Origin: an uncultured Alphaproteobacteria bacterium
GTDB taxonomy: Bacteria > Pseudomonadota > Alphaproteobacteria > Rhizobiales > Xanthobacteraceae
Assembly: GCA_963807175.1 (NCBI GenBank)
Contig: CAWEAC010000005.1
Coordinates: 43,130 to 107,129 of the forward strand
Direction: 5' to 3'
DNA: 64,000 nucleotides
Part shown: piece by piece, positions 1-64,000 of the stretch
Layout of the letters: each line of letters begins with the position of its first letter
Position numbering within the stretch: position 1 is the stretch's first letter
Notes under the pieces: generated by a model
What the model was told of the DNA's origin: nothing
Databases searched by the model: none
Seen by the model: the letters and a program-made list of their open reading frames with translations, nothing else
Made by a program: the position numbers and the translations under genes

Positions 1-851
1 ATCGTGGCGCGGCTCGGCCGCGCCGCGGCCAGCACCACGATCACCGGGATCGCCACATAACCGATCGAACCGGCGAGATAGCCGAGCGCGCTATAGGCGG
101 TCGCGGCGAGCGATGGGCTGCCATGAACGATCATGGCATAGCCGAACGGCGCGAAATCGTGCCGGTATAGCCAAATGAGATGCGGCGCCAGCACGGCCAG
201 GCCGGCCACAACGGTCAGCCACGGCGCGGCGGAGCGGAAATAGACCGCGCGGCGTTTGTCGATCAGCGCGGCGATGGCGAGGCCAACGAGCAGGAACACC
301 GACCAGTATTTTCCCAGCATGCAGGCGGCGGCGGCGGCGCCTGCAAGCGTTGCATAAAGCGCGCCGCGCGTCCGGTACGACCGCAGAAACCAGAACGTCG
401 CCGCCGCCCAGGCCGGCATCAGCACCGTGTTGACGTTGAATTTCAGCGCATGGAAATTGAAGAACGGCACCAGCATCAGCAGCGCCAGTCCGGCGACGCG
501 CTTTTCGGCGTCGAGATAGTCGGCCGACAGCCGCCAGACGATCCACAGCGTCAGCGTCGGCATCGCCATCGCCAGCAGGTAATATGACCATTCGGCGACC
601 GGGAACACGCTGAACCACAGGCGCACGATCGCCGCGGCGAGCGGCGGATGCTTGTAGCCCCAGGCCAGATCGCGCGACCACGCGATCAGCTCGGTCATGT
701 CCGGGTGCAGGCCCTGGCTCGACTTGGCGATGGTGCCGTAGATCGTCCAGATCGTCAGATAGACCGCGAGCGAGGCCAGCACCGTGCGCTCGCGCCGCGC
801 CGGATCGATCAGCGCGGCGCGCAGGGCGTCAATGGGCTGAAGCAGGCGCAT
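1..851 (-). CDS. GT39/ArnT-like integral membrane glycosyltransferase, 3' end runs off the window
   Basis: My own translation from the ATG at 851 reads MRLLQPIDALRAALIDPARRERTVL...HPDMTELIAWSRDLAWGYKHPPL...FNVNTVLMP...GKYWS, with multiple hydrophobic segments. The frame is open to base 1, so it is absent from the ORF track. An in-frame TAG at 861-863 fixes the start. Confidence 0.75.
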   Translation of the reverse strand, partial: MRLLQPIDALRAALIDPARRERTVLASLAVYLTIWTIYGTIAKSSQGLHPDMTELIAWSRDLAWGYKHPPLAAAIVRLWFSVFPVAEWSYYLLAMAMPTLTLWIVWRLSADYLDAEKRVAGLALLMLVPFFNFHALKFNVNTVLMPAWAAATFWFLRSYRTRGALYATLAGAAAAACMLGKYWSVFLLVGLAIAALIDKRRAVYFRSAAPWLTVVAGLAVLAPHLIWLYRHDFAPFGYAMIVHGSPSLAATAYSALGYLAGSIGYVAIPVIVVLAAARPSRAT

Positions 852-901
852 GAGCAGGCTCTATCGCATGCGGGAGCGGTATTCGTCCAACCGCTCTCGC
901 T

Positions 902-1013
902 GTCATTCCGGGACGGCCCGCAGGGCCGGACCCGGAATCCAGGGGCTATATGGCACCACTTCAGTTGTGGCTCTGGATTCCGGGTTCGCCGCTACGCGGC
1001 GCCCCGGAATGAC
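902..1013. repeat. RIME/REP-like palindromic intergenic element
   Basis: Terminal inverted repeat GTCATTCCGGG (902-912) / CCCGGAATGAC (1003-1013), plus an inner inverted repeat CCCGGAATCCAG / CTGGATTCCGGG. Confidence 0.8.
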
Positions 1014-1060
1014 GAGGAGATTGCTTGAAGGCGGGAGTGCCGAGTGTTATCTGCCGCGCC

Positions 1061-2867
1061 ATGACGGCCACTCCAATCAGCAACATCCGCAACTTCTCCA
1101 TCGTCGCGCATATCGACCACGGCAAGTCCACCCTGGCCGACCGGCTGATCCAGCTCACCGGCGGACTGGAGCTGCGCGAAATGAAGGAACAGGTGCTCGA
1201 ACTCGATGGATATCGAGCGCGAGCGCGGCATTACCATCAAGGCGCAGACCGTGCGGCTCAATTACCGGGCGCGCGACGGCAAGGATTACGTCCTCAACCT
1301 GATCGACACCCCCGGCCACGTCGACTTTGCCTACGAGGTCAACCGTTCGCTCGCCGCCTGTGAGGGCTCGCTTTTGGTGGTGGACGCCAGCCAAGGCGTC
1401 GAGGCGCAGACGCTCGCCAACGTCTACCACGCCATCGACGCCGGCCACGAAATCGTGCCGGTGCTCAACAAGGTCGATCTGCCGGCGGCCGAGCCCGAAG
1501 CGGTCAAGAAGCAGATCGAGGACGTCATCGGGCTCGATGCCTCGAACGCCATCATGATCTCGGCCAAGACCGGCGAGAACGTGCCCGAGGTGCTGGAAGC
1601 CATCGTCACCCGCCTGCCGCCGCCGAAAGGCGACCGCGACAAGCCGCTGAAGGCGCTGCTGGTCGATAGCTGGTACGACGTCTATCTCGGCGTGGTCGTG
1701 CTGGTGCGGGTGGTCGACGGCGTGCTCAAGAAGGGCCAGCGCATCCGCATGATCGGCATCGCCGCGCATTATGAGGTCGATCGCGTCGGCGTGTTCACGC
1801 CCAAGCTCGCGCAAGTCGACGAACTCGGCCCGGGCGAGATCGGCATGCTCACCGCCTCGATCAAGGAAGTCGCCGATACGCGCGTCGGCGACACCATCAC
1901 CGACGAGCGCAATCCGGTCGACGAGCCGCTGCCCGGCTTCCGCCCGGCGATCCCTGTGGTGTTCTGCGGGTTGTTTCCGGTCGACGCCGCGCAGTTCGAG
2001 GACTTGCGCGCGGCCATGGGCCGGCTGCGGCTCAATGACGCCAGCTTCTCTTACGAGATGGAGACCAGCGCCGCGCTCGGCTTCGGCTTCCGCTGCGGCT
2101 TCCTCGGCCTGTTGCATCTGGAGATCATCCAGGAGCGGCTGGCGCGCGAGTTCAATCTCGACCTTATCGCGACCGCGCCGTCGGTGATCTACAAGATGAA
2201 ATTGCGCAACGGCAAGGAAATCGAGATCCACAATCCGGTCGACATGCCGGACCCGACGCAGATCTTGACCATGGAAGAGCCGTGGATCGAGGCGACGATT
2301 TTGACGCCGGACGAATATCTCGGCTCGGTGCTCAAGCTGTGCCAGGACCGCCGCGGCAGCCAGAAAGAGCTCACGTACGTCGGCAACCGCGCCATGGTGA
2401 AATACGACCTGCCGCTCAACGAGGTGGTGTTCGACTTCTACGACCGGCTGAAATCGGTGTCGCGCGGCTACGCCTCGTTCGACTATCACCTCACCGAGTA
2501 CAAGGAAGCCGATCTGGTCAAGCTGCAGATGCTGGTCAACAGCGATCCGGTCGACGCGCTGTCCATGCTGGTGCATCGCACGAGAGCCGAGCAGCGCGGC
2601 CGCGCCATGGCGGAGAAGCTGAAAGAACTGATTCCGCCGCACATGTTCGTGGTGCCGATCCAGGCCGCGATCGGCGGCAAGATCATCGCGCGCGAGACCG
2701 TGCGCGCCTTCCGCAAGGACGTCACCGCCAAATGCTACGGCGGCGACGCCACGCGCAAGCGCAAGCTGCTCGACAAGCAGAAGGAAGGCAAAAAGAAGAT
2801 GCGGCAGTTCGGCAAGGTCGATATTCCGCAGGAAGCGTTTATTGCGGCGCTGAAGGTGGATACGTAA
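1061..2867 (+). CDS. lepA: Translation elongation factor 4 (LepA), with an apparent +1 frameshift at ~1200
   Basis: N-terminal [22 protein letters not shown] (ORF 1025..1363) continues as [14 protein letters not shown]...DTPGHVDF...[14 protein letters not shown] (ORF 1206..2867). Removing one A at 1200-1201 restores QVLDSMDIE. Confidence 0.95.
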
Positions 2868-2898
2868 ATTTCCGTTCATCCCCTGCGAAAACGGCGAA

Positions 2899-2953
2899 GC
2901 CGAGCCGCGCGCTCGGCCAAGAAGGCGGCGCGCGCCCGCGAAAGCGCGCGGGC
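2899..2953. terminator. Two GC hairpins between the convergent lepA and L,D-transpeptidase genes
   Basis: GCCGAGC-5nt-GCTCGGC and GCCCGCG-6nt-CGCGGGC. No clear U-tract. Confidence 0.35.
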
Positions 2954-2965
2954 ATTCGTCCGCCG

Positions 2966-3541
2966 TCAGCGTCGGCCGGCGGATGCCGTCGGGAAAAAGA
3001 AATTCGGCGTCCGCTGCCAGTCCTGCTGCGAGCCGAAAGTCTGCGGCGCCGTCTGTTGACGGGGACGATGGGAGCGGCGCGCTTCATGCGTGTCGCGGCC
3101 GCGCGCCTGCTTGGGCCGTTCGCCGCTGATCACGATGGTGGTTTCGTCGGTGTGCCCCTTCACCAATTCGAACAGCAGTTCGGCGTTTTTCGGACTGAGG
3201 CGGATGCAGCCATGCGAGGCCGGCGAGCCGAGGCGCGAGACCTCATAGCTGCCGTGGATGGCGTAGCCCTCGTTGAAAAAGATCGAATAGGGCATCGGCG
3301 ACCAGTCGTACTGGCGGGAGAAATGCTTGCGCGCGAGCCATTCCGGCTTGTAGGTGCCGTTGGGCGTGCGGTAGCCGATGCGCGCGGTCGACACCGGCCA
3401 TTGGTAGCGTTGCACGCCGTCGACCATGGCCGACAGCCGCTGCTCGGCTTGATCCACCGTCACGACGATGGCGGCGCTTGCCGGCGCAAGGCTGCCGAGC
3501 AAAACGGCAACGGCGGCAAGGACGACGGTTAGGGGCGGCAT
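2966..3541 (-). CDS. L,D-transpeptidase (YkuD family)
   Basis: Signal peptide, WPVSTARIGYRTP and the catalytic YAIHGS...ASHGCIRL motif. Start placed at MPPLTVV. Confidence 0.9.
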   Translation of the reverse strand: MPPLTVVLAAVAVLLGSLAPASAAIVVTVDQAEQRLSAMVDGVQRYQWPVSTARIGYRTPNGTYKPEWLARKHFSRQYDWSPMPYSIFFNEGYAIHGSYEVSRLGSPASHGCIRLSPKNAELLFELVKGHTDETTIVISGERPKQARGRDTHEARRSHRPRQQTAPQTFGSQQDWQRTPNFFFPTASAGRR

Positions 3542-3701
3542 CGCGGGGTCCCCCGATAGGAATCGCAGCCCTATCTTGGCAAATTTTCGCGGCCCGTGCC
3601 TCAAATCCTGGTGATTTGGTTATTGTTCTTTTCGGCCGCGCCGCTGTTGTCGCGCATTTTAACCTGACAAGCCGGGCCGGAATCGCTAGATCGGACGCAT
3701 C

Positions 3702-4661
3702 ATGACCGCCCGTCTCGCCCTCGTCGCCCTATCGCTCGCATTGGCCGGCGCCTTCGCCGGCGGTAGCCTCGCGCAGACGCCAAAGCCGGCGACGCCGTCG
3801 CCGCCGGTAAAGCCCGCGGCCGCGGAAGCAAAGCTACCGGCCAAGCTGCTGTTCTCGCAAAAGAAGCTGCCGAGCCTCGGCCACGCCATGGCGATCGGCT
3901 ATTACCCACGCGGCTGCCTGCAAGGCGGCGTCGAGCTGCCGGTCGACGGCCCGACTTGGCAGGTCATGCGGCTGTCGCGCAACCGCAATTGGGGCCATCC
4001 CGAATTGGTCAAATTCCTCGAGCGCTTCGCGCCGCTCGCCGCCAAGGCCACCGGCTGGCACGGCATCCTGGTCGGCGACATGGCGCAGCCGCGCGGCGGG
4101 CCGCTGCCGTTCGGACACGCCAGCCATCAGATCGGGCTCGACGTCGACATCTGGTTCATGCCGATGCCGAACCATGAACTGAGCCAGCAGGAGCGCGAGA
4201 ATATCTCCGCCAGCAATCTGGTCACCGCCGACAAGCTCAACATCGACCCGAAAACCTGGACACCGGCCGACGTCGCCTTCATCCGCACCGCGGCCGAACA
4301 GCCCGAGGTCGAGCGCATCTTCGTCAACGCCGCGATCAAGAAGGAGTTGTGCCGCGTCGAGGGAAAAAATCACTTTTCCTGGATGTCCAGGGTGCGTCCC
4401 TGGTACGGCCATGCCGACCACATCCACGTGCGGCTGAAATGTCCGCCCAACTCGCCGAACTGCCGCAAGCAGGAGCCGGTGCCGGTGGGCGATGGCTGCG
4501 CCGCCAAGGACTTGGCCTTCTGGTTCAAGGACTCCGTCCTGCATCCGAAGCCGGGTCCGCCGCCGAAGGTCCCGCCCAAACCGATCACGCTCGCCGATCT
4601 GCCGCCCGCCTGCAAAAACGTGCTCGACGCCCCGGCCAATCCGAAGGCCGCGCAGCGCTGA
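3702..4661 (+). CDS. mepA: Penicillin-insensitive murein endopeptidase
   Basis: Signal peptide, IGYYPRGCL, RNRNWGHP, HASHQIGLDVDIW and HADHIHVRL motifs. Confidence 0.9.
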   Translation: MTARLALVALSLALAGAFAGGSLAQTPKPATPSPPVKPAAAEAKLPAKLLFSQKKLPSLGHAMAIGYYPRGCLQGGVELPVDGPTWQVMRLSRNRNWGHPELVKFLERFAPLAAKATGWHGILVGDMAQPRGGPLPFGHASHQIGLDVDIWFMPMPNHELSQQERENISASNLVTADKLNIDPKTWTPADVAFIRTAAEQPEVERIFVNAAIKKELCRVEGKNHFSWMSRVRPWYGHADHIHVRLKCPPNSPNCRKQEPVPVGDGCAAKDLAFWFKDSVLHPKPGPPPKVPPKPITLADLPPACKNVLDAPANPKAAQR

Positions 4662-4745
4662 TCGATCAAACTGGCTGATCGAAGCATTCTGAAGTTTTGC
4701 GCCGGCGATATTCCCGCTGTGCGCCGATCGGGCTAGACTGCCGCT

Positions 4746-7136
4746 ATGGCCGACAACCTCGACACCTTGCGCGAACTGGAAAAAAAGATCCTCTGGCTCG
4801 CCAGTTGGACCATCCACAACGCCAATCATCTGCGCGACCACAGCGACGGCCTCAAGGTCGGCGGCCACCAGGCGTCGTCGGCCTCGCTCGCCACCATCAT
4901 GACCGCGCTTTATCTCGACGTGTTGCGGCCGCAGGACCGCGTGGCGGTGAAGCCGCACGCTTCGCCTATCTTTCACGCCATCCAGTACCTGCTCGGCCGG
5001 CAGACGCGCGAGCGGCTGGAAACGTTTCGCGGCTACAAAGGCGCGCAGAGCTACCCCTCGCGCACCAAGGACTTGGACGACGTCGACTTCTCAACCGGCT
5101 CGGTGGGCTTGGGCGTGGCGCAAACGCTGTTCTCCTCGCTGGTGCAGGATTACGTGCGCGCGCACGGCTGGGGCTTGAGCCGTCCGGAAGGACGCATGGT
5201 CGCGCTGGTCGGCGATGCCGAACTCGACGAAGGCAACATCTTCGAAGCGCTGCTCGAAGGCTGGAAACAGGGCCTGCGCAATTGCTGGTGGATCATCGAC
5301 TACAACCGGCAGAGCCTCGACGCTGTCGTGCGCGAGGGCCTGTGGGAGCGCTACGAGCAACTGTTCAAGAATTTCGGCTGGGACGTGGTGATTCTGAAAT
5401 ACGGCTCGCTGCAGCAGGCCGCGTTCAAGGAGCCCGGCGGCGACCGGCTGCGGCAATGGATCGACCGCTGCCCCAACCCGCTCTACTCGGCGCTGGTGTT
5501 CGCCGGCGGCGCCGCCTGGCGTAAGCGGCTCAATGACGAGATCGGCGATCAAGGTGACGTCAGCCGGCTGATCGAGAAACGCTCCGACGACGAACTTGCC
5601 GCCTTGATGAACAATCTCGGCGGCCACGACCTGCCGTCCTTGCTGGAGGCGTTTCACAACGCGGACAACGACCGGCCGACCTGCTTCATCGCCTACACCG
5701 TCAAAGGCTTCGGCCTGCCGATGGCCGGGCATAAGGACAACCATGCCGGCCTGATGACCCCGGCGCAGATGGAGGTGTTCCGCAAGGCAATGGCGGTGCG
5801 CCCCGGCCACGAGTGGGAACCGTTCGAGGGCCTGTCGCTGCCGCCGGAGCAACTCCGGTCATTTCTCGATCGCGTTCCGTTCGCCGCCGACAAGGCGCGC
5901 CGTCTCAGCGCGCCGCCGATCGACGTGCCGGAGACTTTGCCGGTGACCATTCAGCCGGTGATGGCGACGCAGACCGGCTTCGGCGCGCTGCTCAACGAGA
6001 TCGGCCGCGGCGACGGCGAATTCGCGCAGCATATCGTCACGACGTCGCCCGACGTGACGGTTTCGACCAATCTCGGACCCTGGGTGAACCGGCGCGGGCT
6101 GTTCGCGCGCCAGGCCATGGCCGACACGTTCAAGAGCGAGCGCATCCCGTCCACGTTCAACTGGGAGTACTCGCCCAAGGGCCAGCATATCGAGCTCGGC
6201 ATCGCCGAGATGAATCTGTTCATCGTGCTGTCGGCACTCGGCCTCTCGCACAGCATCAACGGCGAGCGGCTGCTGCCGATCGGCACGCTGTACGATCCCT
6301 TCATCGCGCGCGGCCTCGATGCACTCAACTATGCCTGTTACCAGGATGCGCGCTTCATTCTGGTGGCGACGCCGTCGGGCATCACGCTGGCCGGCGAAGG
6401 CGGCGCGCATCAATCCATCGCCGAGCCGCTGATCGGGATCGCGCAGGACGGATTGGCGGCGTTCGAGCCCGCCTATGTCGACGAACTCGCGGTCATTTTG
6501 CGCTGGGCCTTCGCCTATATCCAGAAGGACAGCGATGCGGCGCCTTCCGAGCGCAACTGGCTGCGCGACGAAACCGGCGGCTCGGTCTATCTGCGGCTGT
6601 CGACGCGGCCGGTCGAGCAGATCGAGCGCAAGATGACGCCGGATCTGGCCCAGCAGATCGTCGATGGCGCGTATTGGCTGCGTAGGCCGGGGCCGAACGC
6701 ACAGGTGATCGTCGCCTACACCGGCGCCATCGCGCCGGAGGCGATCGAAGCCGTCGGCCTGATGGCGGAGGATCGCCGCGACGTCGGCTTGCTTGCGGTT
6801 ACCTCGGCCGACCGGCTCAACGCCGGCTGGACCGCCGCGCAGCGCGCGCGCGAGCGCGGCCTTGTCCATGCGCGCTCGCATATCGAGCGGCTATTGGCGG
6901 ACGTGCCGGCGCATTGCGGCATCGTCAGCGTGATCGACGGCCACCCGGCGACGCTGGCCTGGCTTGGCGCGGTCGCCGGTCATCGCACGCGCCCGCTCGG
7001 CGTCGAGCATTTCGGCCAGACCGGCTCGCTCGCCGAGCTTTACCAGCACTATGGCATCGACGCCAATGCCATCGTCGCGGCCGCGCAGGCGATCGCGCCC
7101 GGCCGGCCGATCCGGCACCTCAAGGCTTTGCCTTAG
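4746..7136 (+). CDS. AceE-like homodimeric ThDP enzyme (pyruvate dehydrogenase E1/transketolase-like)
   Basis: KVGGHQASSAS, FSTGSVGLG, ThDP motif GDAELDEG...DYNRQSLD and LGIAEMN; 796 aa. Confidence 0.8.
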   Translation: MADNLDTLRELEKKILWLASWTIHNANHLRDHSDGLKVGGHQASSASLATIMTALYLDVLRPQDRVAVKPHASPIFHAIQYLLGRQTRERLETFRGYKGAQSYPSRTKDLDDVDFSTGSVGLGVAQTLFSSLVQDYVRAHGWGLSRPEGRMVALVGDAELDEGNIFEALLEGWKQGLRNCWWIIDYNRQSLDAVVREGLWERYEQLFKNFGWDVVILKYGSLQQAAFKEPGGDRLRQWIDRCPNPLYSALVFAGGAAWRKRLNDEIGDQGDVSRLIEKRSDDELAALMNNLGGHDLPSLLEAFHNADNDRPTCFIAYTVKGFGLPMAGHKDNHAGLMTPAQMEVFRKAMAVRPGHEWEPFEGLSLPPEQLRSFLDRVPFAADKARRLSAPPIDVPETLPVTIQPVMATQTGFGALLNEIGRGDGEFAQHIVTTSPDVTVSTNLGPWVNRRGLFARQAMADTFKSERIPSTFNWEYSPKGQHIELGIAEMNLFIVLSALGLSHSINGERLLPIGTLYDPFIARGLDALNYACYQDARFILVATPSGITLAGEGGAHQSIAEPLIGIAQDGLAAFEPAYVDELAVILRWAFAYIQKDSDAAPSERNWLRDETGGSVYLRLSTRPVEQIERKMTPDLAQQIVDGAYWLRRPGPNAQVIVAYTGAIAPEAIEAVGLMAEDRRDVGLLAVTSADRLNAGWTAAQRARERGLVHARSHIERLLADVPAHCGIVSVIDGHPATLAWLGAVAGHRTRPLGVEHFGQTGSLAELYQHYGIDANAIVAAAQAIAPGRPIRHLKALP

Positions 7137-7162
7137 CGCATGATCCCGAAAAGCGGGAACCG
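7136..7162. repeat. Truncated short palindromic repeat (GCATGATCCCGAAAAG.GGGAACCG family)
   Basis: Matches the half of the copies at 13359-13407 and 25693-25742. Confidence 0.6.
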
Positions 7163-7170
7163 CCAAGAAG

Positions 7171-7740
7171 CTAGCGCATCCAGAGGCCCATGCCGAAAAT
7201 CGTGCCGATGACGCCGAAAATCACGATCCACACCACGAACAGGCAGACCACGACGGCAACCGTGTAGATCAGCGTCTTGCCCTGCGGCGGTCTCATCAGC
7301 GCCGCGATGCCGGTATACAAAAGATAGAGGCTGTAGAGCCCGAGAATGCCGAGAACGGCCAATACCGCTATCAGGTTGAAGACGCCGGCAACCCAGGCGG
7401 CCGTCGGCGCATAGGCCGACACCTTCATGGCATTGCCGAGATTCCTTTGCCCGTCGAACACGCCGGCGAGGTAATCGATGACGTAGGCCATGACGAAAAC
7501 GCCAACCAGCCCGAGCACGTAGACCACGATCGCGTGCAGCAACCCGGCCACGAAGCCTAATTGGTACGGGCCATAGCCGATGATGACGCCGCCGATGAAC
7601 GAGCACACCGGCGGAATCGCGGAGACGATGCAGACATAGTTCGTGAACAGGTAACCGGCATCGCCCGACTCCGCTGCGATCACGGGCCATTCGGATTTCG
7701 GCTGCAGCAATATCGCTTTGACGCGCTCGACGAGATTCAT
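7171..7740 (-). CDS. Yip1-domain membrane protein
   Basis: ERVKAILLQPKSEWPVI...AYAPTAAWVAG...YSLYLLYTG, with about 5 hydrophobic segments. Confidence 0.8.
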   Translation of the reverse strand: MNLVERVKAILLQPKSEWPVIAAESGDAGYLFTNYVCIVSAIPPVCSFIGGVIIGYGPYQLGFVAGLLHAIVVYVLGLVGVFVMAYVIDYLAGVFDGQRNLGNAMKVSAYAPTAAWVAGVFNLIAVLAVLGILGLYSLYLLYTGIAALMRPPQGKTLIYTVAVVVCLFVVWIVIFGVIGTIFGMGLWMR

Positions 7741-7771
7741 GACACCCTTCCTTTGATCCTCATGTTGACGT

Positions 7772-9403
7772 TCAACGCTGTCGATCCTCTAAAATCATAG
7801 CGGCGCCTTTTTCCGCGATCATCATGGTCGGCGAATTGGTGTTGCCGGACGTGATCGACGGCATCACCGAGGCGTCCGCCACCCGCAGGCCGTCGATGCC
7901 GATTACGCGCAGCCGCGCGTCCACCACCGCGTTGGCATCGTCGGCGCGCCCCATGCGGGCGGTGCCGACGGGATGGAAAATGGTGGTGCCGATGTCGCCC
8001 GCCGCCTTTATCAAACCTGCTTCGTCGTCGTCGCGCACCTGCGCGCCCGGCAGATATTCGACTGGCGAATATTTTTGCAGCGCCGGCTGCGCCACGATCC
8101 GGCGCGTGACGCGGATCGAGTCGGCGGCGACGCGGCGGTCTTCCGGCGTCGCCAGATAATTCGGATGGATCGCTGGCGCCGCCGCCGGGTCGGCCGATTT
8201 CAATTTCAGGCTGCCGCGGCTGGTCGGCTGCACGTTGGTGACGCTGACCGTGAAAGCCGGAAACGCATGCAGCGGCTCGCCGAACTTGTCGAGCGAGAGC
8301 GGCTGCACGTGATATTGAATATTGGCGCGGTCCCGCGTGGCATCGGATTTGGCGAAGGCGCCGAGTTGCGACGGCGCCATGGTCAAAGGCCCGCGCCGGA
8401 ACAAGGCATAGTTGACGCCCATCCAGGCGCGCGTGAACAGCGAGGCATACATCTCGTTCAAGGTTTTGACGCCGGTCGCCTTGTAGATCATCCGCAATTG
8501 CAGATGGTCATGCAGGTTGCCGCCGACGCCCGGTCTGTCGAGCACCACGGGAATGCCGAATTGGGCAAGCTGCGCCGCCGGCCCCACTCCAGACAGCATC
8601 ATGATTTGCGGCGAGCCGATCGAGCCGGCCGCCAACACGACTTCGCCGCGGCAATGCGCGGAACGCGCAACGCCGTCCTGCCGCCAGCGCATGCCGACGC
8701 AGCGCTTGCCGTCGAACGTCAAACCTTCGACCAGGCAACCGGTTTCCAGCCGCAGGTTTTGCCGGTTGAGCACCGGCTTGAGAAAGCCGCGCGCCGCCGA
8801 CCAGCGCCGTCCGAGCTTCTGGTTGACGTGGAAATAGCAGGAGCCGGCGTTGTCGCCGGTATTGAAGTCGTCGACCTTCGGAATGCCGTACTGCGCCGCC
8901 GCCTCGCGCCAGACATCGATGATGTCCCAGCGCAGGCGCGGAAATTCGACGCGCCATTCGCCGCCGACGCCGTGGTGCTCGCTGGCGCCTAGAAAATTGT
9001 CTTCGTGCTTCTTGAAATACGGCAGCACGTCGTCCCACGACCAGCCGGGCAACCCGAGCTGGCGCCAATGATCGTAGTCGCGGGCCTGCCCGCGCATGTA
9101 GATCATGGCGTTGATCGCCGAGGAGCCGCCGATCACCTTGCCGCGCGGATAATTGAGGCTGCGGCCGTTGAGGCCCTCCTCCGGCTCGGTCTTGAACATC
9201 CAGTCCGAGCGCGGATTGCCGATGGCGAACAAATAGCCGACCGGAATGTGAAACCAGATCCAGTTGTCCTTGCCGCCGGCTTCCAGCAGCAGCACCCGGT
9301 TGGCCGGATCGGCGGACAGGCGGTTGGCCAGCACGCAGCCGGCCGAGCCGGCGCCGACAATGATGTAATCGAACTCGCCTTCGATGGGCGCCGCGTCCGC
9401 CAT
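7772..9403 (-). CDS. GMC family oxidoreductase (choline dehydrogenase-like)
   Basis: [45 protein letters not shown] and [13 protein letters not shown] motifs. Start could also be 9412. Confidence 0.9.
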
Positions 9404-9586
9404 TGCCGCCATCCCCCTGACGGATTGGACTTTACCTTGGCCGGCGGGAGTTGCTAGGCTCTCCATCGACCTGCGGTGCACCGTGCGTGCGCTGCGAAAG
9501 CCGGAACGGCGGTTCCGACAACGGGTCGTTTCCAACTTTTATTCAACCCAAGCCCGGCGTCCCTACCGCGCCCGTGGAGAACCGCC

Positions 9587-10372
9587 ATGTTCGTACGCCT
9601 TCTTGCCGTTCTCGGCCTATTTGGCGCCCTCGCCGCCGCGCCGCAGCCCGCCGTCGCGCAGCAAAGCCTCACCGTCTTCGCCGCCGCGTCTTTGAAAAAT
9701 GCGCTCGACGAAGCCGATGCCGCCTTCAGCAAGGCGACCGGCGTCAAGGTGGTGGCGAGCTATGAGGCGAGTTCGGCGCTTGCCAAGCAGATCGAGGCCG
9801 GCGCGCCGGCCGACGTCTTCATATCCGCCGACTTAGCCTGGATGGATTATGCGTCGGCGCACAAGCTCATTAAGCCCGACACCCGGTTCAATCTGCTCGG
9901 CAACAGACTGGTTCTGATCACACCGAAGGAATCCAAACTCGACCATGTCGCCATCGCGAAGGGCTTCGACATCGCCAAGCTCGCCGGCGACGGACAAATC
10001 GCGGTGGCCGACGTCAAGGCGGTGCCTGCCGGCCGCTATGCCAAGGCGGCGCTGGAGAAGCTCGGAGCATGGTCAGCGGCCGAGCCGAAGCTGGCGCAGG
10101 CCGAAAACGTTCGCGCAACGCTCGCTTTCGTCGCGCGCGACGAAACCCCGCTCGGCATCGTTTATGCAACCGACGCCAAGATCGAGCCGAAGGTAAAAAT
10201 CGTCGGCGAATTCCCCGATGACGCCTACCCGCCGGTCACCTATCCAGCCGCCGAGACCATCGCCAGCAAGAACGCGGCCGCCGCGCGCTATCTCGCCTTC
10301 CTGCGCACAAGCGCTGCCAAGGCGGTCTTCGAGAAGTACGGCTTCAGCTTTCTGATCAAGCCGGTATCGTGA
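9587..10372 (+). CDS. modA: Molybdate ABC transporter substrate-binding protein
   Basis: VFAAASL, SSALAKQIEAGAPADVFISA and VPAGRYAK motifs. GGAG RBS upstream. Confidence 0.92.
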   Translation: MFVRLLAVLGLFGALAAAPQPAVAQQSLTVFAAASLKNALDEADAAFSKATGVKVVASYEASSALAKQIEAGAPADVFISADLAWMDYASAHKLIKPDTRFNLLGNRLVLITPKESKLDHVAIAKGFDIAKLAGDGQIAVADVKAVPAGRYAKAALEKLGAWSAAEPKLAQAENVRATLAFVARDETPLGIVYATDAKIEPKVKIVGEFPDDAYPPVTYPAAETIASKNAAAARYLAFLRTSAAKAVFEKYGFSFLIKPVS

Positions 10373-10393
10373 GGGTGGCGATGCATGGTTCCG

Positions 10394-10528
10394 CGTGTCC
10401 CGGGCGCAGCGCAGCACGAAGTGGTGCGCTGCAGACCCGGGACCCAGCTTCGTCACAAAGAAAGTTGGACCCCGGATCAGCGGCGCACCACTCCGCTACG
10501 CTTCGTGCTGCGCCGCATCCGGGGAACG
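10394..10528. repeat. Palindromic intergenic repeat between modA and modB
   Basis: CGTGTCCCGGGCGCAGCGCAGCACGAAG is imperfectly inverted by CTTCGTGCTGCGCCGCATCCGGGGAACG. Internal hairpins are present. Confidence 0.75.
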
Positions 10529-10534
10529 CCATTG

Positions 10535-11230
10535 ATGTTTGAGCTTTCCCCCCAGGACTGGACCGCCGTCGCGCTGTCGCTGCGCATCGCCACTGTGGCG
10601 ACGCTGGTGTCGCTGCCGTTCGGCATCGCCATCGCCACGCTACTTGCGCGCCGAAATTTCTGGGGCAAGACGCTGGTCGATGCGGTCATCTACCTGCCGC
10701 TGGTGCTGCCGCCGGTCGTCACCGGCTACCTGCTGCTCATCACGCTCGGACGGCATGCGCCGGTCGGCGCGTTCCTCGCCGATCATTTCGGCATCGTGTT
10801 TGCGTTCCGCTGGACCGGCGCGGTCATCTCCTGCGGCGTCATGGCGTTTCCGCTGATGGTGCGCGCCATCCGCCTGTCGATCGAGGCGATCGACCGACGG
10901 CTGGAGGACGCCGCCGCGACGCTCGGCGCCGGTCCGTTCTGGAATTTTGCCACCGTCACGCTGCCGTTGGCGCTGCCGGGCATCATCGCCGGCGCCATGC
11001 TCGCCTTTGCGCGCGCGCTCGGCGAGTTCGGCGCCACCATCACCTTCGTCTCCAACATTCCCGGCGAGACGCAAACCATCTCGGCGGCGATCTACACCCT
11101 GACGCAGGTGCCCGGCGGCGACAGCGCGGCGCTTTCCTTGGTCGTCGTGGCGGTGGTCATTTCGCTCGCCGCGCTGGTCGCCTCGGAATGGCTGGCGCGG
11201 CGGGCCACCGCGCGCTTGCACGGGGCCTGA
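10535..11230 (+). CDS. modB: Molybdate ABC transporter permease
   Basis: LPLVLPPVVTGY, LEDAAATLGA and FARALGEFGATI motifs. Confidence 0.93.
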   Translation: MFELSPQDWTAVALSLRIATVATLVSLPFGIAIATLLARRNFWGKTLVDAVIYLPLVLPPVVTGYLLLITLGRHAPVGAFLADHFGIVFAFRWTGAVISCGVMAFPLMVRAIRLSIEAIDRRLEDAAATLGAGPFWNFATVTLPLALPGIIAGAMLAFARALGEFGATITFVSNIPGETQTISAAIYTLTQVPGGDSAALSLVVVAVVISLAALVASEWLARRATARLHGA

Positions 11231-11233
11231 CCG

Positions 11234-11899
11234 ATGCTCGTTGTCGATGTCGAGAAAACGCTCGGTGAATTTGCCCTGCATGCTGCCTTCGAAGCCGCGG
11301 GCGGCGCCACCGCTTTGTTCGGCCCCTCGGGCGCCGGCAAGACCAGCCTGATCAACATGGTCGCCGGCCTGCTGCGGCCAGACCGCGGCCGCATCGTCCT
11401 CGACGGCGAGACCTTGTTCGACGCGGCAAAGCGCATCGACGTGCCGGCCTGGCGGCGGCGCATCGGTTGCGTGTTCCAGGAGGGCCGGCTGTTCCCGCAT
11501 CTCTCGGTCAGGCACAATCTCGATTACGGACGCTGGATGGGCGGCCACGACGCCGATCCGGCGGCCTTCGCCCATGTCGTCGAACTGCTCGACATCGACG
11601 CGCTGCTCGACCGGCGGCCGGGCAAGCTCTCGGGCGGCGAGCGCCAACGCGTCGCGGTCGGACGCGCGCTGCTGATGCGGCCGCGCCTGCTGCTCTTGGA
11701 CGAGCCGCTCGCCTCGCTCGACGAAGCGCGGAAGGCCGGCATCCTGCCTTACCTGGAACGGCTACGCGACGAGGCCAAGGTGCCGATGATCTATGTCAGC
11801 CACGATGCGGCGGAAGTGAAGCGCATCGCCAGCCGCGTGGTACGGCTCGACGGCGGCAAGGTGACGGCGGCCGGCGGAGCGGAATTGCTGGCGGTCTGA
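11234..11899 (+). CDS. modC: Molybdate ABC transporter ATPase (short, no TOBE domain)
   Basis: Walker [29 protein letters not shown] and LLLDEP. Confidence 0.9.
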
Positions 11900-11917
11900 A
11901 CGGTGTATGGTGGCGCC

Positions 11918-12736
11918 ATGTTCCCGCCCGAACGCATAGTCTGCCTGACCGAGGAGACCGTGGAGACGCTTTATCTCCTCGGCGAGGAGCGCCGCATCGT
12001 CGGCGTGTCCGGCTATGCGGTGCGCCCGCCGCAGGTGCGCAAGGAAAAGCCGCGCGTGTCGGCGTTCATTTCCGCCGACGTGCCGAAGATTCTGGCGCTC
12101 AAGCCGGACCTGGTGCTGACATTCTCCGATCTGCAAGCCGACATCGTCGCCGACCTGGTGCGCGCCAATGTCGCCGTGCACGCCTTCAACCAGCGCGACG
12201 TCGCCGGCATCTTCGACATGATCCGCACGCTCGGCGCGCTGGTCGGCGCGGCGGACAAGGCGGAAGTGCTCGCCAATTCGCTCGCCGCCCGCGTCAATTC
12301 CGTGCACGAGCGCAGCCTTCACCTGCCGCGGCATCCGCGGGTCTATTTCGAGGAATGGGACGAGCCGATGATCTCCGGCCTGCGCTGGGTGTCGGAACTG
12401 ATCGAGGCCGGCGGCGGTGTCGAGGTGTTCCCGCAACTGGCCGTCCGCAAGAACGCCAAGGACCGCATCGTCTCGCCTGCCGACGTGATCGCCGCCGCGC
12501 CCGACATCATCATCGGCTCCTGGTGCGGCAAGAAATTCGTGCCGGCACGGGTCGCCGCCCGGCCGGGCTTTGCCGAGGTTCCGGCGGTCGCCACCGGCTG
12601 GCTGCGCGAGATCAAATCGACGCTGATCCTGCAACCGGGCCCGGCGGCGCTTACCGACGGACTCGACCGGCTCGCCGCGATCATTACCGAATGGGCTGAA
12701 AATCGGGCGCCGGAGGCCGAAGAAAAGGCAGGCTAG
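11918..12736 (+). CDS. BtuF-like cobalamin/iron-chelate binding protein
   Basis: PERIVCLTEE, LKPDLVL, RVYFEEWDEP and APDIIIGSWCG match periplasmic binding protein class III. No signal peptide is apparent. Confidence 0.7.
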   Translation: MFPPERIVCLTEETVETLYLLGEERRIVGVSGYAVRPPQVRKEKPRVSAFISADVPKILALKPDLVLTFSDLQADIVADLVRANVAVHAFNQRDVAGIFDMIRTLGALVGAADKAEVLANSLAARVNSVHERSLHLPRHPRVYFEEWDEPMISGLRWVSELIEAGGGVEVFPQLAVRKNAKDRIVSPADVIAAAPDIIIGSWCGKKFVPARVAARPGFAEVPAVATGWLREIKSTLILQPGPAALTDGLDRLAAIITEWAENRAPEAEEKAG

Positions 12737-12790
12737 CGCGTGAAATTATCCGCCGAACGTGCTAAGAGTGGCCCGCGCAAAGCAGAGGAC

Positions 12791-13345
12791 ATGACCGCAA
12801 TGCAGCCGAACAAAGCCCGTACCGACCTGTTGATGGATCTGGGTCTGGTGGCCTTCCTGGTCGCCTTCGACGTGATAGCAAGGCTGGTGCCGCATGCGCC
12901 GGGCTTCATGCCGATCGCCGCCAGTGCGCTGTTCGCTGGCCGGGTGCTACGCATCCCGGCGCTCGCGCCGGTGGTGCCGATTGCCGCCATGGTGCTCAGC
13001 GCCTTGGCGCTCGGTCCCGACGACTGGCGGATTTCGCTGATCGTCACCCTGGCGATTTCGCTGCCGGCCCTCGTCGGCATCGTTTCGCGGCGCTGGCCCG
13101 GCATCGCGGCAACGGTGGCCGTCATGGTGCCCTGCTCGCTCGCCTTCTTCGCCATCTCGAATTTCGCGGTCTGGGCCTTCAGCGGGGTGTACAGCCTCGA
13201 CTTCGCGGGCCTGACTCAGTGTTACGTGGCCGCGCTGCCGTTCCTGCAAAACACCGTGGCAGGCGACCTGTTCTGGACCGCCGTGCTGTTCGGCGCCGCC
13301 TGGGCCATTCAGAACGGAGCGATGCTGGCGGGCCGCGCGCGGTAA
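12791..13345 (+). CDS. DUF6580-like putative transport membrane protein
   Basis: RLVPHAPGFMPIAASALFAG...SNFAVW...CYVAALPF...GDLFW, with about 5 hydrophobic segments. Confidence 0.6.
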   Translation: MTAMQPNKARTDLLMDLGLVAFLVAFDVIARLVPHAPGFMPIAASALFAGRVLRIPALAPVVPIAAMVLSALALGPDDWRISLIVTLAISLPALVGIVSRRWPGIAATVAVMVPCSLAFFAISNFAVWAFSGVYSLDFAGLTQCYVAALPFLQNTVAGDLFWTAVLFGAAWAIQNGAMLAGRAR

Positions 13346-13358
13346 GACTCTAAATTTT

Positions 13359-13407
13359 GCGCGCGATCTTATCCGAAAACCGGTTCCCACTTTTCGGGAT
13401 CGCGCGC
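13359..13407. repeat. Short palindromic repeat, full copy
   Basis: GCGCGCGATCTTATCCGAAAACCGGTTCCCACTTTTCGGGATCGCGCGC; the arms are imperfectly self-complementary. Confidence 0.75.
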
Positions 13408-15185
13408 TAGCCGATCCACTTCTGCAATCGCGTCCACCATGACTTGAGCCAGCCGCCGAGGTCGGCTGTCTCCTCCGGCTCGGCCAGCCGCAGGCCAACG
13501 GTGGTGACGCGGCTATTGGCGACTTTGTGCGCCAACAAGGCGATCGGTCCGAGCTGGACGATGTCGCCGGTCCTGGCCGGACGGCGGAGCTGCCCGGTGA
13601 AGAAGTCGGCCAGCGTCACCTCCATATGATCGGCGGCGACCTGCAGACCGTAGATGTCGGCCAGCGCGCCGAGGGCTGCGTCACCCGGCACGAAAAAATC
13701 GCCGAGCAGCCGCGGATCGGGCGCGGCCGGCGGCGGCATCCTGACGAAAAAGCGGTCGAGCGCCTGCGCCTTCTCTGGCGGTGCCAGCAGATAGACATAG
13801 TCGCCCTCGCGCACCGGGTGGGCTTCCGCCGGCGTGAGGATTTCCTCGTTGCGTACGACCAGAGTCGGCCGCGCCCAGTTCGGGATCAGGCCGCGGCGCA
13901 GGAACGGGCTGTTGGCCGGCACCGGATAGCCGACGATTTCGCGCGTCAATTGGCCCGGCAGATCGAGCTCGACGCGGCGCGGTAGCGGATCGCTGCGCGC
14001 GAACGACATGTCGAGCTTGCGGGCCGCGAAGGCCACGCTCCAGCCCTGGATCAGCAGCGACGACAACACGACCACGAAGGCGACGTCGAAGAACAGATAC
14101 GCGGTCGGCAAACCGACTAATAGCGGAATGGAGGCAAGGAAAATCGCCACCGCGCCGCGCAAGCCGACCCAGGACACGAACAATTTCTCGCGCCACTGGA
14201 AACCAAACGGAGCGAGGCAGAGGAACACCGCGACCGGCCGCGCCACCAGCATCAGAAATAGCGCGATCACAACGGCGCCGAACAGGCTGTCGCCTATCCG
14301 TTGCGGCCACACCAACAGGCCGAGCAGCACGAACATCACGATCTGCGCCAGCCACGTCACCGCATCGAGAAATACCACGACGGAATTATGCGCGCGCGTC
14401 TGCCGGTTGCCCACGACCAGTCCAGCCAGATAGACCGCGAGGAAGCCGGAGGAATGCACCACGTTGGCGAATGCGAAAACGACCAACGCGCTCACCGCCA
14501 CGAACGGCGCATGCAAGCCTTGCGGCAGGGCAAGGCGGTTGAGCACCAGCGTGATGATCCGCCCGCCGGCGACGCCGATTATGCAGCCGAGCACGGTGTC
14601 GCGCACGAAGGTGATCAGCGCATGCGACCAGCTCTGGTCCCCGGCCAGCAGGAACTCCACCAGAATCAATGTGAGAAAGACCGCGAATGGATCGTTGGTG
14701 CCGGATTCGACCTCCAGCGTCGCGCGCACGCGTGGGCGCAGCCTTAAGCCCCGCGAATTGATCAGCAGGAACACAGCCGCCGCGTCGGTGGAAGCCACTA
14801 CCGCACCGACCAGCAAAGCCTGCAGCCAGCCGATGCCGAGAACCAGCTTGGCGAGCGGCGCGGTCAGCAAGGTGGTAATCAGGACACCGACGGTCGCCAG
14901 CGTCGCCGCCGGCGCCAGCACGTTGCGGAAGGTGGCGAGCCGCGTGCGCAATCCGCCGTCGAACAGGATCAGCGCGAGCGCAATCGAACCGACCAAGTAG
15001 GTCGCGCCGACATTGTCGAACTTCAGCCCGCCGGGACCGCCCTCGCCGGCCAGCATGCCGAGCAGCAGGAACACCAGCAGCAGCGGCGCGCCGAAGCGCA
15101 ACGCGACCAGACTCGACAGGATGCCGGCCAGCACCAGCAGGCTGCCGAGCAGAATGGCGATACTGAAGGCGTCGAGCGAGGCCAT
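13407..15185 (-). CDS. Potassium/proton antiporter (CvrA/NhaP2, CPA1 family)
   Basis: GAPLLLVFL, ILFDGGL, STDAAAVF, LEVESGTNDP and GLRGAV motifs, with a C-terminal TrkA-C/CorC-like region. GGAGGAG RBS upstream. Confidence 0.9.
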   Translation of the reverse strand: MASLDAFSIAILLGSLLVLAGILSSLVALRFGAPLLLVFLLLGMLAGEGGPGGLKFDNVGATYLVGSIALALILFDGGLRTRLATFRNVLAPAATLATVGVLITTLLTAPLAKLVLGIGWLQALLVGAVVASTDAAAVFLLINSRGLRLRPRVRATLEVESGTNDPFAVFLTLILVEFLLAGDQSWSHALITFVRDTVLGCIIGVAGGRIITLVLNRLALPQGLHAPFVAVSALVVFAFANVVHSSGFLAVYLAGLVVGNRQTRAHNSVVVFLDAVTWLAQIVMFVLLGLLVWPQRIGDSLFGAVVIALFLMLVARPVAVFLCLAPFGFQWREKLFVSWVGLRGAVAIFLASIPLLVGLPTAYLFFDVAFVVVLSSLLIQGWSVAFAARKLDMSFARSDPLPRRVELDLPGQLTREIVGYPVPANSPFLRRGLIPNWARPTLVVRNEEILTPAEAHPVREGDYVYLLAPPEKAQALDRFFVRMPPPAAPDPRLLGDFFVPGDAALGALADIYGLQVAADHMEVTLADFFTGQLRRPARTGDIVQLGPIALLAHKVANSRVTTVGLRLAEPEETADLGGWLKSWWTRLQKWIG

Positions 15186-15243
15186 GCTCACGAATCTCCT
15201 CCGGCTATAGGAAGGTTTCGCGTAGCGAAGAGCAATGCCAATT

Positions 15244-15318
15244 CCGCTCGTCCCCGCGGAAGCGGTGACCCAGTTCTTTGCCAAAGGACCAGATCCCCGC
15301 TTCCGCGGAAATGAACGG
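15244..15318. repeat. REP-like palindromic repeat (CCCCGCGGAAGCGG...CCCCGCTTCCGCGG)
   Basis: Paired hairpin arms in inverted orientation in the intergenic gap. Confidence 0.65.
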
Positions 15319-15346
15319 GAGAATGTCGCGACCCCGGTAGAACGAC

Positions 15347-16282
15347 TTAAAACGCCACTTTATCTCCGCCCTTGAGCGACAAGATCTCGCGCGCTTCGTC
15401 CGAGGACGCGATCTCGAGCCCGAGGCCTTCGAGTATCTTGCGCACTTGCGTGACCTGCTGGGCGTTGGATTCGGCGAGTTTGCCGGCGCCGATCCAAAGC
15501 GAATCCTCCATGCCGACCCGCACATTGCCGCCCATGGCCGCGGCTTGCGCCGCGATCCGCATCTGATTGGCGCCGGCGCCCAACACCGACCAGTGGTAAT
15601 TGTCGCCAAGTAGGCGATCGGCGGTGCGCTTCATCATCATGACGTCCTCGGGGTGCGCCCCGATGCCGCCGAGGATGCCGAACACCGACTGCACGAACAG
15701 CGGCGGCTTGACCAGCCCGCGGTCGAGGAACTGCCGCAGCGTGTAGAGATGGCCGATGTCGTAGCACTCGATCTCGAAGCGGGTGTTGTTGTCGGCGCAG
15801 GTGCTGAGGATGTATTCGATGTCGGCGAAGGTGTTCTTGAACATGCCTTTACGCGAACCTTCCAGATATGGCTCTTCCCAGTCGTATTTAAATTTTCCCT
15901 TGTAGCGCGGGATCATCGGGAACAATCCGAAATTCATCGTGCCCATGTTGAGCGAGGCGACTTCCGGCTTGAAGGTCGCGGCCGGACGCACACGCTCCTC
16001 GGCGGTCATAGTCGGCGCGCCACCGGTGGTGATGTTCACCACCACGTTGGAGCGCTGCTTGATCACCTTGAGGAAAGGCGCGAAGGCTTCCGGCGACTGA
16101 TCGGGACGGCCGTCCTGCGGGTTGCGCGCATGCAAATGAACGATAGCCGCCCCCGCCTCGGCCGCCCCGATGGCGGCATCGGCGATCTGCTCGGCCGTGA
16201 CCGGCAGATGCGGCGACATCGAAGGCGTGTGAATCGAGCCGGTTACGGCACAAGTAATGATGACTTTGCGTGATTTCGCCAT
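15347..16282 (-). CDS. 3-keto-5-aminohexanoate cleavage enzyme family (BKACE/Kce)
   Basis: IITCAVTG, AGAAIVHLHAR, PEVASLNMG, FEIECYD and GGNVRVGMED motifs. Confidence 0.9.
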   Translation of the reverse strand: MAKSRKVIITCAVTGSIHTPSMSPHLPVTAEQIADAAIGAAEAGAAIVHLHARNPQDGRPDQSPEAFAPFLKVIKQRSNVVVNITTGGAPTMTAEERVRPAATFKPEVASLNMGTMNFGLFPMIPRYKGKFKYDWEEPYLEGSRKGMFKNTFADIEYILSTCADNNTRFEIECYDIGHLYTLRQFLDRGLVKPPLFVQSVFGILGGIGAHPEDVMMMKRTADRLLGDNYHWSVLGAGANQMRIAAQAAAMGGNVRVGMEDSLWIGAGKLAESNAQQVTQVRKILEGLGLEIASSDEAREILSLKGGDKVAF

Positions 16283-16385
16283 GAGCCTTCCATCCCGGTG
16301 AAGTGACAGTTTTGTATTCGCGATTGGACTTGGACGACGATCCTAGAGTATCAGCCGTGTTCAAGTCACCTATGACGGACATGCC

Positions 16386-17288
16386 GTGGACGATAAAACC
16401 CAGACTGCGGCGCCGAAATCTTCCGGCCTCCTGATCGGCACATTGTGCGGCATCGGCGCGAGCGCGGCGTGGGCTGCCGGCTTCGTGGCCGCCAAGCACG
16501 GTATTTCCGTCGGATTTAGTCCGGCCGATCTCGCCTTTCATCGCTTCTTTTGGTCCGGCTTGCTGCTGATGCCGCTGGTGTTCCGCGACGGCATCAAGGA
16601 CCTCGGCGGCGTCGGCTGGGGCCGCAGTCTGGTGATGAGCGTGCTGTCAGGCCCGCCGCAGGCCTTCATCGCCTATAGCGGGTATCTGCTGGTGCCGCTC
16701 GGTCATGGCACCACCATTCAGCCCGCCTGTGCCGCGCTGTTCGGACTGATCCTCGCCACGCTGGTGTTAGGCGAGCGGCCGACGATGACACGCATCGCGG
16801 GCGGCATGACGATCATCATAGGGCTCATGGTGTACGGATTTGAATCGCTCACCACCATCGGCAATCACGGCGTCGGCGGCGATCTGCTGTTTGCCACCGC
16901 CGGCGTGTTCTGGGCGACGTTCGGCATTCTGCTGCGGACCTGGCGTGTGTCGGGCGTGCGCGCCATCGCGGCCGTCGGCGCATTGTCGATCCTGGTATTC
17001 GCGCCGCTGTATGGCGTGCTTGCCGGCTTTGACGGACTGCTGCGCATGAGTCTGGCCGAAAACCTATTGCAGGTCGCGGTGCAAGGCGTGATCGCCGGCG
17101 CGCTGCCGATTTTCCTGTTCGCGCGCACGGTGATCCTGCTCGGCGCCGGGCGCGCGGCGGTATTTCCCGCCCTGGTGCCAGGCTTTGGATTGATCATCGG
17201 CTATCTGGCGCTCGGCGTGGTGCCGACCCTCGCGCAACTCATCGGCCTCGTGATTGTCGTGGTCGGCTTCCGCTTTGCGCTGAGATAA
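16386..17288 (+). CDS. DMT/EamA family transporter
   Basis: About 10 hydrophobic segments in two repeated halves. GTG start. Confidence 0.8.
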   Translation: MDDKTQTAAPKSSGLLIGTLCGIGASAAWAAGFVAAKHGISVGFSPADLAFHRFFWSGLLLMPLVFRDGIKDLGGVGWGRSLVMSVLSGPPQAFIAYSGYLLVPLGHGTTIQPACAALFGLILATLVLGERPTMTRIAGGMTIIIGLMVYGFESLTTIGNHGVGGDLLFATAGVFWATFGILLRTWRVSGVRAIAAVGALSILVFAPLYGVLAGFDGLLRMSLAENLLQVAVQGVIAGALPIFLFARTVILLGAGRAAVFPALVPGFGLIIGYLALGVVPTLAQLIGLVIVVVGFRFALR

Positions 17289-17289
17289 A

Positions 17290-18522
17290 TCATTCGGGCC
17301 CGGCGTATTTTCCCGCCGTTTCCGGGAACATGTTCTTGATGATCTTGAATTTCGAGATGTCGACGGTCGCATCCATGTGCATGAAGATGACGGCGTCGCG
17401 CAGCACCTTCTCGATGCCGAAATCGAGCATGATGCCGTTGCCGCCGTGCAATTCGACCGCGTGCTGCGCGACCTTCATGATCTCTTCCGAGGCAAACATC
17501 TTGGCCATGTTGACCAGTGTCTCCGCCGCAGGCGCGTTTTCATCCACCGCGGCCGAGGCGCGATCGAGCAGCGCGCGCACCGCCTCGATCTTGGTCGCCA
17601 TGTCGGCAAGCCGCAGCGCCACCGCCTGATGCTTGATCAGGATGCGGCCGCCCTGCACGTAGTTCTGCACGTACTCGGCGGTGGCCTCGAACGCGCGCAC
17701 GCCGACGCCGAGATTCTTGGCGGCCTGGATGATCTTGCCCGGTCGGAAATAGACGCCGGCCGAGCCCATCGCTGAGTCCTGCACCAGCAACTGGTCGTCG
17801 GGGATGAACATGTCCTCGAACAACATCTCGCCGTTGTTCATGAAGCGGCAGCCGAGCGTCTCGTTGCAGCGCGCGACCGTGAAGCCCTTGGTGTCGCGCG
17901 GCACCAGGAACGACGAGGTACCCTGCAACATGCCGACCTTGGGATTGGTGTTGGCGTAGACGACGTAGAGCGAGGCGTCGTAGCCATTGGAGATGAATTG
18001 CTTGCGCCCATTGATGATCCAGCCGCCGTTGGTCTTCACGGCCTTCGTCTGCATCGCCGCTTCCGGCACGTTATACGGCAGCCAGCGGTCGGACGCGCCG
18101 CGCGGCTCGGTCAGGCAATGCGCCATCAGGAATTGCGGCTCGGCGACCAGACGCTTGAACCAGTGCTCCTGATGATGCTTGGGCGCGAACTGGCGCAGCA
18201 GCACCGAGACCTTCCAGTTCTGCACCAGCTTGTCGGCCAGGCCCGAATCGCCGCGGGCGATTTCCTCGGCGACAAGGGCGAAGGTCCGCACTTCGGTGCC
18301 CTTTTCCAGTTCCACCCCGCCGTATTCTTCCGGCACGCCCAGAGTCCGGATGCCGACCTTCTCGGCGCCTTCCAGGATCGAGAGCGGCAGCCGCTCCTCC
18401 GGCACCATCGACCATTCTTTCTGCCAATTCTTCTTGATGTAGGGCAGAACCATATCATCGACGAAATCATGGCAGCTCTGCCGCATCATCTTTTGTTCTT
18501 CGGACAAACCCCGGTCGTACAT
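17290..18522 (-). CDS. Acyl-CoA dehydrogenase
   Basis: CLTEPRGASD, INGRKQFISNG, QGGRILIKHQAV and HGGNG motifs. Start placed at MYDRGLSEEQ. Confidence 0.88.
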   Translation of the reverse strand: MYDRGLSEEQKMMRQSCHDFVDDMVLPYIKKNWQKEWSMVPEERLPLSILEGAEKVGIRTLGVPEEYGGVELEKGTEVRTFALVAEEIARGDSGLADKLVQNWKVSVLLRQFAPKHHQEHWFKRLVAEPQFLMAHCLTEPRGASDRWLPYNVPEAAMQTKAVKTNGGWIINGRKQFISNGYDASLYVVYANTNPKVGMLQGTSSFLVPRDTKGFTVARCNETLGCRFMNNGEMLFEDMFIPDDQLLVQDSAMGSAGVYFRPGKIIQAAKNLGVGVRAFEATAEYVQNYVQGGRILIKHQAVALRLADMATKIEAVRALLDRASAAVDENAPAAETLVNMAKMFASEEIMKVAQHAVELHGGNGIMLDFGIEKVLRDAVIFMHMDATVDISKFKIIKNMFPETAGKYAGPE

Positions 18523-18642
18523 GTGCATAACCCCTGACTGCCTGCCGCGGCGGATGCCGGGAGCCGGCTCGATCTGATATTGGTCCGGATCGCAGGCAAA
18601 TTCCAAGAGCCCCGGATGGAATGGGCTCGACCGGAGCGCGGA

Positions 18643-19968
18643 ATGGACGAGGTGCACCAGTTGGCCGGCACCATCGGCGACACCCTGCAGGCATTCGGCC
18701 GCGAATTTAGCTCGCTCCGGTTGCTGGGCCAGCTCGGCCTGATCGCGCTCGCCGCCGTGATCGCCACGGTGGCCGCCACGCTTATCCGCCGCCGCGTCGA
18801 GCTCAACGCCCTAACTCTGGGCTGGCCGCAGTTCCTGCAAACCGTGGCGCGGCTGCTGCTGGCCAATCTCGGCAGCATGATTTTCGTGCTGACCATGGTT
18901 ATCATGCAGGCCGCCACGGTCTCGCTGGACCTCCAGGGCCGATTCAATCTGCTCCACGTCGCCGCCAGCCTCGTCACCGCCTGGGTGGTGATCGCGCTGG
19001 TGGCCGGGCTGATCCGCAACCAGTTCGTCTACCGGCTGGTGGCGGCGTCGGCCTGGACGATCGCGGCGCTCAGCATCCTCGGCCTGCTGCAGCCGACCAT
19101 GACCACGCTAAATTCGTTCGCGATCGTGATCGGCGGCCTGCGCGTCACGCCGCTTCTGGTGATCAAGACCTCGGTCCTGCTGATGCTCACGCTGTGGGCG
19201 GCGAACACGGCCAGCGATTTCCTCGACCGGCGCGTGCAATCGAGCGCCGATTTGACGCCGTCGATCCAGGTGCTGATCGGCAAGTTGATCCGTCTGCTGC
19301 TCATCACGTTTGCCATCCTGATCGCGCTCTCGACCGTCGGCATCGATTTTTCCGCGCTCGCGCTCTTTTCCGGCGCGGTCGGCGTCGGGCTCGGCTTCGG
19401 ACTGCAGAAAATCGTCTCCAATTTGGTGAGCGGGATCATTCTGCTCGCCGACAAGTCGATCAAGCCGGGCGACGTGATCTCGGTCGGCGACAGTTTCGGC
19501 TGGGTCGGCTCGATGGGCGCGCGTTACACCTCGATCGTCACCCGCGAAGGCCGCGAATTCCTCATTCCCAATGAGGACTTCGTCACCCAACGGGTGATCA
19601 ACTGGTCTTATTCCAACGACGAGGTTCGCCTCGACGTGGCGTTCGGCGTTTCCTATGCGAGCGATCCACACAAGATCTGCCAGATCGCCATGGAAGCGAC
19701 GAAGACGGTGCCGCGCGTGCTGATCTCGCCGGCGCCGGTCTGCCATCTCAAGGCCTTCGGCAACTCCTCGCTCGATTTCACGCTGCGCTTCTGGATCCGC
19801 GACCCGGTGGACGGCGTCACCAATGTGCGCGGGCAGGTCTTGCTGGCGCTGTGGGATGCCTTCAAACGCGAGGGGATCGAGATTCCCTATCCGGTGCGCG
19901 ACGTGCGCATCACGCAGGCCGCGGTCGAGACAGGCGACAAGAAAGAGCCAAAGCCGGCGCGGGCTTGA
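18643..19968 (+). CDS. MscS family mechanosensitive channel
   Basis: GAVGVGLGFGLQKIVSNLVSG, KPGDVI, LIPNEDF and IEIPYP motifs. Start is uncertain (18580-18643). Confidence 0.88.
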   Translation: MDEVHQLAGTIGDTLQAFGREFSSLRLLGQLGLIALAAVIATVAATLIRRRVELNALTLGWPQFLQTVARLLLANLGSMIFVLTMVIMQAATVSLDLQGRFNLLHVAASLVTAWVVIALVAGLIRNQFVYRLVAASAWTIAALSILGLLQPTMTTLNSFAIVIGGLRVTPLLVIKTSVLLMLTLWAANTASDFLDRRVQSSADLTPSIQVLIGKLIRLLLITFAILIALSTVGIDFSALALFSGAVGVGLGFGLQKIVSNLVSGIILLADKSIKPGDVISVGDSFGWVGSMGARYTSIVTREGREFLIPNEDFVTQRVINWSYSNDEVRLDVAFGVSYASDPHKICQIAMEATKTVPRVLISPAPVCHLKAFGNSSLDFTLRFWIRDPVDGVTNVRGQVLLALWDAFKREGIEIPYPVRDVRITQAAVETGDKKEPKPARA

Positions 19969-19975
19969 GCGAAGC

Positions 19976-21157
19976 TCACGCCGCCTTGCGGCTTGCCAAA
20001 AACTCGCCCATGCGCCCGAGCGCCTTCAGAATGTTCTCGGTCGAGTTGGCGTAAGACAGCCGCACGTAACCCTCGCCCAAAATGCCGAAGTCCGGCCCGC
20101 CGATGATGGCGACGCCAGCGTCTTCCAAGAGCGACGAGGCCAGCGCCTTGGCCTTCCAGCCCGTGCGTTTGATATTGGGGAAGGCATAGAAGGCGCCCTT
20201 CGGCGTCGCGCACGACACGCCGGGCAATTTGTTCAGGCCTTCGACCACCACCTTCCGGCGCTTGTCGAATTCGGCGATCATTTTATGCACTTCGTCCTGC
20301 GGGCCCTTGAGCGCCGCCAACCCGGCATATTGCGCGGACGCATTGACGCAGGAATGCAGATTGACCGCGAGCTTGCGCGCATAGTCGTAGAGCTTGCCCG
20401 GCCACACCGCGTAGCCGAGCCGCCAGCCGGTCATGGCATAGGTTTTCGACCAGCCGTTGAGCAGGATCAGCCGGTCGCGGATCGACGGATAAGTGAGCAG
20501 GCAGACATGAGTCTCGCCGTCGTAGACCATATGATCGTAGATCTCGTCCGACATGATCGCGACGTCCGGCCATTTCTCCAGGCCGGCGACGAGTTTGTCG
20601 ACTTCCGTCTTGCCGGTGACGCCGCCGGTCGGATTGGCCGGCGAATTGAGGATCAACAGCCGCGTCTTTGGCGTGATCAGCTTGAGCGTCTCCTCCGCCG
20701 AGAAGGCAAAGCCGTTTTCCTCGCGGATCGGAACCGGCACGGGCTTGGCGCCGGTGAACTCGATCATCGAGCGGTAGATCGGGAAACCCGGATCGGGATA
20801 CAGGATCTCGACGCCCGGCTCGCCGAACATCAGGATCGACATGAACATGGTCGGCTTGCCGCCCGGCATGATCATCACGCTGTCGGGCGAGACCTCGACC
20901 TTGAAGCGCTTGTGCAGATCGGCCGCCACCGCCTCGCGCAGCGGCGGAATGCCGTTCGCCGGCGTGTAGCCGTGATGACCCTCGCGCAATGCCTTGACCG
21001 CCGCCTCGACGATGAAATCCGGGGTGCGGAAATCGGGCTGGCCGATGCCGAGATTGATTACGTCGCGGCCTTGCGCGATCAAAGCGTTGGCGCGGGCGAG
21101 CACGGCGAAGGCGTTTTCCTCGCCGATGCGGTCGAAGGCCGCAATGGTTTTCAGCAT
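19976..21157 (-). CDS. PLP-dependent aminotransferase class I/II
   Basis: LGIGQPDF, NSPANPTG, SDEIY and GWSKTYAMTGWRLG motifs. Confidence 0.92.
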   Translation of the reverse strand: MLKTIAAFDRIGEENAFAVLARANALIAQGRDVINLGIGQPDFRTPDFIVEAAVKALREGHHGYTPANGIPPLREAVAADLHKRFKVEVSPDSVMIMPGGKPTMFMSILMFGEPGVEILYPDPGFPIYRSMIEFTGAKPVPVPIREENGFAFSAEETLKLITPKTRLLILNSPANPTGGVTGKTEVDKLVAGLEKWPDVAIMSDEIYDHMVYDGETHVCLLTYPSIRDRLILLNGWSKTYAMTGWRLGYAVWPGKLYDYARKLAVNLHSCVNASAQYAGLAALKGPQDEVHKMIAEFDKRRKVVVEGLNKLPGVSCATPKGAFYAFPNIKRTGWKAKALASSLLEDAGVAIIGGPDFGILGEGYVRLSYANSTENILKALGRMGEFLASRKAA

Positions 21158-21240
21158 GTTTCACTCCCCGGCGATCGCAGCCCCAAGGGGCCGGCGCGAA
21201 CCCAAATTCGCGCGCAGTTCACCCGATTGCGCTAAGAAAA

Positions 21241-22299
21241 TCAATTCGCGGCGATCAAGTCCGGCCCTATGTCGCGGAGGCTCGCCGTGCCGGAAAGCTG
21301 CATGGCCCGCACCAATTCGACGCGGAGATGTTCGATCACCGCGGCAACGCCATCGGCGCCCTGCACCGAAAGACCCCAGAGCACCGGCCGGCCGATCAGC
21401 ACGGCGCGGGCGCCGAGCGCCAGCGCCTTGAGAATATCGGTGCCGCGCCGAATGCCGCCATCGACATAGACCTCGGCTTTGCCGGCGAGCGCGGCGGCCA
21501 CCTCCCCGATCGCCGCCGCCGTCGTCACCGTGGTATCAAGATGGCGGCCGCCGTGATTGGAGACGATGATGGCGCGGGCGCCGCATTCGGCGCAACGCAC
21601 CGCGTCGTCGGCGCGCAGCACGCCCTTGACGATCACCGGCATAGGCGAGCGCTTGCCCAGCCATTCCAGCTCGCGCCAGGTGGCGGGATAGAGCACCTTG
21701 CCGGCGAAATCGGGGTGATAAAATGTGCGCCCCATCGGCGAACCGGGCATGTTGATGTTGAGAATATCCGGCGACGGCTCGTGCTGCTCCCGGGCGGCGC
21801 GTGGGCTCCAGCCTCCGGTCGGCGCATCGACCGTGAGCACGAGCGCGCTGAAGCCGGCGGCGGCGGCGCGATCCATGAGCGCTTCGACTTCGCCGCGGTT
21901 TGGCCAATAGTAAAGCTGGAACCATTGCGGCGCGCCACGCCGCTCGGCGGCGATGTCTTCGATCGTCCTATTGGCGTTGCTCGCCACGACGTAAGGAGCG
22001 TTTGCGTTCGCGGCGCCGCGTGCGGTGGCGCATTCTCCTTCCGCGTTGAACAATTTATGGCGCCCCATCGGTGCAATCATGATCGGATGCGGCTGCCGGC
22101 CGCCCAGCAAGGTCACGCCGGTGTCGATCGCCGCAACGTCGTTCAGCACGCGCGGGCGCAGCCGCAGCGCCCGCCAAGCCGCGGTGTTCTCAACCGCGCT
22201 GATTTCGTCATCGGCGCCGGCGGCACAGAAGGCAAACGAAGCAAGCGGTATTTTCTCCCGCGCCTGACCTTCCAGTGCGTCGAAATCGACACTATCCAT
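21241..22299 (-). CDS. FMN-dependent alpha-hydroxy acid oxidase/dehydrogenase
   Basis: LRPRVL, LTVD, VIVKGV, IVSNHGGRHLD and DGGIRRGTDILKALALGA motifs. Confidence 0.9.
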   Translation of the reverse strand: MDSVDFDALEGQAREKIPLASFAFCAAGADDEISAVENTAAWRALRLRPRVLNDVAAIDTGVTLLGGRQPHPIMIAPMGRHKLFNAEGECATARGAANANAPYVVASNANRTIEDIAAERRGAPQWFQLYYWPNRGEVEALMDRAAAAGFSALVLTVDAPTGGWSPRAAREQHEPSPDILNINMPGSPMGRTFYHPDFAGKVLYPATWRELEWLGKRSPMPVIVKGVLRADDAVRCAECGARAIIVSNHGGRHLDTTVTTAAAIGEVAAALAGKAEVYVDGGIRRGTDILKALALGARAVLIGRPVLWGLSVQGADGVAAVIEHLRVELVRAMQLSGTASLRDIGPDLIAAN

Positions 22300-22469
22300 G
22301 GGCACGTCCTCCGCCACGATGATGCGATGCGGAGCTTGCCCCAGCCGGCACCGGACCGCCAGCAGTGGGCGATTGTCATAATTGGCGGCGGCGAAGCTCA
22401 ACCGATTGCAATTAGCGCGCCGTTTGGCGCATCCTCGCGTCAAAATTGTCGAGCGCGGCGAGAACGGTC

Positions 22470-23567
22470 ATGAACATTTGGGCGGCGAACCGGGACTACG
22501 AGCGCTGGCTCGCAGGCGAGCTCAAGGGCGATATTGTCGAAGAAGATATCTTCAAAAAGCGGAAGCGGATGCGCGACAGCGCCTTCGCTTTTCTGCGCGC
22601 CACCTATTGGCGCTGGGCCGAGACCATTCTCGGCCTTTGTCCCGATATCGCCGACGCGCCGGCTGTACTGTCGGTCGGCGACATCCATCTGGAAAATTTC
22701 GGCACCTGGACCGACAAGGAAGGCCGCATCGTCTGGGGCGTCAACGACTACGACGAAGCCGCCGAAATGCCCTACATCCTCGATCCGCTGCGGCTGGCGA
22801 CCAGCGCGGCGCTGGCGACGACGCCGGACCAGATTTCGCTCAAGACGATTTGCTCGAGCGTCCTGGACGGCTACGCGCGCGGGCTCGAAACTCCAGAGGC
22901 CTTCGTGCTCGATCGCCAGCATATGTGGCTGCGGACGCGCTTCGTGGTCGGCGAGGCGGCGCGCGCCTTGTTCTGGCAGAAGATCGACAATCAGTATCAC
23001 GACCTGTTGTCGAAAAAGAAACCCGACCAACCGGCGGCCCGCTGGCTCAAACTGTTCGCCGCGGCGCTGCCGGACGCGTCGATCACCCTCGCCTATTGGC
23101 GGCGCACCGCCGGCACCGGCAGTCTCGGCCGGCCGCGCTGGCTCGGTTACGGCACGTGGCGCGGCGGTCCCCTTTTGCGCGAGGGAAAGGCGCTGGTGCC
23201 TTCCGGCTGGACGCGCGCGCATGGCGACGGCGTGCGATTGCCTCTCAACGACATCGCGCTCGGCAAATACCGCGCGCCTGATCCGTGGTACGCGGCGAGC
23301 GGGAACCTGTTGATGCGGCGGCTATCGCCGAACAACCGCAAGATCAATGTCGAGGACCGGCGCGACGCCGCCCGCCTGCTGCATCCCGACCTGCTCTGGG
23401 CCATGGGCCGCGAACTTGCAGCCGTCCATCTCGGCGTGCGCGACCGCCGCGACGCATTGCGCAAGGATCTGGAAAAGCGCAAGCGGCGCTGGTTTCGCGC
23501 CCACGTCGAAGCGGCGACGGAATTCGTCTCCCGCGAATACGCCGAGTGGGAGAAATCCGCCAAATAG
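22470..23567 (+). CDS. DUF2252 family (kinase-like) protein
   Basis: FAFLRATY, GDIHLENFG, VNDYDEA and GTGSLGRPR motifs. Confidence 0.75.
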   Translation: MNIWAANRDYERWLAGELKGDIVEEDIFKKRKRMRDSAFAFLRATYWRWAETILGLCPDIADAPAVLSVGDIHLENFGTWTDKEGRIVWGVNDYDEAAEMPYILDPLRLATSAALATTPDQISLKTICSSVLDGYARGLETPEAFVLDRQHMWLRTRFVVGEAARALFWQKIDNQYHDLLSKKKPDQPAARWLKLFAAALPDASITLAYWRRTAGTGSLGRPRWLGYGTWRGGPLLREGKALVPSGWTRAHGDGVRLPLNDIALGKYRAPDPWYAASGNLLMRRLSPNNRKINVEDRRDAARLLHPDLLWAMGRELAAVHLGVRDRRDALRKDLEKRKRRWFRAHVEAATEFVSREYAEWEKSAK

Positions 23568-23600
23568 CTTTCGCCGTCCATTTGCGATACATGGACCTGC

Positions 23601-24452
23601 ATGGGCCCCGCCGACAAACGCCGCACATTCCACGCGCTGCACCAAAGCGGCTGCTTCGTCATTCCCAATCCGTGGAACATCGGGAGCGCCCGCTATCTCC
23701 AGGGGCTCGGCTTCAAGGCGCTGGCGACCACCAGTTCCGGCTTTGCCCACGCGCAGGGTTACGCCGACGGCGAGCAATCCTGCGATGAGGTTCTCGCTCA
23801 CTTCAGCGAGATCGCCGCGGCGACCGACGTGCCGGTCAACGCCGACTTCGAAGGCGGCTATGCCGATGACCCCGACGGAGTGGCCGCGAATGTGACGCGA
23901 TGCATTGCAACCGGCGTCGCCGGTCTGTCGATCGAGGACGCGACGGGCAATCCAGACCGGTCGCTGTACGATTTCGATCTCGCGCTCGCCCGCGTCAAGG
24001 CCGCGCGCGCGGCCATCGACAAAGCCGGCGGCCAAGAAAATAGTAAAGTCGTGTTCACCGCGCGCACCGAGGGCTTCATTCGTGGGCGGCCCGACCTGGA
24101 CGAAACCATCCGGCGGCTGAAAGCCTTCGCCGATGCCGGCGCCGATTGCCTCTATTCGCCCGGCATCAAGACACGCGAGCAGATCGAGGCGACCGTGCAG
24201 GCGGTGGCGCCGAAGCCGGTCAACTTTCTCAACAGCGGCGCGTTCGGATTCACCGTCAAAGACCTCGCCAGCATGGGCGTGCGCCGCATCAGCGTCGGCG
24301 GCACACTGGCGCGCGTCGCCATGAACGCGTTCATCAAGGCGGCACGCGAGATCGCCCATGACGGCAGGTTCGACAGTTTCGCCGGCGTGATGACGAACGC
24401 CGAGCTCAACGCCTTCTTCCACGACGACCGCACGCGCCGGACGAAACCCTGA
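23601..24452 (+). CDS. Isocitrate lyase/PEP mutase family protein
   Basis: IPNPWNIGSA, ATTSSG, PVNADFEGGY, GLSIED and AGADCLY motifs. Confidence 0.88.
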   Translation: MGPADKRRTFHALHQSGCFVIPNPWNIGSARYLQGLGFKALATTSSGFAHAQGYADGEQSCDEVLAHFSEIAAATDVPVNADFEGGYADDPDGVAANVTRCIATGVAGLSIEDATGNPDRSLYDFDLALARVKAARAAIDKAGGQENSKVVFTARTEGFIRGRPDLDETIRRLKAFADAGADCLYSPGIKTREQIEATVQAVAPKPVNFLNSGAFGFTVKDLASMGVRRISVGGTLARVAMNAFIKAAREIAHDGRFDSFAGVMTNAELNAFFHDDRTRRTKP

Positions 24453-24454
24453 GC

Positions 24455-25706
24455 ATGCCATCTGTTCCCGAAGCGCCGTCCCTTGCCCGGCATCGGCCTT
24501 TCGTGCTGCTCTGGCTGGCGCGGCTGTGCTCCACGATCGGCTACCAGATGCTGGCCGTCGCTATCGGCTGGCAAGTCTACGAGATAACCAACAGCGCGTT
24601 CGATCTTGGCTTGGTCGGGCTGATCCAGTTCGCGCCGGCGGTAGTGCTGACGCTGCTGATCGGCCACGCTGCCGACCGCTACGATCGCCGCCTGATCGTG
24701 CGCACCGCGCAAGGCGTCTATGCGCTCGCCGCGGTCTTGATCACGCTCGCTTTGCTCGCCGGCGTGCTGTCCCGCGACCTGCTTTTCGGCGCAGTGTTCC
24801 TGATCGGCAGCGCGCGCGCCTTCGAAATCGCCGACCATGCACTCGCTGGTACCCGCATTGGTGCCACCAGGGATGATCGCGCGCGCGGTGGCCGCCTGGA
24901 CTTCGGCCAACCAGGTCGCCGTGATTTGCGGCCCGGCTCTGGGCGGCCTGATCTATACGATCAGCCCGACGCTGGTCAGCGCCATCTGCCTGGTGTTTTT
25001 CACCGCCTCCATCACGCTAGTCAGCTTCGTGCGCACCAAAGGTCCGGCCACGACCCGCGAGCCGCCAACCCTGAGATCGGTGTTGGCCGGGCTCAAATTC
25101 ATCGCCACGCGCCGCCGCCTGCTCGGCGTCATCACGCTCGACCTGTTTGTGGTACTGCTCGGCGGCGCCACCGCGCTGCTGCCGATCTATGCGCGCGATA
25201 TTCTGGCGGCGGGGCCGATCGGCCTCGGATTGCTGCGGTCGGCGCCGGCGGCGGGCGCCTTGATCACCTCGATCGTGCTGTCGCACCATCCGGTCGAACG
25301 GCACATCGGGCGCAAGATGTTCGCCGTGGTGGCGATCTATGGCGTGACGACCATTGCATTCGCGCTGTCGACTTGGTTTCCGCTCTCGCTGCTGATGCTG
25401 GCCGTGCTTGGCGCGTCCGATGCGTTGAGCGTCGTGATCCGTTTTTCGCTGGTCCAGATCGAAACGCCCGACGACAAGCGCGGGCGCGTGAGCGCGATCA
25501 ATTACCTGTTCGTCGGCTCGTCCAATACGCTGGGCGAATTCGAATCCGGCACGGTCGCCGCCTGGCTGGGCCCGGTGTCGTCGGTGCTGATCGGCGGGAT
25601 GGGCTCATTGCTGATCGCCGGCATCTGGATGCTATTATTCCCCGACCTGCGCCGCATCGACCGTTTCGAGCCGGCGGTTAAAGAGGAAACGAGCGCGCGA
25701 TCATGA
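24455..25706 (+). CDS. MFS transporter (DHA3/EntS-like), with an apparent +1 frameshift at ~24826
   Basis: The first half lies in ORF 24455 and the second half in ORF 24837..25706. Reading AAA at 24825-24827 as AA restores FESPTMHSLVP. Confidence 0.82.
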
Positions 25707-25742
25707 ATGGTGGGAGCCGGTTTTTCCGATAAGATCGCGCGC
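25693..25742. repeat. Short palindromic repeat overlapping the MFS stop codon
   Basis: Degenerate reverse complement of the copy at 13359-13407. Confidence 0.65.
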
Positions 25743-25759
25743 AATTAAAGAGGGCTAAC

Positions 25760-26743
25760 ATGCATATTCTGATGACCGGCGCGGCGGGGATGATCGGCCG
25801 CAAGCTTGCAACCCGGCTCGTACAAAACGGCGGCTTGAACGAACAGCCGATCGACCGGCTGACGCTGATCGACATTGTCCCGCCGGAACGGCCTGCCGGT
25901 TTCAACGGCAAAGTCGATCTGGTTACTAGCGATCTGGCGGCGCCCGGTGCCGCCGCGCAGGCGGTAGCGGAGCGGCCGGACGCGATCTTCCACCTCGCCG
26001 GCGTGGTCTCCGCCGAGGCCGAGACCGATCTCGAGAAGGGCTACCGTGCCAATCTCGACGGCACCCGCGCGGTGTTCGAGGCGATTCGTCTGACCGGCGA
26101 CGGCTACAAACCGAAGGTGATGTTCACGTCGTCCTGCGCAGTGTTCGGGGCGCCGTTCCCGGACGCCATCAGCGACGATTTTCATCTGACGCCGCTGACC
26201 TCCTACGGCACCGCCAAGGCGATGAGCGAACTGATGCTGGCAGACTTTACCCGGCGCGGCTTCCTCGAAGGCGTCGGCCTGCGCCTGCCGGCGATCTGCG
26301 TGCGGCCGGGCAAACCGAACAAGGCGGCGTCGGGTTTCTTCTCCGGCATCATCCGCGAACCGCTGGCCGGGCAGGAAGCGCTGTTGCCGGTCGAGGAAAG
26401 CGTGCTGCACACCCACGCCAGCCCGCGCTCGGCGGCCGGCTTCCTGATCCACGCCGCGGGACTGACGCGCGAGCAATTGGGCGACCGAATCAATATCAAC
26501 ATGCCGGGCGTGTGCTGCACGGTCGGCGAACAGATCGCGGCCTTGCGCCGCATCGCCGGCGACAAGGTCGCCGCCCGAATCCGGCGCTCGCCCGATGCGC
26601 TGGTTGAGCGGATCGTCGCGGGTTGGCCCAGCCGATTCGACGCGCGCCGCGCCGCCGCGCTCGGTTTCAAGGTCGAGGCGACATTCGCCGACATTATTCG
26701 CGTGCATATCGAAGAAGACCTGGGCGGCAAGATCGTCAATTAA
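25760..26743 (+). CDS. denD: D-erythronate dehydrogenase-like NAD-dependent epimerase/dehydratase
   Basis: ITGAAGMIG-type Rossmann start, FHLAGVVSAEAE, TPLTSYGTAK and RPGKPNKAASGFFSGIIREPL motifs. Confidence 0.78.
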   Translation: MHILMTGAAGMIGRKLATRLVQNGGLNEQPIDRLTLIDIVPPERPAGFNGKVDLVTSDLAAPGAAAQAVAERPDAIFHLAGVVSAEAETDLEKGYRANLDGTRAVFEAIRLTGDGYKPKVMFTSSCAVFGAPFPDAISDDFHLTPLTSYGTAKAMSELMLADFTRRGFLEGVGLRLPAICVRPGKPNKAASGFFSGIIREPLAGQEALLPVEESVLHTHASPRSAAGFLIHAAGLTREQLGDRININMPGVCCTVGEQIAALRRIAGDKVAARIRRSPDALVERIVAGWPSRFDARRAAALGFKVEATFADIIRVHIEEDLGGKIVN

Positions 26744-26813
26744 CTGTCCGGGCCCAGCCTGCCCCGACCAAAGCGAACTTGCGTCAAGCCCGCCAAGCCT
26801 TACATTATCGCCC

Positions 26814-27638
26814 ATGACCTACGTCGACGCCGCCGTCGCCCCCCTCCGCAAGACCGGCCAAATCAAGATCCACGGCCCCGCCGCCTTTGAAGGCATGCGT
26901 GCGGCCGGGCAATTGGTTGCGCGCTGCCTCGACATGCTGACCGACCATGTCGGCCCCGGCGTGGCGACCGATAAGATCGACCGGCTGGTGTTCGACTACG
27001 CGATGGATCACGGCGCGCTGCCGGCGACGCTGATGTATCGCGGCTACAAAAAATCGACCTGCACCTCGCTCAATCACGTGGTCTGCCACGGCATTCCCGG
27101 CGACAAGCCGCTCAAGGACGGCGACATCGTCAATATCGACGTAACGCTGATCCTCGACGGCTGGCACGGCGATTCCAGCCGCATGTTCGCCATCGGCGAA
27201 ATCCCGCGCCGTGCCGAACGGCTGATCGAGGTGACACACGAGGCCATGGTGCGCGGCATCGCCACCATCCGGCCCGGCTCGACCACCGGCGACATCGGCG
27301 CCGCGATCCAGAGCTACGTCGACGCCCAGCATATGAGCGTGGTGCGCGACTTCTGCGGCCACGGTCTCGGCCGCCTGTTCCACGACGAGCCCAACATCGT
27401 CCATGTCGGGCGCCCGGGCGAAGGCATCGTGCTCAAGCCCGGCATGTTCTTCACCGTCGAGCCGATGATCAATATCGGCCGCCCGCATGTGAAAGTGCTG
27501 TCCGACGGCTGGACCGCGGTGACGCGGGACCGCTCGCTGTCGGCCCAGTTCGAGCACACCGTCGGCGTCACCGACAAAGGCTTCGAGGTGTTCACCTTTT
27601 CCTCGGCCGGGCTGCACAAACCGCCCTATAAGCGCTGA
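26814..27638 (+). CDS. map: Type I methionine aminopeptidase
   Basis: CHGIPG, NIDVT, WHGDSSRM, CGHGLG, FTVEPMIN and SAQFEHT motifs. Confidence 0.95.
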   Translation: MTYVDAAVAPLRKTGQIKIHGPAAFEGMRAAGQLVARCLDMLTDHVGPGVATDKIDRLVFDYAMDHGALPATLMYRGYKKSTCTSLNHVVCHGIPGDKPLKDGDIVNIDVTLILDGWHGDSSRMFAIGEIPRRAERLIEVTHEAMVRGIATIRPGSTTGDIGAAIQSYVDAQHMSVVRDFCGHGLGRLFHDEPNIVHVGRPGEGIVLKPGMFFTVEPMINIGRPHVKVLSDGWTAVTRDRSLSAQFEHTVGVTDKGFEVFTFSSAGLHKPPYKR

Positions 27639-27739
27639 TCCCCGCTGGTAGCAAACGCCGAAAGCCACCCTCGTGGACGGCATATTATACCTGCCATACC
27701 CAAAAGGCAGCGGAAGCTATTGCTTAGCTATATTGTTGC

Positions 27740-28546
27740 TTATCGATCGGAAGCTAATGCCGTCGCCATTTCAGCAATGATCGCCTTTGCAGCAGCGCGG
27801 GGATTAGGCGCAGCGTATATGGGCCGTCCAAGAACGAGATAATCGGCACCAGAGCGAATTGCTTCAAACGGGGTAGTGACGCGCTTCTGCTCGTCCGCTG
27901 TGCTCCCCGCAGGGCGAATACCGGGTGAAACAATCATAAGCTTGTTGTTTGTGTGTTTTCGTATTGATGCAGCTTCAAGAGCCGAAGCAATCACACCATC
28001 AACACCGGCATCAAGGGCCTTTTTGGCGCGCGCGAGGACTAGTTCCTCAACATCGCACTGAAATCCCATCTCTTTAATATCTTCCGCATCCATACTTGTG
28101 AGCACAGTCACACAAAGAATCTTCAAATCGGAATTTCCGCGCCCCTCAACAGCAGCTTTCAATATTCCAGCCACCCCATGGACGGTCAAAAAGCTGATTT
28201 TAAGTTCAGCAGCGCGCGCCACTGCATTCCGAATTGTTTCCTCAATATCGTAATACTTATAATCCAAAAATACGCGCTTACCCTGCTGAATAAGCTCCTT
28301 TGCAAATTCGTCACCGCCAGCCAACTGAAGGCCCAAGCCAACCTTAAAGAAAGAAACCTCGTCCCCTAATTCCGTTACAAGCTTGCGGGCGTCAGCAATT
28401 TCCCAATAATCCAGCGCGACGATCAGCTTTTCACGCGCTTGTTCGACATAATCAGAGCCGGGAAGCCGCCGAAGATCCCCGTCGAAGGCCGTCGCAAGAA
28501 CAAGGAGACGTGACCCTGAAGCTTCAGCCTTTTCTGCGATAATCTG
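27740..28546 (-). CDS. pyrF: Orotidine 5'-phosphate decarboxylase-like ORF with no in-frame start codon
   Basis: KLIVALD, catalytic [10 protein letters not shown] (DxKxxDIxxT), VTVLTS, PGIRP and [11 protein letters not shown] motifs. The frame is open to the TAG at 28547-28549 with no ATG/GTG/TTG before 28336. Confidence 0.8.
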
Positions 28547-28568
28547 CTATCGCCGCTGCACAACATCG

Positions 28569-28805
28569 TTAGCTTGACAGCCAGCGCGCGAGATCAGCCG
28601 ATTTCGGCAGGCCGCCCGCATGGACCACTTTGCCATCGATGACGATGCCCGGCGTCGAAGCGATGCCGTAGCCGGCGATGGCCGCATAGTCGGTCACCTT
28701 TTCAACCTTAACCGGGACACCGAGCTTGTCGGCTTCGGTCTGCACCATCTCGGCCGTCGTGACGCAACGCTTGCAGCCAGGGCCGAGGACTTTGACGTCT
28801 TTCAT
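28569..28805 (-). CDS. Small thioredoxin-family protein (MTH895-like)
   Basis: MKDVKVLGPGCKRC...TPGIVIDGKVVHAG, 78 aa, GGAG RBS. Typical partner of ArsP permeases. Confidence 0.85.
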   Translation of the reverse strand: MKDVKVLGPGCKRCVTTAEMVQTEADKLGVPVKVEKVTDYAAIAGYGIASTPGIVIDGKVVHAGGLPKSADLARWLSS

Positions 28806-28822
28806 GACTCTTCTCCGTTTTG

Positions 28823-29070
28823 TTACTGGAATAGCGCGTTGAATAGAAAGCCGACCGCGAGAATGCCGGTGCCGACGACACCAACGAACACCGCAATCAG
28901 GCGGATGGTGAGGACCTTGCGCAAGATGATCATCTCGGGGAGCGACAGCGCTATCACCGACATCATGAAGGCCAGGACGGCACCGAGCGCTGCGCCTTTC
29001 GCGAGTAGCGCCGTGACCACGGGGATGATGCCAGCGGCATTCGAATACATCGGAATGCCGATCAGCACCA
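28823..29070 (-). pseudogene. 3' fragment of an ArsP/DUF318-type permease
   Basis: Only the C-terminal GIPMYSNAAG...LSLPEMIILRKVL segment is present. Homology stops at ~29070. Confidence 0.75.
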
Positions 29071-29071
29071 T

Positions 29072-29530
29072 GCCTGCATCGACCACCGGGCACCCGATTT
29101 TACCGCCCGTCTTGCCGCAGCATGCCCGAAAGGTATCGACGTCTATTTTGAGAATGTCGGCGGCGCGGTATTCGAGGCCGTTTTCCCACTGCTCAGTCCG
29201 TTCGCCCGCATTCCGGTGTGTGGGCTGATCTCCATGTACAATGCCACGTCGCTGTCTCCCGGCCCCATCCTCCTACCGCACATGATGCGGACGATCTTGA
29301 CCAAGCGGTTGATGTTCCGCGGGTTTATCGTCTCCGACTTTTTCGGGCGCTACGGGGATTTCATGCGCGATGTCTCTGCTTGGGTCGCCGAGGGACGGAT
29401 CAAGTATCGCGAAGACGTGGTTGAAGGGCCCAAGAACGCGCCGCGGGCCCTCATCGGCCTCTTGCGTGGGGAGAATTTCGGCAAACTTTTGGTGCGCGTT
29501 GTGGCTCATAATGAAACGCACCAACATTAA
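29072..29530 (+). pseudogene. 3' fragment of an NADP-dependent oxidoreductase (CurA/PTGR-like)
   Basis: In frame from 29072: ACIDHRAPDF...CPKGIDVYFENVGG...RIPVCGLIS...GENFGKLLVRV. The N-terminal half is missing. Confidence 0.8.
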
Positions 29531-29650
29531 GCCAATTTAGTGCCGCCTAACTGGCCTTTAGGCTAGTGCCTGGGCAAGATGAAAAGCCGAATGACTAGGC
29601 CGCTCAAATGCGACCTATAAAATCTCGCTAAAAAACTCGGAGCAACTGCA

Positions 29651-30229
29651 ATGAGCAACGCAGAACCGGACCCGCAGGCCGCCCGATTATCTAACTTGCA
29701 GGGCAAGGTGTCGCCTAAGTTGCCACATGCAAGTTTTTGGATCAGAGAACTTCCTTTCAGCCTGGTGTTGATCCTGACGATACTCGGCGTTGCCTATACG
29801 ACTGTCTCAAAACAACCGATTATCGTTTATTGGGAACTTCTTGCGCCGGTGATCGGGCTTGTCTGTGTCGGTGCTGGATGGCCGAACGCCAACGATAAAA
29901 ACGCGCGATTGCTGTTGATATGTACCCAGGCACTGCACTGGGTCGCATTCCTACTTGTGATGAATTTGATGTTGTTGCCGAGCGTTCAAAGGATCCTCAA
30001 CGCCAGCGCGACCGGACTTTCCATTCTCACGTTGTTGGCGCTCGGCACCTTTACCGCTGGTGTGCATGTCCTTTCCTGGCAAGTCTGCCTTCTCGGGCTC
30101 ATCATGGCGCTCTGCGTTCCGGCAGCTGCGTGGATCGAGGCATCGGCTCTGATTGTCGTATTAATTGCAGCAGCGGTGCTGGCAATTGGCATAGTGTTCT
30201 GGTGGTACTGGCACAGAACAGCCATGTAG
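29651..30229 (+). CDS. Hypothetical multi-pass membrane protein
   Basis: 192 aa with about 6 hydrophobic segments. GGAG RBS upstream. Confidence 0.65.
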   Translation: MSNAEPDPQAARLSNLQGKVSPKLPHASFWIRELPFSLVLILTILGVAYTTVSKQPIIVYWELLAPVIGLVCVGAGWPNANDKNARLLLICTQALHWVAFLLVMNLMLLPSVQRILNASATGLSILTLLALGTFTAGVHVLSWQVCLLGLIMALCVPAAAWIEASALIVVLIAAAVLAIGIVFWWYWHRTAM

Positions 30230-30302
30230 GTCGCACCTGCTCTACCACTTGCTCGGTCCGAATGTGTTCATTCTCGAAGTTCGCCACGCACGAGGGATAT
30301 GG

Positions 30303-30325
30303 TGCAACCAGACCGTTATGAGCGG
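30303..30325 (-). other. 23-nt fragment of tRNA-Ile(CAU)/Met anticodon-variable region, att-like scar
   Basis: The minus strand reads CCGCTCATAACGGTCTGGTTGCA, matching the alphaproteobacterial tRNA(CAU) sequence as I recall it. No full cloverleaf is present. Confidence 0.55.
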
Positions 30326-30647
30326 TACGCCCTCCCCGGAAAAGCCGATAAAATCTGACGATTAACGTCACGTTCGATCACGGTTGACGACGCTTGTTCT
30401 CGTTTGGTTGCGCTGTATCGTTGGTCAATTGTTGGTCAACGATAACCCCACACGAACTATAGCAGTGCAATAATGATGCGCTGACGTTAGGCGATTCCTT
30501 CGGCTAATCAATGCGGATACGGTTTTCGGTACACACAGTGCAACTGGGGACGCTATGAGCCGCTGAGGTCCAGATCAATAGAGCAAGCCGCGCGCGGTTG
30601 GCTCAAATGCGAAGCTGATCACAAAGGGCACGTAAAAAGCCTACGGG

Positions 30648-31559
30648 CTAGAGTGCCTCAATATATTCCACCATTCGCCGCCGCTGGTGGGCATCGGGCA
30701 AGGGACCGCGCATGGCACCAAGGTTATCCGTCATATGAGCGGGGTTGCTAGTGCCGGGGATAACCGCTGTCACCCTTGGGTCACCCAGCAGATATTTGAG
30801 AAAAAATTGAGCCCAGCTTGCGGCGAACTCGGAAGCCCAATCCGGGAGCATTTTGCCGCGCACAGCCCTGAATAAACGGCCGCGGCCGAAGGGCAACGCC
30901 GTGAGCACGCCGGACTTGTTGTCTTGGGCGAGGGGCAGGATGCGCTTCTCGGCTTCGCGGTCTTCAATAGAATAATCGATTTGCACGAAATCTGGCTTTT
31001 GGCTTGTCAGAACGGCTTCGACCGCCGGGAACGCGCCTTGGAAGGTCGATGTAATGCCGATGTAGCGGCACACGCCTTGCGCTTTCCACTCCTTGAAGGC
31101 AGACAGCGATTGCTGTGGATCGCTGACGTTGTGGAGCTGGAGCAGGTCGAGCTTTTCAGTCCGCAATCGGCTTAGCGATTGCTTTAGCTCGGCCGCATCA
31201 GGCGATTTAAGCTTTGTTGCGATAAACAGCTTATTGCGTAGCCCAGCAGGTGCGATCACATCGCCCAGGACGCGTTCAGCATCGCCATAGGTCGACGCCG
31301 TATCGATTAGCTTGCCGCCATTGCCAACAAGCGATTGTATGACCGCGCTTGCCTTTTGCAGGGTGGCCTTATCGGCGCTGTCAAAGACCTGGGCCGTGCC
31401 GAGACCGACCACCGGCAAATACTCGCCACTCGAGGGGATCGCGCGGGTAATAAGCGGTGAGGATGGTTGCGCGAATGCCCGCCTATACGTGGTCGCTCCT
31501 TGCGCCACCAACACCGCCGCCGGCAATATCGCGAATTGGCGTCGCGTCAACACAGTCAT
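30648..31559 (-). CDS. Aldo/keto reductase with twin-arginine signal peptide
   Basis: N-terminal TRRQF, h-region and AFA cleavage site. AKR motifs GLGT, IDTASTYG, FIATK, LDLLQLHN, IGITS and IPGTS. Confidence 0.88.
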   Translation of the reverse strand: MTVLTRRQFAILPAAVLVAQGATTYRRAFAQPSSPLITRAIPSSGEYLPVVGLGTAQVFDSADKATLQKASAVIQSLVGNGGKLIDTASTYGDAERVLGDVIAPAGLRNKLFIATKLKSPDAAELKQSLSRLRTEKLDLLQLHNVSDPQQSLSAFKEWKAQGVCRYIGITSTFQGAFPAVEAVLTSQKPDFVQIDYSIEDREAEKRILPLAQDNKSGVLTALPFGRGRLFRAVRGKMLPDWASEFAASWAQFFLKYLLGDPRVTAVIPGTSNPAHMTDNLGAMRGPLPDAHQRRRMVEYIEAL

Positions 31560-31560
31560 C

Positions 31561-32886
31561 TCAATCTCCCGGTCCTGCGCGTGCTGCTGTCGGTTTGGCA
31601 CGCCGTTCTTGCGCCCGCCCCAAAACCAGGGACAAGATTAGCCAAGCGGCCGAAACCGGCGCGGCGATAAGAGCGATTGAGCCGAGTTTCAATCCTAAAA
31701 TCTGGAATATATCGAAGACCCAGCCAAACAGCGCATCAGAGCCGCGATATACGACCACGTCGATTAAGTTTTTGGCTTTGTACTTTTGTTCCCGATTGAG
31801 CACCGTATAGAACACTTGCCGCGCTGGATTGCTGAAGGCGAAGTGAAACCAGCGCTGAATCACCTGAAGAACGAGCACCACAGCCAGCGTCGGCATCAGA
31901 AATACGGCGAGAAAGCCGACCACATAAATCGCGGGCAGCGTGGCAGCAGCCACACCCGTCCCAAAGCGCTTGAGTAATCGCCCGGTGACGACAACCTGCG
32001 TTGCAAGAGTGAGCAGGTTCACCGCGAGGTCGATTGCCGCAAAAGTGCGGGTTTGCGCACCAGCACCGTGTACGTGGGCTGCAACCATATGGATCTGTTC
32101 GAAATAGAGCATCGTCGCACAGTACGACTGCAAGGCAATCCAGACTGCGATGCCCAACAGATAGGGTGAACGAATGAGCTCGGGTAGCGCGGCGAAGGCG
32201 CTGCCACCAAGGCGCTCCGGTTCGGCACGCGGTCCATCGTGGACCGCGGCCGCACGTTCGAGCCGCCAGACGCAGAATACGGCCAGTTCCAGTAAAATCA
32301 TGGCAACGATCAAGAGATTCATCGGGGCAAGCGATTCCAACAGCCCGATTGTGATGACAGGCCCGAGGAGCGCGCCTGCAGTACCACCGGCACCGATGAA
32401 GCCAAATAATCGCTTGCCCTGGTCCGCCGTAAATAGGTCGGCCATGAATGACCAGAAAACCGCAACAGCGAACAGGCTGAATACAGCTACCCACACGTAA
32501 AACGCACGCGCGACCATCGCAGTGTCAATTTTCAGCTTTAGCAACAACCAAAATAGCGCGAGGTTAACGACGAAAAAATGATAGACGATCGGGATGAAGC
32601 GCGCGCGCGGCAGTTTCTTGACCAACTCACCGTAGAGCGGTTGCGCAACGAGCAGCGTCACGAATGTCGCGGTGAACATCCACGGCAAGTTCCGCACGCC
32701 GCCCATGATACCCATCTGGTCGCGCAATGGACGAAGCACGTAATATCCCGCGAGCAGCGTGAAGAAATATGCAAACGACCATAAAGCGGCGATGCGCTCT
32801 TGCGGCGTGGCTGGCACTACGCGTGCCGTCCACCGTTGCAAAGATGCTACGGCACCGGCCCGGTTGTCGGTCGTCTCGATGGTCAT
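31561..32886 (-). CDS. ATP/ADP-translocase-like (NTT/AAA family) MFS carrier
   Basis: YYVLRPLRD, FWSFMADLFTADQGKRLFGFIGAGG, RQVFYTV and KYKAKNLIDVVVYRGSD motifs, with about 12 hydrophobic segments. Confidence 0.8.
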   Translation of the reverse strand: MTIETTDNRAGAVASLQRWTARVVPATPQERIAALWSFAYFFTLLAGYYVLRPLRDQMGIMGGVRNLPWMFTATFVTLLVAQPLYGELVKKLPRARFIPIVYHFFVVNLALFWLLLKLKIDTAMVARAFYVWVAVFSLFAVAVFWSFMADLFTADQGKRLFGFIGAGGTAGALLGPVITIGLLESLAPMNLLIVAMILLELAVFCVWRLERAAAVHDGPRAEPERLGGSAFAALPELIRSPYLLGIAVWIALQSYCATMLYFEQIHMVAAHVHGAGAQTRTFAAIDLAVNLLTLATQVVVTGRLLKRFGTGVAAATLPAIYVVGFLAVFLMPTLAVVLVLQVIQRWFHFAFSNPARQVFYTVLNREQKYKAKNLIDVVVYRGSDALFGWVFDIFQILGLKLGSIALIAAPVSAAWLILSLVLGRAQERRAKPTAARAGPGD

Positions 32887-33626
32887 TGCAACGAGAGCTT
32901 CTGCTTAAGCTCGGCTGCGCTCACCGGCTGGCCGTAACCGGGACCTCCGCGTTGAAACAGTTTCGCATCGACCAGCTTGCCGACTATGACTGGATCGAAA
33001 CCGGCGTCGCGGACGAGCCGGGCCGCCACCTGAACTGCCTCTGGATCGTCACCGGCAATGGGTACCGCCAATTTCGGATCAGGGCGGTTCGCCTCGCGGG
33101 CGAATGTCCTGTATGACATCGTATTGAAGGCGCGAACAAGCCGCGTCCCTGGCAGATACTTTTGCGAGGTCACGCCCACACCGTTGGCCTCGACTTCTTC
33201 GGCGACTGTCCCATCGCGTGCAGCGACTGCGTTACAGGTGTCGAGCACGATTTTGCCCTTGAGCGCGGCGGCGTAATCCCGACCGATTTGCGGTAGCGCA
33301 CTATACGGCACGGAGATCAATACGGCGTCACCGAATGCGATCGCTTGATCGACGGTGCCGGCCTGGGCCAGCGGCCCAAGGTTTGCCACCAAATCTTTTA
33401 GCTCCTCAGGACGGCGCGAGGAGAACAAGACCTTATGGCCATTCTTGACCCAAAGCCCTCCGATGGTACTGCCAATATGGCCAGCCCCAATGGTCCCGAT
33501 CGGGATCTTGCTGCCGCTATTGCTCTGAGCCCGTAAGCTTGCAGGCCATAGAGTTGCGCCCATGATCAAGGCACCTGTGGCAAGCACCTTGCGGCGATCG
33601 CGGTCAATGTCATCAAGTTTTGGCAT
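32883..33626 (-). CDS. NADPH-dependent F420-reductase-like Rossmann oxidoreductase with Tat-like signal
   Basis: DRRKVL, h-region and LRA cleavage site; GAGHIG, FSSRRP, LDTCNA and VRAFNT motifs. ATGA overlap with the carrier gene. Confidence 0.8.
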   Translation of the reverse strand: MPKLDDIDRDRRKVLATGALIMGATLWPASLRAQSNSGSKIPIGTIGAGHIGSTIGGLWVKNGHKVLFSSRRPEELKDLVANLGPLAQAGTVDQAIAFGDAVLISVPYSALPQIGRDYAAALKGKIVLDTCNAVAARDGTVAEEVEANGVGVTSQKYLPGTRLVRAFNTMSYRTFAREANRPDPKLAVPIAGDDPEAVQVAARLVRDAGFDPVIVGKLVDAKLFQRGGPGYGQPVSAAELKQKLSLQ

Positions 33627-33814
33627 GAGACGCTCCCGGCGTTCAGCTCGCAAAGCTACATCAAAATCCAGTGCAATTGTGATAGGGCATTGGATGTCGG
33701 CCATGCGCCATGGGCGGCTTCGGGGCAACGGCGCACTGAGCTGCTCCATCGTGGAAGCTTGGACAACTGTCATCTTTGCGGCCTTTTTAATTTTTTGACC
33801 ATACGGGGTGCGCG

Positions 33815-34069
33815 TGTCGATTGCTTCCCCGCTCATGCAGCCTTCCCCAAATGGCAAGAGGGTCGGCATCCGCATTGTCACTTTCGAGGCCTGCTCAGGC
33901 TTCACTCACGTTACGGCCCGCCGGATTGCTCAGCCGCCTAAAGCGGCCTTTGTCACAAGGCTCCAGCCCTGCCGGTTACCCGGCCGAGCCGCTCGTCAGC
34001 TACCAGATCAATCGACAACTCTCTGGGTGGAATCTTCCTCCACTAGTGATCCGCGCCTTCGGGGCGCAC
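33815..34069 (-). mobile_element. Group II intron 5' fragment (domain I only, no RT ORF)
   Basis: The minus strand starts GTGCGCCCCGAAGGCGCGGATC... at 34069 and continues as structured, intron-like sequence for ~255 nt. No domain V/VI or intron-encoded protein follows. Confidence 0.62.
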
Positions 34070-34107
34070 TGCCAATAGGCAAATCGCACGCTTGTTTTGA
34101 AATGAAA

Positions 34108-34131
34108 GAGGCCGCCAACCGAGGCGGCCTC
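34108..34131 (-). terminator. Rho-independent terminator of the lipocalin-like gene
   Basis: GAGGCCGCC-6nt-GGCGGCCTC, followed on the minus strand by TTTCATTT. Confidence 0.75.
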
Positions 34132-34148
34132 CGGAGTGAGTTAGCGTT

Positions 34149-34616
34149 TCATTTTGCTTTCTTCCACACGTTCACAGGCGTGATCGCTCCCTCCGGGGTC
34201 TGGACTTTGCTTGCAGTCGTCGTCATGGTGCCGTCTTTGAACGTGACGGTCTGCTCGCGTACAGCGCCTTCGAAGGCTGGTGAACTCGCTCCCTCAACTT
34301 TGGCCGTGAACTTTTTCCCGGCTTCATCAACCGTGTAAGTGCCGTACCAGGCAACCATAGGGGCCGCGGGAGTTCGCACGCTGTCGGTCTTAGACCGGTC
34401 TTTGCCAAGCACGAAGAACGATATCTGGCCGCCACGGTCAATAATGAGACTGCCCTTGGCCCACGGCACTACCTTTTTGCCGTCGGGCATAATTTCACTG
34501 CCCTCAACTAGCGTCCAGCCACCAACGATCTAACTCTTGAGACTTTTCGCCGATGCGATTTGTGACATTACGAGCAGCAGCAAGAAGCCAGACAAAATTC
34601 CAACTATGCGTCGCAT
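34149..34616 (-). pseudogene. Lipocalin-like domain secreted protein with a premature TAG
   Basis: AGGAGG RBS and signal peptide MRRIVGILSG..., then LKS*IVGGWTLV (TAG at 34530-34532) and AWYGTYTVDE. Confidence 0.75.
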
Positions 34617-34734
34617 GAGACCCTCCTAAGGTTCCATTGGGACAGGCTAACGTACCTTTTCAGCAAGGGAAATAACCGCGACATAGATTCGCCCCCGTGA
34701 TGCTAACTGTGCCGACGTTCTGCTTATTTTAACC

Positions 34735-34843
34735 GCTTAGGGTCATTCACGTCATAGCCGTCGTGGGCCAAAATTGACGTTTGTCGGTTGTTAGTCCAAT
34801 CGCGTCCTAAATGCTGCGTCGCGGAGAATGCAGCGTTGTGCCA
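34735..34843 (+). repeat. Island repeat-family unit, left part; continues at 36236-36295 after the IS110 element
   Basis: Modules GGGTCATTC / TGTCGGTTGTTAGTCCAATCGCGTCCTAAA / TTGTGCCA-AAAGCGGAC. Near-identical to 46860-46910. Confidence 0.65.
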
Positions 34844-34859
34844 TGTGTGGACGGCTCCG

Positions 34860-35119
34860 AGTTGGCAAGAGCTTTTTTCATGTTTGCAGGCTTGGTCGGT
34901 GCAGCCATGTGTTCGGCCTTTAAGTGCGGTTCACATGACCGCTGGCCATAATGCCCTCCGCGGATCAGGTCCCGGTCAAAAGCACGCATTCGACAATGCG
35001 TTGGCACAAGTGGGTTGTCCTGATCGCCGGATCGACCGGCTCTGCATTACGTGCTGTTCGCCCTTTCCAACCTTCACATCACGCCGGGTGTCCGGCGCGA
35101 TCTCGTTTACGCCGCAAAT
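34860..35119 (-). ncRNA. Putative bridge/seek RNA of the IS1111-type element
   Basis: Guide-like segments match the empty target and the circle junction, each pair split by a hairpin (see findings). RNA ends are not defined. Confidence 0.72.
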
Positions 35120-36151
35120 TTACGCCGCGAGTGCGACGGGTTCCTTATAACGCTCGCCTCTGGCCATCATGGCCCAGGCCATCCGGGCTAGCTTGTTGGC
35201 AAGCGCGATGGCCGCGACCTTGGTTGGCTTTCGAGCCAGCAATGCCGTGAGCCAGGGCCGATGCTTGGTGCCATGGATCTTGGCGTAGCGGATGACGGCG
35301 AGCGCGCCGGCCATGAACAGGCTGCGCAGATAGCGGTCACCCTGCTTACTGATGCTACCGAGCCTGTCCTTGCCCCCGCTTGAGTGCTGCTTCGGCACCA
35401 ACCCAATCCAGGCCGAGAAGTTGCGCCCTGATCGAAAGACCTTTGGGTCAGCGACGCAGGCAACCAGGGCCGTAGCCAGCATCGGACCGACACCGGGGAT
35501 CGCATCGAGCCGCATACTCGCCTCATTAGATCGATGCCAGGCCATGATCTGTCGGTCGAACTCCAGAATCTGCTCCTTGAGCCTACGCAGTTGAGCCCCA
35601 AGTGCTGCGAGGCACACCCGTGCAACCTTGGGCAACCGGTCGTCATTTGAATCGGCGACGACATCGAGAAGTTCCTCGACACCCTTGCGCCCGACTGGTG
35701 CGACGATCCCGAACTCGGCCAAATGGGCCCGGATCACATTGATCACCGCGGTCTGCTGGCGGATGAACAGATGGCGCGTGCGATGGAGCATCAGACAGCT
35801 CTGCTGTTCTGGGGTCTTGGTTGGCACGAACCGCATATTGGGCCTGGTGACCGCCTCACAGATCGCCTCCGCGTCAGTGGCATCGTTCTTCTGCCGTTTG
35901 ACGTAAGGCTTCACGTAGGCCGGCGGCATCAGGCGCACCGTATGACCGAGCGCCTTGAGCTCACGCGACCAATGGTGCGACGAGGCGCAAGCTTCGATCC
36001 CGACCAGGCATGACGGCAGCTTCTGGAAGAACGCCAGGACATAGCGGCGTTTCAACTGACGCCGGATGATTACTCTATCTTCTGCGTCGATGCCGTGAAC
36101 CTGAAACACCGACTTGGCGATGTCGAGACCGATTGTCGTAACCGTTTGCAT
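35120..36151 (-). CDS. IS110 family transposase/recombinase
   Basis: DEDD RuvC-like motifs IGLDIAK, GIEAC and KNDATDAEAI; Tnp20 domain IPGVG, GLVPKQHSSGGK and ISKQGDRYLR. Confidence 0.95.
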   Translation of the reverse strand: MQTVTTIGLDIAKSVFQVHGIDAEDRVIIRRQLKRRYVLAFFQKLPSCLVGIEACASSHHWSRELKALGHTVRLMPPAYVKPYVKRQKNDATDAEAICEAVTRPNMRFVPTKTPEQQSCLMLHRTRHLFIRQQTAVINVIRAHLAEFGIVAPVGRKGVEELLDVVADSNDDRLPKVARVCLAALGAQLRRLKEQILEFDRQIMAWHRSNEASMRLDAIPGVGPMLATALVACVADPKVFRSGRNFSAWIGLVPKQHSSGGKDRLGSISKQGDRYLRSLFMAGALAVIRYAKIHGTKHRPWLTALLARKPTKVAAIALANKLARMAWAMMARGERYKEPVALAA

Positions 36152-36520
36152 GTTTGGCTCCTCCGGATTGTGGGGGCCTTAACAGCGCCCACATTCATGG
36201 CACTCACGTGCCGGTGGAGGAGCCGTCCACAGCATCAAAAGCGGACTCATACACCGCAGCAAACAATATCGCTATTCAATCACCTCGTCGCGTCCTTGCT
36301 GCGGCGACAATCAGATTTTCTTTCTTAATTCCGAACGGCAGAAATTGAATAGCCTATCATCCCCAACTTCCCGCCTCCCGATAATCGGGTCTGATCGGAT
36401 GAAAGCGTCAGCCGCTCTATGGCATTGTCACAATAAATATTTGGAACACGGTGCGATGAGGCACAAGCCAACGTAAAGCCCTACGTCAAACGCATCGCTC
36501 CCTAACGGATCTTTCGCGCG

Positions 36521-37738
36521 TCAGTGCGCGACTGACATGATCTCGCCGCGCCGCTCCGGACTGAAGCGGATTACGATGACGATCGCAACTGCGACGATCC
36601 CCGCCACCAGCGCGAGCGCGAAGCTGTAATTGCCGCCTGAAGACTCGGCGATCTTTGCCTGGAACGGGCCGTTGTAAGAGGCAAGGAAATTACCGACTTG
36701 ATAGACGAAGCCGGGCAGCGTCGCGCGTACCGGGCCCGGCGAGAGTTCATTGAGGTGGGCAGGAATGACTCCCCAAGCGCCCTGCACGCTGATTTGCATG
36801 ATGAAGGCACCGATGGCGAGCATGAAGGGCGTCGACGAATAGGCCCACAGTGGCAACGCAGGTAGCGCGATGAGTGAGGCGATGGTGATGGCGTTAACGC
36901 GGCCGATCTTCTCCGACACAAAGCCAAAGAAAAGGCCGCCGACGATCGCGCCCAAATTGGCGACGATGGTAATCCAGCTGACGGTAGTGTGATCAAACTC
37001 ATGCTGCTTTTGTAGGAAGGTCGGATAGAGGTCCTGAGTACCGTGACTGAACAGGTTGAAGCACATCATCAGCACCACGGCATAGAGCGCGATACGCCAA
37101 TTGGCGCGTAACGTGTCGATCAGTTTCGGTTTGGCGGCCTTCTGCGCTTCTGCGAATGGCGGCGACTCGGGTACATGCGAACGGATGAACAACACGACGA
37201 GTGCGGGAATAACACTGAGCAGGAACATCGCGCGCCAGCCGATGTTAAAACCGCCAATGCTGTGCTGATAGAGCAGCCCATATGCGATCGAAGCGAGCAG
37301 ATAGCCAGTGGGATAGCCGCATTGCAGAAGGCCGGAAACGAAGCCACGCGCCTGCGGCGGAATCGATTCCATTGCAAGCGAACTACCTAGGCCCCATTCG
37401 CCGCCCATTGCGATGCCGAACAAGGCGCGCAACAGCAGGAATATCCATAGACTTGGCGCGAAGGCCGCGAGAGCGCCGACCACGGAGTAAGAGATTATGT
37501 CGAGCATCAGGATTGGCTTGCGGCCGAATCGGTCGCCGAGACGACCGAAGATGAAGGCGCCGATGAAGCGCATGGCGAGCGTAAGGAACAACGCGTAAGC
37601 TACTTGCGAAATCTCAACGCCGAACTCCTTCGCGATGTCTCCCAGTAAGAAGACGAGAAGAAAAAAGTCGAAGGCGTCAAGCGTCCAGCCGAGGAAAGCG
37701 GCGAGAACGGTCTTCTTCTGCGCGCTCGTCAAAGTCAT
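36521..37738 (-). CDS. MFS transporter, SHS family (NanT/Jen1-like carboxylate transporter)
   Basis: FLGWTLDAFDF, GDRFGRK, GIAMGGEWG, SHGTQDLYPTFL and QGAWGVIPAHLNE motifs. Confidence 0.88.
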   Translation of the reverse strand: MTLTSAQKKTVLAAFLGWTLDAFDFFLLVFLLGDIAKEFGVEISQVAYALFLTLAMRFIGAFIFGRLGDRFGRKPILMLDIISYSVVGALAAFAPSLWIFLLLRALFGIAMGGEWGLGSSLAMESIPPQARGFVSGLLQCGYPTGYLLASIAYGLLYQHSIGGFNIGWRAMFLLSVIPALVVLFIRSHVPESPPFAEAQKAAKPKLIDTLRANWRIALYAVVLMMCFNLFSHGTQDLYPTFLQKQHEFDHTTVSWITIVANLGAIVGGLFFGFVSEKIGRVNAITIASLIALPALPLWAYSSTPFMLAIGAFIMQISVQGAWGVIPAHLNELSPGPVRATLPGFVYQVGNFLASYNGPFQAKIAESSGGNYSFALALVAGIVAVAIVIVIRFSPERRGEIMSVAH

Positions 37739-37974
37739 GGGCCCCCCAAATCGACATTCCCCAGATAGCCGCCGATGTCAGCTCCATGTTGCCTCTGGTG
37801 TGGCGCCCTGGCAAGCATCCCTTACATTAAGACAATTCCGATGAACGCGCCCCGCCTCATGCTAACCCCAAGCTCCGAAGGCGCATCCCATAGGTTTAGA
37901 CGAGTGCTTTGATAGGGGCGGAAACCGACATCAAAACCATTGCCGAAGTGCACAGCCGATGTCCGCTAAGTGCC

Positions 37975-39555
37975 GATTTTGTTGCAGAAGTGATTTGAAG
38001 GCTTTGGCGAACAGTGATTCTTTCTTCTGACGACATTTTGCGTCGGAGGCGGGCGATGATGGGACGCCAGAACAACGACCAGGGTCCTTTATTCTATGAG
38101 TTCCGCCTCGATGAGGCGGTTCCTGATGATCATCTGGTGCGCAAGATCGACGCCGTTCTCGATCTATCATGGGTACACGCAGAACTCGCGCCGCACTATC
38201 CAACGCTCGGCCGGCCCTCGGTTGATCCGGTGCTGATGATCCGGATGCTGATCGTCGGTTATGTTTTTGGCCTGCGTTCCGAGCGGTTGCTGTGTCGCGA
38301 GGTTCAGGTGAACCTCGCCTATCGATGGTTTTGCAAGCTCGGCATCGAGCACAAGATCCCTGATCATTCGGCGTTCTCGCGTGCACGCAATGAGCGCTTC
38401 CGCGACAGCGGCATCTTCCGCCAGGTATTCGAGCGTGTGGTCGAGGCGTGTATCGCAGCCGATCTCGTTGGCGGAGAAGGGTTTGCCGTGGATGCCAGCC
38501 TGATTGCGGCCGATGCCAACAAGCAGCGCTCGATCCCGGGCGCAGAATGGCAAAAGACACGCGATCCCAAGACGGCGAGCCGGGCCATGAAGGAGTATCT
38601 GGCAACCCTCGATGATGCGGCCTTTGGTGCGGCGAGCGATGTCACACCGAAGTTCGTCTCGCCGTCCGATCCGGCCGCGCAATGGACCGGCGCGATGCGA
38701 GGACCGGCGTTCTTTGCCTATGCCGACAACTATCTGATCGACGTGAAGTGCGGCGTCATCATGGGTGTCGAAGCCACGCGCGCTATCCGCCAGGCCGAAG
38801 TCGGCGCGGGGAAGACCATGGTTGAGCGCACCGAGGAGCGCTTCGATATCAAGCCCAAGTGGCTCGCGGCTGATACGGCCTATGGTTCAGGCCCGAACCT
38901 CAACTGGCTCGTCAAAGACAAGGACATTGCGCCGCACATCCCGGTTATCGACAAATCGAAGCGCGAGGATGGAACCTTCAGCCGGGAAGACTTCAGGTTT
39001 GACAAAGAGCGCAACGTCTATGTCTGCCCAGCGGGCAAGATCCTCACCACGACTGGCACGGTGATCGATGATGGCGAGACGCTTCGTTATCTCGCGAGCA
39101 CATCCGACTGTCGGGGCTGCCCGCTCAAGGTGCGATGCTGTCCAAAGGCATCGTTCCGCAGGATTCCGCGCAGCATCTATGAAGAGGCGCGCGACGTTGC
39201 CCGCGCACTGGCCAAGACCGAAGCCTTCGAACAATCACGCCGTGATCGCAAACGCATCGAGATGCTGTTCGCCCATCTCAAGCGCATCCTGAAGCTTGGT
39301 CGCCTTAGGCTTCGTGGCCCGCGCGGCGCACAGGATGAGTTCACGCTTGCGGCTATCGCACAGAACCTACGCCGGCTCGCCAAACTGGTCGTTAGGCCAC
39401 CACCGATGGCCGCCGCTTGTGCCGCGTAAGCGTTGCGGTTGTCAGTGCTACTGACTCAAGGGCCCCATCGCCAGATGAAGCGGGCGCAGTAGAAGGGTTC
39501 AATACATCGAGGCAATTGCCGCGCTCTTCGAATCGCCGACTTCTGCAACAAAATC
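37975..39555 (+). mobile_element. IS1182-family element
   Basis: Perfect 17-bp terminal inverted repeats GATTTTGTTGCAGAAGT (37975-37991, 39539-39555). 4-bp TGCC target duplication at 37971-37974 and 39556-39559. Confidence 0.9.
38056..39429 (+). CDS. IS1182 family transposase
   Basis: GRPSVDP, PDHSAFSRAR, VDASLIAA, AADTAYG and RIEMLFAHLK motifs. Confidence 0.9.
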   Translation: MMGRQNNDQGPLFYEFRLDEAVPDDHLVRKIDAVLDLSWVHAELAPHYPTLGRPSVDPVLMIRMLIVGYVFGLRSERLLCREVQVNLAYRWFCKLGIEHKIPDHSAFSRARNERFRDSGIFRQVFERVVEACIAADLVGGEGFAVDASLIAADANKQRSIPGAEWQKTRDPKTASRAMKEYLATLDDAAFGAASDVTPKFVSPSDPAAQWTGAMRGPAFFAYADNYLIDVKCGVIMGVEATRAIRQAEVGAGKTMVERTEERFDIKPKWLAADTAYGSGPNLNWLVKDKDIAPHIPVIDKSKREDGTFSREDFRFDKERNVYVCPAGKILTTTGTVIDDGETLRYLASTSDCRGCPLKVRCCPKASFRRIPRSIYEEARDVARALAKTEAFEQSRRDRKRIEMLFAHLKRILKLGRLRLRGPRGAQDEFTLAAIAQNLRRLAKLVVRPPPMAAACAA

Positions 39556-39849
39556 TGCCAGGAACGGATATTCCCGATCGCTCTCAACTCAACGAAAACC
39601 TCGGCGGTTGCCCTGCACCGGCGAACCGGCAACCGCAACTGGATTTCTTGCGTTCGGGGAGTGAACTCCACGATGCAGCGGCAGATTTTTCCTATCGGAA
39701 ATAGTAACCCGACGATCCGGAGGCCCATTTCAAATTCGTTAGAGAAATCATCACAGTAATTTGGCCTGCTTCTTGCTGGCCTGTAATTGTCAAAATGCCG
39801 TCTAGCGTGCTTCGCCACGCTCATTGAAGGATGTTGGGAGGGTGTTGCA

Positions 39850-40095
39850 ATGAAAATCCATATGCGGCCGCCGCTTCCACCTCTGCTGCCCGCACCTCTG
39901 CCAAAACCACCGCCGACTGCCTTCCAGTTGGATATGCAGACTGAGGAATTGACCAAAGTCGCGCAGCAGCAAAAAGATCGCCTGAAGAAGCTGTACGGAG
40001 GGCGGAAAAATCCCGGGGACTTAGATGAGGACACCGATTCCGAAACGCAGGAACGCGATCATCGCTCGAACCGGAACCTCGATTTCCTCGCTTGA
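39850..40095 (+). CDS. Small hypothetical protein with a Pro-rich N-terminus
   Basis: 81 aa. GGGAGG RBS upstream. Ends in NLDFLA. Confidence 0.5.
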   Translation: MKIHMRPPLPPLLPAPLPKPPPTAFQLDMQTEELTKVAQQQKDRLKKLYGGRKNPGDLDEDTDSETQERDHRSNRNLDFLA

Positions 40096-40152
40096 GCTAG
40101 CTGTGGCGAGCAAAACTAAATATCCATTAAATCTCATGTGGCAGCGGGGCCA

Positions 40153-40545
40153 ATGACCCACCAGAAAGCCGTGATGGAGAAATTTGCAGCGCAATTTGAA
40201 GCTCTGCCTGAAATTTGGCTTCAAAATGAATTGCTCGAACAAACCAGAGACTACCTAACATGGGGTCGGCGCTTTGAGCGGCTGGAACTCGATCGGCTGA
40301 ATAAAGTGTGGGCCGAAGCATTTCGACAGTTCGTAAGACGGAAGACGGGGCCGCACCTCCGCGACATGGATGACGCAGGAGCGGAGCTTCGTCTCCGCGG
40401 CGAGGAATTCCCTACTGACCTGGTTACATCGGAAGTGGAGCAACTCAGGGCCGCTATTCAGCGCGTTGGTCCCATTTTCCCATCGGCAGAATTCGAACGA
40501 AAGATCGATGAGTTTTTCAGGGATTTGAACAAACCAAAGCACTAA
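40153..40545 (+). CDS. Hypothetical protein
   Basis: 130 aa with protein-like composition and no recognisable motif. Confidence 0.55.
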   Translation: MTHQKAVMEKFAAQFEALPEIWLQNELLEQTRDYLTWGRRFERLELDRLNKVWAEAFRQFVRRKTGPHLRDMDDAGAELRLRGEEFPTDLVTSEVEQLRAAIQRVGPIFPSAEFERKIDEFFRDLNKPKH

Positions 40546-40605
40546 TGCGGGCAGCGCATTTCTCGATACCAATGCAATGTCGCAGATCGGTCATTCGCTG
40601 CGTAT

Positions 40606-40710
40606 TTGTTCGGGCGCTCCCGCCCGAGCTGCGAATGGTCGGACGACGACTACGACGTGTTCGACGGCGATCGGCACATCGGCCGCATCATTTGGACGCA
40701 TGCAGCTGCA
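40606..40710 (+). pseudogene. Fragment of a small hypothetical gene (SRPSCEWSDDDYDVFDGDRHIGRI)
   Basis: Resembles a small accessory-region protein type, then degenerates where it meets the 3' end of the opposite-strand gene. Confidence 0.35.
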
Positions 40711-40725
40711 TTTCGCTCAGCCCCG

Positions 40726-41754
40726 TTACGCCCCCTTGATCGATTGCAACAATTGATCGATCTCACGGATCATTTTCGCCAATTTGTTCTCACGCTCGCT
40801 GACATTGTCGGTGATATGCGAGGCTGCGCCCTTGCGGGATGTGTTATATCGGTACTCGTGGTCAGCTCGGAGCGGGCGACGCGCGCCGTAACCGCTTGTG
40901 GCCGGTACAAGTGAGGTGTACAAGCCGCCTATGGACTGATCCTGCTCATTGGCGAATTCAGGCTGCAGCCCCTCGTCGCGCGGCTCATGCGCTTGTCGGT
41001 CGTCGATCCATTTGGATTGGGAGTGATCGATGATTATTCGCCGGCCACGCATAGTGGAGAATTTTATCATAGAGGTATACAAAAATCCAGCCGCGGTCAG
41101 CCCAACCGCGATGACAAGAAATATTTTCGCTAGCGTTACCGCAGGTGGGAAAGAGTCCGCGGGTTCATCGCTCGGAACTAGGTTCGGCTTCTGCGCCTCG
41201 ACCATCGCAACCGCTGGCGGATCGGGCCATACTAAAGCAGCCGATGGCCCGGTTGTGGGCGCCTTAGCACCGGTCTGGGATGACGCGCTTGCTTGCGGAG
41301 CGGGCGCCTCTTGAGTAGACGTGGCCACACTTTCTTCCTGAATGCGTTGCTGGACAGATTTGTCCGTTGGCGCACTCCCTGTAGGCGCCGCCTGCGTGTT
41401 GGGCGGCGGCAAGGACGGAGCGCTATTGCCAGCACTATTCGATATGGGAGCGCCTGCTGATGCAGTCGCAGACGTTTCGACTGAACCGGCGGATTTTGTC
41501 GGTGCCATTTCCGGTGAAGCATATGCAACAGTGTGTAGCGTTAGTTGGCCTGGCGGACGCAAAAACCAGCACTTACGCCGTTTCTGTCGATCCGTTTTGT
41601 AATACCAGTGGCTTCCCTTCGGCCCGGCGGAATTCGGGGCGGTTATACAATCATCCGCATGCGCGGAAGTTTCGGGCGCTGCGATGCCAACGCCCCATAC
41701 GAGAAACGGAGCCGCAAGTACGATCAATCGAATTGAGATGATTTGACCTGACAT
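40726..41754 (-). CDS. Hypothetical exported/membrane-anchored protein
   Basis: Signal peptide, C-x13-HWYY-x8-CW module, Pro/Ala/Ser linker and one later hydrophobic helix. Confidence 0.6.
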   Translation of the reverse strand: MSGQIISIRLIVLAAPFLVWGVGIAAPETSAHADDCITAPNSAGPKGSHWYYKTDRQKRRKCWFLRPPGQLTLHTVAYASPEMAPTKSAGSVETSATASAGAPISNSAGNSAPSLPPPNTQAAPTGSAPTDKSVQQRIQEESVATSTQEAPAPQASASSQTGAKAPTTGPSAALVWPDPPAVAMVEAQKPNLVPSDEPADSFPPAVTLAKIFLVIAVGLTAAGFLYTSMIKFSTMRGRRIIIDHSQSKWIDDRQAHEPRDEGLQPEFANEQDQSIGGLYTSLVPATSGYGARRPLRADHEYRYNTSRKGAASHITDNVSERENKLAKMIREIDQLLQSIKGA

Positions 41755-41844
41755 GTCGCATCCACCACTGAACCCGCAAAATATCCATGCAATTTTCGAT
41801 TGAAATGCGTCGCAATTGTGGGTTCAGAGGGACCTTTCAAGGTT

Positions 41845-41880
41845 TGGGTCCTAAATGACGCGATGTGCCATAAGCGGCCA
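41845..41880 (+). repeat. Island repeat-family unit (shortened)
   Basis: TTGGGTCCTAAATGACGCGATGTGCCATAAGCGGCC. Confidence 0.5.
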
Positions 41881-41892
41881 CTGCGCGCCTAG

Positions 41893-42351
41893 TTAGTAGC
41901 AGCGAACAATATTTACGGATTGCATTTTGCCGCCACCCCGAGGAACCGTTACGGTCTGCGAGCGGCAGTCCGACGCATATCTGACCACAGGCGGATATCG
42001 ATGCACCGCATCCCAGGGGACATCATATGTGTAGGTGACATGCTGCGATATTGATCGCGCAACATCCACATTCGGCTCGAAATCCGAGGGCTGCAGTTTT
42101 TGATTGATGCCGTAGAAGCCCCCTGCTGTCGCCCAGAGCGCCCAGTCTGCATTGCGTTTGCCGTGATCCCGTCGCGATGAGAAATTTGCGTGAACTCTCG
42201 GTCGCATGACTGATGGGCTGGAGGCCGAATGCGTCGAAGCAGATTTTCCGCCAGGCGCTGCTCCCGACCTGCCGAATGACTCGTTTGGTGCAAGGGTGAG
42301 GGCTACGCTAAGAGATGCGATAAAGGCCGTCGCATACATTCTATGCATCAT
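41893..42351 (-). CDS. Hypothetical secreted protein
   Basis: Signal peptide and C-terminal YTYDVPWD...C...VNIVRCY. Confidence 0.55.
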   Translation of the reverse strand: MMHRMYATAFIASLSVALTLAPNESFGRSGAAPGGKSASTHSASSPSVMRPRVHANFSSRRDHGKRNADWALWATAGGFYGINQKLQPSDFEPNVDVARSISQHVTYTYDVPWDAVHRYPPVVRYASDCRSQTVTVPRGGGKMQSVNIVRCY

Positions 42352-42599
42352 AGGACTCGCCATTTTTACGCTACCAAGCATACATTCCAACGCATTCTAG
42401 CTCAGGCCCTTTGTATCCACCAGATCCATCCGCTCGGATTTCAAAACCATAGCGAAAGCGGCCGAGCCGCGCCCTTTGCGTGCTGAAGCCACGCCCGTAT
42501 TACAGCCGCCCTCAAGCCAGACGGTGGCATCCTACCGGCTAAAACTAGACCGAGGAAAGGGACTGAAAGCGGCTTTGGGCAGATGTTCGTTGGTACAGC

Positions 42600-42725
42600 C
42601 AATGTCGCAGTTGGGTCATTCGCTACTGATCCATTCCACGCCAGTATCAAAAAATGGTCGCTGTGCCTCCGATAGCGACAAAATCCGGGCAATGCCCCGA
42701 ACGACGCTAAGCGCCAAAAGCTGAC
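42600..42725 (+). repeat. Island repeat-family unit (three hairpin modules)
   Basis: ATGTCGCAGTTGGGTCATTCGC / GTCGCTGTGCCTCCGATAGCGAC / GACGCTAAGCGCCAAAAGCTGAC. Confidence 0.6.
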
Positions 42726-42813
42726 TCCTAACGCATGATCTGTCATGTAGGCTAAATAAGCGGCAGAAAATCAAAACAGTTTGGCCGCATGAATCGTACC
42801 AGAGGGGTAAGAA

Positions 42814-43199
42814 ATGTCTGAAGCACACACCATTCAGGTAGGTAGACTATATGCGGATGAACTTGGGGAAAGTCGGCTCGAGAGTCTAACGATACCAATG
42901 TCGCCAAAGGACTTCGCTCCACCGGCTGCTCCATGCGACGTGGCAGACGTCCAACCGGCCCAGAATTACGTATTATAGAGCTTCCGGTTGGTTGGGGTGG
43001 CACCGAACCGCACCCGACGCCCGGCCGCCACATGCTATTTATGTTGTCGGGCAGCTTCCGCGTGAAACCGAGTTTGGGCGAAGCACGTACCTTCGTTGCT
43101 GGGGACGGCCTCCTAATGGAGGACACGTCCGGCAAAGGGCACATGACCGAGGTCACATCAGACGGCCCGGTCAAAACAGTGATGATCCGGCTCGCGTAA
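42814..43199 (+). pseudogene. Cupin-domain protein with a frameshift at ~42972
   Basis: GAGGGG RBS and MSEAHTIQVGRLYADELGESR..., then a frame change to IIELPVGW...HPTPGRH...GDGLLMEDTSGKGHMT. Confidence 0.7.
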
Positions 43200-43305
43200 T
43201 CCCTTAAGCGTTTACGCGGGTGCGTGACTATCCGGCAGCTCAACCGTCCGCTATCTTTTACGCCGTTCCGGCGTTCATCATAGAAATGCTGGCCGGGAGT
43301 AAGCA

Positions 43306-43608
43306 ATGCCAAAAGGTTACTAGTTTGCACGAGTCGACGTGAATAATCTGGACAACTACAAGTTATACGCAACCGCCATCCAGCCGGTTTTCAAGAAGTT
43401 TGGCGCGCGCTATCTCACTCGCGGTGGCCGGTCTGAGAATGTCGAGGGCGGAAATAGATCGCGGAACGTGGTCATCGAGTTTCCGGATTACGAAGCCGCG
43501 CTCGCCTGCTATCGGTCGCCGGAATACACTGAAGCGAAAAAGCTCCGCGCTTCCGCGTCGGCTGGCGATATTATTATTCTCGAAGGCTATGACGGGCCGC
43601 AGCCGTAA
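43306..43608 (+). pseudogene. DUF1330 protein with a premature TAG at codon 6
   Basis: MPKGY*FARVDV...FGARYLTRGG...RNVVIEFPDYEAALACYRSPEY. The TAG at 43321-43323 is where W is expected. Confidence 0.8.
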
Positions 43609-43659
43609 GTATTACCAGAACATACGGGTGCCGCAGCGGTTGCCATCTTTACAATTTTA

Positions 43660-43790
43660 CAATGTTCGCCATGGGTCGCGCTGCGGAGCAATTCAGCCGT
43701 AGCGCAGACCTTTGTCCGTCATGCTCCGAAAGCGACCAAACTTTTGCAGCGCAGCAAAGTTCCAAAAGCCGACATCAGGTCTACGATGCA
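43660..43790 (+). repeat. Island repeat-family unit
   Basis: GGGTCGCGCTGCGGAGCAATTCAGCC...TTTGTCCGTCATGCTCCGAAAGCGACC; shares CGCTGCGGAGCAATTCAGCC with the 46795-46910 unit. Confidence 0.62.
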
Positions 43791-43836
43791 AATAGTCGTC
43801 GGGCCCGCCAACTAAAGCGGTCAGGGGAGGCACAAA

Positions 43837-44181
43837 ATGCGGCTGGCTAGAAGAGTTTTTGTCGCGTTTGTGATGACCGCCACTGCGCTAATTGCAGAAA
43901 CAAATATGGTTCGAGCAGCCGGTAGCTGTAGTGAACAATACGGCACCTGTTTTAGTATGTGCAAACAAAACGGTTTTGGCAGAAAGCGCGCCGATCATCC
44001 GCATCCTCAATCGGCGGAAACATGCCGCAATCACTGCATAGGATGGAAAACCAGCTGCCTGCGAACTGGATGCCGGAACGGTGATCTCGTTCAAGTATGC
44101 GGTCTCGACAAGCGCCAGTTTTGCCGCCCAACGTCGGCTTGCTCCAATAGATGGGGTAATCGGCCGGCAGCTTGTGGATAG
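43837..44181 (+). CDS. Small Cys-rich secreted protein, probably reading through a lost stop codon
   Basis: Signal peptide followed by 8 Cys ending CGLDKR. The tail runs through the repeat into the IS end. Confidence 0.6.
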   Translation: MRLARRVFVAFVMTATALIAETNMVRAAGSCSEQYGTCFSMCKQNGFGRKRADHPHPQSAETCRNHCIGWKTSCLRTGCRNGDLVQVCGLDKRQFCRPTSACSNRWGNRPAACG

Positions 44182-44268
44182 CTGAAGAATCTGGGTGCTG
44201 CGCTTCAGGCTGATGGTGAATACGAGGTCCGTTGTCGCGGCCTCAAGCATCAGAAGGAGAAGCGCAGC

Positions 44269-45297
44269 ATGGACCATTTTGCTGGATTGGACGTATCGGT
44301 CAAGGAGACCAGCGTCTGCGTTGTGGATGACATGGGCAGGATTGTACGAGAAGTGAAGGTAGCGAGCGAGCCTGAAGCTCTGCTGCAAGTCTTGAAGAAT
44401 CCCGCCTACCACTTCAAGCGGATCGGACTGGAAGCCGGACCATTATCGCAATGGCTGTTCAGTGCACTCGCCGAAGCGGGCTTGCCGGTGATCTGTGTCG
44501 AGACGCGGCACATGCGGGCGGTGTTGAAAGCACAAATCAACAAGACCGACCGCAACGATGCACGCGGCATGGCGCAGATGATGCGGGCGGGGATTTACCG
44601 CCCGGTGCATGTAAAGACGCTGCGCAGTCAGAAACTGCGAATGCTGCTGACCCACCGCAAGCTGCTGCAGTCCAAGGCCATTGCCATCGACAACGACCTG
44701 CGCGGCACCTTGCGCAACTTTGGCCTCAAAGTGGGTATAGTCAGGACTGCAAAGTTCGAAGCCCGCATCAGGGAGCTGGTCGAAAACTTTCCCGACTTGG
44801 CCGCTCTGGTCGAACCACTGCTCGTTGTCCGACGGACGCTTCGCGAGCAGTTCTGCGTCCTGCACCGCCGCTTGCTCGCTATCGTGCGGGACGATGAGGT
44901 GTGCCGGCGCCTGATGACGACGCCCGGTGTAGGGCCCGTGGTGTCGCTAACCTATCGTGCCACCGTCGATGTACCCGCACGCTTTCGTAGGTCCAAGTCA
45001 GTCGGGGCGGTGTTTGGTCTGACGTGTGCCAAGTATCAATCGGGCGAGGTGGATTGGAGCGGCAGAATATCATGCTGCGGAGATGAGATGATGCGAGGCA
45101 TGCTCTACGAAGCAGCTCAGGCCATGATGCGTTCGAAGAAATGGTCATGGCTCAAGGCCTGGGCGATGCAGATCGCCAGGCGCCGCGGGATGAAGAAGGC
45201 GATCGTGGCGCTGGCGCGCCGGCTGGCCGTGATCATGCACCGCATATGGGTTGATGGCACCGAGTTCCGCTGGACCCGGGAGGCCGCAGTGGCATGA
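44269..45297 (+). CDS. IS110 family transposase/recombinase
   Basis: AGLDVS, IGLEAG, NKTDRNDARG, TPGVG, YQSGE and ISCCGDEMMR motifs. Confidence 0.95.
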   Translation: MDHFAGLDVSVKETSVCVVDDMGRIVREVKVASEPEALLQVLKNPAYHFKRIGLEAGPLSQWLFSALAEAGLPVICVETRHMRAVLKAQINKTDRNDARGMAQMMRAGIYRPVHVKTLRSQKLRMLLTHRKLLQSKAIAIDNDLRGTLRNFGLKVGIVRTAKFEARIRELVENFPDLAALVEPLLVVRRTLREQFCVLHRRLLAIVRDDEVCRRLMTTPGVGPVVSLTYRATVDVPARFRRSKSVGAVFGLTCAKYQSGEVDWSGRISCCGDEMMRGMLYEAAQAMMRSKKWSWLKAWAMQIARRRGMKKAIVALARRLAVIMHRIWVDGTEFRWTREAAVA

Positions 45298-45566
45298 CGG
45301 CCGTAGGCAATCAAATACGATAGGAGGAATCTCGAGTTCCACTAAGCCGTGGAAAGATGTCCCTCGCGGGACGATGGATGAGGTGAGTTCGTTTGTCCGC
45401 TTGGACCTGCCGTCACTCTGCCGGCAAGGCCGCCCAATAGATTGTTCCGCCTCGTCTTCGAATCCCATGATGGAAAGGCCTTCGTGCCGATTCCGAAGAG
45501 AAGCACGAGCCCGTGAGCGACATCGGCACTGCAGTGGTGGATAGTCTGAAAGTGCTTGACCCCAAA
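45298..45566 (+). ncRNA. Putative bridge/seek RNA of the second IS110 element
   Basis: Target and donor guide-like segments are separated by hairpins (see findings). RNA ends are not defined. Confidence 0.72.
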
Positions 45567-45659
45567 CGGCCGATTAGAGAAGCGGACAACGCGGGAGCGG
45601 CCGGAATGTTCGTTGAGTGCCATAGGCGACCTGCAAGTGCCAGCGATGTCGTGCTTGTC

Positions 45660-46675
45660 TTAGTCGATACTGAGATGGATAAGTCGCTTCCCGAGGTTTT
45701 CTCCCCGATAAAGCTCGGCAATGGCGCCAGGCAATGCTCCAGCCCCTCGTCAATATCTTCGCGATACCGCAATCTGCCATCGCGAACCCAACTGGCGAGG
45801 CGCGCTATCGCTTCTTCAAAGCGGTGTGCGTAGTCGAAAATAAGCAAGCCGCTCATGCGCGCTCGCTTCACAAGCAAATACCGTTCGATGCGAGGGCCTT
45901 GCGGTGGTGGGTCCCAGCTTGAAATCGAAGCTGTACCGCAAACGACTATTCGAGCGCCAATGGCTAGCTGCGCGTAAACTGTATCGCTGATATCACCCGC
46001 GGTATTATCAAAATAGACATCGACGCCGTGCGGACAGGCAACGGCCAACGCCGTGCTAAGATTGTCAGCTTTGTAGTCTATCGCTTCGTCATAGCCAAAT
46101 TCATCGCGGCACAACTTCATCTTAGTCGGCCCACCGGTGATACCGATAGTGCAACAACCCATCAGTTTCGCAATCTGGCCGACTGCGGAGCCGACCGCAC
46201 CTGCCGCGGTAGAAACAACGACCGTGTCACCGGGCCGAGGCGCACCTAAATCCAGTAGTCCGATATAAGCGGCCACGCCATTGAGCCCGAGAATGCCTAG
46301 CGACAACGATAGCGGTAGATCAGTTTCGTTGACTTTGCGAGTGATCGAAGCGCCATCGGATATGGCGAACTGTTGCCAGCCAAGCATGCCCATCACCTTA
46401 TCGCCTTCCGAGTAGCCAGGATGGCGGGACGCTATGACTGTGCCAGCTGCAAAAGAGCGCATAACTTCGCCGATGCCGACTGGTGTCGCGTAATTGGTGA
46501 CTGCACTGACCCAGCCGCGCATTGCCGGTTCGACCGACAAATATTCATTGCGTACCAAAAATTGTCGCTCAGCAAGCTCTGGCACCGACGTCTCGACAAT
46601 CTCGAAATGCTCGGCCTGTGGAATGCCGGTTGGGCGTGCCTTGAGCCGGACCTGTCTGTTGAGCCCTTCCGCCAT
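45660..46675 (-). CDS. NADP-dependent oxidoreductase (CurA/PTGR-like), with an apparent frameshift at ~45730
   Basis: LSVEPAMRGW, VSTAAGAVGSAVGQ and CPHGVDVYFDN motifs. Adding one base restores CPGAIAELYRGENLGKRLI and a stop at 45660-45662. Confidence 0.85.
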
Positions 46676-46794
46676 GCTTACTCTGATCCACTAATGCTAA
46701 AGGGCCGCATGCTCCTGCGGCAATTGAGAGGCCGGGCGAAAGACTGCACAAGTCTCGAACTTCTTACTACAGAAATGGATCGATGGAAATTTAT

Positions 46795-46910
46795 CGATGT
46801 CCGAGTCGGGTCAATCGCTGCGGAGCAATTCAGCCCCAGTGCCGCCCTTTGTCCGTTATTGTCTAATCGCGTCCTAAATGGTGCGGCGCGGGGAACGCAG
46901 TCATGTGCCA
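46795..46910 (+). repeat. Island repeat-family unit
   Basis: ATGTCCGAGTCGGGTCAATCGCTGCGGAGCAATTCAGCC...TCGCGTCCTAAATGGTGCG...TGTGCCA. Confidence 0.65.
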
Positions 46911-46925
46911 TGTATGGACGGCGCC
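46911..46925. mobile_element. Orphan IS1111-type end remnant
   Basis: GTGCCA then TGTATGGACGGCGCC, compared with GTGCCA then TGTGTGGACGGCTCC at 34838-34858. The rest of the element is absent. Confidence 0.55.
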
Positions 46926-47059
46926 TACAAAACTCGAAATTGCTGGAGTATCACAATCGCCATCTGCTCAGCGGCGTGGGTATATCTGCCGTCAAACAGG
47001 AAAAGATCGATGCTGGCCACAATGGCCAGTGTGGCCAGTGTGGCCAGTATCCGAAACAT
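46925..47059 (-). CDS. 44-aa small membrane protein containing a 9-bp tandem repeat
   Basis: MFRILATLATLAIVASIDLFLFDGRYTHAAEQMAIVILQQFRVL. TGGCCAGT(G/A) x3 at 47023-47049. Below the ORF-track size cut-off. Confidence 0.45.
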   Translation of the reverse strand: MFRILATLATLAIVASIDLFLFDGRYTHAAEQMAIVILQQFRVL

Positions 47060-47245
47060 TGTCTCATCATGATGTTTCCCATTTAAAGGGACATAACTCA
47101 AATCATTACGAATCTATCGATTTCAAATTAGGCCACCGAGGGTCGAAACAGGCCAGTGCCCATCGCCTAAAGGAGCAAATCGAAAAACCAGAACATTTCG
47201 TGAGCATTGCAGGGCGCACAGCAAACCGTTGTTGCGTGCCCCTAC

Positions 47246-47443
47246 CTACACAATAATTGGTTTTGCTGGTGCTCGCTGGATTTCGCGCATATCCCCATGG
47301 TGTACTGTAGCTACCTGACCATTGTCCCAGGCGATCGTGACTGCATCCCAACTCGTTTCGGTGATACTGCCGCCGTCAGTGGCATCGCCTCGCCAACAAA
47401 CTCGGTTACCCTTCTTGAGGCCTTTGGATTCGGCGGCAGTCAT
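47246..47443 (-). CDS. 65-aa hypothetical protein (SH3/KOW-like beta pattern)
   Basis: Strong GAGGAGAGG RBS. MTAAESKGLKKGNRVCWRGD...VTIAWDNGQVATVHHGD. Confidence 0.6.
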   Translation of the reverse strand: MTAAESKGLKKGNRVCWRGDATDGGSITETSWDAVTIAWDNGQVATVHHGDMREIQRAPAKPIIV

Positions 47444-47964
47444 CAACCTCTCCTCATTATGCCTTTGCAATCCCGCTTCTTCCGCATTGAAGCCTATCCT
47501 TCGACCTACCGCCACATTCGCCCGACGTTTGCGGCAATATCAATTTTTGAATGCAACGTTTGTTTTCTAGCATCTGGGCCACTTGCTCGATCGCTCCAGT
47601 GCCGCCGGTCAAATGCGGCATGAATTGACTTCGGGATAAACCGGCTGACCGATGCATACACGTGGCGATCACAGTTCTCTATCCGGTGGCGGAGCTTGAT
47701 GCATGGGATCAGAAAAACATGGTAATTTGCCATACGCCAAAGTCACGGCGCATGGCCGCATGAGGAAGAATGATGATCGCGCACCGGACCGAAGGTGGTT
47801 TATTGATCCAACGTGATGCAAGAGTACTTGATGGGACAAAGCTCAACTCAGCGGGATCATGGCGATTCGGCACAGCTTGCCGCCCCCGATACGCGTCCCC
47901 TGTCGTCTGAAAATTCCAAAACGTTGAATAATATCAACATTGTAACTTGGCAGAACGTATCCTG

Positions 47965-48123
47965 CACAATCATCCGTCGGGAGACCCAACACCGAGCCGC
48001 GCGGACATCCAGATGACGCAGGCCATCGTCGATGTGGCGAAACCGCTCGGCATTTCCGTGCACGACCACATCATCATCGGCAAGGAAGGGCATGCCAGCT
48101 TTAAGGGGCTAACGTTGATTTGA
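47965..48123 (+). pseudogene. radC: 3' remnant of radC (JAB domain C-terminus)
   Basis: Translates to [52 protein letters not shown]. No upstream radC sequence is present. Confidence 0.9.
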
Positions 48124-48144
48124 GCCCGCGACTCGATCTTGACG

Positions 48145-49998
48145 TCACTGTTGCAGTACGTAGGTTCCAGGCGCATCGCCAAGCGCGGCATGCACCGCGT
48201 TGCCCATTTTTGGCGGATCGACCGGTTCGCCCGATTGCGTGGCGAGCCACGCAACCCATTCCGGCCACCACGACCCCTGCTTTTGCGGCGCTTGCGCCAA
48301 GAAAGCGTCCGGATCGATGTAACGGTCGTCCGCCTTTCGGGTCATCACCTGGAAGCCGCGGTGATCGTGGCCGGGCTCGGACACGATGCCGGCATTGTGG
48401 CCGCCGCTCGCCAGCAGATAAGTCACGGCGGCGTCGGTCAGAAAATTAACCTTGTAGGTGGAACGCCACGGCGCGACGTGGTCGCGCACGGTGCCGACGG
48501 TGAAGATCGGCGCGCGAATATCCGTGAGCGCGACCGGCTTACCGGCGACCATGTAGCGCCCGGCGGCCAGATCGTTGTTCAAGAACAACCGGCGCAGATA
48601 TTCCGAATGCATGCGATAGGGCATACGGGTGGCGTCCGCGTTCCACGCCATGAGGTCGATCATGGGCGTGCGCTCGCCCATCAAATAGTCGCGCACCATG
48701 CGCGACCAGACCAGATCGCTCGAGCCCAGCATCTGGAAGGCGCCCGCCATCTGCTTGGCGTCGAGGAAACCTTGCTCCCACATCATGTCTTCGAGGAAGG
48801 CAACCTGGCTCTCGTTGATGAAGAGCATCAACTCGCCGGCGTCGGTGAAGTCGGTCTGCGCCGCCAGCAGCGTGAGCGATTTCAGGTGGTCGTCGCCGTC
48901 GCGGGCCATGGCCGCGGCGGCAATCGACAGCAGCGTGCCGCCCAGGCAATAGCCGACGGCATGGACTTTCCGCTCCGGCACGATCGCGCGCACCGCGTCG
49001 AGCGCTGCCATGACGCCGAGCGTGCGATAGTCGTCGAGGCCTAGATCGCGGTCCTCCGGGTCTGGGTTCTTCCACGAGATCATGAATACCGTGAAGCCCT
49101 GGTCGGTCAGGTATTTCACCAGCGAATTATGCGGCGACAGATCGAGGATATAATATTTCATGATCCATGCCGGAACGATGAGCACGGGCTCCGGGCAAAC
49201 TTTGCCGGTCGCCGGCGCATATTGGATCAGCTCGATCAATCGATTGCGATAAACGACTCTGCCGGGGGTCGCCGCCACGTCGCGGCCGACGACGAAATTC
49301 TCGGTGTCGACCGGCTTCTTGCCGCTGACCGTGCGCTCCCAATCTTCCGCCATATTGCGCAGGCCGCTCACCAGGTTCATGCCGGCTTTGCTGACGGTTT
49401 GCCGCAGGACCTCGGGATTGGTCGCCAGAAAATTCGAGGGCGAGACCATGTCGAGGATCTGGCGTGACACGAACTCCACCATCGCTTCATGGTGTTTGGA
49501 GACGCCGCGCAGCCCGGTGGTCGCGTTGTGCCACCATTGCTGCTGCAGCAGAAAAGCCTGATACATGAAATTGTACGGCGGCTTCTGCCAGTCTTCGCCG
49601 GCGAAACGCCGATCCTGCGGCAACGGCTCGATGCAGCACGGTGTCTTGCCGCCCTCCAGTGCGGAGCGGAACGCATAATTGCCGAAGCGCGTCGCCTTAC
49701 GCGCCGCCTTGTCGACGAGTTGCAATCGCTTGCCGGGCGAAACGGCAAGATGGGTCATCCAATCGAAATAGGCCTTGGCGAGCGCCGCTGGCGACAGGCC
49801 AAACGTGAACCGCGCGATCATGGCATGCAACGAGCGATCGACGATGTCGGAAACGGCGGTCACCGCATAGGAATCGCGCCCGTCGACATCCTCGCTCGGA
49901 GCGATGCCACCCGTCTTCGCAACGAGACGCAATGCGGCTTTGTCGGCGGCCGGTTGACTGTCCGGCGCATCGGCCGGTGGGGGAAATGCAATCGTCAT
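48145..49998 (-). CDS. phaC: Polyhydroxyalkanoate synthase
   Basis: SPSNFLATNP, TPGRVVYRN, PAWIMKYYILDL, lipase box GYCLGG, AWNAD, DHVAPW, GGHNAG and DAPGTYV motifs. Confidence 0.93.
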   Translation of the reverse strand: MTIAFPPPADAPDSQPAADKAALRLVAKTGGIAPSEDVDGRDSYAVTAVSDIVDRSLHAMIARFTFGLSPAALAKAYFDWMTHLAVSPGKRLQLVDKAARKATRFGNYAFRSALEGGKTPCCIEPLPQDRRFAGEDWQKPPYNFMYQAFLLQQQWWHNATTGLRGVSKHHEAMVEFVSRQILDMVSPSNFLATNPEVLRQTVSKAGMNLVSGLRNMAEDWERTVSGKKPVDTENFVVGRDVAATPGRVVYRNRLIELIQYAPATGKVCPEPVLIVPAWIMKYYILDLSPHNSLVKYLTDQGFTVFMISWKNPDPEDRDLGLDDYRTLGVMAALDAVRAIVPERKVHAVGYCLGGTLLSIAAAAMARDGDDHLKSLTLLAAQTDFTDAGELMLFINESQVAFLEDMMWEQGFLDAKQMAGAFQMLGSSDLVWSRMVRDYLMGERTPMIDLMAWNADATRMPYRMHSEYLRRLFLNNDLAAGRYMVAGKPVALTDIRAPIFTVGTVRDHVAPWRSTYKVNFLTDAAVTYLLASGGHNAGIVSEPGHDHRGFQVMTRKADDRYIDPDAFLAQAPQKQGSWWPEWVAWLATQSGEPVDPPKMGNAVHAALGDAPGTYVLQQ

Positions 49999-50147
49999 AG
50001 CGCACCTCTGGTCCGCGCTTTCCGCTCTTTGGAAACGACATAGAACCCTGAAATATTGGCGGAAATCTAACGGATTTTTTGCGACGCACCATGATCTGGA
50101 TCAATCGGTAATATCGTCACGATTAATCAGGAGCGACGGCCGCCGGA

Positions 50148-50831
50148 CTACTCGCCCACCAACATGATGGCGTCGTTCAACTCCGGGATGCGCCGCCAAC
50201 TATTGGCGTCGACCTCCTCGAAGCGCCACGGATTGCCGCGCGCCGGCACCAGCATCAGCTCGTCGCGGTCGATCCGCCACAGCGTCAGGTTCAAGCGCGC
50301 GATTGCCGGATCGCAGCCCGGCTTCACGATCAGCGCCAGACCGTCCTGAGCAGCCGTCATAGCCAGGGTCAGATGGCAAAGCGGCACGCCACTGCCGTGC
50401 ACCACCGCCCAATCGCCGGCCACTTGCTCCGGCGGCTTCGATACCGGAGCGGCCGCGGCGGCATTCTGCAGGAACAGCACGCCAACGCCGGGTGTCGGCG
50501 CCTCGTAGATGCCGTCCTCGACTTCACTGAACTCGACCAGCGATTTGCCCTGGGCATCGAGCAGGCGCAGCAGATCGTTCTCGGGAAAATTCCAGGCGAC
50601 GACATCGTTCACCAGTGGGAACAGCGCGCCGCAGTTCTTGTCGAACTCCACTTTGAACCCGCCCGGCGCGGGATCGCTTTTGAGGACGACCGTGCAGATC
50701 TTGTCGCGATCGGCGTTGGAGAATTCCCAACTGCCGATCACGGCCTTGGCCGAATCGCCGAGCGTGGCCGGCGTCTGCGCCGACGCGGCGGAGACGGTAA
50801 CCAGCATCGCGAAAAGGACAGCACGTGTCAT
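50148..50831 (-). CDS. AprI/Inh protease-inhibitor-like protein (two domains)
   Basis: Signal peptide and duplicated G.W...C...L...C...W...L.L modules. Confidence 0.72.
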   Translation of the reverse strand: MTRAVLFAMLVTVSAASAQTPATLGDSAKAVIGSWEFSNADRDKICTVVLKSDPAPGGFKVEFDKNCGALFPLVNDVVAWNFPENDLLRLLDAQGKSLVEFSEVEDGIYEAPTPGVGVLFLQNAAAAAPVSKPPEQVAGDWAVVHGSGVPLCHLTLAMTAAQDGLALIVKPGCDPAIARLNLTLWRIDRDELMLVPARGNPWRFEEVDANSWRRIPELNDAIMLVGE

Positions 50832-50880
50832 GCCGGTTATCCTAGGCGACCATTCGTCAATTCGCCAACTTGGGAAGATT

Positions 50881-51858
50881 TTACCGTTTCGGCGGATATG
50901 GCGTTTCCGGAACCGGCGTGAGCGGCGGCTTGCCCGCCACCCAGGCCAGAATATTGTCGACCACCAGTTGGTCCATGGCCGCGCGCGTCACCTCGGTGGA
51001 GGAACCGAGATGCGGGAACAGCACGACATGATCCATCTCCAGCAGTTCCTTCGGGACCTGCGGCTCCTTGGCGAAGACGTCGAGGCCGGCGGAATAGATC
51101 GTGCGGTTTTTCAGCGCCGCGATCAGCGCTGGTTCGTCCACCACCGAGCCGCGCGCCAGGTTGATGAGGATGCCGTTCGGCCCCAGCGCCGCAAGTACCT
51201 CGGCGTTGATCATGTTCGCGGTCGCCGCTCCGCCCGGCACGATCACCATCAGCGTGTCGACGTCGCGCGCCATGTCGACGAGCTTCGGGTAATATTTGTA
51301 AGCGACGCCGGGCTGCGGATTGCGGCTGTGATAGACCACCGGCACGCCGAAGGCCTCCAGCCGGCGCGCGATCGCCTTGCCGATGCGGCCCATGCCGACC
51401 ATGCCGACGGTGCGGTTGCGCAGCGTCGCCTTGGTGAGCGGATATTGCCCTTGCGGCCATTTTTCGGCGCGCACAAAACGCTCGGCCTGAGGAAATTCGC
51501 GCACCGTGCAGAGCAGGAGGCCGAGCGCGGTGTCGGCGACCTCTTCGTTGAGCACTTCCGGCGTGTTGGTGACGACGATGCCGTGCGCGCCCGCCCATTT
51601 GGCGTCGATGTGATCGTAGCCGACGCCGAAGCTCGAAATCTGTTCGAGCTTGGGAAAACGCTGCATGAAATCGGCGTCGATCTTGTTCGCCGTATAGGCG
51701 ACCGCGATGGCGCGGATCTTGTCGCCGACCGATTTTATGAACGCATCCCGGTCCTTGGCTTCAAGGAAGTGATGCAACGTGACCTTCGGATCGAGGCCGC
51801 CGACGAGAACCGGCTTCCTCTGTCCGACCAGCAATACATCCGGCTTTTCGCCAGCCAT
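50881..51858 (-). CDS. D-2-hydroxyacid dehydrogenase
   Basis: FGVGYDHID, NTPEVLNEEVAD, GMGRIG, INLARGSVVDE, LDVF and PHLGSST motifs. Confidence 0.92.
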   Translation of the reverse strand: MAGEKPDVLLVGQRKPVLVGGLDPKVTLHHFLEAKDRDAFIKSVGDKIRAIAVAYTANKIDADFMQRFPKLEQISSFGVGYDHIDAKWAGAHGIVVTNTPEVLNEEVADTALGLLLCTVREFPQAERFVRAEKWPQGQYPLTKATLRNRTVGMVGMGRIGKAIARRLEAFGVPVVYHSRNPQPGVAYKYYPKLVDMARDVDTLMVIVPGGAATANMINAEVLAALGPNGILINLARGSVVDEPALIAALKNRTIYSAGLDVFAKEPQVPKELLEMDHVVLFPHLGSSTEVTRAAMDQLVVDNILAWVAGKPPLTPVPETPYPPKR

Positions 51859-51870
51859 AGACGCTTCTCC

Positions 51871-53172
51871 TTACACCAAGGCGGTGACCGGCTTTTCGAC
51901 GAACGTCTTGAACGCGGCGAGCAGTTCGGCGCCGAGCGCGCCGTCCACCACGCGATGGTCGCAGGACAATGTCACGGTCATCTGGCTGATGAACTTCACG
52001 GTCCCGTCTTCGGCCTCGACCGGCGCGCGGCGCATCGCGCCCACCGCCAGGATGGTGGCATGCGGCGGGTTGATGATGGCGGAGAATTCGCGCACCCCGT
52101 ACATGCCCAGGTTCGAAATCGCGCTTGATCCCCCCTGGTATTCGTTTGGCTTGAGCCTGCGGGCGCGCGCGCGTTCGGCGAAATCGCGCATTTCCGCCGA
52201 GATCGCGGTGAGCGATTTTAATTCGGCATTGCGGATCACCGGCGTGATCAGGCCGCCGTCGATCGCCACCGCAATGCCGATGTCGGAATGCGTGAAGCGC
52301 AAAATGCAATCCTCGGCCCACACCGCATTGGCGGCAGGGATGCGCTGCAGCGCCGCCGCCCAGGCCTTGATGATGAAGTCGTTGAGCGACAGCTTGAATG
52401 CAGGCCGGCCGTCTTTATCTTGAGGCGCGGCGGCGTTCGCCTCCTCGCGCATGGCGATCAGCCGGCCGGCATCCATGTCGGCGGTCAGATAAAAATGCGG
52501 GATGGTCTGCTTGGCCTCGACCAGCCGCTTGGCGATGGTACGCCGCATGGAGTCGAGCGGCACTTCTTCGTAGGCGATGCCGTCGTAGAGCGCCTTTACC
52601 TGCGAAGCGCTGGCGCCGGTCGCCGTGGCGGGCGCGGCAGGCGCCGCCCGTTCGACGTCGTGGGCGACGATGCGGCCGTGCGGGCCGGAGCCGGTGACGC
52701 GCGAGAGATCGATGCCGCGTTCGCCGGCGAGCCGCCGCGCCAACGGCGTGGTGAATGTCCCACTCGCAAGCTTCGCCGGCCCAAAATTGCGCTCGGGCGT
52801 GCGCACTTCGCGGAACGGATCGAGCGGTGTCGTGCGCGGCGTCGGCGCGGCCTGCATCGCGGTCACCGGCGCGACGGCCGCGCGTGGCGCGGCAACCGGG
52901 GCCTTGGCCGTTGCGGCGGGAGCCGCGCTTGCGGTCTCGCCGGCGCCGCCGATGATCGCCACCACGGCACCGACCTTGGCCACCTCGCCGACCTGAAAGC
53001 GGATATCGGTCAGCGTGCCGGCGACGGTCGACGGCACTTCCATCGAGGTCTTGTCGGTCTCGATCTCGAACAGGTTCTCGCCCGGCTTCACGGCGTCGCC
53101 GGCCGACTTGAACCATTTCACGATCTTGCCCTCGGCGACGGTTTCGCCGAGCTGCGGCATCAAAACGTCCAC
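51871..53172 (-). CDS. 2-oxoacid dehydrogenase E2 (dihydrolipoamide acyltransferase)
   Basis: Lipoyl domain IETDKTSMEV, subunit-binding TPLARRLA...GSGPHGRI and catalytic DHRVVDG. GTG start. Confidence 0.9.
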   Translation of the reverse strand: MDVLMPQLGETVAEGKIVKWFKSAGDAVKPGENLFEIETDKTSMEVPSTVAGTLTDIRFQVGEVAKVGAVVAIIGGAGETASAAPAATAKAPVAAPRAAVAPVTAMQAAPTPRTTPLDPFREVRTPERNFGPAKLASGTFTTPLARRLAGERGIDLSRVTGSGPHGRIVAHDVERAAPAAPATATGASASQVKALYDGIAYEEVPLDSMRRTIAKRLVEAKQTIPHFYLTADMDAGRLIAMREEANAAAPQDKDGRPAFKLSLNDFIIKAWAAALQRIPAANAVWAEDCILRFTHSDIGIAVAIDGGLITPVIRNAELKSLTAISAEMRDFAERARARRLKPNEYQGGSSAISNLGMYGVREFSAIINPPHATILAVGAMRRAPVEAEDGTVKFISQMTVTLSCDHRVVDGALGAELLAAFKTFVEKPVTALV

Positions 53173-53200
53173 GCGATTCCCCTAAACTGCCCGAAGCCGC

Positions 53201-54652
53201 CTACCACGTCACCGACACATATTGCGTCTCGAGGAACTCCTTCATGCCTTCCGACGCGCCTTCGCGGCCGAGGCCGGACTGCTTGACGCCGCCGAACGGC
53301 GCCGCCGGATCGGACACCAGGCCGCGATTGAGGCCGATCATGCCGAAGTCGAGTTTCTCCGACACGCGCATGCCGCGGCTGAGGTCCTTGGTATAGAGAT
53401 AGGCGACCAGGCCGTATTCGGTGTCGTTGGCGCGTTTGATTGCCTCGTCCTCACCCTTGAACGTCTGGATCGAGGCCACGGGCCCGAATATTTCCTCGTT
53501 CAGCATCTTGGCCGAATCCGGCACGTTGGTGAGCACCGTGGCCGGATAGAAGAAGCCCGGACCGTCCGGCGTCTTGCCGCCGACCAGCACCTTGGCGCCC
53601 TTGGCGACCGCGTCGTCGACCAGCTCGATGACCTTGTCGCGGCCGTCTTTGTTGACCAGCGGCCCGAGATTGATGCCGTCGTCGAGGCCGTTGCCCATCT
53701 TGAGCGAACTCATCTTGGCGGTCAGCTTCTTGGCGAATTCGTCGTGCACCTTCTCGTGCACGTAGAAGCGGTTGGCCGCCGTGCAGGCCTCGCCCATGTT
53801 GCGCATCTTGGCGATCATCGCGCCTTCGATGGCGGCGTCGATATCGGCGTCCTCGAACACCAGGAACGGCGCGTTGCCGCCGAGCTCCATCGAGGGCTTG
53901 AGCACCTGGTCGGCGGCCTCGTGCAGCAGCTTGCGGCCGACTTCGGTCGAGCCGGTAAACGACAGGACGCGCACGCGCGGGTCGTGCAACATGGCGCTGA
54001 CCACCGGCCCGGAGCGGCGCGACGGCAGCACGTTGACGACACCGGCGGGCACGCCCGCCTCCTCCAAGACCGGCATCAGTGCCAGCATGGTGAGCGGCGT
54101 GTCGGAGGCAGGTTTCAGCACCACCGGGCAGCCGGCGGCAAGCGCCGGGCCGATCTTGCGGGTCGCCATGGCGGCCGGGAAATTCCACGGCGTCACCAGC
54201 ACGGCAACGCCGGCGGGCTTGTGTTGCGCGACGATGCGCGCGCCCGAGGCCGGCGCCATCGAGATATGACCGATATTGCGCACGGCCTCTTCGGCGTACC
54301 AGCGGAAGAATTCGGCGGCGTAGGCGACTTCGCCGCGCGAATCCGACAGCGCCTTGCCGTTCTCCAGCGTGATCAGCTTGGCGAAGCGTTCGGCATCGCG
54401 CATGATCAGTTCGTGGCATTTGCGCAGGATCTCCGCGCGCTCGCGCGGCTTGCGTTTGGCCCAGCCTTCGAAGGCGGCCTGCGCGGCGTCGACCGCGGCC
54501 TTGGCGTCGTCGACGGTGGCGCTGGCGACCGAGGCGATCTTGCGCTCGGTGGCCGGATCGATCACGTCGAAACGGGCGCCGTCGGACGACTTGCGCCATT
54601 TGCCGCCGATCCACAAATCGGTCGGGACGTCGGCGAGAAGATTTTCGTACAT
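53201..54652 (-). CDS. NAD-dependent succinate-semialdehyde dehydrogenase-like aldehyde dehydrogenase
   Basis: TPWNFP, FTGSTEVG, ELGGNAP, GEAC, EEIFGP and PFGGVKQSG motifs. The true start is MYENLL; the longer 824-aa track ORF is a shadow extension. Confidence 0.9.
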   Translation of the reverse strand: MYENLLADVPTDLWIGGKWRKSSDGARFDVIDPATERKIASVASATVDDAKAAVDAAQAAFEGWAKRKPRERAEILRKCHELIMRDAERFAKLITLENGKALSDSRGEVAYAAEFFRWYAEEAVRNIGHISMAPASGARIVAQHKPAGVAVLVTPWNFPAAMATRKIGPALAAGCPVVLKPASDTPLTMLALMPVLEEAGVPAGVVNVLPSRRSGPVVSAMLHDPRVRVLSFTGSTEVGRKLLHEAADQVLKPSMELGGNAPFLVFEDADIDAAIEGAMIAKMRNMGEACTAANRFYVHEKVHDEFAKKLTAKMSSLKMGNGLDDGINLGPLVNKDGRDKVIELVDDAVAKGAKVLVGGKTPDGPGFFYPATVLTNVPDSAKMLNEEIFGPVASIQTFKGEDEAIKRANDTEYGLVAYLYTKDLSRGMRVSEKLDFGMIGLNRGLVSDPAAPFGGVKQSGLGREGASEGMKEFLETQYVSVTW

Positions 54653-54669
54653 GACGTTGATCCTGGCTT

Positions 54670-55650
54670 TTAACCTGCGAGTGAACGCTTCACCGTATCC
54701 ACAATCCGGGCCGGCGTCGGCAGCACGGCGTCTTCCAGAATATCGGCGGCCGGCAGCGGAATATGTGGCGTGGTGATCCGCACCGGCGGCCCGTCGAGGT
54801 CGTAGAAGGCCTCGTCCGCCACGATCGACACGATCTCGGCGCCCCAGCCGCACAGCCGCGGATTTTCCTCGACGGTGAACAGCCGATGCGTCTTGGCCAC
54901 CGAACCGAGAATGGTCTGGGTGTCGAGCGGCACCAGCGAGCGCACATCGACAACTTCCGCGTCGATGCCGTGTTTCGCCTTGAGCTTCTCGGCCGCCTCC
55001 AGCGCGCGCGGCACCATCAGCGCCAGCGCGATGATGGTGGCGTCCTTGCCGGGGCGCACGATCTTGGCGGTGCCGAGCGTATCGACGATTTCGCCGTCCG
55101 GCACTTCGCCCTTGGTCGCGTAGAGCGATTTGTGCTCGAGGAAGATGACCGGATCTGGATCGCGCACGGCGGCGGCAAGGAGACCAATGACGTCGAGCGG
55201 CGTCGACGGCGCCACGACCTTGAGGCCCGGGATCATCATGCACCAGTTCTCGACGCTCTGGGAGTGCTGAGCGCCAAAGCGGGAACCTGCGCCGTTGCCG
55301 GTGCGCACCACCAGCGGGCATTTCGTCTGCCCGTTCGACATGTAGCGGCTCTTGGGGAATTCGTTGGCGATGTAGTCGAAGCACACCGCGAAGAAGTCCG
55401 AGAACATGATCTCGGCGATCGGCTTCAAGCCCGTCATTGCCGCCCCCATGGCGGCGCCGAGAATCGCCTGTTCCGAGATAGGCGTGTCGCGCACGCGCAG
55501 CGGACCGAACTGCTCGTAGAGACCGACGGTCGCCTTGAACACGCCGCCGGCCTTGGCGACGTCCTCGCCGAGGAACACCACGTCCGGATCGCGCGCCATC
55601 TCCTGCGCGATGCCGCGGATGACCGCGTCGCGATAGCTCAGTTCCGCCAT
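54670..55650 (-). CDS. 2-oxoacid/acetoin dehydrogenase E1 beta subunit
   Basis: FLGEDV, RDTPISE, GAQHSQS, FLEHK and DVRSLVPLD motifs. Confidence 0.92.
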   Translation of the reverse strand: MAELSYRDAVIRGIAQEMARDPDVVFLGEDVAKAGGVFKATVGLYEQFGPLRVRDTPISEQAILGAAMGAAMTGLKPIAEIMFSDFFAVCFDYIANEFPKSRYMSNGQTKCPLVVRTGNGAGSRFGAQHSQSVENWCMMIPGLKVVAPSTPLDVIGLLAAAVRDPDPVIFLEHKSLYATKGEVPDGEIVDTLGTAKIVRPGKDATIIALALMVPRALEAAEKLKAKHGIDAEVVDVRSLVPLDTQTILGSVAKTHRLFTVEENPRLCGWGAEIVSIVADEAFYDLDGPPVRITTPHIPLPAADILEDAVLPTPARIVDTVKRSLAG

Positions 55651-56666
55651 GCCCAGCCTCCATCGGCATAGACATCGGTGGTTATGATATCGAGCGGCGG
55701 GTTCGGCGCGGCCTTGCAGGCCTCGGTGGCATCATCGACCTCCTTAAGCACTTGGGCATCGATATCGGCGATTACTTTTTCGGCGACGCCGAACTGCTTC
55801 AGCCGCTCGCGGTAGATCTTGATCGGGTCGCGCAACTTCCATCTATCCAGCTCGCCTTCGGGGCGATATTTGGCCGGGTCGGCGCGCGAATGGCCGCTGT
55901 GACGGTAGGTCATGCACTCGATCAAGGAAGGCCCCTCGCCCGCACGCGCTTTCGCAAATGCTTTCTGGGCGGCGCGATAGACGACATCCGCGTCGTTGCC
56001 GTCGATAACGATGCGCTCGAGTCCGTAAGCCGAAGCGCGATCGGCGGCCGGATGCTCGACCGCGGTCACGTCGGCGATCGGGGTATATTCCATGTAGAGA
56101 TTGTTCTCGCACACGAAGACCACCGGCAGCTTCCACACCGCGGCGAAATTGAGCGCCTCGTGGAAGGCGCCGATATTGGTGGTGCCGTCGCCGAAGAAGC
56201 AGACCGAAACGTCCTTGTCGCCCTTGTACTGGGCCCGCCACGCGGCGCCGCAGGCAATCGGCAGATGCGCGCCGATGATGGCGTAGGAACCCATCACGCC
56301 GTGCTCTTCCGAAGTCAGATGCATCGAGCCGCCCTTGCCGCGCATCAGCCCGTTGTCGCGCTGCATCAGCTCGCCGAGCACCTTCTCGACGGGCACGCCG
56401 CGCGCCAGGGTATGGGCATGGCCTCGATAGGTGCAGAAGCTCAGGTCGCCTTTGACCATGGCTTCGGCAAAACCTGCCGCGATCGCCTCCTGCCCGAGCG
56501 AGAGATGGCTGGTGCCCTTGACCAGATTTTGCAGGAATAGGTCGTAGGCGCGCTGTTCCGCTTCGCGCAGGCGCACCTGCGAACGGTACAAAGCCAGGCG
56601 CTTTTGCTCGCCGATATCGTCGTTCAAGCCCGAGCCTGCCGGCGCCCGGTCCTTTACTGTCGCCAT
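55638..56666 (-). CDS. 2-oxoacid/acetoin dehydrogenase E1 alpha subunit
   Basis: HLSLGQEA, YRGH, GKGGSMH, GDG...ENN and YRHSGHS motifs. Confidence 0.92.
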   Translation of the reverse strand: MATVKDRAPAGSGLNDDIGEQKRLALYRSQVRLREAEQRAYDLFLQNLVKGTSHLSLGQEAIAAGFAEAMVKGDLSFCTYRGHAHTLARGVPVEKVLGELMQRDNGLMRGKGGSMHLTSEEHGVMGSYAIIGAHLPIACGAAWRAQYKGDKDVSVCFFGDGTTNIGAFHEALNFAAVWKLPVVFVCENNLYMEYTPIADVTAVEHPAADRASAYGLERIVIDGNDADVVYRAAQKAFAKARAGEGPSLIECMTYRHSGHSRADPAKYRPEGELDRWKLRDPIKIYRERLKQFGVAEKVIADIDAQVLKEVDDATEACKAAPNPPLDIITTDVYADGGWAWRN

Positions 56667-56787
56667 GTATGATCCTCGAAGGGGGTATTCTGCATGGAGC
56701 GGGCGGAACTTAGACCCGATGAACGCAGCCTCGCAACTCTCCTATTTCAATACTTGTCATTCCAGGCCCAGGCTGACGAATTCGGCA

Positions 56788-57708
56788 CTATTCCAGTGGG
56801 CCTTCGACCACCCCTTCGCTGGTGGTGGTCTTGCCCAACTTGCGTTCCCGGTAGAGCAGATAGAGACCGGAGCCTATGACGATGGCGGCGCCCGCCAGGG
56901 TCCAGCGATTGGGCACGTGGTCGAAAACCCAGTAGCCGAGGATCACGACCCAGATCAGCTGGGTGTAGACGAAGGGCGAGAGTACCGCGGCCGGCGCGAG
57001 GCGGTGGCCGGAAATCAAAAGAAAATGGCCGGCGCTGCCGAGCACGCCGGTGCCCAACATCATCATCGCGATCGGCCAGCTTTCCGGTGTGGTCCAGACG
57101 AAGGGGATCACCGGCAGCATCACCAGCGCGCCGATAAAATTGGCGTAGAACAGCGACGTCTGGTTGGAATCGACGCGCGACACGATGCGCGTGATCACCG
57201 CGTAAAAGCCGTAGCAGACGGTGCCGACGAGCGTGATCAGCGCCGCCGGGTGCATGCCGCCGAAACCGGGCCGTGTGATCAACAGCACGCCGCCGAAGCC
57301 GACACAGATTGCCGACCAGCGCCGCCAGCCGATCCATTCGCCCAGCATCGGGCCCGACACGATGGCGACGATGAAGGGAAAAGTGAAGATGATCGACAGG
57401 GCCTCGTCGAGTTGCAGCCAGCGCAATGCGATGAAGTTCAGCGCCGTCGAGGCAACCAGCAGAAGCGAGCGCGTGATCTGCAACTTCAGGCACTTGCTGC
57501 GCAACAAAGCCGGATGGGTCAGCGGGTTGGAGACGATCAGCGTCAGCACGAAGGCGCTGCTGTAGCGCGCCCAGGCGATTTGCAAGCTGCTCATATGCGG
57601 ATTGAGATATTTCGCCGCGGTATCGAGGCACGCGAACAACGCCACCGCCCCGCACATCAAGGCAATGCCGGTGAGCCGCTGGCGGCGTAGCTGCGCGAGG
57701 TCGGTCAT
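56788..57708 (-). CDS. DMT/EamA family transporter
   Basis: LGEWIGWRRW, LITRPG, LSPFVYTQL and FDHVP motifs, with about 10 hydrophobic segments. Confidence 0.85.
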   Translation of the reverse strand: MTDLAQLRRQRLTGIALMCGAVALFACLDTAAKYLNPHMSSLQIAWARYSSAFVLTLIVSNPLTHPALLRSKCLKLQITRSLLLVASTALNFIALRWLQLDEALSIIFTFPFIVAIVSGPMLGEWIGWRRWSAICVGFGGVLLITRPGFGGMHPAALITLVGTVCYGFYAVITRIVSRVDSNQTSLFYANFIGALVMLPVIPFVWTTPESWPIAMMMLGTGVLGSAGHFLLISGHRLAPAAVLSPFVYTQLIWVVILGYWVFDHVPNRWTLAGAAIVIGSGLYLLYRERKLGKTTTSEGVVEGPLE

Positions 57709-57828
57709 CTTCTACGCTGCCATCATGCCGTTGTCGAACCGACCTCACCTTGGTGAGGAGCGTAGCAGACTGGCAGCAATGTAAAACATTCGATTGAAAG
57801 CCGGCGCGTTTTGAATTAGGAATCGCAA

Positions 57829-57912
57829 CGTGGGGCCAACGACGGTCGTCCCGCTCCCTTGAAGGCTTGCGAGCCCAAGCGCCGTTTCCTTCGTTTACGG
57901 AGGGGACCTATG
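57829..57912 (+). promoter_or_regulatory. Structured leader, copy 1 (chrB-type RNA motif candidate), followed by a 5-codon ORF
   Basis: Near-identical to 58856-58941, including the GGAGGGG RBS and ATG. Here the ATG at 57910 gives only MATAG*. Confidence 0.65.
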
Positions 57913-58076
57913 GCGACGGCTGGCTAAATCACCCTCACGTCAATCTGCCATGCGATTTGTGTCGCCGTTTCGCGCGCCGATCGCCGATAGGCAACGTTCC
58001 GGGGTTTCCAAAGCCTCCCCGTCAGGTGCGACTTGCGTCCACCCAAGCGCTGATCGCTTTCGCTTGGGACCAAATC

Positions 58077-58817
58077 ATGGACGGCACTGTAATTGCGCTT
58101 TTTCTCATCGCGACCTTTCTCGGCGGATTCACCAGCGGCCTGACCGGCTTTGCGGCCGGGCTGGTCGTGTCGGGCATCTGGTTGCACATCATCACGCCGC
58201 TGCAAACGGCGGTTCTGATCGCGGCTTACGGGATGGTCAACCAAGGCTACGGCGTCTGGAAAGTCCGCCATGCGCTGCAGTGGCGGCGAATCCTGCCGTT
58301 CGTCATCGGCGGCGCCGTTGGTGTTCCGCTCGGCGCCTATCTCGTGACCTATCTCAATCCAGCGTACCTGCGCATCGGCGTCGGCGCCTTGCTGATCGTG
58401 TACAGTACCTACAATCTCGCGCGGCCGACCTTCACGCCGATCAAGTCCAATCCGGCAGCCGATACCGGCATCGGCGTCTTGAACGGATTGCTCGGCGGTC
58501 TCACCGGCCTTGGCGGAGTCATCAGCACAATCTGGGTCCAGCTCGGCGGCGGGCCAAAAGATGCGCAGCGGGCGATATTTCAGCCTGTGCTGTTCCTCAC
58601 CATGACGATGACCACGCTGACGTTCGCGACGGCGGGCCATCTCTTCAACGTCGATACCCTCACGCTTTTCCTGCTTGGCTTGCCCGCTCTGTTGCTAGGC
58701 TTGTGGGTCGGTGTTTTTCTATATGGAAAACTTGACGATGCGGCGTTTCGCAAAGTCATCCTGATCTTGCTGCTGGTTTCCGGATTGTCGCTGGTTTTGC
58801 CAGCGTTTCTTCATTGA
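58077..58817 (+). CDS. TauE/SafE sulfite exporter family membrane protein
   Basis: GGFTSGLTGFAAGL, GLLGGLTGLGG and AQRAIFQ motifs, with about 8 hydrophobic segments. Confidence 0.85.
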   Translation: MDGTVIALFLIATFLGGFTSGLTGFAAGLVVSGIWLHIITPLQTAVLIAAYGMVNQGYGVWKVRHALQWRRILPFVIGGAVGVPLGAYLVTYLNPAYLRIGVGALLIVYSTYNLARPTFTPIKSNPAADTGIGVLNGLLGGLTGLGGVISTIWVQLGGGPKDAQRAIFQPVLFLTMTMTTLTFATAGHLFNVDTLTLFLLGLPALLLGLWVGVFLYGKLDDAAFRKVILILLLVSGLSLVLPAFLH

Positions 58818-58855
58818 CGGCTTGCCCGCGATGATCCGCTGAGCTAGATTTTTGT

Positions 58856-58941
58856 CGTGGGGCCTGCGACGGTCGCCCCGCTCCCTTGAAGGCTTGCGAC
58901 AGCCCAAGCACCGTCTCCTTCGTTCACGGAGGGGACCTATG
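58856..58941 (+). promoter_or_regulatory. Structured leader, copy 2, directly upstream of chrB
   Basis: Stems GGGGC/GCCCC, GCTTG/CAAGC and CCGT/ACGG. The RBS sits next to a complementary CTCCTT. Confidence 0.68.
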
Positions 58942-59761
58942 CTGTCTCCGAGCCATTCGATTTCACCGAAAGATCTCTGGAATGCGACGGCGACGCGCGA
59001 TGCGCCGCAGCTTGTCGATGTGCGTCGCCGCGATGCTTTCGAGGCATCGCCGCAACTCTTGCCGGGCGCGATCTGGCGCGATGCCGGCCAGACGCAAACA
59101 TGGTCGGTCGAACTCGGCCGTGCCCAGCCGATCGCCATCGCCTGCAAGGCGGGTCATGAAATGAGCCAGGCGGCGGTCGCGCAGTTGCGCGCCGACGGCT
59201 TCGATGCGCGCGTGCTGGAAGGCGGCTACGAAGCCTGGGCGAATGCCGGCTTGCCGTTTGTCGCCAAGGCCGAACTCGACCGGCTGACGCCGAAGCGCCC
59301 CGGCCTTTGGGTGACGCGGCGGCGGCCGAAGATCGACCGTATAGCTTGCCCCTGGCTGATCCGCCGCTTCCTCGATCCGCAGGCCCGCATTCTGTATGTC
59401 GATCCGGATGAGGTCGTGAACGTCGCGCGAGACCGGCGCCGTGCCGTTCGACATCAAGGATATCGAATTGAGCCACGATGGCGGGCGCTGCACCTTCGAT
59501 ACCATGCTCAAGCTGTTCGTCCTGGAAGGCGAGCCATCGCTGGCGCGGCTGGCTTTGATCGTGCGCGGCGCCGACACCGCGCGGCCCGACCTCGCGCCGG
59601 AAGCCGCCGGTTTGCATGCGATTTCGCTCGGCCTGTCGGCGCTAGCCGGCGACGACGATCATGGGCTGCTCGAACGCGGTTTCATGGTCTACGATGCCCT
59701 GTTCGCCTGGCTGCGCTTTGCCGCCGAGGAACGCCATAACTGGCCGGCCAAGGCTGCCTGA
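58939..59761 (+). CDS. chrB: Rhodanese-ChrB chromate resistance protein, with an apparent frameshift at ~59430
   Basis: Rhodanese-like LVDVRR...ACKAGHEMS...LEGGYEAW, then WVTRRRPKIDRIACPWLIRRF and CTFDTMLK...IVRGADT...YDALFAW in a second frame. Confidence 0.88.
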
Positions 59762-59765
59762 GCGA

Positions 59766-61088
59766 ATGACGACGATCGACAACAAGATGCACCCGAACTT
59801 CGGCGAGGCCTTTATGGTCTGGCTGAAGATCGGCTGCATCAATTTCGGCGGGCCGGCCGGCCAGATCGCCATGATGCATCGCATCCTGGTCGACGAGAAA
59901 AAATGGATCGACGAGCCGCGCTTCCTGCACGCGCTCAATTTTTCCATGCTGCTGCCGGGCCCGGAGGCGACGCAACTCGCCACCTATGTCGGCTGGCTGC
60001 TGCACGGCGTGCGCGGCGGGCTCGCCGCCGGCATCCTGTTCGTGCTGCCGGGCGCCTTCGTGATGCTGGCCTTAAGCCTGCTCTACGCCTATGGGCGGGG
60101 CTTTGGCCCGATCGACGGCGCGCTGTTCGGCATCAAGGCCGCCGTGCTGGTGATCGTCTTCGAGGCGCTGATCCGTATCGGCAAGCGCGCCTTGAAGTCG
60201 TCGCTACTGGTTTCGCTCGCGGCCTTGGCGTTCGTCGGCATCTACTTTTTCGCTGCGCCGTTTCCGCTGATCGTGATTGCCGCGGCGCTTGTCGGATTTC
60301 TTGTCGCCCGGACGCGTCCCGATTTGCTCGGCCTTGCCGCCGATGCGCATGACATCACCGAATATTCCGGCGACCGCTGGCGGCAATTCACGGTCGCCAG
60401 CGTCGTCGGTCTCGTAATCTGGTGGGCGCCGGTCGCCCTCGCCGCGCTGGTGCTTGGGCCGCATCATGTTCTGGTCGACATCGGCGTATTTTTCTCGAAA
60501 CTCGCGGTGGTGACCTTCGGCGGCGCCTATGCGGTGCTGGCCTATATGGCGCAGCAGGTGGTCGAGACCCACGGCTGGCTAACGGCGCCGGAAATGGTGG
60601 ACGCGCTCGGCCTCGCCGAGACCACGCCGGGGCCGTTGATCCTGGTCACGCAGTTCGTCGGCTTCCTGGCCGCGTTCCGTGAGGCGGCGCCGTTCACGCC
60701 GCTGGTCGCCGGCATCCTCGGCGCGGCGCTGACCACCTGGGTGACGTTCGTGCCGGCGATGCTGTGGATTTTCGCCGGCGCGCCGTTCATCGAACAACTG
60801 CGCGGCAACCGGCGGCTCGCCGGCGCCTTGGCGGCGATCACCGCCGCGGTGGTCGGCGTCATCCTCAACCTGTCGGTCTGGTTCGCGCTGCATGTGCTGT
60901 TCGGCACCGTCACCGAACGCCATTGGGGACCGCTGCGCTGGTATGCTTTCGATCCGCGCGCGCTCGACACCCATGCGGCCATCCTCGCCGTCACCGCGGC
61001 CATATTGGCGTTCCGCTTCCACCGCAGCCTGATCGAAGTGATCGTCGTCATGGCGCTGCTCGGGATCGTCACGCAATATTCTTTTTAA
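59766..61088 (+). CDS. chrA: Chromate efflux transporter (long-chain CHR)
   Basis: FGGPAGQIAMM, LLPGPEATQL, TFGGAYAVL and AETTPGP motifs. Confidence 0.93.
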   Translation: MTTIDNKMHPNFGEAFMVWLKIGCINFGGPAGQIAMMHRILVDEKKWIDEPRFLHALNFSMLLPGPEATQLATYVGWLLHGVRGGLAAGILFVLPGAFVMLALSLLYAYGRGFGPIDGALFGIKAAVLVIVFEALIRIGKRALKSSLLVSLAALAFVGIYFFAAPFPLIVIAAALVGFLVARTRPDLLGLAADAHDITEYSGDRWRQFTVASVVGLVIWWAPVALAALVLGPHHVLVDIGVFFSKLAVVTFGGAYAVLAYMAQQVVETHGWLTAPEMVDALGLAETTPGPLILVTQFVGFLAAFREAAPFTPLVAGILGAALTTWVTFVPAMLWIFAGAPFIEQLRGNRRLAGALAAITAAVVGVILNLSVWFALHVLFGTVTERHWGPLRWYAFDPRALDTHAAILAVTAAILAFRFHRSLIEVIVVMALLGIVTQYSF

Positions 61089-61867
61089 GTTTCCCGCTTG
61101 AGCGCGCTTTCGTGCCAGCGGCGCAGCGCCAGATGCGAAAGCGCCGACAGCGCAAAAAAGATGACGACGCCGGCGGCCGACAACAGCAGCAGCGCCGCGA
61201 ACATGCGCGGGATGTTGAGCCGGTAGCCGGACTCGGCGATGCGATAAGCGAGCCCCGATCCGGCGCCGGCCGAACCGGCGGCTATCTCGGCCACCACCGC
61301 GCCGATCAGCGACAGCCCGCCGGCGATGCGCAGACCGGCGAGCATCTGCGGCAGCGCCGAAGGCAGCTTCAGGTTCCACAGCAGCTGCCAGCGCGACGCC
61401 TTGTAGAGTTCGAACAGCGCGACAAGATTGTGGTCGACCGAGCTCAAGCCGAGCGTGGTGTTGGCGAGCACCGGAAAGAACGCCACGATCCAGGCGCAGG
61501 CCAGCACCGCCAGCGGCTGCGGCAGATAGATCAGCAGCAGCGGCGCGATGGCGACGATCGGCGTTACCTGCAGGATCACCGCGTAAGGATAGAGCGAGTA
61601 TTCGATCAGCCGCGACTGGCTGAACAGGACGGCCAGCCCGATGCCGCCGACGGCGGCGAGCAGGAAGCCCTCGAAGGTGGTGGTGAGCGTCACCAGCAGC
61701 GAATGCCACAGCAGGCCGCCGTCGGAAATCAACGTGCCCAGCACCAGACCCGGACCCGGCAACACGTAAGGCGGAATGGCGAAGGCGCGCACCACGAGAT
61801 CCCAAACCAGCAGCACGAGCGCCAGCACCAAAATGGGCAAGCCGATGCGTAACCCGCGCGCGCTCAT
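61085..61867 (-). CDS. ABC transporter permease (NitT/TauT/SsuC-like)
   Basis: PPYVLPGP, QVTPIVAIAP, LKLPSALP and GAVVAE motifs. Confidence 0.88.
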   Translation of the reverse strand: MSARGLRIGLPILVLALVLLVWDLVVRAFAIPPYVLPGPGLVLGTLISDGGLLWHSLLVTLTTTFEGFLLAAVGGIGLAVLFSQSRLIEYSLYPYAVILQVTPIVAIAPLLLIYLPQPLAVLACAWIVAFFPVLANTTLGLSSVDHNLVALFELYKASRWQLLWNLKLPSALPQMLAGLRIAGGLSLIGAVVAEIAAGSAGAGSGLAYRIAESGYRLNIPRMFAALLLLSAAGVVIFFALSALSHLALRRWHESALKRET

Positions 61868-62625
61868 GACGCGCCTCCCATCGCCTTGCCGAGCGCCTCG
61901 GAGACTGTGCGGCAATAGCCGGCAAAATCGGCCGAGGTGCGGAAGCGCTCGTCGCGCGGGTAAGACGCCGGGATCGCGATGTCGGCGAAGACACGGCCCG
62001 GCCGCGGCGTCATCACCACGATGCGCTGCGACAGGTACACCGACTCGAACACCGAGTGGGTGACGAAGATCACGGTGCGCCGCAGCGCCTGCCACAGCGC
62101 CAGCAGATCGTTGTTGAGCTTGAAGCGGGTGATCTCGTCGAGCGCGGCGAACGGCTCGTCCATCAACAGCAGTTGCGGTTCGGTAACCAGCGCGCGCGCG
62201 ATCGAGGTGCGCATCTTCATGCCGCCGGACAATTCGCGCGGATAGCTTTGCGCGAAGTCGGCGAGGCCGACGTGCGCCAACGCCTGCATCGTCGCGGCCC
62301 GTGCCTTTGCCGGATCCGCATGCGCCAGCCTGAGCGGCAACCGAACGTTGGCGGCGACGTCGGCCCAGGGCATCAAAGTCGGCTCCTGGAACACAAAGCC
62401 GATCTGGCCGCCACCTCCCGGCCATTCGACCGCGCCCGCGGACGGCGCGCTTAAGCCCGCGATGAGGCGCAGCGCGGTCGACTTGCCGCAGCCGGACGGC
62501 CCCAGCAGCGAGACGAATTCGCCTTCCGCTACGGCGAGACTGAGGCCGTCGAGCGCGACCGTGCCGCTGTCGAAGGTCTTGCCGACGTTGCGCAGCGCGA
62601 CAATGTTCGATCCGGGTGAACTCAT
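61864..62625 (-). CDS. ABC transporter ATP-binding protein (NitT/TauT-like)
   Basis: GPSGCGKST, FQEPTLMPW, LSGGMKMR and LMDEPFAALD motifs. Confidence 0.92.
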   Translation of the reverse strand: MSSPGSNIVALRNVGKTFDSGTVALDGLSLAVAEGEFVSLLGPSGCGKSTALRLIAGLSAPSAGAVEWPGGGGQIGFVFQEPTLMPWADVAANVRLPLRLAHADPAKARAATMQALAHVGLADFAQSYPRELSGGMKMRTSIARALVTEPQLLLMDEPFAALDEITRFKLNNDLLALWQALRRTVIFVTHSVFESVYLSQRIVVMTPRPGRVFADIAIPASYPRDERFRTSADFAGYCRTVSEALGKAMGGAS

Positions 62626-63632
62626 TTGGGCCGCAACTCGGCGCCGACGCCCTTGTTGACGAACTGCAGGGTGTAGGCGCGTTTGTAATCGAGGCCCGAC
62701 TTGACGACGCCGGCACGCACCATCTTGTCGAAGAAACTCTTCACCCGCGCGTCGGTCATGGCGCCGATGCCGAGCTTGATAGAGTCGCCCGAGTCGACGA
62801 TGCCGAATTCCTTCATCTTGGCGATGGAATAGGCGAGCAGCGCGTCGGTCATCTCCGAGTTCTGCTTCTTGATCAGTTCGTTGCCGGGCCGGCTGTCGCC
62901 GTAGATATAATGGTACCAGCCGATGGCCGAGGCGTCGACGAAGCGCTGCACCAGGTCGGGGCGCTTGTCCACGAGATCGCGCCGCGTCTCGATCAGCGTC
63001 GAATAGGCGTTGAAGCCGTAATCGGCGAGCAGAAACACTTTCGGCTTGAAGCGGCCTTGCGTCTCGACCGCGTAGGGCTCGGAGGTGACGTAGCCCTGCA
63101 TCGCGGAATTCTTGTCGGCGAGGAACGGCTGCGCGTTGAAGGTGTAAGGCTTCACTTTGGATTCGTCGAAACCGTAATCCGCCTTCAGCCACTGGAAATA
63201 GCTGATCATGCCCTCCGGCGACACGAACAGCGTGAGCTTCTTGAGGTCCACCAGCGTCTGCACGCCGGGATGCGCGATCAGCACCTGCGGGTCCTTCTGG
63301 AAGCTCGCCGCCACCGCCACGGTCGGAATGTCGTGCGCGACCGCGTCGAAGGATTGCAGTGAGTTAGCGCTCATGAAGAAGTCGAGCTTGCCGACCGGCA
63401 GCAGGATACGGTTGTTCACGTTCGGCCCGCCCGGCACGATGGTGACGTCGAGCCCATATTTCCTGTACGTGCCGTCGGCGAGCGCCTGGTAGAAGCCGCC
63501 GTGCTCGGCCTCCGCCACCCAATTGGTGCCGAAGCGGACCTTGTCGAGGGGCTGCGCGAACGTCGGCGATAGCGCGTGCGTGGCGGCGAGCAGCGCGGCG
63601 ACGGCGATCGCACAAAACCTTTTGGACGGCAT
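62622..63632 (-). CDS. ABC substrate-binding protein (NMT1/THI5-like)
   Basis: Signal peptide, TNWVAEAEHGGFYQA, PGGPNVN and QGYVTSEP motifs. Confidence 0.85.
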   Translation of the reverse strand: MPSKRFCAIAVAALLAATHALSPTFAQPLDKVRFGTNWVAEAEHGGFYQALADGTYRKYGLDVTIVPGGPNVNNRILLPVGKLDFFMSANSLQSFDAVAHDIPTVAVAASFQKDPQVLIAHPGVQTLVDLKKLTLFVSPEGMISYFQWLKADYGFDESKVKPYTFNAQPFLADKNSAMQGYVTSEPYAVETQGRFKPKVFLLADYGFNAYSTLIETRRDLVDKRPDLVQRFVDASAIGWYHYIYGDSRPGNELIKKQNSEMTDALLAYSIAKMKEFGIVDSGDSIKLGIGAMTDARVKSFFDKMVRAGVVKSGLDYKRAYTLQFVNKGVGAELRPK

Positions 63633-63741
63633 GGTTCGCTCCGCGCTCCCCCGGCAATCAAAGTCGAGATAGCCGACCGAGGAAACAGTAAGTAGTCTTG
63701 TTTCCGATTGCATTACCCTAATCGCCGGAGGGGGCACAAAG

Positions 63742-64000
63742 ATGGACGCGGACGTCAAAACGGAAGGCTCGGACAAGCGGCTCAACGATCTCGTCGCCGT
63801 CACCGTGGTAATTTTGTCGGTGTTCATGGCGGTGTCGAATATCAAGGACGACAACATCACTCAGGCTATGCAGAAAGCCAAGGCGGAATCGGTAGACGCC
63901 TGGGCGGAATATCAGGCGTCGCGTCTCAAATTGCATGTGGACGAGAACGGGTTGGCGCAACTGCGGCTCTAGAGACCGCCGGCAATTTCGACCGAGCCTT
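63742..64000 (+). CDS. DUF4337-like protein, with an apparent frameshift at ~63969; continues off the window
   Basis: VAVTVVILSVFMAVSNIKDDN...DAWAEYQA. After the TAG at 63970 the shifted frame continues LETAGNFDRA. Confidence 0.55.

Follow-up and report, generated by a model that had tools for sequence, protein, structure and literature searches.

The stretch of DNA analysed here (64,000 nucleotides, hereafter the window) derives from a peat-soil alphaproteobacterium and contains, in a foreign island of ~20 kb, an intergenic repeat family of ~135 bases, the reality of which is confirmed. The island is flanked by map (ending at 27638) and by a radC remnant comprising only its final ~160 nt, the 5' portion having been lost. 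In relatives (L034-L041) an intact radC directly follows map and repeats are absent; synteny between the window and these relatives breaks at 27638 and picks up at 47960-47963, and by this comparison the island is a strain-specific insertion between map and radC. The island and its repeat units are (positions within the window):

27639-47960, no strand: low-GC island (GC 0.53-0.59, core 0.62-0.68; synteny with relatives)
34046-34135, + strand: right arm (TGCCAATAGGCAAAT) with the recurrent module CGCACGCTTG..GAAATGAAAGAGGCCGCCAAC.GAGGCGGCCTC, which recurs after copies elsewhere
34730-34842, + strand: repeat copy 1, main family (nhmmer match 34730-34867, E 1e-34; aligns with 26 foreign-genome copies)
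37936-37974, + strand: upstream module and left half of a single unit (ATGTCCGCTAAGTGCC; empty-site joint, comparison with L003 and L023)
40570-40613, + strand: partial repeat (nhmmer E 0.03, profile positions 6-49)
41839-41897, + strand: right portion of a repeat, internally deleted (GGGTCCTAAATGACGCG..ATGTGCCATAAGCGGCC; nhmmer E 0.012 for 41854-41897)
42596-42733, + strand: full-length divergent repeat copy (nhmmer E 4e-8)
43657-43776, + strand: full-length divergent repeat copy (nhmmer E 8e-6; blastn 72% to 46788-46889)
44124-44151, + strand: left half of a single palindromic unit (..CGTCGGCTTGCTCCAATAGA; junction sequences)
46793-46909, + strand: repeat copy, main family (nhmmer E 4e-36, match 46793-46932)

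Pairwise blastn within the window yielded three mutually significant copies (34733-34858, 43653-43752 and 46788-46925), and an nhmmer profile of 28 copies, i.e. the window's own plus 26 from other genomes, returned six matches in the interval 34.7-46.9 kb, four of them full copies and two partial. All six lie on the + strand, in line with the mostly uniform orientation described in the first-pass annotation, and all six lie within the island, the 43.7 kb of core being devoid of them (chance (20.3/64)^6, ~0.001). The right-arm motif GCCAAAAGCGGAC, allowing at most two mismatches, occurs five times, always in the island and on the + strand, with no occurrence in the core of the window or on the - strand. 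The earlier statement that ~44 kb of core sequence is free of repeats thus holds, and ~70 kb of core DNA of close relatives likewise contains no copy. The same annotation had listed at least eight copies; the family stands but not all of these positions do. Two of them, 37955+39556 and 44130+45581, were rejected as full copies, being single palindromic units of ~28 nt and of the same kind (ATGTCCGC..loop..GCGGACAT), which are split by IS1182 and IS110#2, respectively, while the copy proposed at ~33690 matches neither the profile nor, by blastn-short, any locus.

In terms of composition, the element of ~135 nt has a well-conserved core of ~40 nt (TTTGTCCGTTGTTGTCCAATCGCGTCCTAAATGGTGCG) surrounded by three degenerate palindromic units, each following the pattern (A)TGTCCGC-loop-GCGGACA(T). 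Copy 1 is split by IS110#1 after GTGCC and its right arm (AAAAGCGGAC) resumes at 36237-36250; the right arm of the copy at 46793-46909 is replaced by a 16-nt orphan IS end. The partial repeat at 40570-40613 comprises the first palindromic unit and ~25 nt more and is followed, according to the depth profile, by part of an unrelated multi-copy gene (40618-40703). At 41839-41897, metatranscriptome contigs of other strains, which can jump between copies, continue as repeat-like CCTAAATAGTGCATCGCAGCGAACGCAGTC. The unit at 37936-37974, the right half of which (TGCCAGGAACGGATAT) lies at 39556-39571, lacks the ~100-nt core, and in L003 and L023 its conserved upstream module stands before full copies; the right half (GAGAAGCGGACAAC) of the unit at 44124-44151 is found at ~45576-45590, beyond IS110#2. 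The downstream module of 34046-34135 is also present 3' of copies in L004, L010, L026 and L031, reads on the - strand as a hairpin with a T-rich run after it, downstream of the gene at 34149-34490, and in other genomes several right arms are joined to 34089-34097. The architecture is a mosaic in which palindromic units combine with upstream and downstream modules that may or may not be present, and in which units without the core also occur after that same upstream module. Depth over the first unit of the copy at 42596-42733 is 350-600 versus 15-25 (runs X22/X23), and for the element as a whole depth suggests a low copy number, roughly 10-20 per genome equivalent.

The description of the repeats as multi-hairpin fared less well, neither a stable nor a covarying hairpin having been detected. 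RNAalifold found no consensus pairs among the copies and their DNA-fold z-scores range from -1.25 to +0.5; the terminal arms plus one hairpin pair in 57% of cells versus 33-41% in slid controls, so that modelled folding lends weak support to the palindromic units. With respect to the genes between the copies, Pfam supports the earlier names MFS, DUF1330 and oxidoreductase (ADH_N_2/ADH_zinc_N), gives a weak match for the cupin and none for the 'lipocalin'.

The mobile elements that are associated with the repeats are:

33906-34045, - strand: 5' fragment of a group II intron (Rfam RF02003, 101 bits, E 2e-21)
34843-36236, - strand: IS110#1, IS1111-type IS110-family element (Pfam DEDD_Tnp_IS110 and Transposase_20; end sequences)
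37975-39555, + strand: IS1182-family element, 1581 bp (Pfam DUF772 and DDE_Tnp_1_6; 17-nt terminal inverted repeats)
44152-45575 (+/-4 nt), + strand: IS110#2, IS1111-type IS110-family element (Pfam; relatives in L016 and L031)
45393-45441, + strand: guide-like segments in the 3' non-coding region of IS110#2 (exact matches to the insertion-site flanks)
46910-46925, within a + copy: 16-nt orphan end, IS110#1-like (ATGTATGGACGGCGCC; comparison with 34843-34858)

All five mobile-element ends in the island (two IS110, IS1182, the orphan end and the intron fragment) sit in the loops of palindromic units, the first-pass annotation having placed them inside copies (the intron fragment probably), and because repeat sequence covers only ~3-4% of the island this is far beyond chance. 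IS110#1 (transposase gene 35120-36151, subterminal inverted repeats TGGACGGCTCC / GGAGCCGTCCA, 3' non-coding region of 277 nt) has a depth of 545-1343 versus ~12-30 for unique DNA; contigs of other strains begin at 36236 and its junction recurs in L016. IS110#2 (transposase gene 44269-45297, subterminal repeats TAATCGGCCG / CGGCCGATTA, depth 837-2074) has relatives that are 88% identical in L016 and 85% in L031, where its flanks, CCAAWAGA on one side and GAGAAGCRGACA on the other, are found as well; elements of this type occupy one and the same point of the palindromic unit in four independent places (the window, L016, L031 and a contig of run X1). The subterminal inverted repeats and the 277-nt 3' non-coding region assign both elements to the IS1111 type. 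The IS1182-family element bears a 4-bp duplication (TGCC), its empty site (joint 37970>39556) is present in contigs of four public runs (X2, X20, X22 and X23), and elements like it follow directly after GTGCC in five independent copies (in other genomes L006, L030, L018 and L029). The 5' end of the intron fragment (GUGCG) abuts the right arm of a palindromic unit at 34046. Insertion of IS110/IS1111 elements into REPs is established (PMC1525189, PMC11187229, PMC11208160) and the targeting of hairpins or inverted repeats has been reported for IS1272 of the IS1182 family (PMC5678879).

The 3' non-coding region of IS110#2 contains two segments that match its own target: TTGTCCGCTT (45393-45402) complements the right flank AAGCGGACAA, and CCAATAGA (45434-45441) repeats the left flank (44144-44151) exactly. 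Jointly these matches arise in a fraction of 5e-5 of 20,000 shuffles, a significance that is limited to IS110#2. The segments match the flanks on opposite strands, in the order published for IS1111 seekRNA (PMC11187229), and may well function as RNA. These matches and the recurrent insertion points support the shared landing pad of the first-pass annotation, i.e. a probably programmed IS insertion site, now with a candidate guide mechanism.

The family is present in at least 17 species-level genome assemblies, nearly all of uncultured Hyphomicrobiales, and was defined across 31 loci; the copies again lie in low-GC stretches, in co-oriented arrays with copies 0.6-4 kb apart and mostly one or two ORFs between them, and none was found on viral contigs or plasmids. 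Neighbouring copies agree in orientation in 49 of 50 pairs, the sole discordant pair spanning the tRNA/integrase junction between two mirrored islands (L044, i.e. two adjacent opposite arrays). The mixed orientation of the cargo noted earlier is borne out, 34 of the ORFs between copies being co-oriented with the repeats and 40 opposed. Copies are 80-86% alike between species, the neighbouring genes sharing nothing; the nearest relative resides in another genome for 31 of 32 copies, and within-genome subfamilies were not found, copies of the same genome being no more alike than those of different genomes. Observed rearrangement breakpoints fall in or beside copies. That every array is co-oriented, that copies adjoin unrelated genes across species and that breakpoints lie in or near copies are observations in favour of cassette capture, and the cassette-like reading is kept in play by the uniform orientation within arrays.

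A co-occurring HUH/Y1 or tyrosine recombinase, one expectation raised with the cassette idea, did not emerge: across ~250 kb of array loci the only recombinases that recur near the arrays are IS transposases, no tyrosine or HUH recombinase recurs beside them, a rough screen of ~330 kb with approximate query sequences gave no Y1/RAYT gene, and the repeat has neither target-site duplications nor a cognate transposase. Recombination could be catalysed by the resident IS1111-type recombinases, namely as site-specific cassette exchange in the unit loops. Two IS in the same orientation at two units would then excise with the intervening DNA as an IS-cargo-IS circle, which would insert at a third unit under RNA guidance, and later precise loss of the IS would leave the cargo between directly oriented hybrid units. 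On this view the repeats would mark genuine module boundaries, and the IS would drive the exchange instead of parasitising the repeats. Directional insertion would yield the uniform array orientation, IS110-family elements are very abundant around the arrays (6 of 257 ORFs in array loci, depth 50-100x unique DNA in runs X20-X23), and the ISPpu9 transposase circularises a small non-coding module alone, which it disseminates into REPs (PMC12288879). Cassette 40589-41838 also occurs in L031 with different neighbours; its left breakpoint lies in the first-unit loop, a few nt from the insertion point of IS110#2, and an IS110#2-type copy is present in L031 ~280 nt beyond its right end. Nevertheless, this is the sole cassette seen in two contexts, the right breakpoint (41838) falls outside the unit loops, and the L031 contig, being metagenomic, could be misjoined at a repeat; the breaks of the cassette at two different repeat positions also speak against a cassette-capture system. 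Moreover, no IS-cargo-IS unit or circle was observed, the ~100-nt core of most copies is superfluous to this model and the guide match is significant for IS110#2 only. We regard this exchange as improbable, and as the foremost of the alternatives.

Ranked just behind it, and likewise improbable, is the possibility that the ~100-135-nt element itself is a small non-autonomous mobile element (MITE/PATE-like), which would insert strand-specifically into hairpin loops, using DNA that is single-stranded at replication forks or while an island is transferred, and would be moved by a Y1 HUH (RAYT/IS200-type) enzyme or by an IS1111 transposase in trans as for ssr9. In 26 of 31 loci the top strand is the C-rich strand (Wilcoxon p = 8e-6), as it is for the high-GC flanks alone in 10 of 13 (p = 0.006), a strand bias of a kind known for single-strand transposons (PMC6006769, PMC3971601). 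The skew correlation may be indirect because islands are fixed in orientation relative to tRNA genes, which are themselves co-oriented with replication. The same upstream module without core (window 37936-37974) or with core (L003, L023) resembles empty and filled sites, and the element adjoins unrelated genes in different species, but the failure of the rough screen to find Y1/RAYT, the lack of within-genome subfamilies with nearest relatives that are almost always foreign, and the opposite arrays of L044 argue against such mobility. In ssr9 of ISPpu9 (P. putida KT2440) a small non-coding module is likewise found alone inside REP-type targets, an IS110-family transposase making circles of the module alone (PMC12288879). 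Unlike the repeat, ssr9 has copies of the IS end boxes at its borders; among the IS in the data none has both ends in common with the repeat core, the left end of which (TGGGTCAATCG) is loosely like that of IS110#2 (TGGGGTAATCG). An integron-like platform, i.e. a dedicated tyrosine recombinase that inserts circular gene-plus-repeat cassettes at attC-like folded single-strand sites, is largely refuted and to our mind very improbable. The sites do resemble attC, sedentary chromosomal integron arrays and CALINs in being co-oriented, of comparable length (~135 nt, against ~60-140 nt) and placed between small gene units in variable, compositionally odd DNA, and in being targeted by IS1111-type elements and group II introns. 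They differ in lacking IntI, the R/L box pattern with its AAC/GTT core sites (an absence of attC consensus that had already been noted) and a stable bottom-strand hairpin, in the random direction of the ORFs and in not being homogenised within an array. Pfam annotation and a rough recombinase screen found no integrase in the window's island. A tyrosine integrase gene precedes the first copy by 120-230 nt in L022 and L044, but this candidate was rejected as array recombinase, being an ordinary P4-type island integrase that adjoins tRNA-Arg: among seven loci with the tRNA-Arg integrase an array adjoins it in two, a lone partial copy lies ~7 kb off in one and four have none, homologues of 88-93% identity (five close ones in all) have no adjacent array, and the DNA from integrase gene to first copy is unrelated between L022 and L044.

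Classical REPs are genome-wide, high-copy and species-specific, and the RIME and Sm-repeats of Sinorhizobium, which resemble the repeats studied here in description, are ~100-nt palindrome mosaics between genes in Hyphomicrobiales; to our knowledge, RIMEs have not been reported as island-specific co-oriented arrays. Like the REP/BIME of E. coli and Pseudomonas putida, the island repeats are short imperfect palindromic units in intergenic mosaics that serve as sequence-specific IS110/IS1111 insertion sites (PMC1525189, PMC12288879, PMC11208160); in contrast, they carry a conserved non-palindromic core of ~40 nt, no RAYT was seen, and they are uniformly oriented in arrays, which a passive repeat does not explain. 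Their low copy number, confinement to low-GC islands and conservation across species also speak against a REP/BIME reading. The IS1111-attC group chooses a structured repeat as a safe site in one orientation, according to the passage of PMC3971601 that cites Tetu & Holmes 2008, and so does IS1272 of the IS1182 family (PMC5678879); the target families differ from the island repeats, and the IS1182-like element of the window duplicates 4 bp, whereas new IS1272 insertions are reported without duplications (PMC5678879).

We consider it somewhat better than an even chance that the family represents REP/BIME-like mosaic intergenic repeats of a horizontally shared island pool, which act as a landing pad for RNA-guided IS elements. 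The repeat would be non-autonomous DNA that spreads or is exchanged independently of its neighbours, and rearrangement at the repeats would be ordinary (homologous, illegitimate or IS-mediated), without a dedicated cassette recombinase; nothing here shows the repeat to be a new gene-capture recombination site, and the cassette-capture system proposed alongside the landing pad is not supported. As REP/BIME-like repeats, the family would belong to the low-GC island gene pool of a clade of uncultured peat/soil Hyphomicrobiales related to Pseudolabrys, and not to the core genome. The unit loops would provide specific insertion sites for three kinds of mobile elements, namely IS1111-type IS110 elements that may find them via a guide RNA encoded in the 3' non-coding region, an IS1182-family element that inserts after GTGCC, and a group II intron, and DNA rearrangements would subsequently tend to begin or finish at the repeats. 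The repeats occupy the spacers between the island genes, and it is because they fill these spacers that the island looks like a string of single-gene units.

The window falls by composition into core DNA with a GC content of 0.62-0.68 and a low-GC stretch (0.53-0.59) at about 27.7-48.1 kb, the left neighbour of which is the gene for methionyl aminopeptidase (map), ending at 27638. The closest public relatives of this map (90-93% amino-acid identity) stem from peat and soil metagenomes, those at 84-88% carry the names Pseudolabrys or Pseudorhodoplanes, and window sequence is found mainly in runs of peat, permafrost and soil metagenomes. An intact radC (218-240 aa) directly follows map in eight related loci, and the nucleotide synteny of the relatives with the window ends at 27638 and restarts at 47960-47963, i.e. 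within the last ~160 nt of radC. The synteny gap and the adjacency of map and radC in the relatives together imply that the low-GC island is a strain-specific insertion of 20.3 kb, which, judging from the sequence comparison, has deleted the 5' part of radC. The island of the window contains no tRNA gene and, according to an ORF domain scan and a rough tblastn, no integrase; its boundaries and the segment 33630-33905 had no match among the other loci compared. In the left third of the island (27.7-33.7 kb) there are fragments of genes and ordinary genes but none of the repeats, which occupy the right two thirds. The left end of the island (27740-29530) is a run of broken genes:

gene of the OMPdecase/HUMPS family without a start
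Thioredoxin_3 domain joined to a piece of a permease
lone C-terminal fragment, zinc-type dehydrogenase-like by eye, without a Pfam match

A self-blast of the window recovered only three mutually similar stretches, and an exact 20-mer derived from the two best copies in the window, AATCGCGTCCTAAATGNTGCG, was used to find other loci. In the species-representative genome collection the pattern turns up in 30 stretches, of which nearly all belong to assemblies of uncultured Alphaproteobacteria or Hyphomicrobiales of Danish soils and a Swedish palsa mire; the resulting loci are mostly 8-kb pieces of metagenome-assembled genomes and, because they were found via one exact 20-mer, over-represent the best-conserved subfamily. 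The aligned copies outline an element some 135 nt long that starts with (A)TGTC(C)GC..GGGTCA, contains a variable hairpin-like segment of two sequence types and the conserved core TTTGTCCGTTGTTGTCCAATCGCGTCCTAAATGGTGCG, and ends with GTGCCAAAAGCGGACAT, the two ends forming an inverted repeat (ATGTCCGCTTTGG / CCAAAAGCGGACAT). Its building block is a palindromic unit of the type ATGTCCGC-loop-GCGGACAT, which occurs three times per full element and alone at 37959 and 44124. Divergent copies appear as a mosaic of three units plus optional flanking modules, in agreement with the modular make-up proposed in the first-pass annotation.

A convincing structure being absent, an nhmmer profile built from 28 copies took the place of a covariance model. 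All six profile matches in the window (34730, 40570, 41854, 42596, 43657 and 46793) lie on the plus strand within the island and none in the 44 kb of window core, which bears out the claim that the family is absent from the core; likewise, no match was found in ~55 kb of core loci scanned from relatives (L034, L039 and L040). The sites at 37955+39556 and 44130+45581, which had been counted as interrupted copies, do consist of sequence of the same type but are single 28-nt palindromic units rather than full copies, and the copy proposed at ~33690 is not supported, with neither a profile match nor similarity to other loci. Read depth over the repeats is about 4-15 times that of unique DNA, and the exact 20-mer occurs at most five times per genome. 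In the 19 other loci with at least two copies, these are spaced 0.6-4 kb apart in DNA with a GC content of 0.50-0.60, in genomes that elsewhere reach 0.64-0.74. The repeats matched no Rfam family (at the gathering score or at E <= 1), no copy was present in the plasmid or viral-contig collections, and counts of short motifs were uninformative.

RNAalifold found no consensus pairs in the family, the DNA-fold z-scores of the copies (-1.25 to +0.5) correspond to folding no better than that of shuffled sequence, and single-sequence folding and a count of named structures gave no convincing structure either. The pairing of the termini is weak and above controls (57% of cells, against 33-41% in slid controls). 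The core of the element carries three TGTCC-like motifs with a 10-nt spacing, an arrangement that would suit a DNA-binding protein. Three other candidate features were rejected: a 29-codon ORF on the minus strand of the core, the start codon of which is not conserved in the alignment, and, by inspection, a sigma-70 or sigma-54 promoter in the core (poor hexamers, GG-GC spacing of 9 instead of 10) and a dif/Xer site in the 28-nt unit (no TTATGTTAAAT-like arm).

The proposal that the repeats act as a landing pad for other mobile elements held throughout: the IS1182 element, both IS110 elements, an orphan IS end and a group II intron fragment all lie in repeat sequence. The IS1182 element (37975-39555, duplication TGCC) is missing from four public runs, in which the unit is intact, and related elements are found directly 3' of GTGCC in four other copies. 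The first IS110 element (IS110#1, 34843-36236) also lies directly 3' of GTGCC, both in the window and in L016, a locus from elsewhere, and a 16-nt end that resembles its end is attached to the last copy (46910-46925). The second (IS110#2, ~44152-45575) is flanked by CCAAWAGA and GAGAAGCRGACA, not only in the window but also in L016 and L031; its unit reads CCAATAGA on the left and GAGAAGCGGACA on the right of the insertion point, and a contig of the public run X1 joins a left end of this type to the middle unit of another copy. Insertion point and orientation are constant in independent targets for both types (IS110#2 type in the window, L016, L031 and X1; IS110#1 type in the window and L016). 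At 34046 the intron fragment directly adjoins a right arm.

Both transposases have DEDD and Transposase_20 domains (Pfam), and each element carries subterminal inverted repeats as well as a 277-nt stretch 3' of the transposase gene; such repeats and a long 3' non-coding region are marks of the IS1111 group (PMC11187229). In the 3' region of IS110#2, TTGTCCGCTT, a 10-mer complementary to the right flank, is followed after 41 nt by CCAATAGA, an 8-mer copy of the left flank. The order of these guide-like segments, top-strand complement first, is as published, and a joint match as good occurred once in 20,000 shuffles (p = 5e-5); the 3' region of IS110#1 and its flanks share only 6-7-mers (p = 0.04). 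Targeting of REP sequences is known for IS110/IS1111 elements (PMC1525189, PMC11208160, PMC12288879), and targeting of inverted repeats has been reported for a member of the IS1182 family (PMC5678879). RNA-guided targeting is the likely mechanism behind the landing pad. A contig of run X22 skips 1058 nt inside IS110#1 (35033-36092), which suggests that internally deleted, non-autonomous derivatives exist in the community. In L006, at ~6320-6345 (GTCCGCTTACCCCATCTTTGGGTCA), the first unit of one copy includes ACCCCA, which is complementary to the opening bases of IS110#2 at its left end, and may represent either the scar of a lost IS or a natural empty target.

The screen for recombinases was a rough one. 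No recombinase domain was present in the island ORFs scanned, tblastn with IntI1 and XerC had no match in the window, and a rough tblastn with RAYT and IS200 sequences had none in ~330 kb of loci. Among 257 ORFs of 30 loci, those for IS110 transposases are the only recurring mobility genes; reverse transcriptases of group II introns and transposases of other IS elements are present as well. The tblastn screen gave a single tyrosine recombinase, in locus L022, with a repeat 226 nt behind it in a classical tRNA-integrated island:

L022 3424-4792: tRNA-Arg(CCG) and a 415-aa tyrosine integrase (Phage_integrase, E 1.8e-19) beside the array

We fetched seven further loci with integrases 88-93% identical to this one. 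All seven integrases are of the tRNA-Arg type, with the tRNA gene seen directly upstream in four, and only L044 has arrays near the integrase; L043 has one partial copy ~7 kb away, and in the remaining five there is none. Between L022 and L044, the stretch from the integrase gene to the first copy is unrelated. The array-free loci and the unrelated intervening DNA argue that the arrays are cargo of ordinary tRNA islands and not partners of the integrase. In the loci screened, the search for a co-occurring HUH/Y1 or tyrosine recombinase, advised at first pass, yielded none that recurs. As a separate observation, a repeat copy in L019 (1099-1136) comprises the profile from position ~47 onward and directly follows the 3' terminus of another tRNA gene (..GGGTTCGATTCCCGTCGCCCGCTCCA), at a block edge.

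Within each of the 19 other loci with at least two copies, all copies point in the same direction. In 26 of 31 loci the C-rich strand coincides with the top strand of the repeat (p = 8e-6), as it does in 10 of 13 when only high-GC flanks are considered, which suggests that repeat orientation may be linked to the direction of replication. Single-strand transposons are known to show such a link (PMC6006769), and it is also suspected for the targets of IS110 (PMC3971601). In L044, however, a single tRNA-Arg gene (9825-9901) is flanked by two arrays of opposing orientation, which weakens an explanation by replication strand. Between these arrays, ~105 nt upstream of the tRNA gene, lies an inverted 26-nt copy of its 3' end (9696-9720), suggestive of an inversion between attachment sites or of two mirrored islands. 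Relative to the nearest tRNA end, both arrays of L044 and the array of L022 share their orientation, so that orientation belongs to each island as such. The correlation with skew may then be a by-product of the fixed direction that islands take behind tRNA genes, themselves co-directional with replication.

Breakpoints could be followed for one cassette, the gene for a 342-aa secreted protein (40726-41754), which has a second context in the metagenome contig L031, 97-98% homologous to the window over 40589-41838; the right end of this homology is confirmed by a Logan contig (L042). On the left, the break falls within the first unit's loop, immediately ahead of GGTCA. The right breakpoint lies 84 nt upstream of the gene, at the join to a truncated copy in the window, and looks like a plain deletion. 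The breakpoints of this cassette do touch repeats, as had been anticipated, but at different repeat positions instead of a fixed one. A metagenome scan for the protein gave one close context, and close homologues on 1.2-kb contigs. Short-read and Logan contigs end at or jump between copies and supplied no further breakpoint cases; an apparent replacement of the core at 42620-42713 was left unused on the same ground.

Expression of the 165-aa secreted protein gene at 41893-42390 in peat and wetland samples is evident from contigs of four peat, wetland and permafrost metatranscriptomes (depth 5-50), which run on into repeat-like sequence beside the gene, where contigs may jump. Further to the right, over the genes for the cupin, DUF1330 and Cys-rich proteins, this cover shrinks to traces near 43485-43567 and ~43700-43770. 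At 40618-40703 a fragment of a multi-copy small gene (..EWSDDDYDVFDGDRHIGRIIWTHAA..) is fused to a partial repeat, with a depth of 170-350 against 12-18 for unique DNA in runs X20 and X22, and the same gene family recurs in L001, where its start (ATGCTCACCTTCAAACGCGCC) is joined to the right-hand portion of a repeat. Just past the last copy, at 47019-47050, lies a tandem repeat (GTGGCCAGT, three times). The core DNA has palindromic intergenic families of its own (888-1027; 15244-15318; 7134-7162, 13381-13409 and 25692-25724), unrelated in sequence to the island family, and an 85-nt direct repeat (57829-57912 and 58856-58941; 93% identical, 1027 nt apart, each with a terminal ATG, no Rfam family at the gathering score) that resembles a leader common to two paralogous genes in tandem.

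Four known kinds of system offer themselves for comparison. Like integron arrays, the repeat arrays consist of co-oriented sites between short gene units (49 of 50 neighbouring pairs co-oriented, 0.6-4 kb apart). Unlike attC sites, with their RYYYAAC..GTTRRRY ends and imperfect hairpin with R''/R' and L''/L' boxes, the repeat ends in ATGTC..GACAT, without an AAC...GTT pattern or such a hairpin. Integrons moreover have an IntI-type recombinase at the array end, whereas the array-side integrases here (L022 and L044) are of the tRNA-Arg island type. Their cassette ORFs mostly share one orientation, whereas crude ORF calls in the loci place 34 ORFs along the direction of the sites and 40 opposite to it, and those in the window are split about half and half. 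Alphaproteobacteria are a class reported to lack integrons. A MITE would share the inverted-repeat ends, but no target-site duplication flanks the aligned copies, no IS in the data has the ends of the repeat, and genome-specific bursts of near-identical copies are not seen: identity is 0.634 within and 0.636 between genomes, and the nearest copy lies in another genome for 31 of 32 copies, in a small sample found via one exact 20-mer.

With REP/BIME sequences the family shares intergenic palindromic units that are short and imperfect and stand either singly or in mosaics. REP sequences, however, are chromosome-wide and of high copy number, whereas the repeat has no match in the core DNA scanned and a depth of about 4-15 times that of unique DNA; the RAYT (Y1 HUH) gene that is cognate to REP sequences had no match in the rough tblastn over ~330 kb of loci. 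As a target of IS1111/IS110 elements the repeat agrees on all points compared, i.e. element domains, ends, constant insertion point and the two-strand guide-like match of IS110#2. The most fitting place for the family is among REP/BIME-like mosaic repeats, as a member of the mobile island gene pool, and the cassette-capture system suggested at first pass finds no support in structure, recombinase content or the few breakpoints. Compared with textbook REP sequences the family is nevertheless unusual in being island-only, in being conserved across species beside unrelated genes and in its strictly uniform orientation within arrays, and because of these three properties a cassette-like reading stays alive, with a low but not negligible probability. 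Under such a reading, which we consider improbable, modules bounded by repeats would build the low-GC islands of this clade of Alphaproteobacteria, IS1111 recombinases under RNA guidance or an as yet unseen enzyme with strand specificity would carry them from one repeat loop to another, and the co-oriented arrays would act like integron cassette arrays by other chemistry.

If the ordinary, REP-like reading holds, the family represents one more safe harbour for RNA-guided IS110/IS1111 elements, and it provides a natural guide-target pair from uncultured soil bacteria as well as a marker of foreign islands in their genomes. The three properties that set it apart from REP sequences would make the packaging and shuffling of accessory genes in Alphaproteobacteria testable, and the natural movement of host cargo by bridge/seekRNA recombinases would become a testable question too.

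What the first reader, a model, noticed from the sequence alone, without database searches (positions are those of the whole stretch)
34842..36237. IS1111-type element whose 3' non-coding end shows a complete, readable bridge/seekRNA
Seen: the reconstructed empty site is TTGTGC-CA-AAAGCGGAC. The non-coding end has CAAAAGC (34977-34983), then the hairpin CGCATT-cgac-AATGCG (34985-35000), then TTGGCACAA (35001-35009, the reverse complement of TTGTGCCAA), all closed by GATCAGG/CCTGATC (34963-34969/35019-35025). The predicted circle junction is GCAT-CA-TGTGT. A second loop has CATGTGT (34906-34912), a GCGGT/ACCGC hairpin and CATAATGC (34947-34954, 7/8 match to CATGATGC with one G-U wobble). Established: IS110 bridge RNA (Durrant et al. 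2024) and seekRNA (Siddiquee et al. 2024) use such paired guides. This is a natural RNA-guided recombinase programmed against the island repeat.
Basis: partly seen in the sequence, partly recalled or inferred. Interest (0 to 1): 0.75.

Follow-up and report, generated by a model that had tools for sequence, protein, structure and literature searches.

The report
IS1111-type insertion sequence with bridge RNA
This is an intact IS1111-type insertion sequence whose non-coding tail encodes a readable guide (bridge/seek) RNA matching its own insertion site and its own joined ends. It is a clear example of a mechanism described in 2024, not a new one.

Summary
The element (34842-36237) carries a 343-aa IS110-family DEDD transposase on the minus strand, perfect 13-bp subterminal inverted repeats, and an 86-nt left and 278-nt right non-coding end.

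On the minus strand the right end folds into a conserved scaffold. The segments UUGUGCCAA and GCUUUUG sit on either side of a hairpin. They match opposite strands of the reconstructed target TTGTGC-CA-AAAGCGGAC and overlap at the core.

That target occurs uninterrupted in 25 soil metagenome contigs, in the loop of a REP-like hairpin. In 66 related elements the two guide segments are the hypervariable columns of a near-invariant scaffold. They track each element's own flanks better than all 5000 permutations. Distant relatives from other genera show the same pattern with unrelated target sequences.

The second (donor) loop matches the predicted circle junction. Comparative support for it is real but thinner.

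RNA evidence is weak: environmental metatranscriptome contigs from relatives only. No circle junction was observed.

Verdict: observation confirmed, interpretation supported. This is a new member of a known kind (IS1111 bridge/seekRNA; Durrant 2024, Siddiquee 2024). Interest is modest.

The parts
34836..34843 (.). Flank TTGTGC plus core CA at the right-end (RE) junction. This is the left half of the target as read on the + strand.
   Evidence: The uninterrupted target is found in metagenomes.
34844..35119 (-). Right non-coding end of the IS (about 276-278 nt) that encodes the bridge/seekRNA.
34846..34858 (.). Right subterminal inverted repeat TGTGGACGGCTCC.
   Evidence: I5, 13/13 complementary.
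34863..34868 (-). TTGCCA, a -35-like hexamer. Once the ends are joined it lies 17 nt upstream of CATGAT, giving a candidate circle-junction promoter.
   Evidence: The motif CTTGCCAAC is invariant in relatives. No promoter activity was tested.
34894..34898 (-). 3' strand (CGACC) of the outer stem that closes the whole RNA. It pairs with GGUCG at 35033-35037.
   Evidence: RNAalifold consensus. Paired in 99% of cells but invariant, so there is no covariation test.
34904..34912 (-). Donor-loop 3' guide ACACAUG, identical to the RE end plus core, followed by GC. The GC matches the first two bases of the target's right flank, as a handshake guide would.
   Evidence: The extension matches the right flank at 129/132 positions, against a permutation maximum of 123.
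34915..34946 (-). Donor-loop distal arm: GGCC/GGCC stem plus GCGGU/ACCGC hairpin.
   Evidence: The U-A pair is replaced by C-G in 14 sequences.
34947..34954 (-). Donor-loop 5' guide GCAUUAUG. It is complementary to the circle junction CA-TG-ATGC with one U·G wobble.
   Evidence: The Croceicoccus relative L110 has GCAUCAUG, a perfect Watson-Crick match.
34957..35031 (-). Target-binding arm. Stems: UCCG/CGGA, GAUCAGG/CCUGAUC and CCC/GGG. About 75 nt, close to the size of published short seekRNAs (82-96 nt).
   Evidence: Compensatory GAUCGGG/CCCGAUC in L048 and L068.
34976..34983 (-). Target-loop 3' guide GCUUUUG, identical to the left flank plus core in IS orientation, so it pairs with the bottom strand. 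It is followed by A, which matches the first base of the left end (handshake-like).
34985..35000 (-). Central hairpin CGCAUU-GUCG-AAUGCG that separates the two target guides.
35001..35009 (-). Target-loop 5' guide UUGUGCCAA. It pairs with T-TG-GCACAA on the top strand in IS orientation (core plus right flank), 9/9.
35033..35037 (-). 5' strand (GGUCG) of the outer stem.
35082..35098 (-). Conserved hairpin GCGCCGG-ACAC-CCGGCG just after the tnp stop codon. Role unknown.
   Evidence: Compensatory GCGUCGA/UCGACG in L005 and L010.
35120..36151 (-). Transposase (recombinase), 343 aa. Candidate catalytic residues D10, E53, D90, D93 and S258-G259.
36152..36235 (-). Left non-coding end (84 nt after the core), including the left subterminal inverted repeat at 36219-36231 and the 4-nt extension GCAT.
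36236..36246 (.). Core CA at the left-end (LE) junction plus flank AAAGCGGAC. This is the right half of the target as read on the + strand.
41863..41879 (+). Unoccupied near-cognate site ATGTGC-CA-TAAGCGGCC in another copy of the repeat (3 mismatches).
46807..46925 (+). Second copy of the flank repeat (about 80% identical to 34740-34843). It ends at ...TGTGC-CA and is followed by a solo right terminus of a related IS (TGTATGGACGGCGCC).
   Evidence: (D3).

Best explanation
The feature is an intact IS1111-group (IS110-family) insertion sequence, 1394 bp plus a 2-bp core, inserted in the loop region of a REP-like repeat.

Shown by sequence and comparison:
- The minus strand encodes a DEDD/Ser recombinase.
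- Downstream of it lies a structured non-coding module of about 150 nt.
- The first arm of that module is a target-binding loop. Its 5' guide UUGUGCCAA pairs with one strand of the target (core plus one flank). Its 3' guide GCUUUUG pairs with the other strand (other flank plus core). The two overlap at the core dinucleotide.
- The second part is a donor-binding loop. Its guides GCAUUAUG and ACACAUG are complementary to the two strands of the joined ends (GCAT-CA-TGTGT).
- Each 3' guide carries 1-2 extra bases that match the partner DNA, like the handshake guides of IS621.

Inferred from published work on relatives (PMC11187229, PMC11208160, PMC11208158):
- The element excises as a circle.
- Joining the ends creates a promoter (TTGCCA, 17 nt, CATGAT) that transcribes tnp and the downstream RNA.
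- The RNA is trimmed to long (about 150 nt) and short (about 80 nt) forms and binds the recombinase.
- The complex brings the circle junction and a matching REP copy together and recombines them at the CA/TG core without a target duplication.
For: Protein family: Pfam PF01548 plus PF02371, NCBIfam NF033542 at 351 bits, weak matches to the solved IS621 and ISCro4 recombinases, and a GL-P----SG motif with DEDD candidates.

Architecture: 13/13 subterminal inverted repeats, 278-nt versus 86-nt non-coding ends.

Empty site: found uninterrupted 25 times in metagenomes.

Fold: the MFE and RNAalifold structures place both target guides in an internal loop closed by GAUCAGG/CCUGAUC. 99.7% of cells are paired in 63 sequences, and slid controls give 20-45%.

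Guide-target covariation in close relatives:
- The guides are the hypervariable columns of a scaffold that is about 83% identical.
- Matches to each element's own flanks are 318/462 and 276/396. Permutation means are 253 and 218, and no permutation of 5000 reaches the observed values.
- Explicit switches: GUGCCA with TG-GCAC, GGGCCA with TG-GCCC, CCCCCA with GGGG, GGGUCR with ACCC.

Guide-target match in distant relatives: elements in Rhizobium, Polymorphobacter, Sphingobium, Croceicoccus and Novosphingobium match their own, unrelated flanks over 6-8 nt. In L109 and L112 the 3' guide is perfect.

Strand order: the top-strand match lies 5' of the bottom-strand match and the two overlap, as reported for IS1111 seekRNAs.

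Donor loop:
- The 3' guide follows a core T-to-C change in about 8 loci.
- It follows an RE-1 A-to-G change in L048.
- Its 2-nt extension follows the target's right flank.
- The 5' guide has C instead of the wobble U in L110.

RNA: metatranscriptome contigs from relatives cover the non-coding end most consistently. X33 covers only that region. X26 has depth 27.7 there against 0-5 over tnp.
Against: - No RNA from this exact element was seen. The environmental RNA evidence consists of undirected contigs from relatives at 90% identity or more, and DNA runs show a similar depth profile.
- No internal sigma-70-type promoter or terminator was found.
- No circle junction is present in any fetched sequence.
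- Rfam 15 gave no match.
- Secondary-structure covariation is thin: only 3 of 32 pairs show compensatory changes, because the family is close.
- Many relatives have 1-3 mismatches between the 3' guide and the left flank.
- The donor-loop 5' guide is invariant. It does not follow a left-end +4 C-to-A change in L109 and L112, nor the CG core variant.
- Published work shows that a short seekRNA carrying only the target matches can suffice for an IS1111 member. The donor loop may therefore not be essential.
- The relatives are not independent samples.
Confidence: 0.85

Rival explanations
1. The element is a seekRNA-only system. The target-binding arm is real, but the second loop is not a donor guide. 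Instead the recombinase protein recognises the ends through the 13-bp subterminal inverted repeats, and GCAUUAUG and ACACAUG are scaffold sequence or leftovers.
For: Siddiquee et al. found that the 82-nt short seekRNA of ISEc11, which holds only the target matches, supported movement even better than the long form. They also suggested that end recognition may differ in IS1111. Here the donor-loop 5' guide is invariant and is not compensated when left-end +4 changes in L109 and L112. The closing stem of this loop never varies.
Against: The 3' segment changes together with the core (TG to CG) and with RE-1 (L048). Its 2-nt extension tracks the target flank. L110 carries C at the wobble position, restoring a Watson-Crick pair. 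The two segments have the same strand polarity and overlap at the core, as in the target loop. Durrant et al. predict donor loops in IS1111 elements.
Confidence: 0.12
2. The matches are coincidental or act at the DNA level. The conserved right end would then be a 3' UTR, a terminator or a protein-binding DNA site, and its resemblance to the flanks would not reflect RNA guidance.
For: In the window alone the matches are short (7-9 nt). A core-spanning 9-mer appears in 3.3% of shuffles. No RNA was observed directly. Rfam gave no match.
Against: Guide and flank covary in 66 loci beyond every one of 5000 permutations, and again in distant genera with unrelated targets. The variable columns sit exactly in the loops of a conserved fold. 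The family has experimental precedent.
Confidence: 0.03

Closest known systems
IS1111-group elements with seekRNA: ISEc11, ISPa11, ISKpn4, ISPst6 (Siddiquee et al. 2024, PMC11187229)
   Same: Transposase of 330-350 aa with DEDD and S/T-G motifs. Subterminal inverted repeats. Long non-coding region downstream of tnp. Two target matches on opposite strands, overlapping, with the top-strand match 5' of the bottom-strand match. Module sizes of about 75-85 nt and about 150 nt fit the short and long seekRNAs. The target is a REP-like hairpin, as for ISPa11.
   Different: Different host group (soil Bradyrhizobium-like Alphaproteobacteria) and different target sequence. Nothing here was tested experimentally. 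I could not compare sequence directly with those elements or with ISfinder, so it may already carry an ISfinder name.
IS621 bridge RNA (Durrant et al. 2024, PMC11208160; Hiraizumi et al. 2024, PMC11208158)
   Same: A two-loop RNA with four guides that all include a 2-nt core. [quoted passage not shown] The 1-2 nt after each 3' guide match the non-cognate DNA, as handshake guides do. REP targeting.
   Different: The RNA and tnp are encoded in the right end, on the opposite strand relative to the recombination site. The subterminal inverted repeats are long. The core is CA/TG rather than CT. In the consensus fold the target arm is nested inside the stem that closes the donor loop (a three-way junction) instead of forming two serial stem-loops. 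The protein match to IS621 is weak (E about 1e-8, C-terminal half only).
ISPpu9 / MITEPpu9 of Pseudomonas putida (PMC12288879)
   Same: IS110-family element that inserts in REP sequences and recombines at a 2-nt core. One relative (L060) carries tandem copies of the RNA-plus-end module, which recalls separately mobile modules.
   Different: ISPpu9 lacks a junction promoter and carries extra small RNAs (Asr9, Ssr9). No such features were seen here.

Membership tests
IS110 family, IS1111 group (insertion sequences) | N-terminal DEDD (RuvC-like) domain and C-terminal PF02371 domain with a conserved S/T-G | tested here: met
   PF01548 at 3.9e-13 and PF02371 at 7.9e-25. NF033542 at 351 bits against a cutoff of 140. 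D10, E53, D90, D93 and GLVPKQHSSG at 250-259.
IS110 family, IS1111 group (insertion sequences) | Subterminal inverted repeats of 7-17 bp with short terminal extensions | tested here: met
   13/13 repeat at 34846-34858 and 36219-36231, with extensions of 2 and 4 nt before the core.
IS110 family, IS1111 group (insertion sequences) | The longer non-coding region lies downstream of tnp | tested here: met
   278 nt downstream against 86 nt upstream.
IS110 family, IS1111 group (insertion sequences) | Site-specific insertion with no duplication other than the shared core dinucleotide | tested here: met
   The flanks joined with a single CA occur uninterrupted in 25 metagenome contigs. Relatives sit at the same position of REP-like hairpins.
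IS110 family, IS1111 group (insertion sequences) | Circular intermediate with a promoter assembled at the junction | not testable with these tools
   Sequence only: TTGCCA, 17 nt, CATGAT forms when the ends are joined. No junction sequence is present in the fetched loci.
Bridge RNA / seekRNA | Target loop with two guides complementary to opposite strands, overlapping at the core, in the IS1111 order | tested here: met
   UUGUGCCAA matches 9/9 and GCUUUUG matches 7/7 on either side of a hairpin. The order is as in PMC11187229.
Bridge RNA / seekRNA | Guides covary with the target across related elements | tested here: met
   z of about 9.6 and 10, with 0 of 5000 permutations reaching the observed values. 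Distant relatives agree.
Bridge RNA / seekRNA | Donor loop complementary to both strands of the joined ends, covarying with them | tested here: inconclusive
   The sequence match is present (7/7, and 8/8 counting one U·G). The 3' guide follows changes at the core and at RE-1, and L110 has C at the wobble position. The 5' guide does not follow changes at left-end +4 or the CG core.
Bridge RNA / seekRNA | Conserved secondary structure supported by compensatory changes | tested here: inconclusive
   99.7% of cells are paired and slid controls give 20-45%, but only 3 of 32 pairs show changes on both sides.
Bridge RNA / seekRNA | The RNA is transcribed from the non-coding end and bound by the recombinase | not testable with these tools
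   Only undirected metatranscriptome contigs of relatives are available. They favour the non-coding end. DNA runs show a similar depth profile.

The most novel reading that the evidence does not exclude
This soil-alphaproteobacterial IS1111 lineage is a natural series of near-identical recombinase and scaffold pairs. Only the loop guides have been rewritten, to follow variants of one REP hairpin loop (GCAC, GCCC, GGGG, ACCC). The lineage also shows handshake-type bases and a nested three-way-junction arrangement of the target and donor loops, which have not been characterised for IS1111 elements. If these features are real, the lineage would give a compact, GC-rich-adapted bridge recombinase and a natural map of which scaffold positions are programmable.
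Probability: 0.3. Interest if true: 0.45.

Novelty: new member of a known kind. Interest (0 to 1): 0.3.

Why it matters
It confirms that a bridge/seekRNA can be read directly from raw sequence of an unannotated soil bacterium. It also supplies a well-populated comparative set for studying guide programmability and mismatch tolerance in the less-studied IS1111 branch: more than 60 close relatives with different guides plus distant relatives. It does not change what is known about the mechanism. NCBI's own family model already calls this protein an 'IS110 family RNA-guided transposase'.

Tried and rejected
- Rfam 15 scan of 34000-37000 at E up to 10: no match. No curated family covers this RNA, or the library lacks one.
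- Sigma-70 promoter and intrinsic terminator scan inside the element: nothing relevant.
- Single-sequence MFE fold: it pairs the hairpin loop CAUGUG with the donor 3' guide CACAUG. I rejected this pairing because relatives with a different loop (for example CCGGUGU in L002) keep the GCGGY/RCCGC hairpin.
- 'RNA-Seq' soil runs X9 and X22: their depth profile is matched by DNA runs X8 and X1, so they are uninformative about expression.
- Search for a circle junction in all fetched loci: none.
- Search for a partner left end for the solo terminus at 46913-46925: none in the window.
- Coding potential of the + strand ORFs overlapping the non-coding end (34788-35150 and others): rejected, because relatives carry 1-, 2- and 6-nt indels there.
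- A fuzzy-regex extraction timed out. I replaced it with alignment columns.
- I could not compare with ISfinder entries or with the ISEc11/ISPa11 sequences.

Full report
**What is there.** The region 34842-36237 was read directly. The only long ORF with family support is on the minus strand (35120-36151, 343 aa). It carries the two domains of IS110-family recombinases, PF01548 and PF02371. It scores 351 bits against NCBIfam NF033542, 'IS110 family RNA-guided transposase'. Its C-terminal half matches the solved IS621 and ISCro4 recombinases weakly. It has the GL-P----SG motif and DEDD candidates D10, E53, D90 and D93.

Perfect 13-bp inverted repeats lie 2 and 4 nt inside the ends. The non-coding end downstream of tnp is 278 nt and the upstream one is 86 nt. 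These are the features that define the IS1111 group (PMC11187229; PMC11208160).

**The insertion site.** CA occurs at both junctions. Joining the flanks with one CA gives TTGTGC-CA-AAAGCGGAC. The 20-mer across this joint occurs uninterrupted in 25 soil metagenome contigs in at least six contexts. There it lies in the loop of a hairpin, GTCCGC-GTTGTGCCAAAA-GCGGAC, and similarity to the window's flank runs on for about 55 nt. The boundaries and the empty site are therefore confirmed, and the target is a REP-like repeat.

The window holds related copies of this repeat:
- 46807-46910 is about 80% identical to the flank. It ends at the same ...TGTGC-CA and is followed by a solo terminus of a related IS.
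- 41863-41879 is an empty site with three mismatches.

**The RNA, read on the minus strand.** The single-sequence fold and the consensus fold of 63 sequences agree on the following layout:
- an outer stem GGUCG/CGACC
- a target arm closed by UCCG/CGGA, GAUCAGG/CCUGAUC and CCC/GGG
- an internal loop in that arm holding UUGUGCCAA, a hairpin, then GCUUUUG
- a distal arm (GGCC/GGCC and GCGGU/ACCGC) flanked by GCAUUAUG and ACACAUG

In IS orientation the target is GCTTT-TG-GCACAA. The 5' guide pairs with the top strand (T-TG-GCACAA, 9/9). The 3' guide is identical to GCTTT-TG, so it pairs with the bottom strand (7/7). The two overlap at the core. This is the order reported for IS1111 seekRNAs. Read on the window's + strand, it is the IS621 geometry. 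The arm of about 75 nt and the whole module of about 150 nt fit the published short (82-96 nt) and long (148-172 nt) seekRNAs.

**Chance.** In 20000 dinucleotide-preserving shuffles of the 278-nt end, core-spanning 7-mers on both strands, in the right order and within 60 nt, occurred in 0.43%. That is suggestive but not decisive for the window alone.

**Comparative test, close relatives.** Eighty loci with recombinases 83-92% identical were fetched from soil Alphaproteobacteria, Bradyrhizobium and Pseudolabrys. In the alignment the scaffold is nearly invariant, and the variable columns are the two target guides.
- The guides follow each element's own flanks: GUGCCA with TG-GCAC, GGGCCA with TG-GCCC, CCCCCA with GGGG, and GGGUCR with ACCC.
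- The 3' guide equals the left flank plus core exactly in L002, L009, L011, L023, L032, L040, L046, L053, L056 and L064.
- Over 66 loci, matches number 318/462 (5' guide) and 276/396 (3' guide). Permutation means are 253 and 218, and none of 5000 permutations reaches the observed values.
- Many loci still have 1-3 mismatches, and the loci are not independent.
- Uninterrupted REP copies in the fetched DNA carry the corresponding loop variants (TTTTGGCACAAA, TTTCGGGGGTAAA, TTCTGACCCAAA, AATTGGCCCATA). The lineage has evidently been re-aimed repeatedly at variants of one hairpin.

**Comparative test, distant relatives.** Elements only 66-69% identical in DNA, on plasmids of Rhizobium, Polymorphobacter, Sphingobium, Croceicoccus and Novosphingobium, keep the scaffold. 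Their 5' guides match their own, unrelated right flanks over 6-8 nt. In L109 and L112 the 3' guides are perfect (GAAATTG and CGAGAATG).

**Donor loop.** The predicted circle junction is CCACACA-TG-ATGCTG in IS orientation, which is GCAT-CA-TGTGT on the + strand. ACACAUG is identical to the right end plus core. GCAUUAUG is complementary to CA-TG-ATGC with one U·G pair.

Support:
- The 3' guide becomes ACACACG where the core is CG, and ACACGUG where RE-1 is G (L048).
- L110 has GCAUCAUG, a full Watson-Crick match.

Against:
- The 5' guide is otherwise invariant and is not compensated where left-end +4 is A (L109, L112).
- The closing stems never vary.
- A short seekRNA without this part sufficed for ISEc11.

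I rate the donor-loop reading as probable, not established.

**Handshake-like bases.** After the core, the donor 3' guide continues with GC in the window. In relatives it continues with GG, AC or GCC. These follow the first bases of the target's right flank, not the element (129/132 matches, permutation maximum 123, few independent events). The target 3' guide continues with A, or AU in 14 loci, which matches the first bases of the left end. This mirrors the handshake guides of IS621.

**Expression.**
- No sigma-70-type promoter or terminator lies inside the element.
- Joining the ends creates TTGCCA, 17 nt, CATGAT. The -35 motif is invariant in all relatives. This fits the junction promoter described for the family.
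- No run holds this exact element; the best share of sampled words is 0.57.
- In metatranscriptomes, contigs of relatives cover the non-coding end most consistently. X33 covers only 34837-35154. X26 has depth 27.7 there against 0-5 over tnp.
- These contigs have no direction, and DNA runs show a similar profile. I count this as weak support only.
- No circle junction was found.

**Verdict.** The element is an ordinary, apparently intact member of a class whose RNA-guided mechanism was published in 2024. That work predicted bridge RNAs in 93% of IS1111 elements. It is a new member of a known kind, and its value is mainly as a clean comparative data set.

Noticed in passing
window 46909-46925 (context 46807-48130): A solo right terminus of a related IS1111-type element (CA-TGTATGGACGGCGCC) sits at the same position of a second copy of the flank repeat. 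It is followed abruptly by unrelated, lower-GC DNA (0.51) that includes a RadC-like C-terminal fragment ORF (47947-48123). No partner left end exists in the window.
   Followed up: partly
window 41863-41879: An unoccupied near-cognate target, ATGTGC-CA-TAAGCGGCC, lies in a third, more diverged copy of the repeat. It has one mismatch to the 3' guide and two mismatches at the outer positions of the 5' guide.
   Followed up: partly
window 28000-48000: GC content is 0.54-0.60 across this stretch and above 0.62 from 48 kb onward. All repeat copies and IS ends lie inside the lower-GC stretch, which is consistent with an acquired island.
   Followed up: no
L060:2975-3925: Three tandem copies of a unit made of the last ~47 nt of tnp, the whole bridge-RNA module and the right end. 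They are joined where the right end (CCACACA-TG-GC) meets an internal site (GCCATGA-TG-GCTAGG). This may be a real amplification of the RNA module (compare MITEPpu9/ssr9) or an assembly artefact.
   Followed up: partly
L037, L038, L039, L047, L049, L108, L110 (junction cores): In several relatives the core differs between the two junctions: TG at the left end and CG at the right end. Within one RNA the 5' guides specify T and the 3' guides specify C at the first core position. Empty REP copies exist with both TTTCGGGGG and TTTTGGGGG. The first core base seems to be tolerated as Y. I did not work out what this says about the order or position of strand exchange.
   Followed up: partly
window 35082-35098 and 35040-35075 (minus strand): A hairpin just after the tnp stop codon (GCGCCGG-ACAC-CCGGCG) shows compensatory changes in relatives. 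A block GGUUGGAAAGGGCGAACAG..UAAUGCAG is conserved even in distant genera. Their roles are unknown; a 5' part of the RNA, a processing site or a weak promoter are all possible.
   Followed up: no
L081-L105 and window 36250-36300: The conserved right flank of the REP-like target (…CATGCACCGCAGCAAA…CTATTCGATCACCTCGTCGG…) recurs in many soil contigs. It looks like part of a longer repeat unit of Bradyrhizobium-like genomes.
   Followed up: no

What the first reader, a model, noticed from the sequence alone, without database searches (positions are those of the whole stretch)
44144..45590. Second, divergent IS110 element also shows target and donor guides, aimed at another module of the same repeat
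Seen: the empty site is CTCCAAT-AG-CGGACAA. The 3' non-coding end has TTGTCCGCT (45393-45401, the reverse complement of AGCGGACAA), a TGCCG/CGGCA hairpin and CCAATAG (45434-45440), closed by GATGAGGTG/CGCCTCGTC. The predicted junction is TTAGAGA-AG-ATGGGG. The second loop has TCCCAT (45463-45468, 5/6 with a wobble), a GGAA/TTCC hairpin and AGAGAAG (45497-45503). The loop order and guide polarity are the same as in the first element despite a very different transposase and core dinucleotide.
Basis: partly seen in the sequence, partly recalled or inferred. Interest (0 to 1): 0.72.

Follow-up and report, generated by a model that had tools for sequence, protein, structure and literature searches.

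The report
IS1111-type insertion sequence with bridge RNA

Summary
Window 44151-45582 (+) is a 1432-bp IS1111-type element: DEDD transposase (44269-45297), 10-bp subterminal inverted repeats, AG core at both junctions, and a 285-nt 3' non-coding region. In 70 close copies from soil genomes and 18 diverse relatives from plasmids, all four proposed guides covary with their DNA partners (0 of 5,000-10,000 permutations each). Partners are the right flank, the left flank, the first 6 nt of the element and the last 7 nt. The RNA fold has four helices with many compensatory changes (89.5% of cells paired, against 35-45% when partners are slid). The target is a REP-like palindrome, ATGTCCGCT-loop-AGCGGACAT; empty sites exist in related genomes. 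The predicted RE-AG-LE junction occurs exactly in three metagenome contigs, as DNA abutments, not proven circles. This is the seekRNA/bridge-RNA system described in 2024 for IS1111 elements, so it is a new member of a known kind. Expression, processing and activity of this copy remain inferred. Side observations: natural retargeting of the left guide (19 alleles) and tandem duplicated RNA modules in some relatives.

The parts
44142..44150 (+). Left half of the target (CTCCAAT) plus core dinucleotide AG (44149-50), outside the element
   Evidence: Flanks diverge immediately upstream of AG in 70 copies; the left target guide matches it 7/7
44151..44156 (+). Left terminal extension ATGGGG (the donor half read by the right donor guide)
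   Evidence: Conserved start of the element in all copies; complementary to TCCCAT with one G-U pair; covaries in relatives
44157..44166 (+). Left subterminal inverted repeat TAATCGGCCG
   Evidence: Perfect reverse complement of 45567-45576; equivalent repeats at the same distance from the ends in relatives
44269..45297 (+). Transposase/recombinase gene, 342 aa, intact
   Evidence: Pfam DEDD_Tnp_IS110 + Transposase_20; NCBIfam NF033542 'IS110 family RNA-guided transposase' 237.6 bits, cutoff 140; C-terminal domain matches IS621 and ISCro4 structures; candidate motifs GLDVS (from residue 6), GLEAG (53), KTDRNDA (92), GRISCCG (265)
45337..45354 (+). Conserved small hairpin TTCCAC...GTGGAA upstream of the guide RNA core
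   Evidence: Present with changed stem bases (TTCCGC/GCGGAA) in distant relatives; role unknown
45363..45369 (+). P0, 5' strand (CTCGCGG) of a long-range closing helix; overlaps the invariant GGGACG motif and competes with the local GTCCC/GGGAC hairpin (45359-63/45368-72)
   Evidence: RNAalifold; 6 of 7 pairs have compensatory changes
45377..45385 (+). P1, 5' strand (GATGAGGTG), base of the target-binding loop
   Evidence: Pairs with 45448-56; 6 of 8 pairs with compensatory changes
45393..45401 (+). Right target guide TTGTCCG+CT, complementary to the top strand of core+right flank AGCGGACAA
   Evidence: 9/9 in the window; covaries with right flanks
45403..45431 (+). P2, apical hairpin of the target-binding loop (45403-13 pairs with 45421-31)
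   Evidence: 8 of 10 pairs with compensatory changes
45434..45440 (+). Left target guide CCAAT+AG, identical to the top strand of left flank+core (pairs with the bottom strand)
   Evidence: 7/7 in the window; 19 alleles among close copies that track their own flanks; 7/7 in 12 of 18 diverse elements
45448..45456 (+). P1, 3' strand (CGCCTCGTC)
45463..45468 (+). Right donor guide TCCCAT, complementary to ATGGGG at the left end (5 Watson-Crick + 1 G-U)
   Evidence: Covaries with left-end variants ATGGGA, ATAGGA, ATGCCG, ATGCTG, ATGCGG, ATCGGA in relatives
45472..45494 (+). P3, hairpin of the donor-binding loop (45472-79 pairs with 45486-94)
   Evidence: 97.9% of cells paired; 4 of 7 pairs with compensatory changes
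45497..45503 (+). Left donor guide AGAGA+AG, identical to the last 7 nt of the element
   Evidence: 7/7 in 17 of 18 diverse elements, including ends ACAGAAG, ACCGAAG, ACGGAAG; AGACGAC in a Ralstonia relative
45511..45517 (+). P0, 3' strand (CCGTGAG)
45556..45561 (+). Outward-facing -35-like box TTGACC. It lies 17 nt before GAAGAT, which would form only when right and left ends are joined (inferred junction promoter)
   Evidence: TTGAC conserved at this place in all relatives. GAAGAT matches TATAAT at only 3 of 6 positions by my own count. Function inferred by analogy with ISEc11 (PMC11187229)
45567..45576 (+). Right subterminal inverted repeat CGGCCGATTA
45577..45582 (+). Right terminal extension GAGA plus core AG; end of the element
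45583..45589 (+). Right half of the target, CGGACAA (right arm of a REP-like palindrome), outside the element
   Evidence: CGGACA[AT] follows the element in most of 70 copies; intact palindromes exist in related genomes

Best explanation
Window 44151-45582 is an intact IS1111-type insertion sequence of the IS110 family. Its 3' non-coding region encodes a roughly 155-nt structured RNA (about 45363-45517, + strand) of the bridge-RNA/seekRNA kind.

The RNA has two guide-bearing loops:
- The 5' loop is closed by P1 and capped by P2. It holds one segment that pairs with the top strand of core+right flank (TTGTCCGCT) and one that pairs with the bottom strand of left flank+core (CCAATAG). Together these specify AG at the edge of the right arm of a REP-like palindrome.
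- The 3' loop is capped by P3. It holds one segment that pairs with the element's first six bases (TCCCAT with ATGGGG) and one identical to its last seven (AGAGAAG). Together these specify the joined ends of the excised element.
- A long-range helix P0 ties the whole RNA together.

Inferred mechanism, by homology with IS621 and ISEc11: the DEDD/serine recombinase binds this RNA, brings the RE-AG-LE junction of a circular copy next to the target, and exchanges strands at the AG core without a target duplication. The RNA is probably made as part of the transposase transcript and trimmed, with a junction promoter (TTGACC-17-GAAGAT) formed only in the circle.

What is shown here: element anatomy, ends, target, covariation of the four guides, and the RNA fold.

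What is inferred: transcription and processing, protein binding, the circle, and activity of this copy.
For: - Protein family.
- Ends and target from 70 copies.
- Subterminal inverted repeats and a 285-nt 3' against a 118-nt 5' non-coding region.
- Target-guide covariation in close copies, 0/10,000 permutations.
- Covariation of all four guides in 18 diverse elements, 0/5,000 each.
- RNA fold: 89.5% of cells paired against 35-45% with slid partners; 133 double-change cells against 19-56; 0/500 shuffles.
- Strand: G-U pairs (for example U-G in P1) fit only the + strand.
- The covariance model finds held-out relatives: L085 at 145 bits, L100 at 45 bits.
- Empty REP-like sites such as GGGTCAATAGCGGACAT occur in related genomes.
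- The exact predicted junction occurs in three metagenome contigs.
- Metatranscriptome contigs of relatives cover the element, including the 3' region, and stop at its ends.
- Published family traits match: PMC11187229, PMC11208160.
Against: - No direct evidence that the RNA is made, trimmed or bound.
- The metatranscriptome data are assembled contigs of relatives. They cannot show RNA ends and may contain DNA.
- The single-sequence fold is not significant (z = -1.74) and does not show the two loops.
- No Rfam family matches.
- No sigma-70-like promoter on the + strand inside the element, and the inferred junction -10 (GAAGAT) is weak.
- The donor-guide statistics rest on related sequences, so changes are not all independent. 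Two relatives (L081, L086: left end ATGAGG against CCCCAT) carry an uncompensated mismatch.
- The junction contigs are RE remnants next to a full element, not circles or full dimers.
- In this copy one P2 base differs from the family consensus (GACGG to GCCGG), and the left arm of the host palindrome is degenerate.
Confidence: 0.9

Rival explanations
1. The matches to the flank are not guides. They would be a REP fragment captured in the 3' region, since TTGTCCGCT is also the sequence of the palindrome's left arm, and the other matches would be chance.
For: The target is a palindrome whose left arm equals the proposed right target guide. The 6-mer donor match alone is expected by chance about half the time.
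Against: Relatives that sit in unrelated, non-REP targets carry the matching sequence at the same two RNA positions. Examples are L080 CGACTGGCT/AGCCAGTCG, L085 CAATGGGTCT/AGACCCATTG and L098 TGGTCAGGACT/AGTCCTGACC. The left guide tracks the variable loop, not the arm. Permutation tests gave 0/5,000.
Confidence: 0.03
2. The element is of the described kind, but this copy is a dead relic. The RNA or protein no longer works and the guides merely record a past insertion.
For: There is only one copy in the 64-kb window. One P2 base departs from the family consensus. No near-identical copy was found in plasmids. No run holds more than 47% of the element's sampled 31-mers.
Against: The ORF is full length and up to 96% identical to relatives. 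All four guides match their partners perfectly or with a wobble. All helices can form, and the model scores 168 bits, in the range of other copies. Both ends and the inverted repeats are intact.
Confidence: 0.25
3. Only the 5' loop (target recognition) is RNA-guided. The ends would be recognised by the protein through the subterminal inverted repeats, and the apparent donor guides would be conserved for another reason, such as promoter or processing signals.
For: The published short seekRNAs of IS1111 elements (82-96 nt) carry the two target matches (PMC11187229, section 9), and P1-to-P1 here spans 80 nt. The left donor guide is nearly invariant within clades. The right donor guide does not pair with the core and tolerates mismatches.
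Against: Across clades the 7-mer changes together with the right end (AGAGAAG, ACAGAAG, ACCGAAG, ACGGAAG, AGACGAC). The 6-mer changes together with the left end (six variants). Both sit on either side of a hairpin with 14 compensatory cells at one pair. Durrant et al. predict donor loops in IS1111 bridge RNAs (PMC11208160).
Confidence: 0.1

Closest known systems
IS1111-family seekRNA elements ISEc11, ISKpn4, ISPa11, ISPst6 (Siddiquee et al. 2024, PMC11187229)
   Same: DEDD transposase, subterminal inverted repeats and a long non-coding region downstream of the gene. The RNA carries one segment complementary to the top strand of the target 5' of one complementary to the bottom strand. The two matches overlap at the insertion point. 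There is no target duplication. An outward -35 sits in the right end.
   Different: Different target (a REP-like palindrome of soil Alphaproteobacteria). The terminal extensions are 6 nt (left) and 4 nt plus the AG core (right), rather than the usual 7 and 3. The transposase was not compared directly with those elements here. Nothing was tested experimentally here.
IS621 bridge RNA (Durrant et al. 2024, PMC11208160; Hiraizumi et al. 2024, PMC11208158)
   Same: Two internal loops, one for target and one for donor. Each has one guide per DNA strand around a 2-nt core. The target loop is 5' of the donor loop. It targets REP sequences. The C-terminal domain of the protein aligns to IS621.
   Different: The RNA lies 3' of the gene, not 5'. 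Inverted repeats are long (10 bp against 2-3 bp). The core is AG, not CT. Order of the top-strand and bottom-strand guides within the target loop was not compared with IS621 here; Siddiquee et al. report it reversed between IS1111- and IS110-type elements, on ISEc21. A long-range helix closes the whole RNA. Only the C-terminal domain aligns significantly (E 3e-10).
ISPpu9/ISPpu10 of Pseudomonas putida (Pares-Guillen et al. 2025, PMC12288879)
   Same: IS110-family elements inserted at an AG inside REP palindromes. A small-RNA module downstream of the transposase gene can be present in extra copies bounded by AG. This resembles the tandem second RNA modules seen here in relatives L010, L013, L042 and L048.
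   Different: ISPpu9 belongs to the IS110 group, without subterminal repeats. Its downstream RNA, Ssr9, is not required for transposition and is not the guide RNA. Here the downstream RNA carries the guides.
The first IS110-family element of this window (36235-34842, minus strand)
   Same: Same geometry: a 6-nt left extension (ATGCTG), an 11-bp subterminal repeat (TGGACGGCTCC), a 4-nt right extension plus a 2-nt core, and a long 3' non-coding region. Right-target-like TTGTGCC (35009-03) lies 5' of left-target-like GCTTTTG (34983-77), followed by a left-donor-like ACACATG (34912-06). Its flanks look like the same REP family.
   Different: 29% protein identity. The core is TG. The insertion point is in the left part of the palindrome's loop. 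Its RNA is not detected by the covariance model built here. It was examined by eye only.

Membership tests
IS110 family (DEDD RNA-guided transposases) | N-terminal DEDD/RuvC-like domain plus C-terminal Transposase_20 domain | tested here: met
   Pfam PF01548 (E 1e-18) and PF02371 (E 7e-20); NCBIfam NF033542 237.6 bits against cutoff 140; matches IS621 and ISCro4 chains
IS110 family | Site-specific insertion without a target-site duplication; a short core shared by donor and target | tested here: met
   70 copies sit at N5-AG|CGGACA[AT]-type sites; only AG is common to both junctions
IS1111 group | Subterminal inverted repeats (7-17 bp) with short asymmetric terminal extensions | tested here: met
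   TAATCGGCCG 44157-66 / CGGCCGATTA 45567-76. Extensions are 6 nt and 4 nt + core, close to but not the same as the usual 7 and 3 (PMC11187229)
IS1111 group | The longer non-coding region lies downstream of the transposase gene | tested here: met
   285 nt downstream against 118 nt upstream
seekRNA / bridge RNA | RNA segments complementary to both strands of the target, overlapping at the insertion point; in IS1111 types the top-strand match is 5' of the bottom-strand match | tested here: met
   45393-45401 (top strand) precedes 45434-45440 (bottom strand). Both include the core. Covariation
seekRNA / bridge RNA | A second loop complementary to the joined ends of the element (donor) | tested here: met
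   45463-68 and 45497-45503 covary with the left and right ends in 18 diverse elements, 0/5,000 permutations each. Two relatives carry one uncompensated mismatch
seekRNA / bridge RNA | Conserved secondary structure that presents the guides in internal loops | tested here: met
   Four helices, 24 of 33 pairs with compensatory changes
seekRNA / bridge RNA | The RNA is expressed, co-purifies with the transposase and is required for transposition | not testable with these tools
   Only contig-level presence of relatives in metatranscriptomes
IS110/IS1111 transposition pathway | Circular intermediate with abutted ends and a junction promoter | tested here: inconclusive
   The exact RE-AG-LE junction occurs in three metagenome contigs, but as an RE remnant plus a full element. 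A conserved -35 TTGACC lies 17 nt from a weak -10 GAAGAT
Rfam RNA families | Match to a curated covariance model | tested here: not met
   No hit at gathering score or at E up to 10 in 44100-45650. No match to any of the 4227 Rfam 15 models searched

The most novel reading that the evidence does not exclude
This soil and rhizobial IS1111 clade may be a natural example of fast guide re-programming and of modular RNA spread. Close copies (84.5-93.6% nt identity to the window copy) carry 19 different left-target-guide alleles that follow the hypervariable loop of the host's REP palindromes. Several copies have gained a second, complete RNA module joined exactly at the AG core to an internal AG. 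That pattern would fit recombinase-made duplication of the guide module, a step towards multi-guide or autonomous RNA-only elements. The long-range closing helix P0, which competes with the invariant GUCCC/GGGAC hairpin, could then act as a switch between two RNA states.
Probability: 0.15. Interest if true: 0.55.

Novelty: new member of a known kind. Interest (0 to 1): 0.3.

Why it matters
It adds nothing new in principle. RNA-guided target and donor recognition by IS1111 elements was published in 2024.

Its value is as a well-documented natural dataset:
- dozens of sibling copies whose guides and targets can be read side by side
- donor-guide covariation across a whole clade of plasmid-borne relatives
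- a covariation-supported fold for a 3'-encoded bridge RNA that matches none of the Rfam 15 models searched

These could help to set the rules of mismatch tolerance, and to choose orthogonal recombinase/RNA pairs, since two such elements with 29% identical proteins and different cores coexist in this window.

Tried and rejected
- **Rfam:** gathering and permissive scans gave nothing relevant.
- **Single-sequence folding of the 3' region:** not significant (z = -1.74) and misleading.
- **CACG/CGTG hairpin at 45504-15:** the local hairpin I first read there is displaced by the covariation-supported long-range helix P0.
- **Search for the empty site in the window:** no copy within 3 mismatches, and no intact palindrome in the window at the stringency used. 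AGCGGACA is not over-represented there.
- **Near-identical copies in plasmids:** none, only 65-71% relatives.
- **Fixed-column extraction of guides from the MAFFT alignment:** this misplaced the right target and right donor guides in several distant relatives. I replaced it with a register-free score using the same control.
- **Covariance model R1:** it does not find the first element's RNA or any orphan copy in the window.
- **Sequencing runs:** none holds the window's own element (at most 47% of words), and metatranscriptome contigs cannot define RNA ends or circles.
- **Junction contigs:** they turned out to be RE remnants next to a full element, not dimers.
- **L090, L092, L100 and L101:** their ends or RNA could not be aligned with confidence, so they were left out of the statistics.
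- **One dinucleotide-shuffle script timed out:** the chance estimate therefore uses mononucleotide shuffles.
Full report
**1. What is in the sequence**

- The open reading frame 44269-45297 (+) encodes a 342-aa protein. It has the two Pfam domains of IS110-family transposases.
- It makes a full-length match to NCBIfam NF033542, 'IS110 family RNA-guided transposase' (237.6 bits, cutoff 140).
- Its C-terminal domain aligns to the solved IS621 and ISCro4 transposases.
- A second IS110-family gene in the window (35120-36151, minus strand) is 29% identical.

**2. Ends and target, determined independently of the RNA**

A scan of one genome per species returned 79 loci whose protein is 89-96% identical. 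Nearly all come from soil metagenome-assembled Alphaproteobacteria, often with several copies per genome. Aligned on the window copy, the DNA is conserved exactly from ATGGGGTAATCGG to CGGCCGATTAGAGAAG and diverges outside.

The element is therefore 44151-45582.
- AG is present at both junctions (44149-50 and 45581-82).
- A perfect 10-bp subterminal inverted repeat sits at 44157-66 and 45567-76.
- The terminal extensions are 6 nt (left) and 4 nt plus core (right).
- The non-coding regions are 118 nt in 5' and 285 nt in 3'.

These are the defining traits of the IS1111 group (PMC11187229; PMC11208160).

The right flank is CGGACA[A/T] in most copies, and the left flank is variable. Many left flanks show GTCCGCT about 8-12 nt upstream. 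The target is thus a REP-like palindrome, [A/T]TGTCCGCT-loop-AGCGGACA[T/A], cut between the loop and the right arm. Intact palindromes, including GGGTCAATAGCGGACAT and CCCCCAATAGCAGACAA, occur in the flanks of related loci. The window itself holds no intact copy.

**3. Target guides**

In 69 close copies I compared two RNA positions with each copy's own flanks: the position of TTGTCCG (45393-99) and the position of CCAAT (45434-38).

| Guide | Own flank | Shuffled flanks | Permutations reaching own value |
|---|---|---|---|
| Left guide, 5 variable bases | 4.17 of 5 | 2.69 | 0 of 10,000 |
| Right guide | 6.2 of 7 | 5.2 | 0 of 10,000 |

Examples:
- guide CACTT with flanks CACTT (four copies)
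- GGCAT with GGCAT
- CCGAT with CCGAT (three copies)
- right guide ACTTCCG with flank CGGAAGT (two copies)
- ATGTCTG with CAGACAT (five copies)

Relatives at 40-71% protein identity on rhizobial and roseobacter plasmids sit in quite different sequences. They still carry the match at the same two positions: L080 CGACTGGCT/AGCCAGTCG and TCGACAG/TCGACAG; L085 CAATGGGTCT/AGACCCATTG; L098 TGGTCAGGACT/AGTCCTGACC and CAATGAG/CAATGAG.

**4. Donor guides**

The ends are constant in the close copies, so only the distant relatives are informative. I assigned their ends by the subterminal repeats: 6 nt before the left repeat and 6 nt after the right repeat. This rule does not use the RNA.

The 7-mer at the position of AGAGAAG equals the last 7 nt of the element in 17 of 18 elements. 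It changes with the end:
- AGAGAAG in the window, L080, L082-L084, L086-L089 and L094-L095 (L081 carries the same guide, but its right end reads AAAGAAG: the single 6/7 case)
- ACAGAAG in L091, L093 and L099
- ACCGAAG in L096 and L098
- ACGGAAG in L097
- AGACGAC, with an AC core, in a Ralstonia relative read by eye

The 6-mer at the position of TCCCAT is complementary to the first 6 nt of the element:

| Left end | RNA 6-mer | Locus |
|---|---|---|
| ATGGGG | CCCCAT or TCCCAT | window and others |
| ATGGGA | TCCCAT | L082 |
| ATAGGA | TCCTAT | L087 |
| ATGCCG | TGGCAT | L091 |
| ATGCTG | CAGCAT | L098 |
| ATGCGG | TCGCAT | L099 |
| ATCGGA | CCCGAT | L089 |

L081 and L086 (ATGAGG against CCCCAT) carry one uncompensated mismatch.

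I then ran a register-free score with identical treatment of own and foreign partners:

| Guide | Own | Cross | Length |
|---|---|---|---|
| Right target | 7.44 | 4.59 | 9 |
| Left target | 6.33 | 4.05 | 7 |
| Right donor | 5.33 | 4.26 | 6 |
| Left donor | 6.94 | 5.71 | 7 |

Each gave 0 of 5,000 permutations. The sequences are related, so these are not probabilities of independent events. The number of distinct end and guide combinations still makes coincidence untenable.

**5. RNA fold**

I used an alignment of 34 non-redundant sequences. RNAalifold recovered P1, the donor-loop hairpin, and an unexpected long-range helix. Counting a four-helix model:

| Helix | 5' strand | 3' strand |
|---|---|---|
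| P0 | 45363-69 | 45511-17 |
| P1 | 45377-85 | 45448-56 |
| P2 | 45403-13 | 45421-31 |
| P3 | 45472-79 | 45486-94 |

- 89.5% of cells are paired, against 35-45% when partners are slid by 1-3 columns.
- 24 of 33 pairs show changes on both sides.
- There are 133 double-change cells, against 19-56 in the slid controls.
- No shuffle out of 500 reaches any observed measure.

G-U pairs fix the strand as +. P0 overlaps the invariant GGGACG motif and competes with the local GUCCC/GGGAC hairpin; which form is functional is open. P1 to P1 spans 80 nt, about the size of the published short seekRNAs (82-96 nt, PMC11187229).

A covariance model built from this alignment finds only 45357-45518 in the window (168 bits). 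It recovers held-out relatives: L085 at 145 bits and L100 at 45 bits.

**6. Junction and expression**

The predicted junction CGATTAGAGAAG|ATGGGGTAATCGG occurs exactly in three metagenome contigs. In each, a 17-36-nt right-end remnant abuts a full element. This fits insertion of a copy at the right junction of an older one, or a decayed head-to-tail dimer. It shows the abutment with a single AG but does not show a circle.

A TTGAC box is conserved in the right end of all relatives. It lies 17 nt from GAAGAT, which forms only across the junction. This resembles the junction promoters of ISEc11 and IS621, but the -10 is weak.

No promoter-like site lies on the + strand inside the element. Metatranscriptome contigs from soil, peat and permafrost cover relatives of the whole element, including the 3' region, and stop at 44152 and about 45582. 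They cannot give RNA ends and may include DNA.

**7. Comparison with what is known**

The anatomy and the order of the guides (top-strand match 5' of bottom-strand match) are those reported for IS1111-family seekRNAs (PMC11187229, sections 9 and 12). A bridge RNA in the right end was predicted for 93% of IS1111 elements (PMC11208160). REP palindromes are known targets of IS110-family elements such as IS621 and ISPpu9 (PMC12288879). All testable membership features are met. Expression, protein binding and the circle could not be tested.

The finding is therefore correct, and it is a new member of a known kind.

**8. The sub-claims about the first element**

BLAST against plasmids places that element at about 36246-34830. 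Reading the sequence gives:
- core TG (36237-36)
- left end ATGCTG
- subterminal repeat TGGACGGCTCC (36229-19 and 34858-48)
- right end CACA+TG (34847-42)
- flanks GTCCGCTTT-TG-GCACAACG, which resemble the left arm and loop of the same palindrome family

Its 3' region holds TTGTGCC (35009-03, complementary to GGCACAA), then GCTTTTG (34983-77, equal to left flank+core), then ACACATG (34912-06, equal to the right end). This is the same order as in the second element, and it is what the family predicts. I did not test it by covariation.

**9. Verdict**

Observation confirmed and interpretation supported. The mechanism is inferred by strong homology. Novelty is low and interest is modest.

Noticed in passing
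L010:3089-3540, L013:3089-3539, L042:3104-3482, L048:3427-3858 (relatives, not the window): Some sibling copies carry a second, complete or nearly complete copy of the guide-RNA module directly after the right end. The joint is always right after the AG core (GAGAAG|), and the duplicated stretch starts after an internal AG. In L010 this is CAGCAG|CATGAAA at the stop codon. In L042 it is GGTGAG|TTCGCAT inside the target loop. This looks like recombinase-made module duplication and recalls the ssr9 modules of ISPpu9.
   Followed up: partly
L051 and L068 right flanks; window 45514-45522 (GAGCGACAT): In two relatives the element is followed by the last ~70 nt of another copy's 3' region, starting at ...AG|CGACATCGACACT. 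The 3' region contains AGCGACAT, which resembles the target AGCGGACAT. These elements therefore seem able to insert into one another's RNA gene.
   Followed up: no
L102:1175-1216, L103:971-995, L104:7727-7751: Metagenome contigs in which a 17-36-nt remnant of a right end abuts a full element, with exactly the predicted RE-AG-LE junction. This may be a decayed head-to-tail dimer or an insertion at an older copy's right junction.
   Followed up: partly
window 36235-34842 (minus strand): The first IS110-family element is also IS1111-type. It has core TG, an 11-bp subterminal repeat TGGACGGCTCC, and a 3' region with guide-like matches in the same order. It is inserted in the left part of the loop of what looks like the same REP-like palindrome family.
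   Followed up: partly
window 33906-34045 (minus strand): Rfam group II intron domain D1-D4 match (RF02003, 101 bits, E 2e-21), about 800 bp from the first IS element. ORFs on the same strand at 32883-33905 and 31561-32886 lie next to it on the low-coordinate side; they were not examined.
   Followed up: no
window 45413-46675 (minus strand): The 420-aa ORF next to the element, whose family I did not test, runs through the right junction into the element. Even in the reconstructed empty site it has no nearby stop (451 aa). Its 3' end may therefore be frameshifted independently of the insertion.
   Followed up: partly
window 43837-44181 (+): A small ORF has a hydrophobic N-terminal stretch (signal-peptide-like by eye, not tested) and many cysteines. 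It reads across the left junction. In the empty site it would end 11 codons after the insertion point, so the REP-like target lies at or in its 3' end, if the gene is real.
   Followed up: no
window 45359-45373: GGGACG is invariant in all 34 aligned RNAs. It can form either a local GUCCC/GGGAC hairpin or, through its first two G, the long-range helix P0. The two forms are mutually exclusive.
   Followed up: partly
run X28, loose end before window 45344: One metatranscriptome contig joins GGCCGATTAGAG (right-end sequence) directly to position 45344, just upstream of the RNA core. This could be another rearranged or RNA-only module. It rests on a single 12-letter overhang.
   Followed up: no
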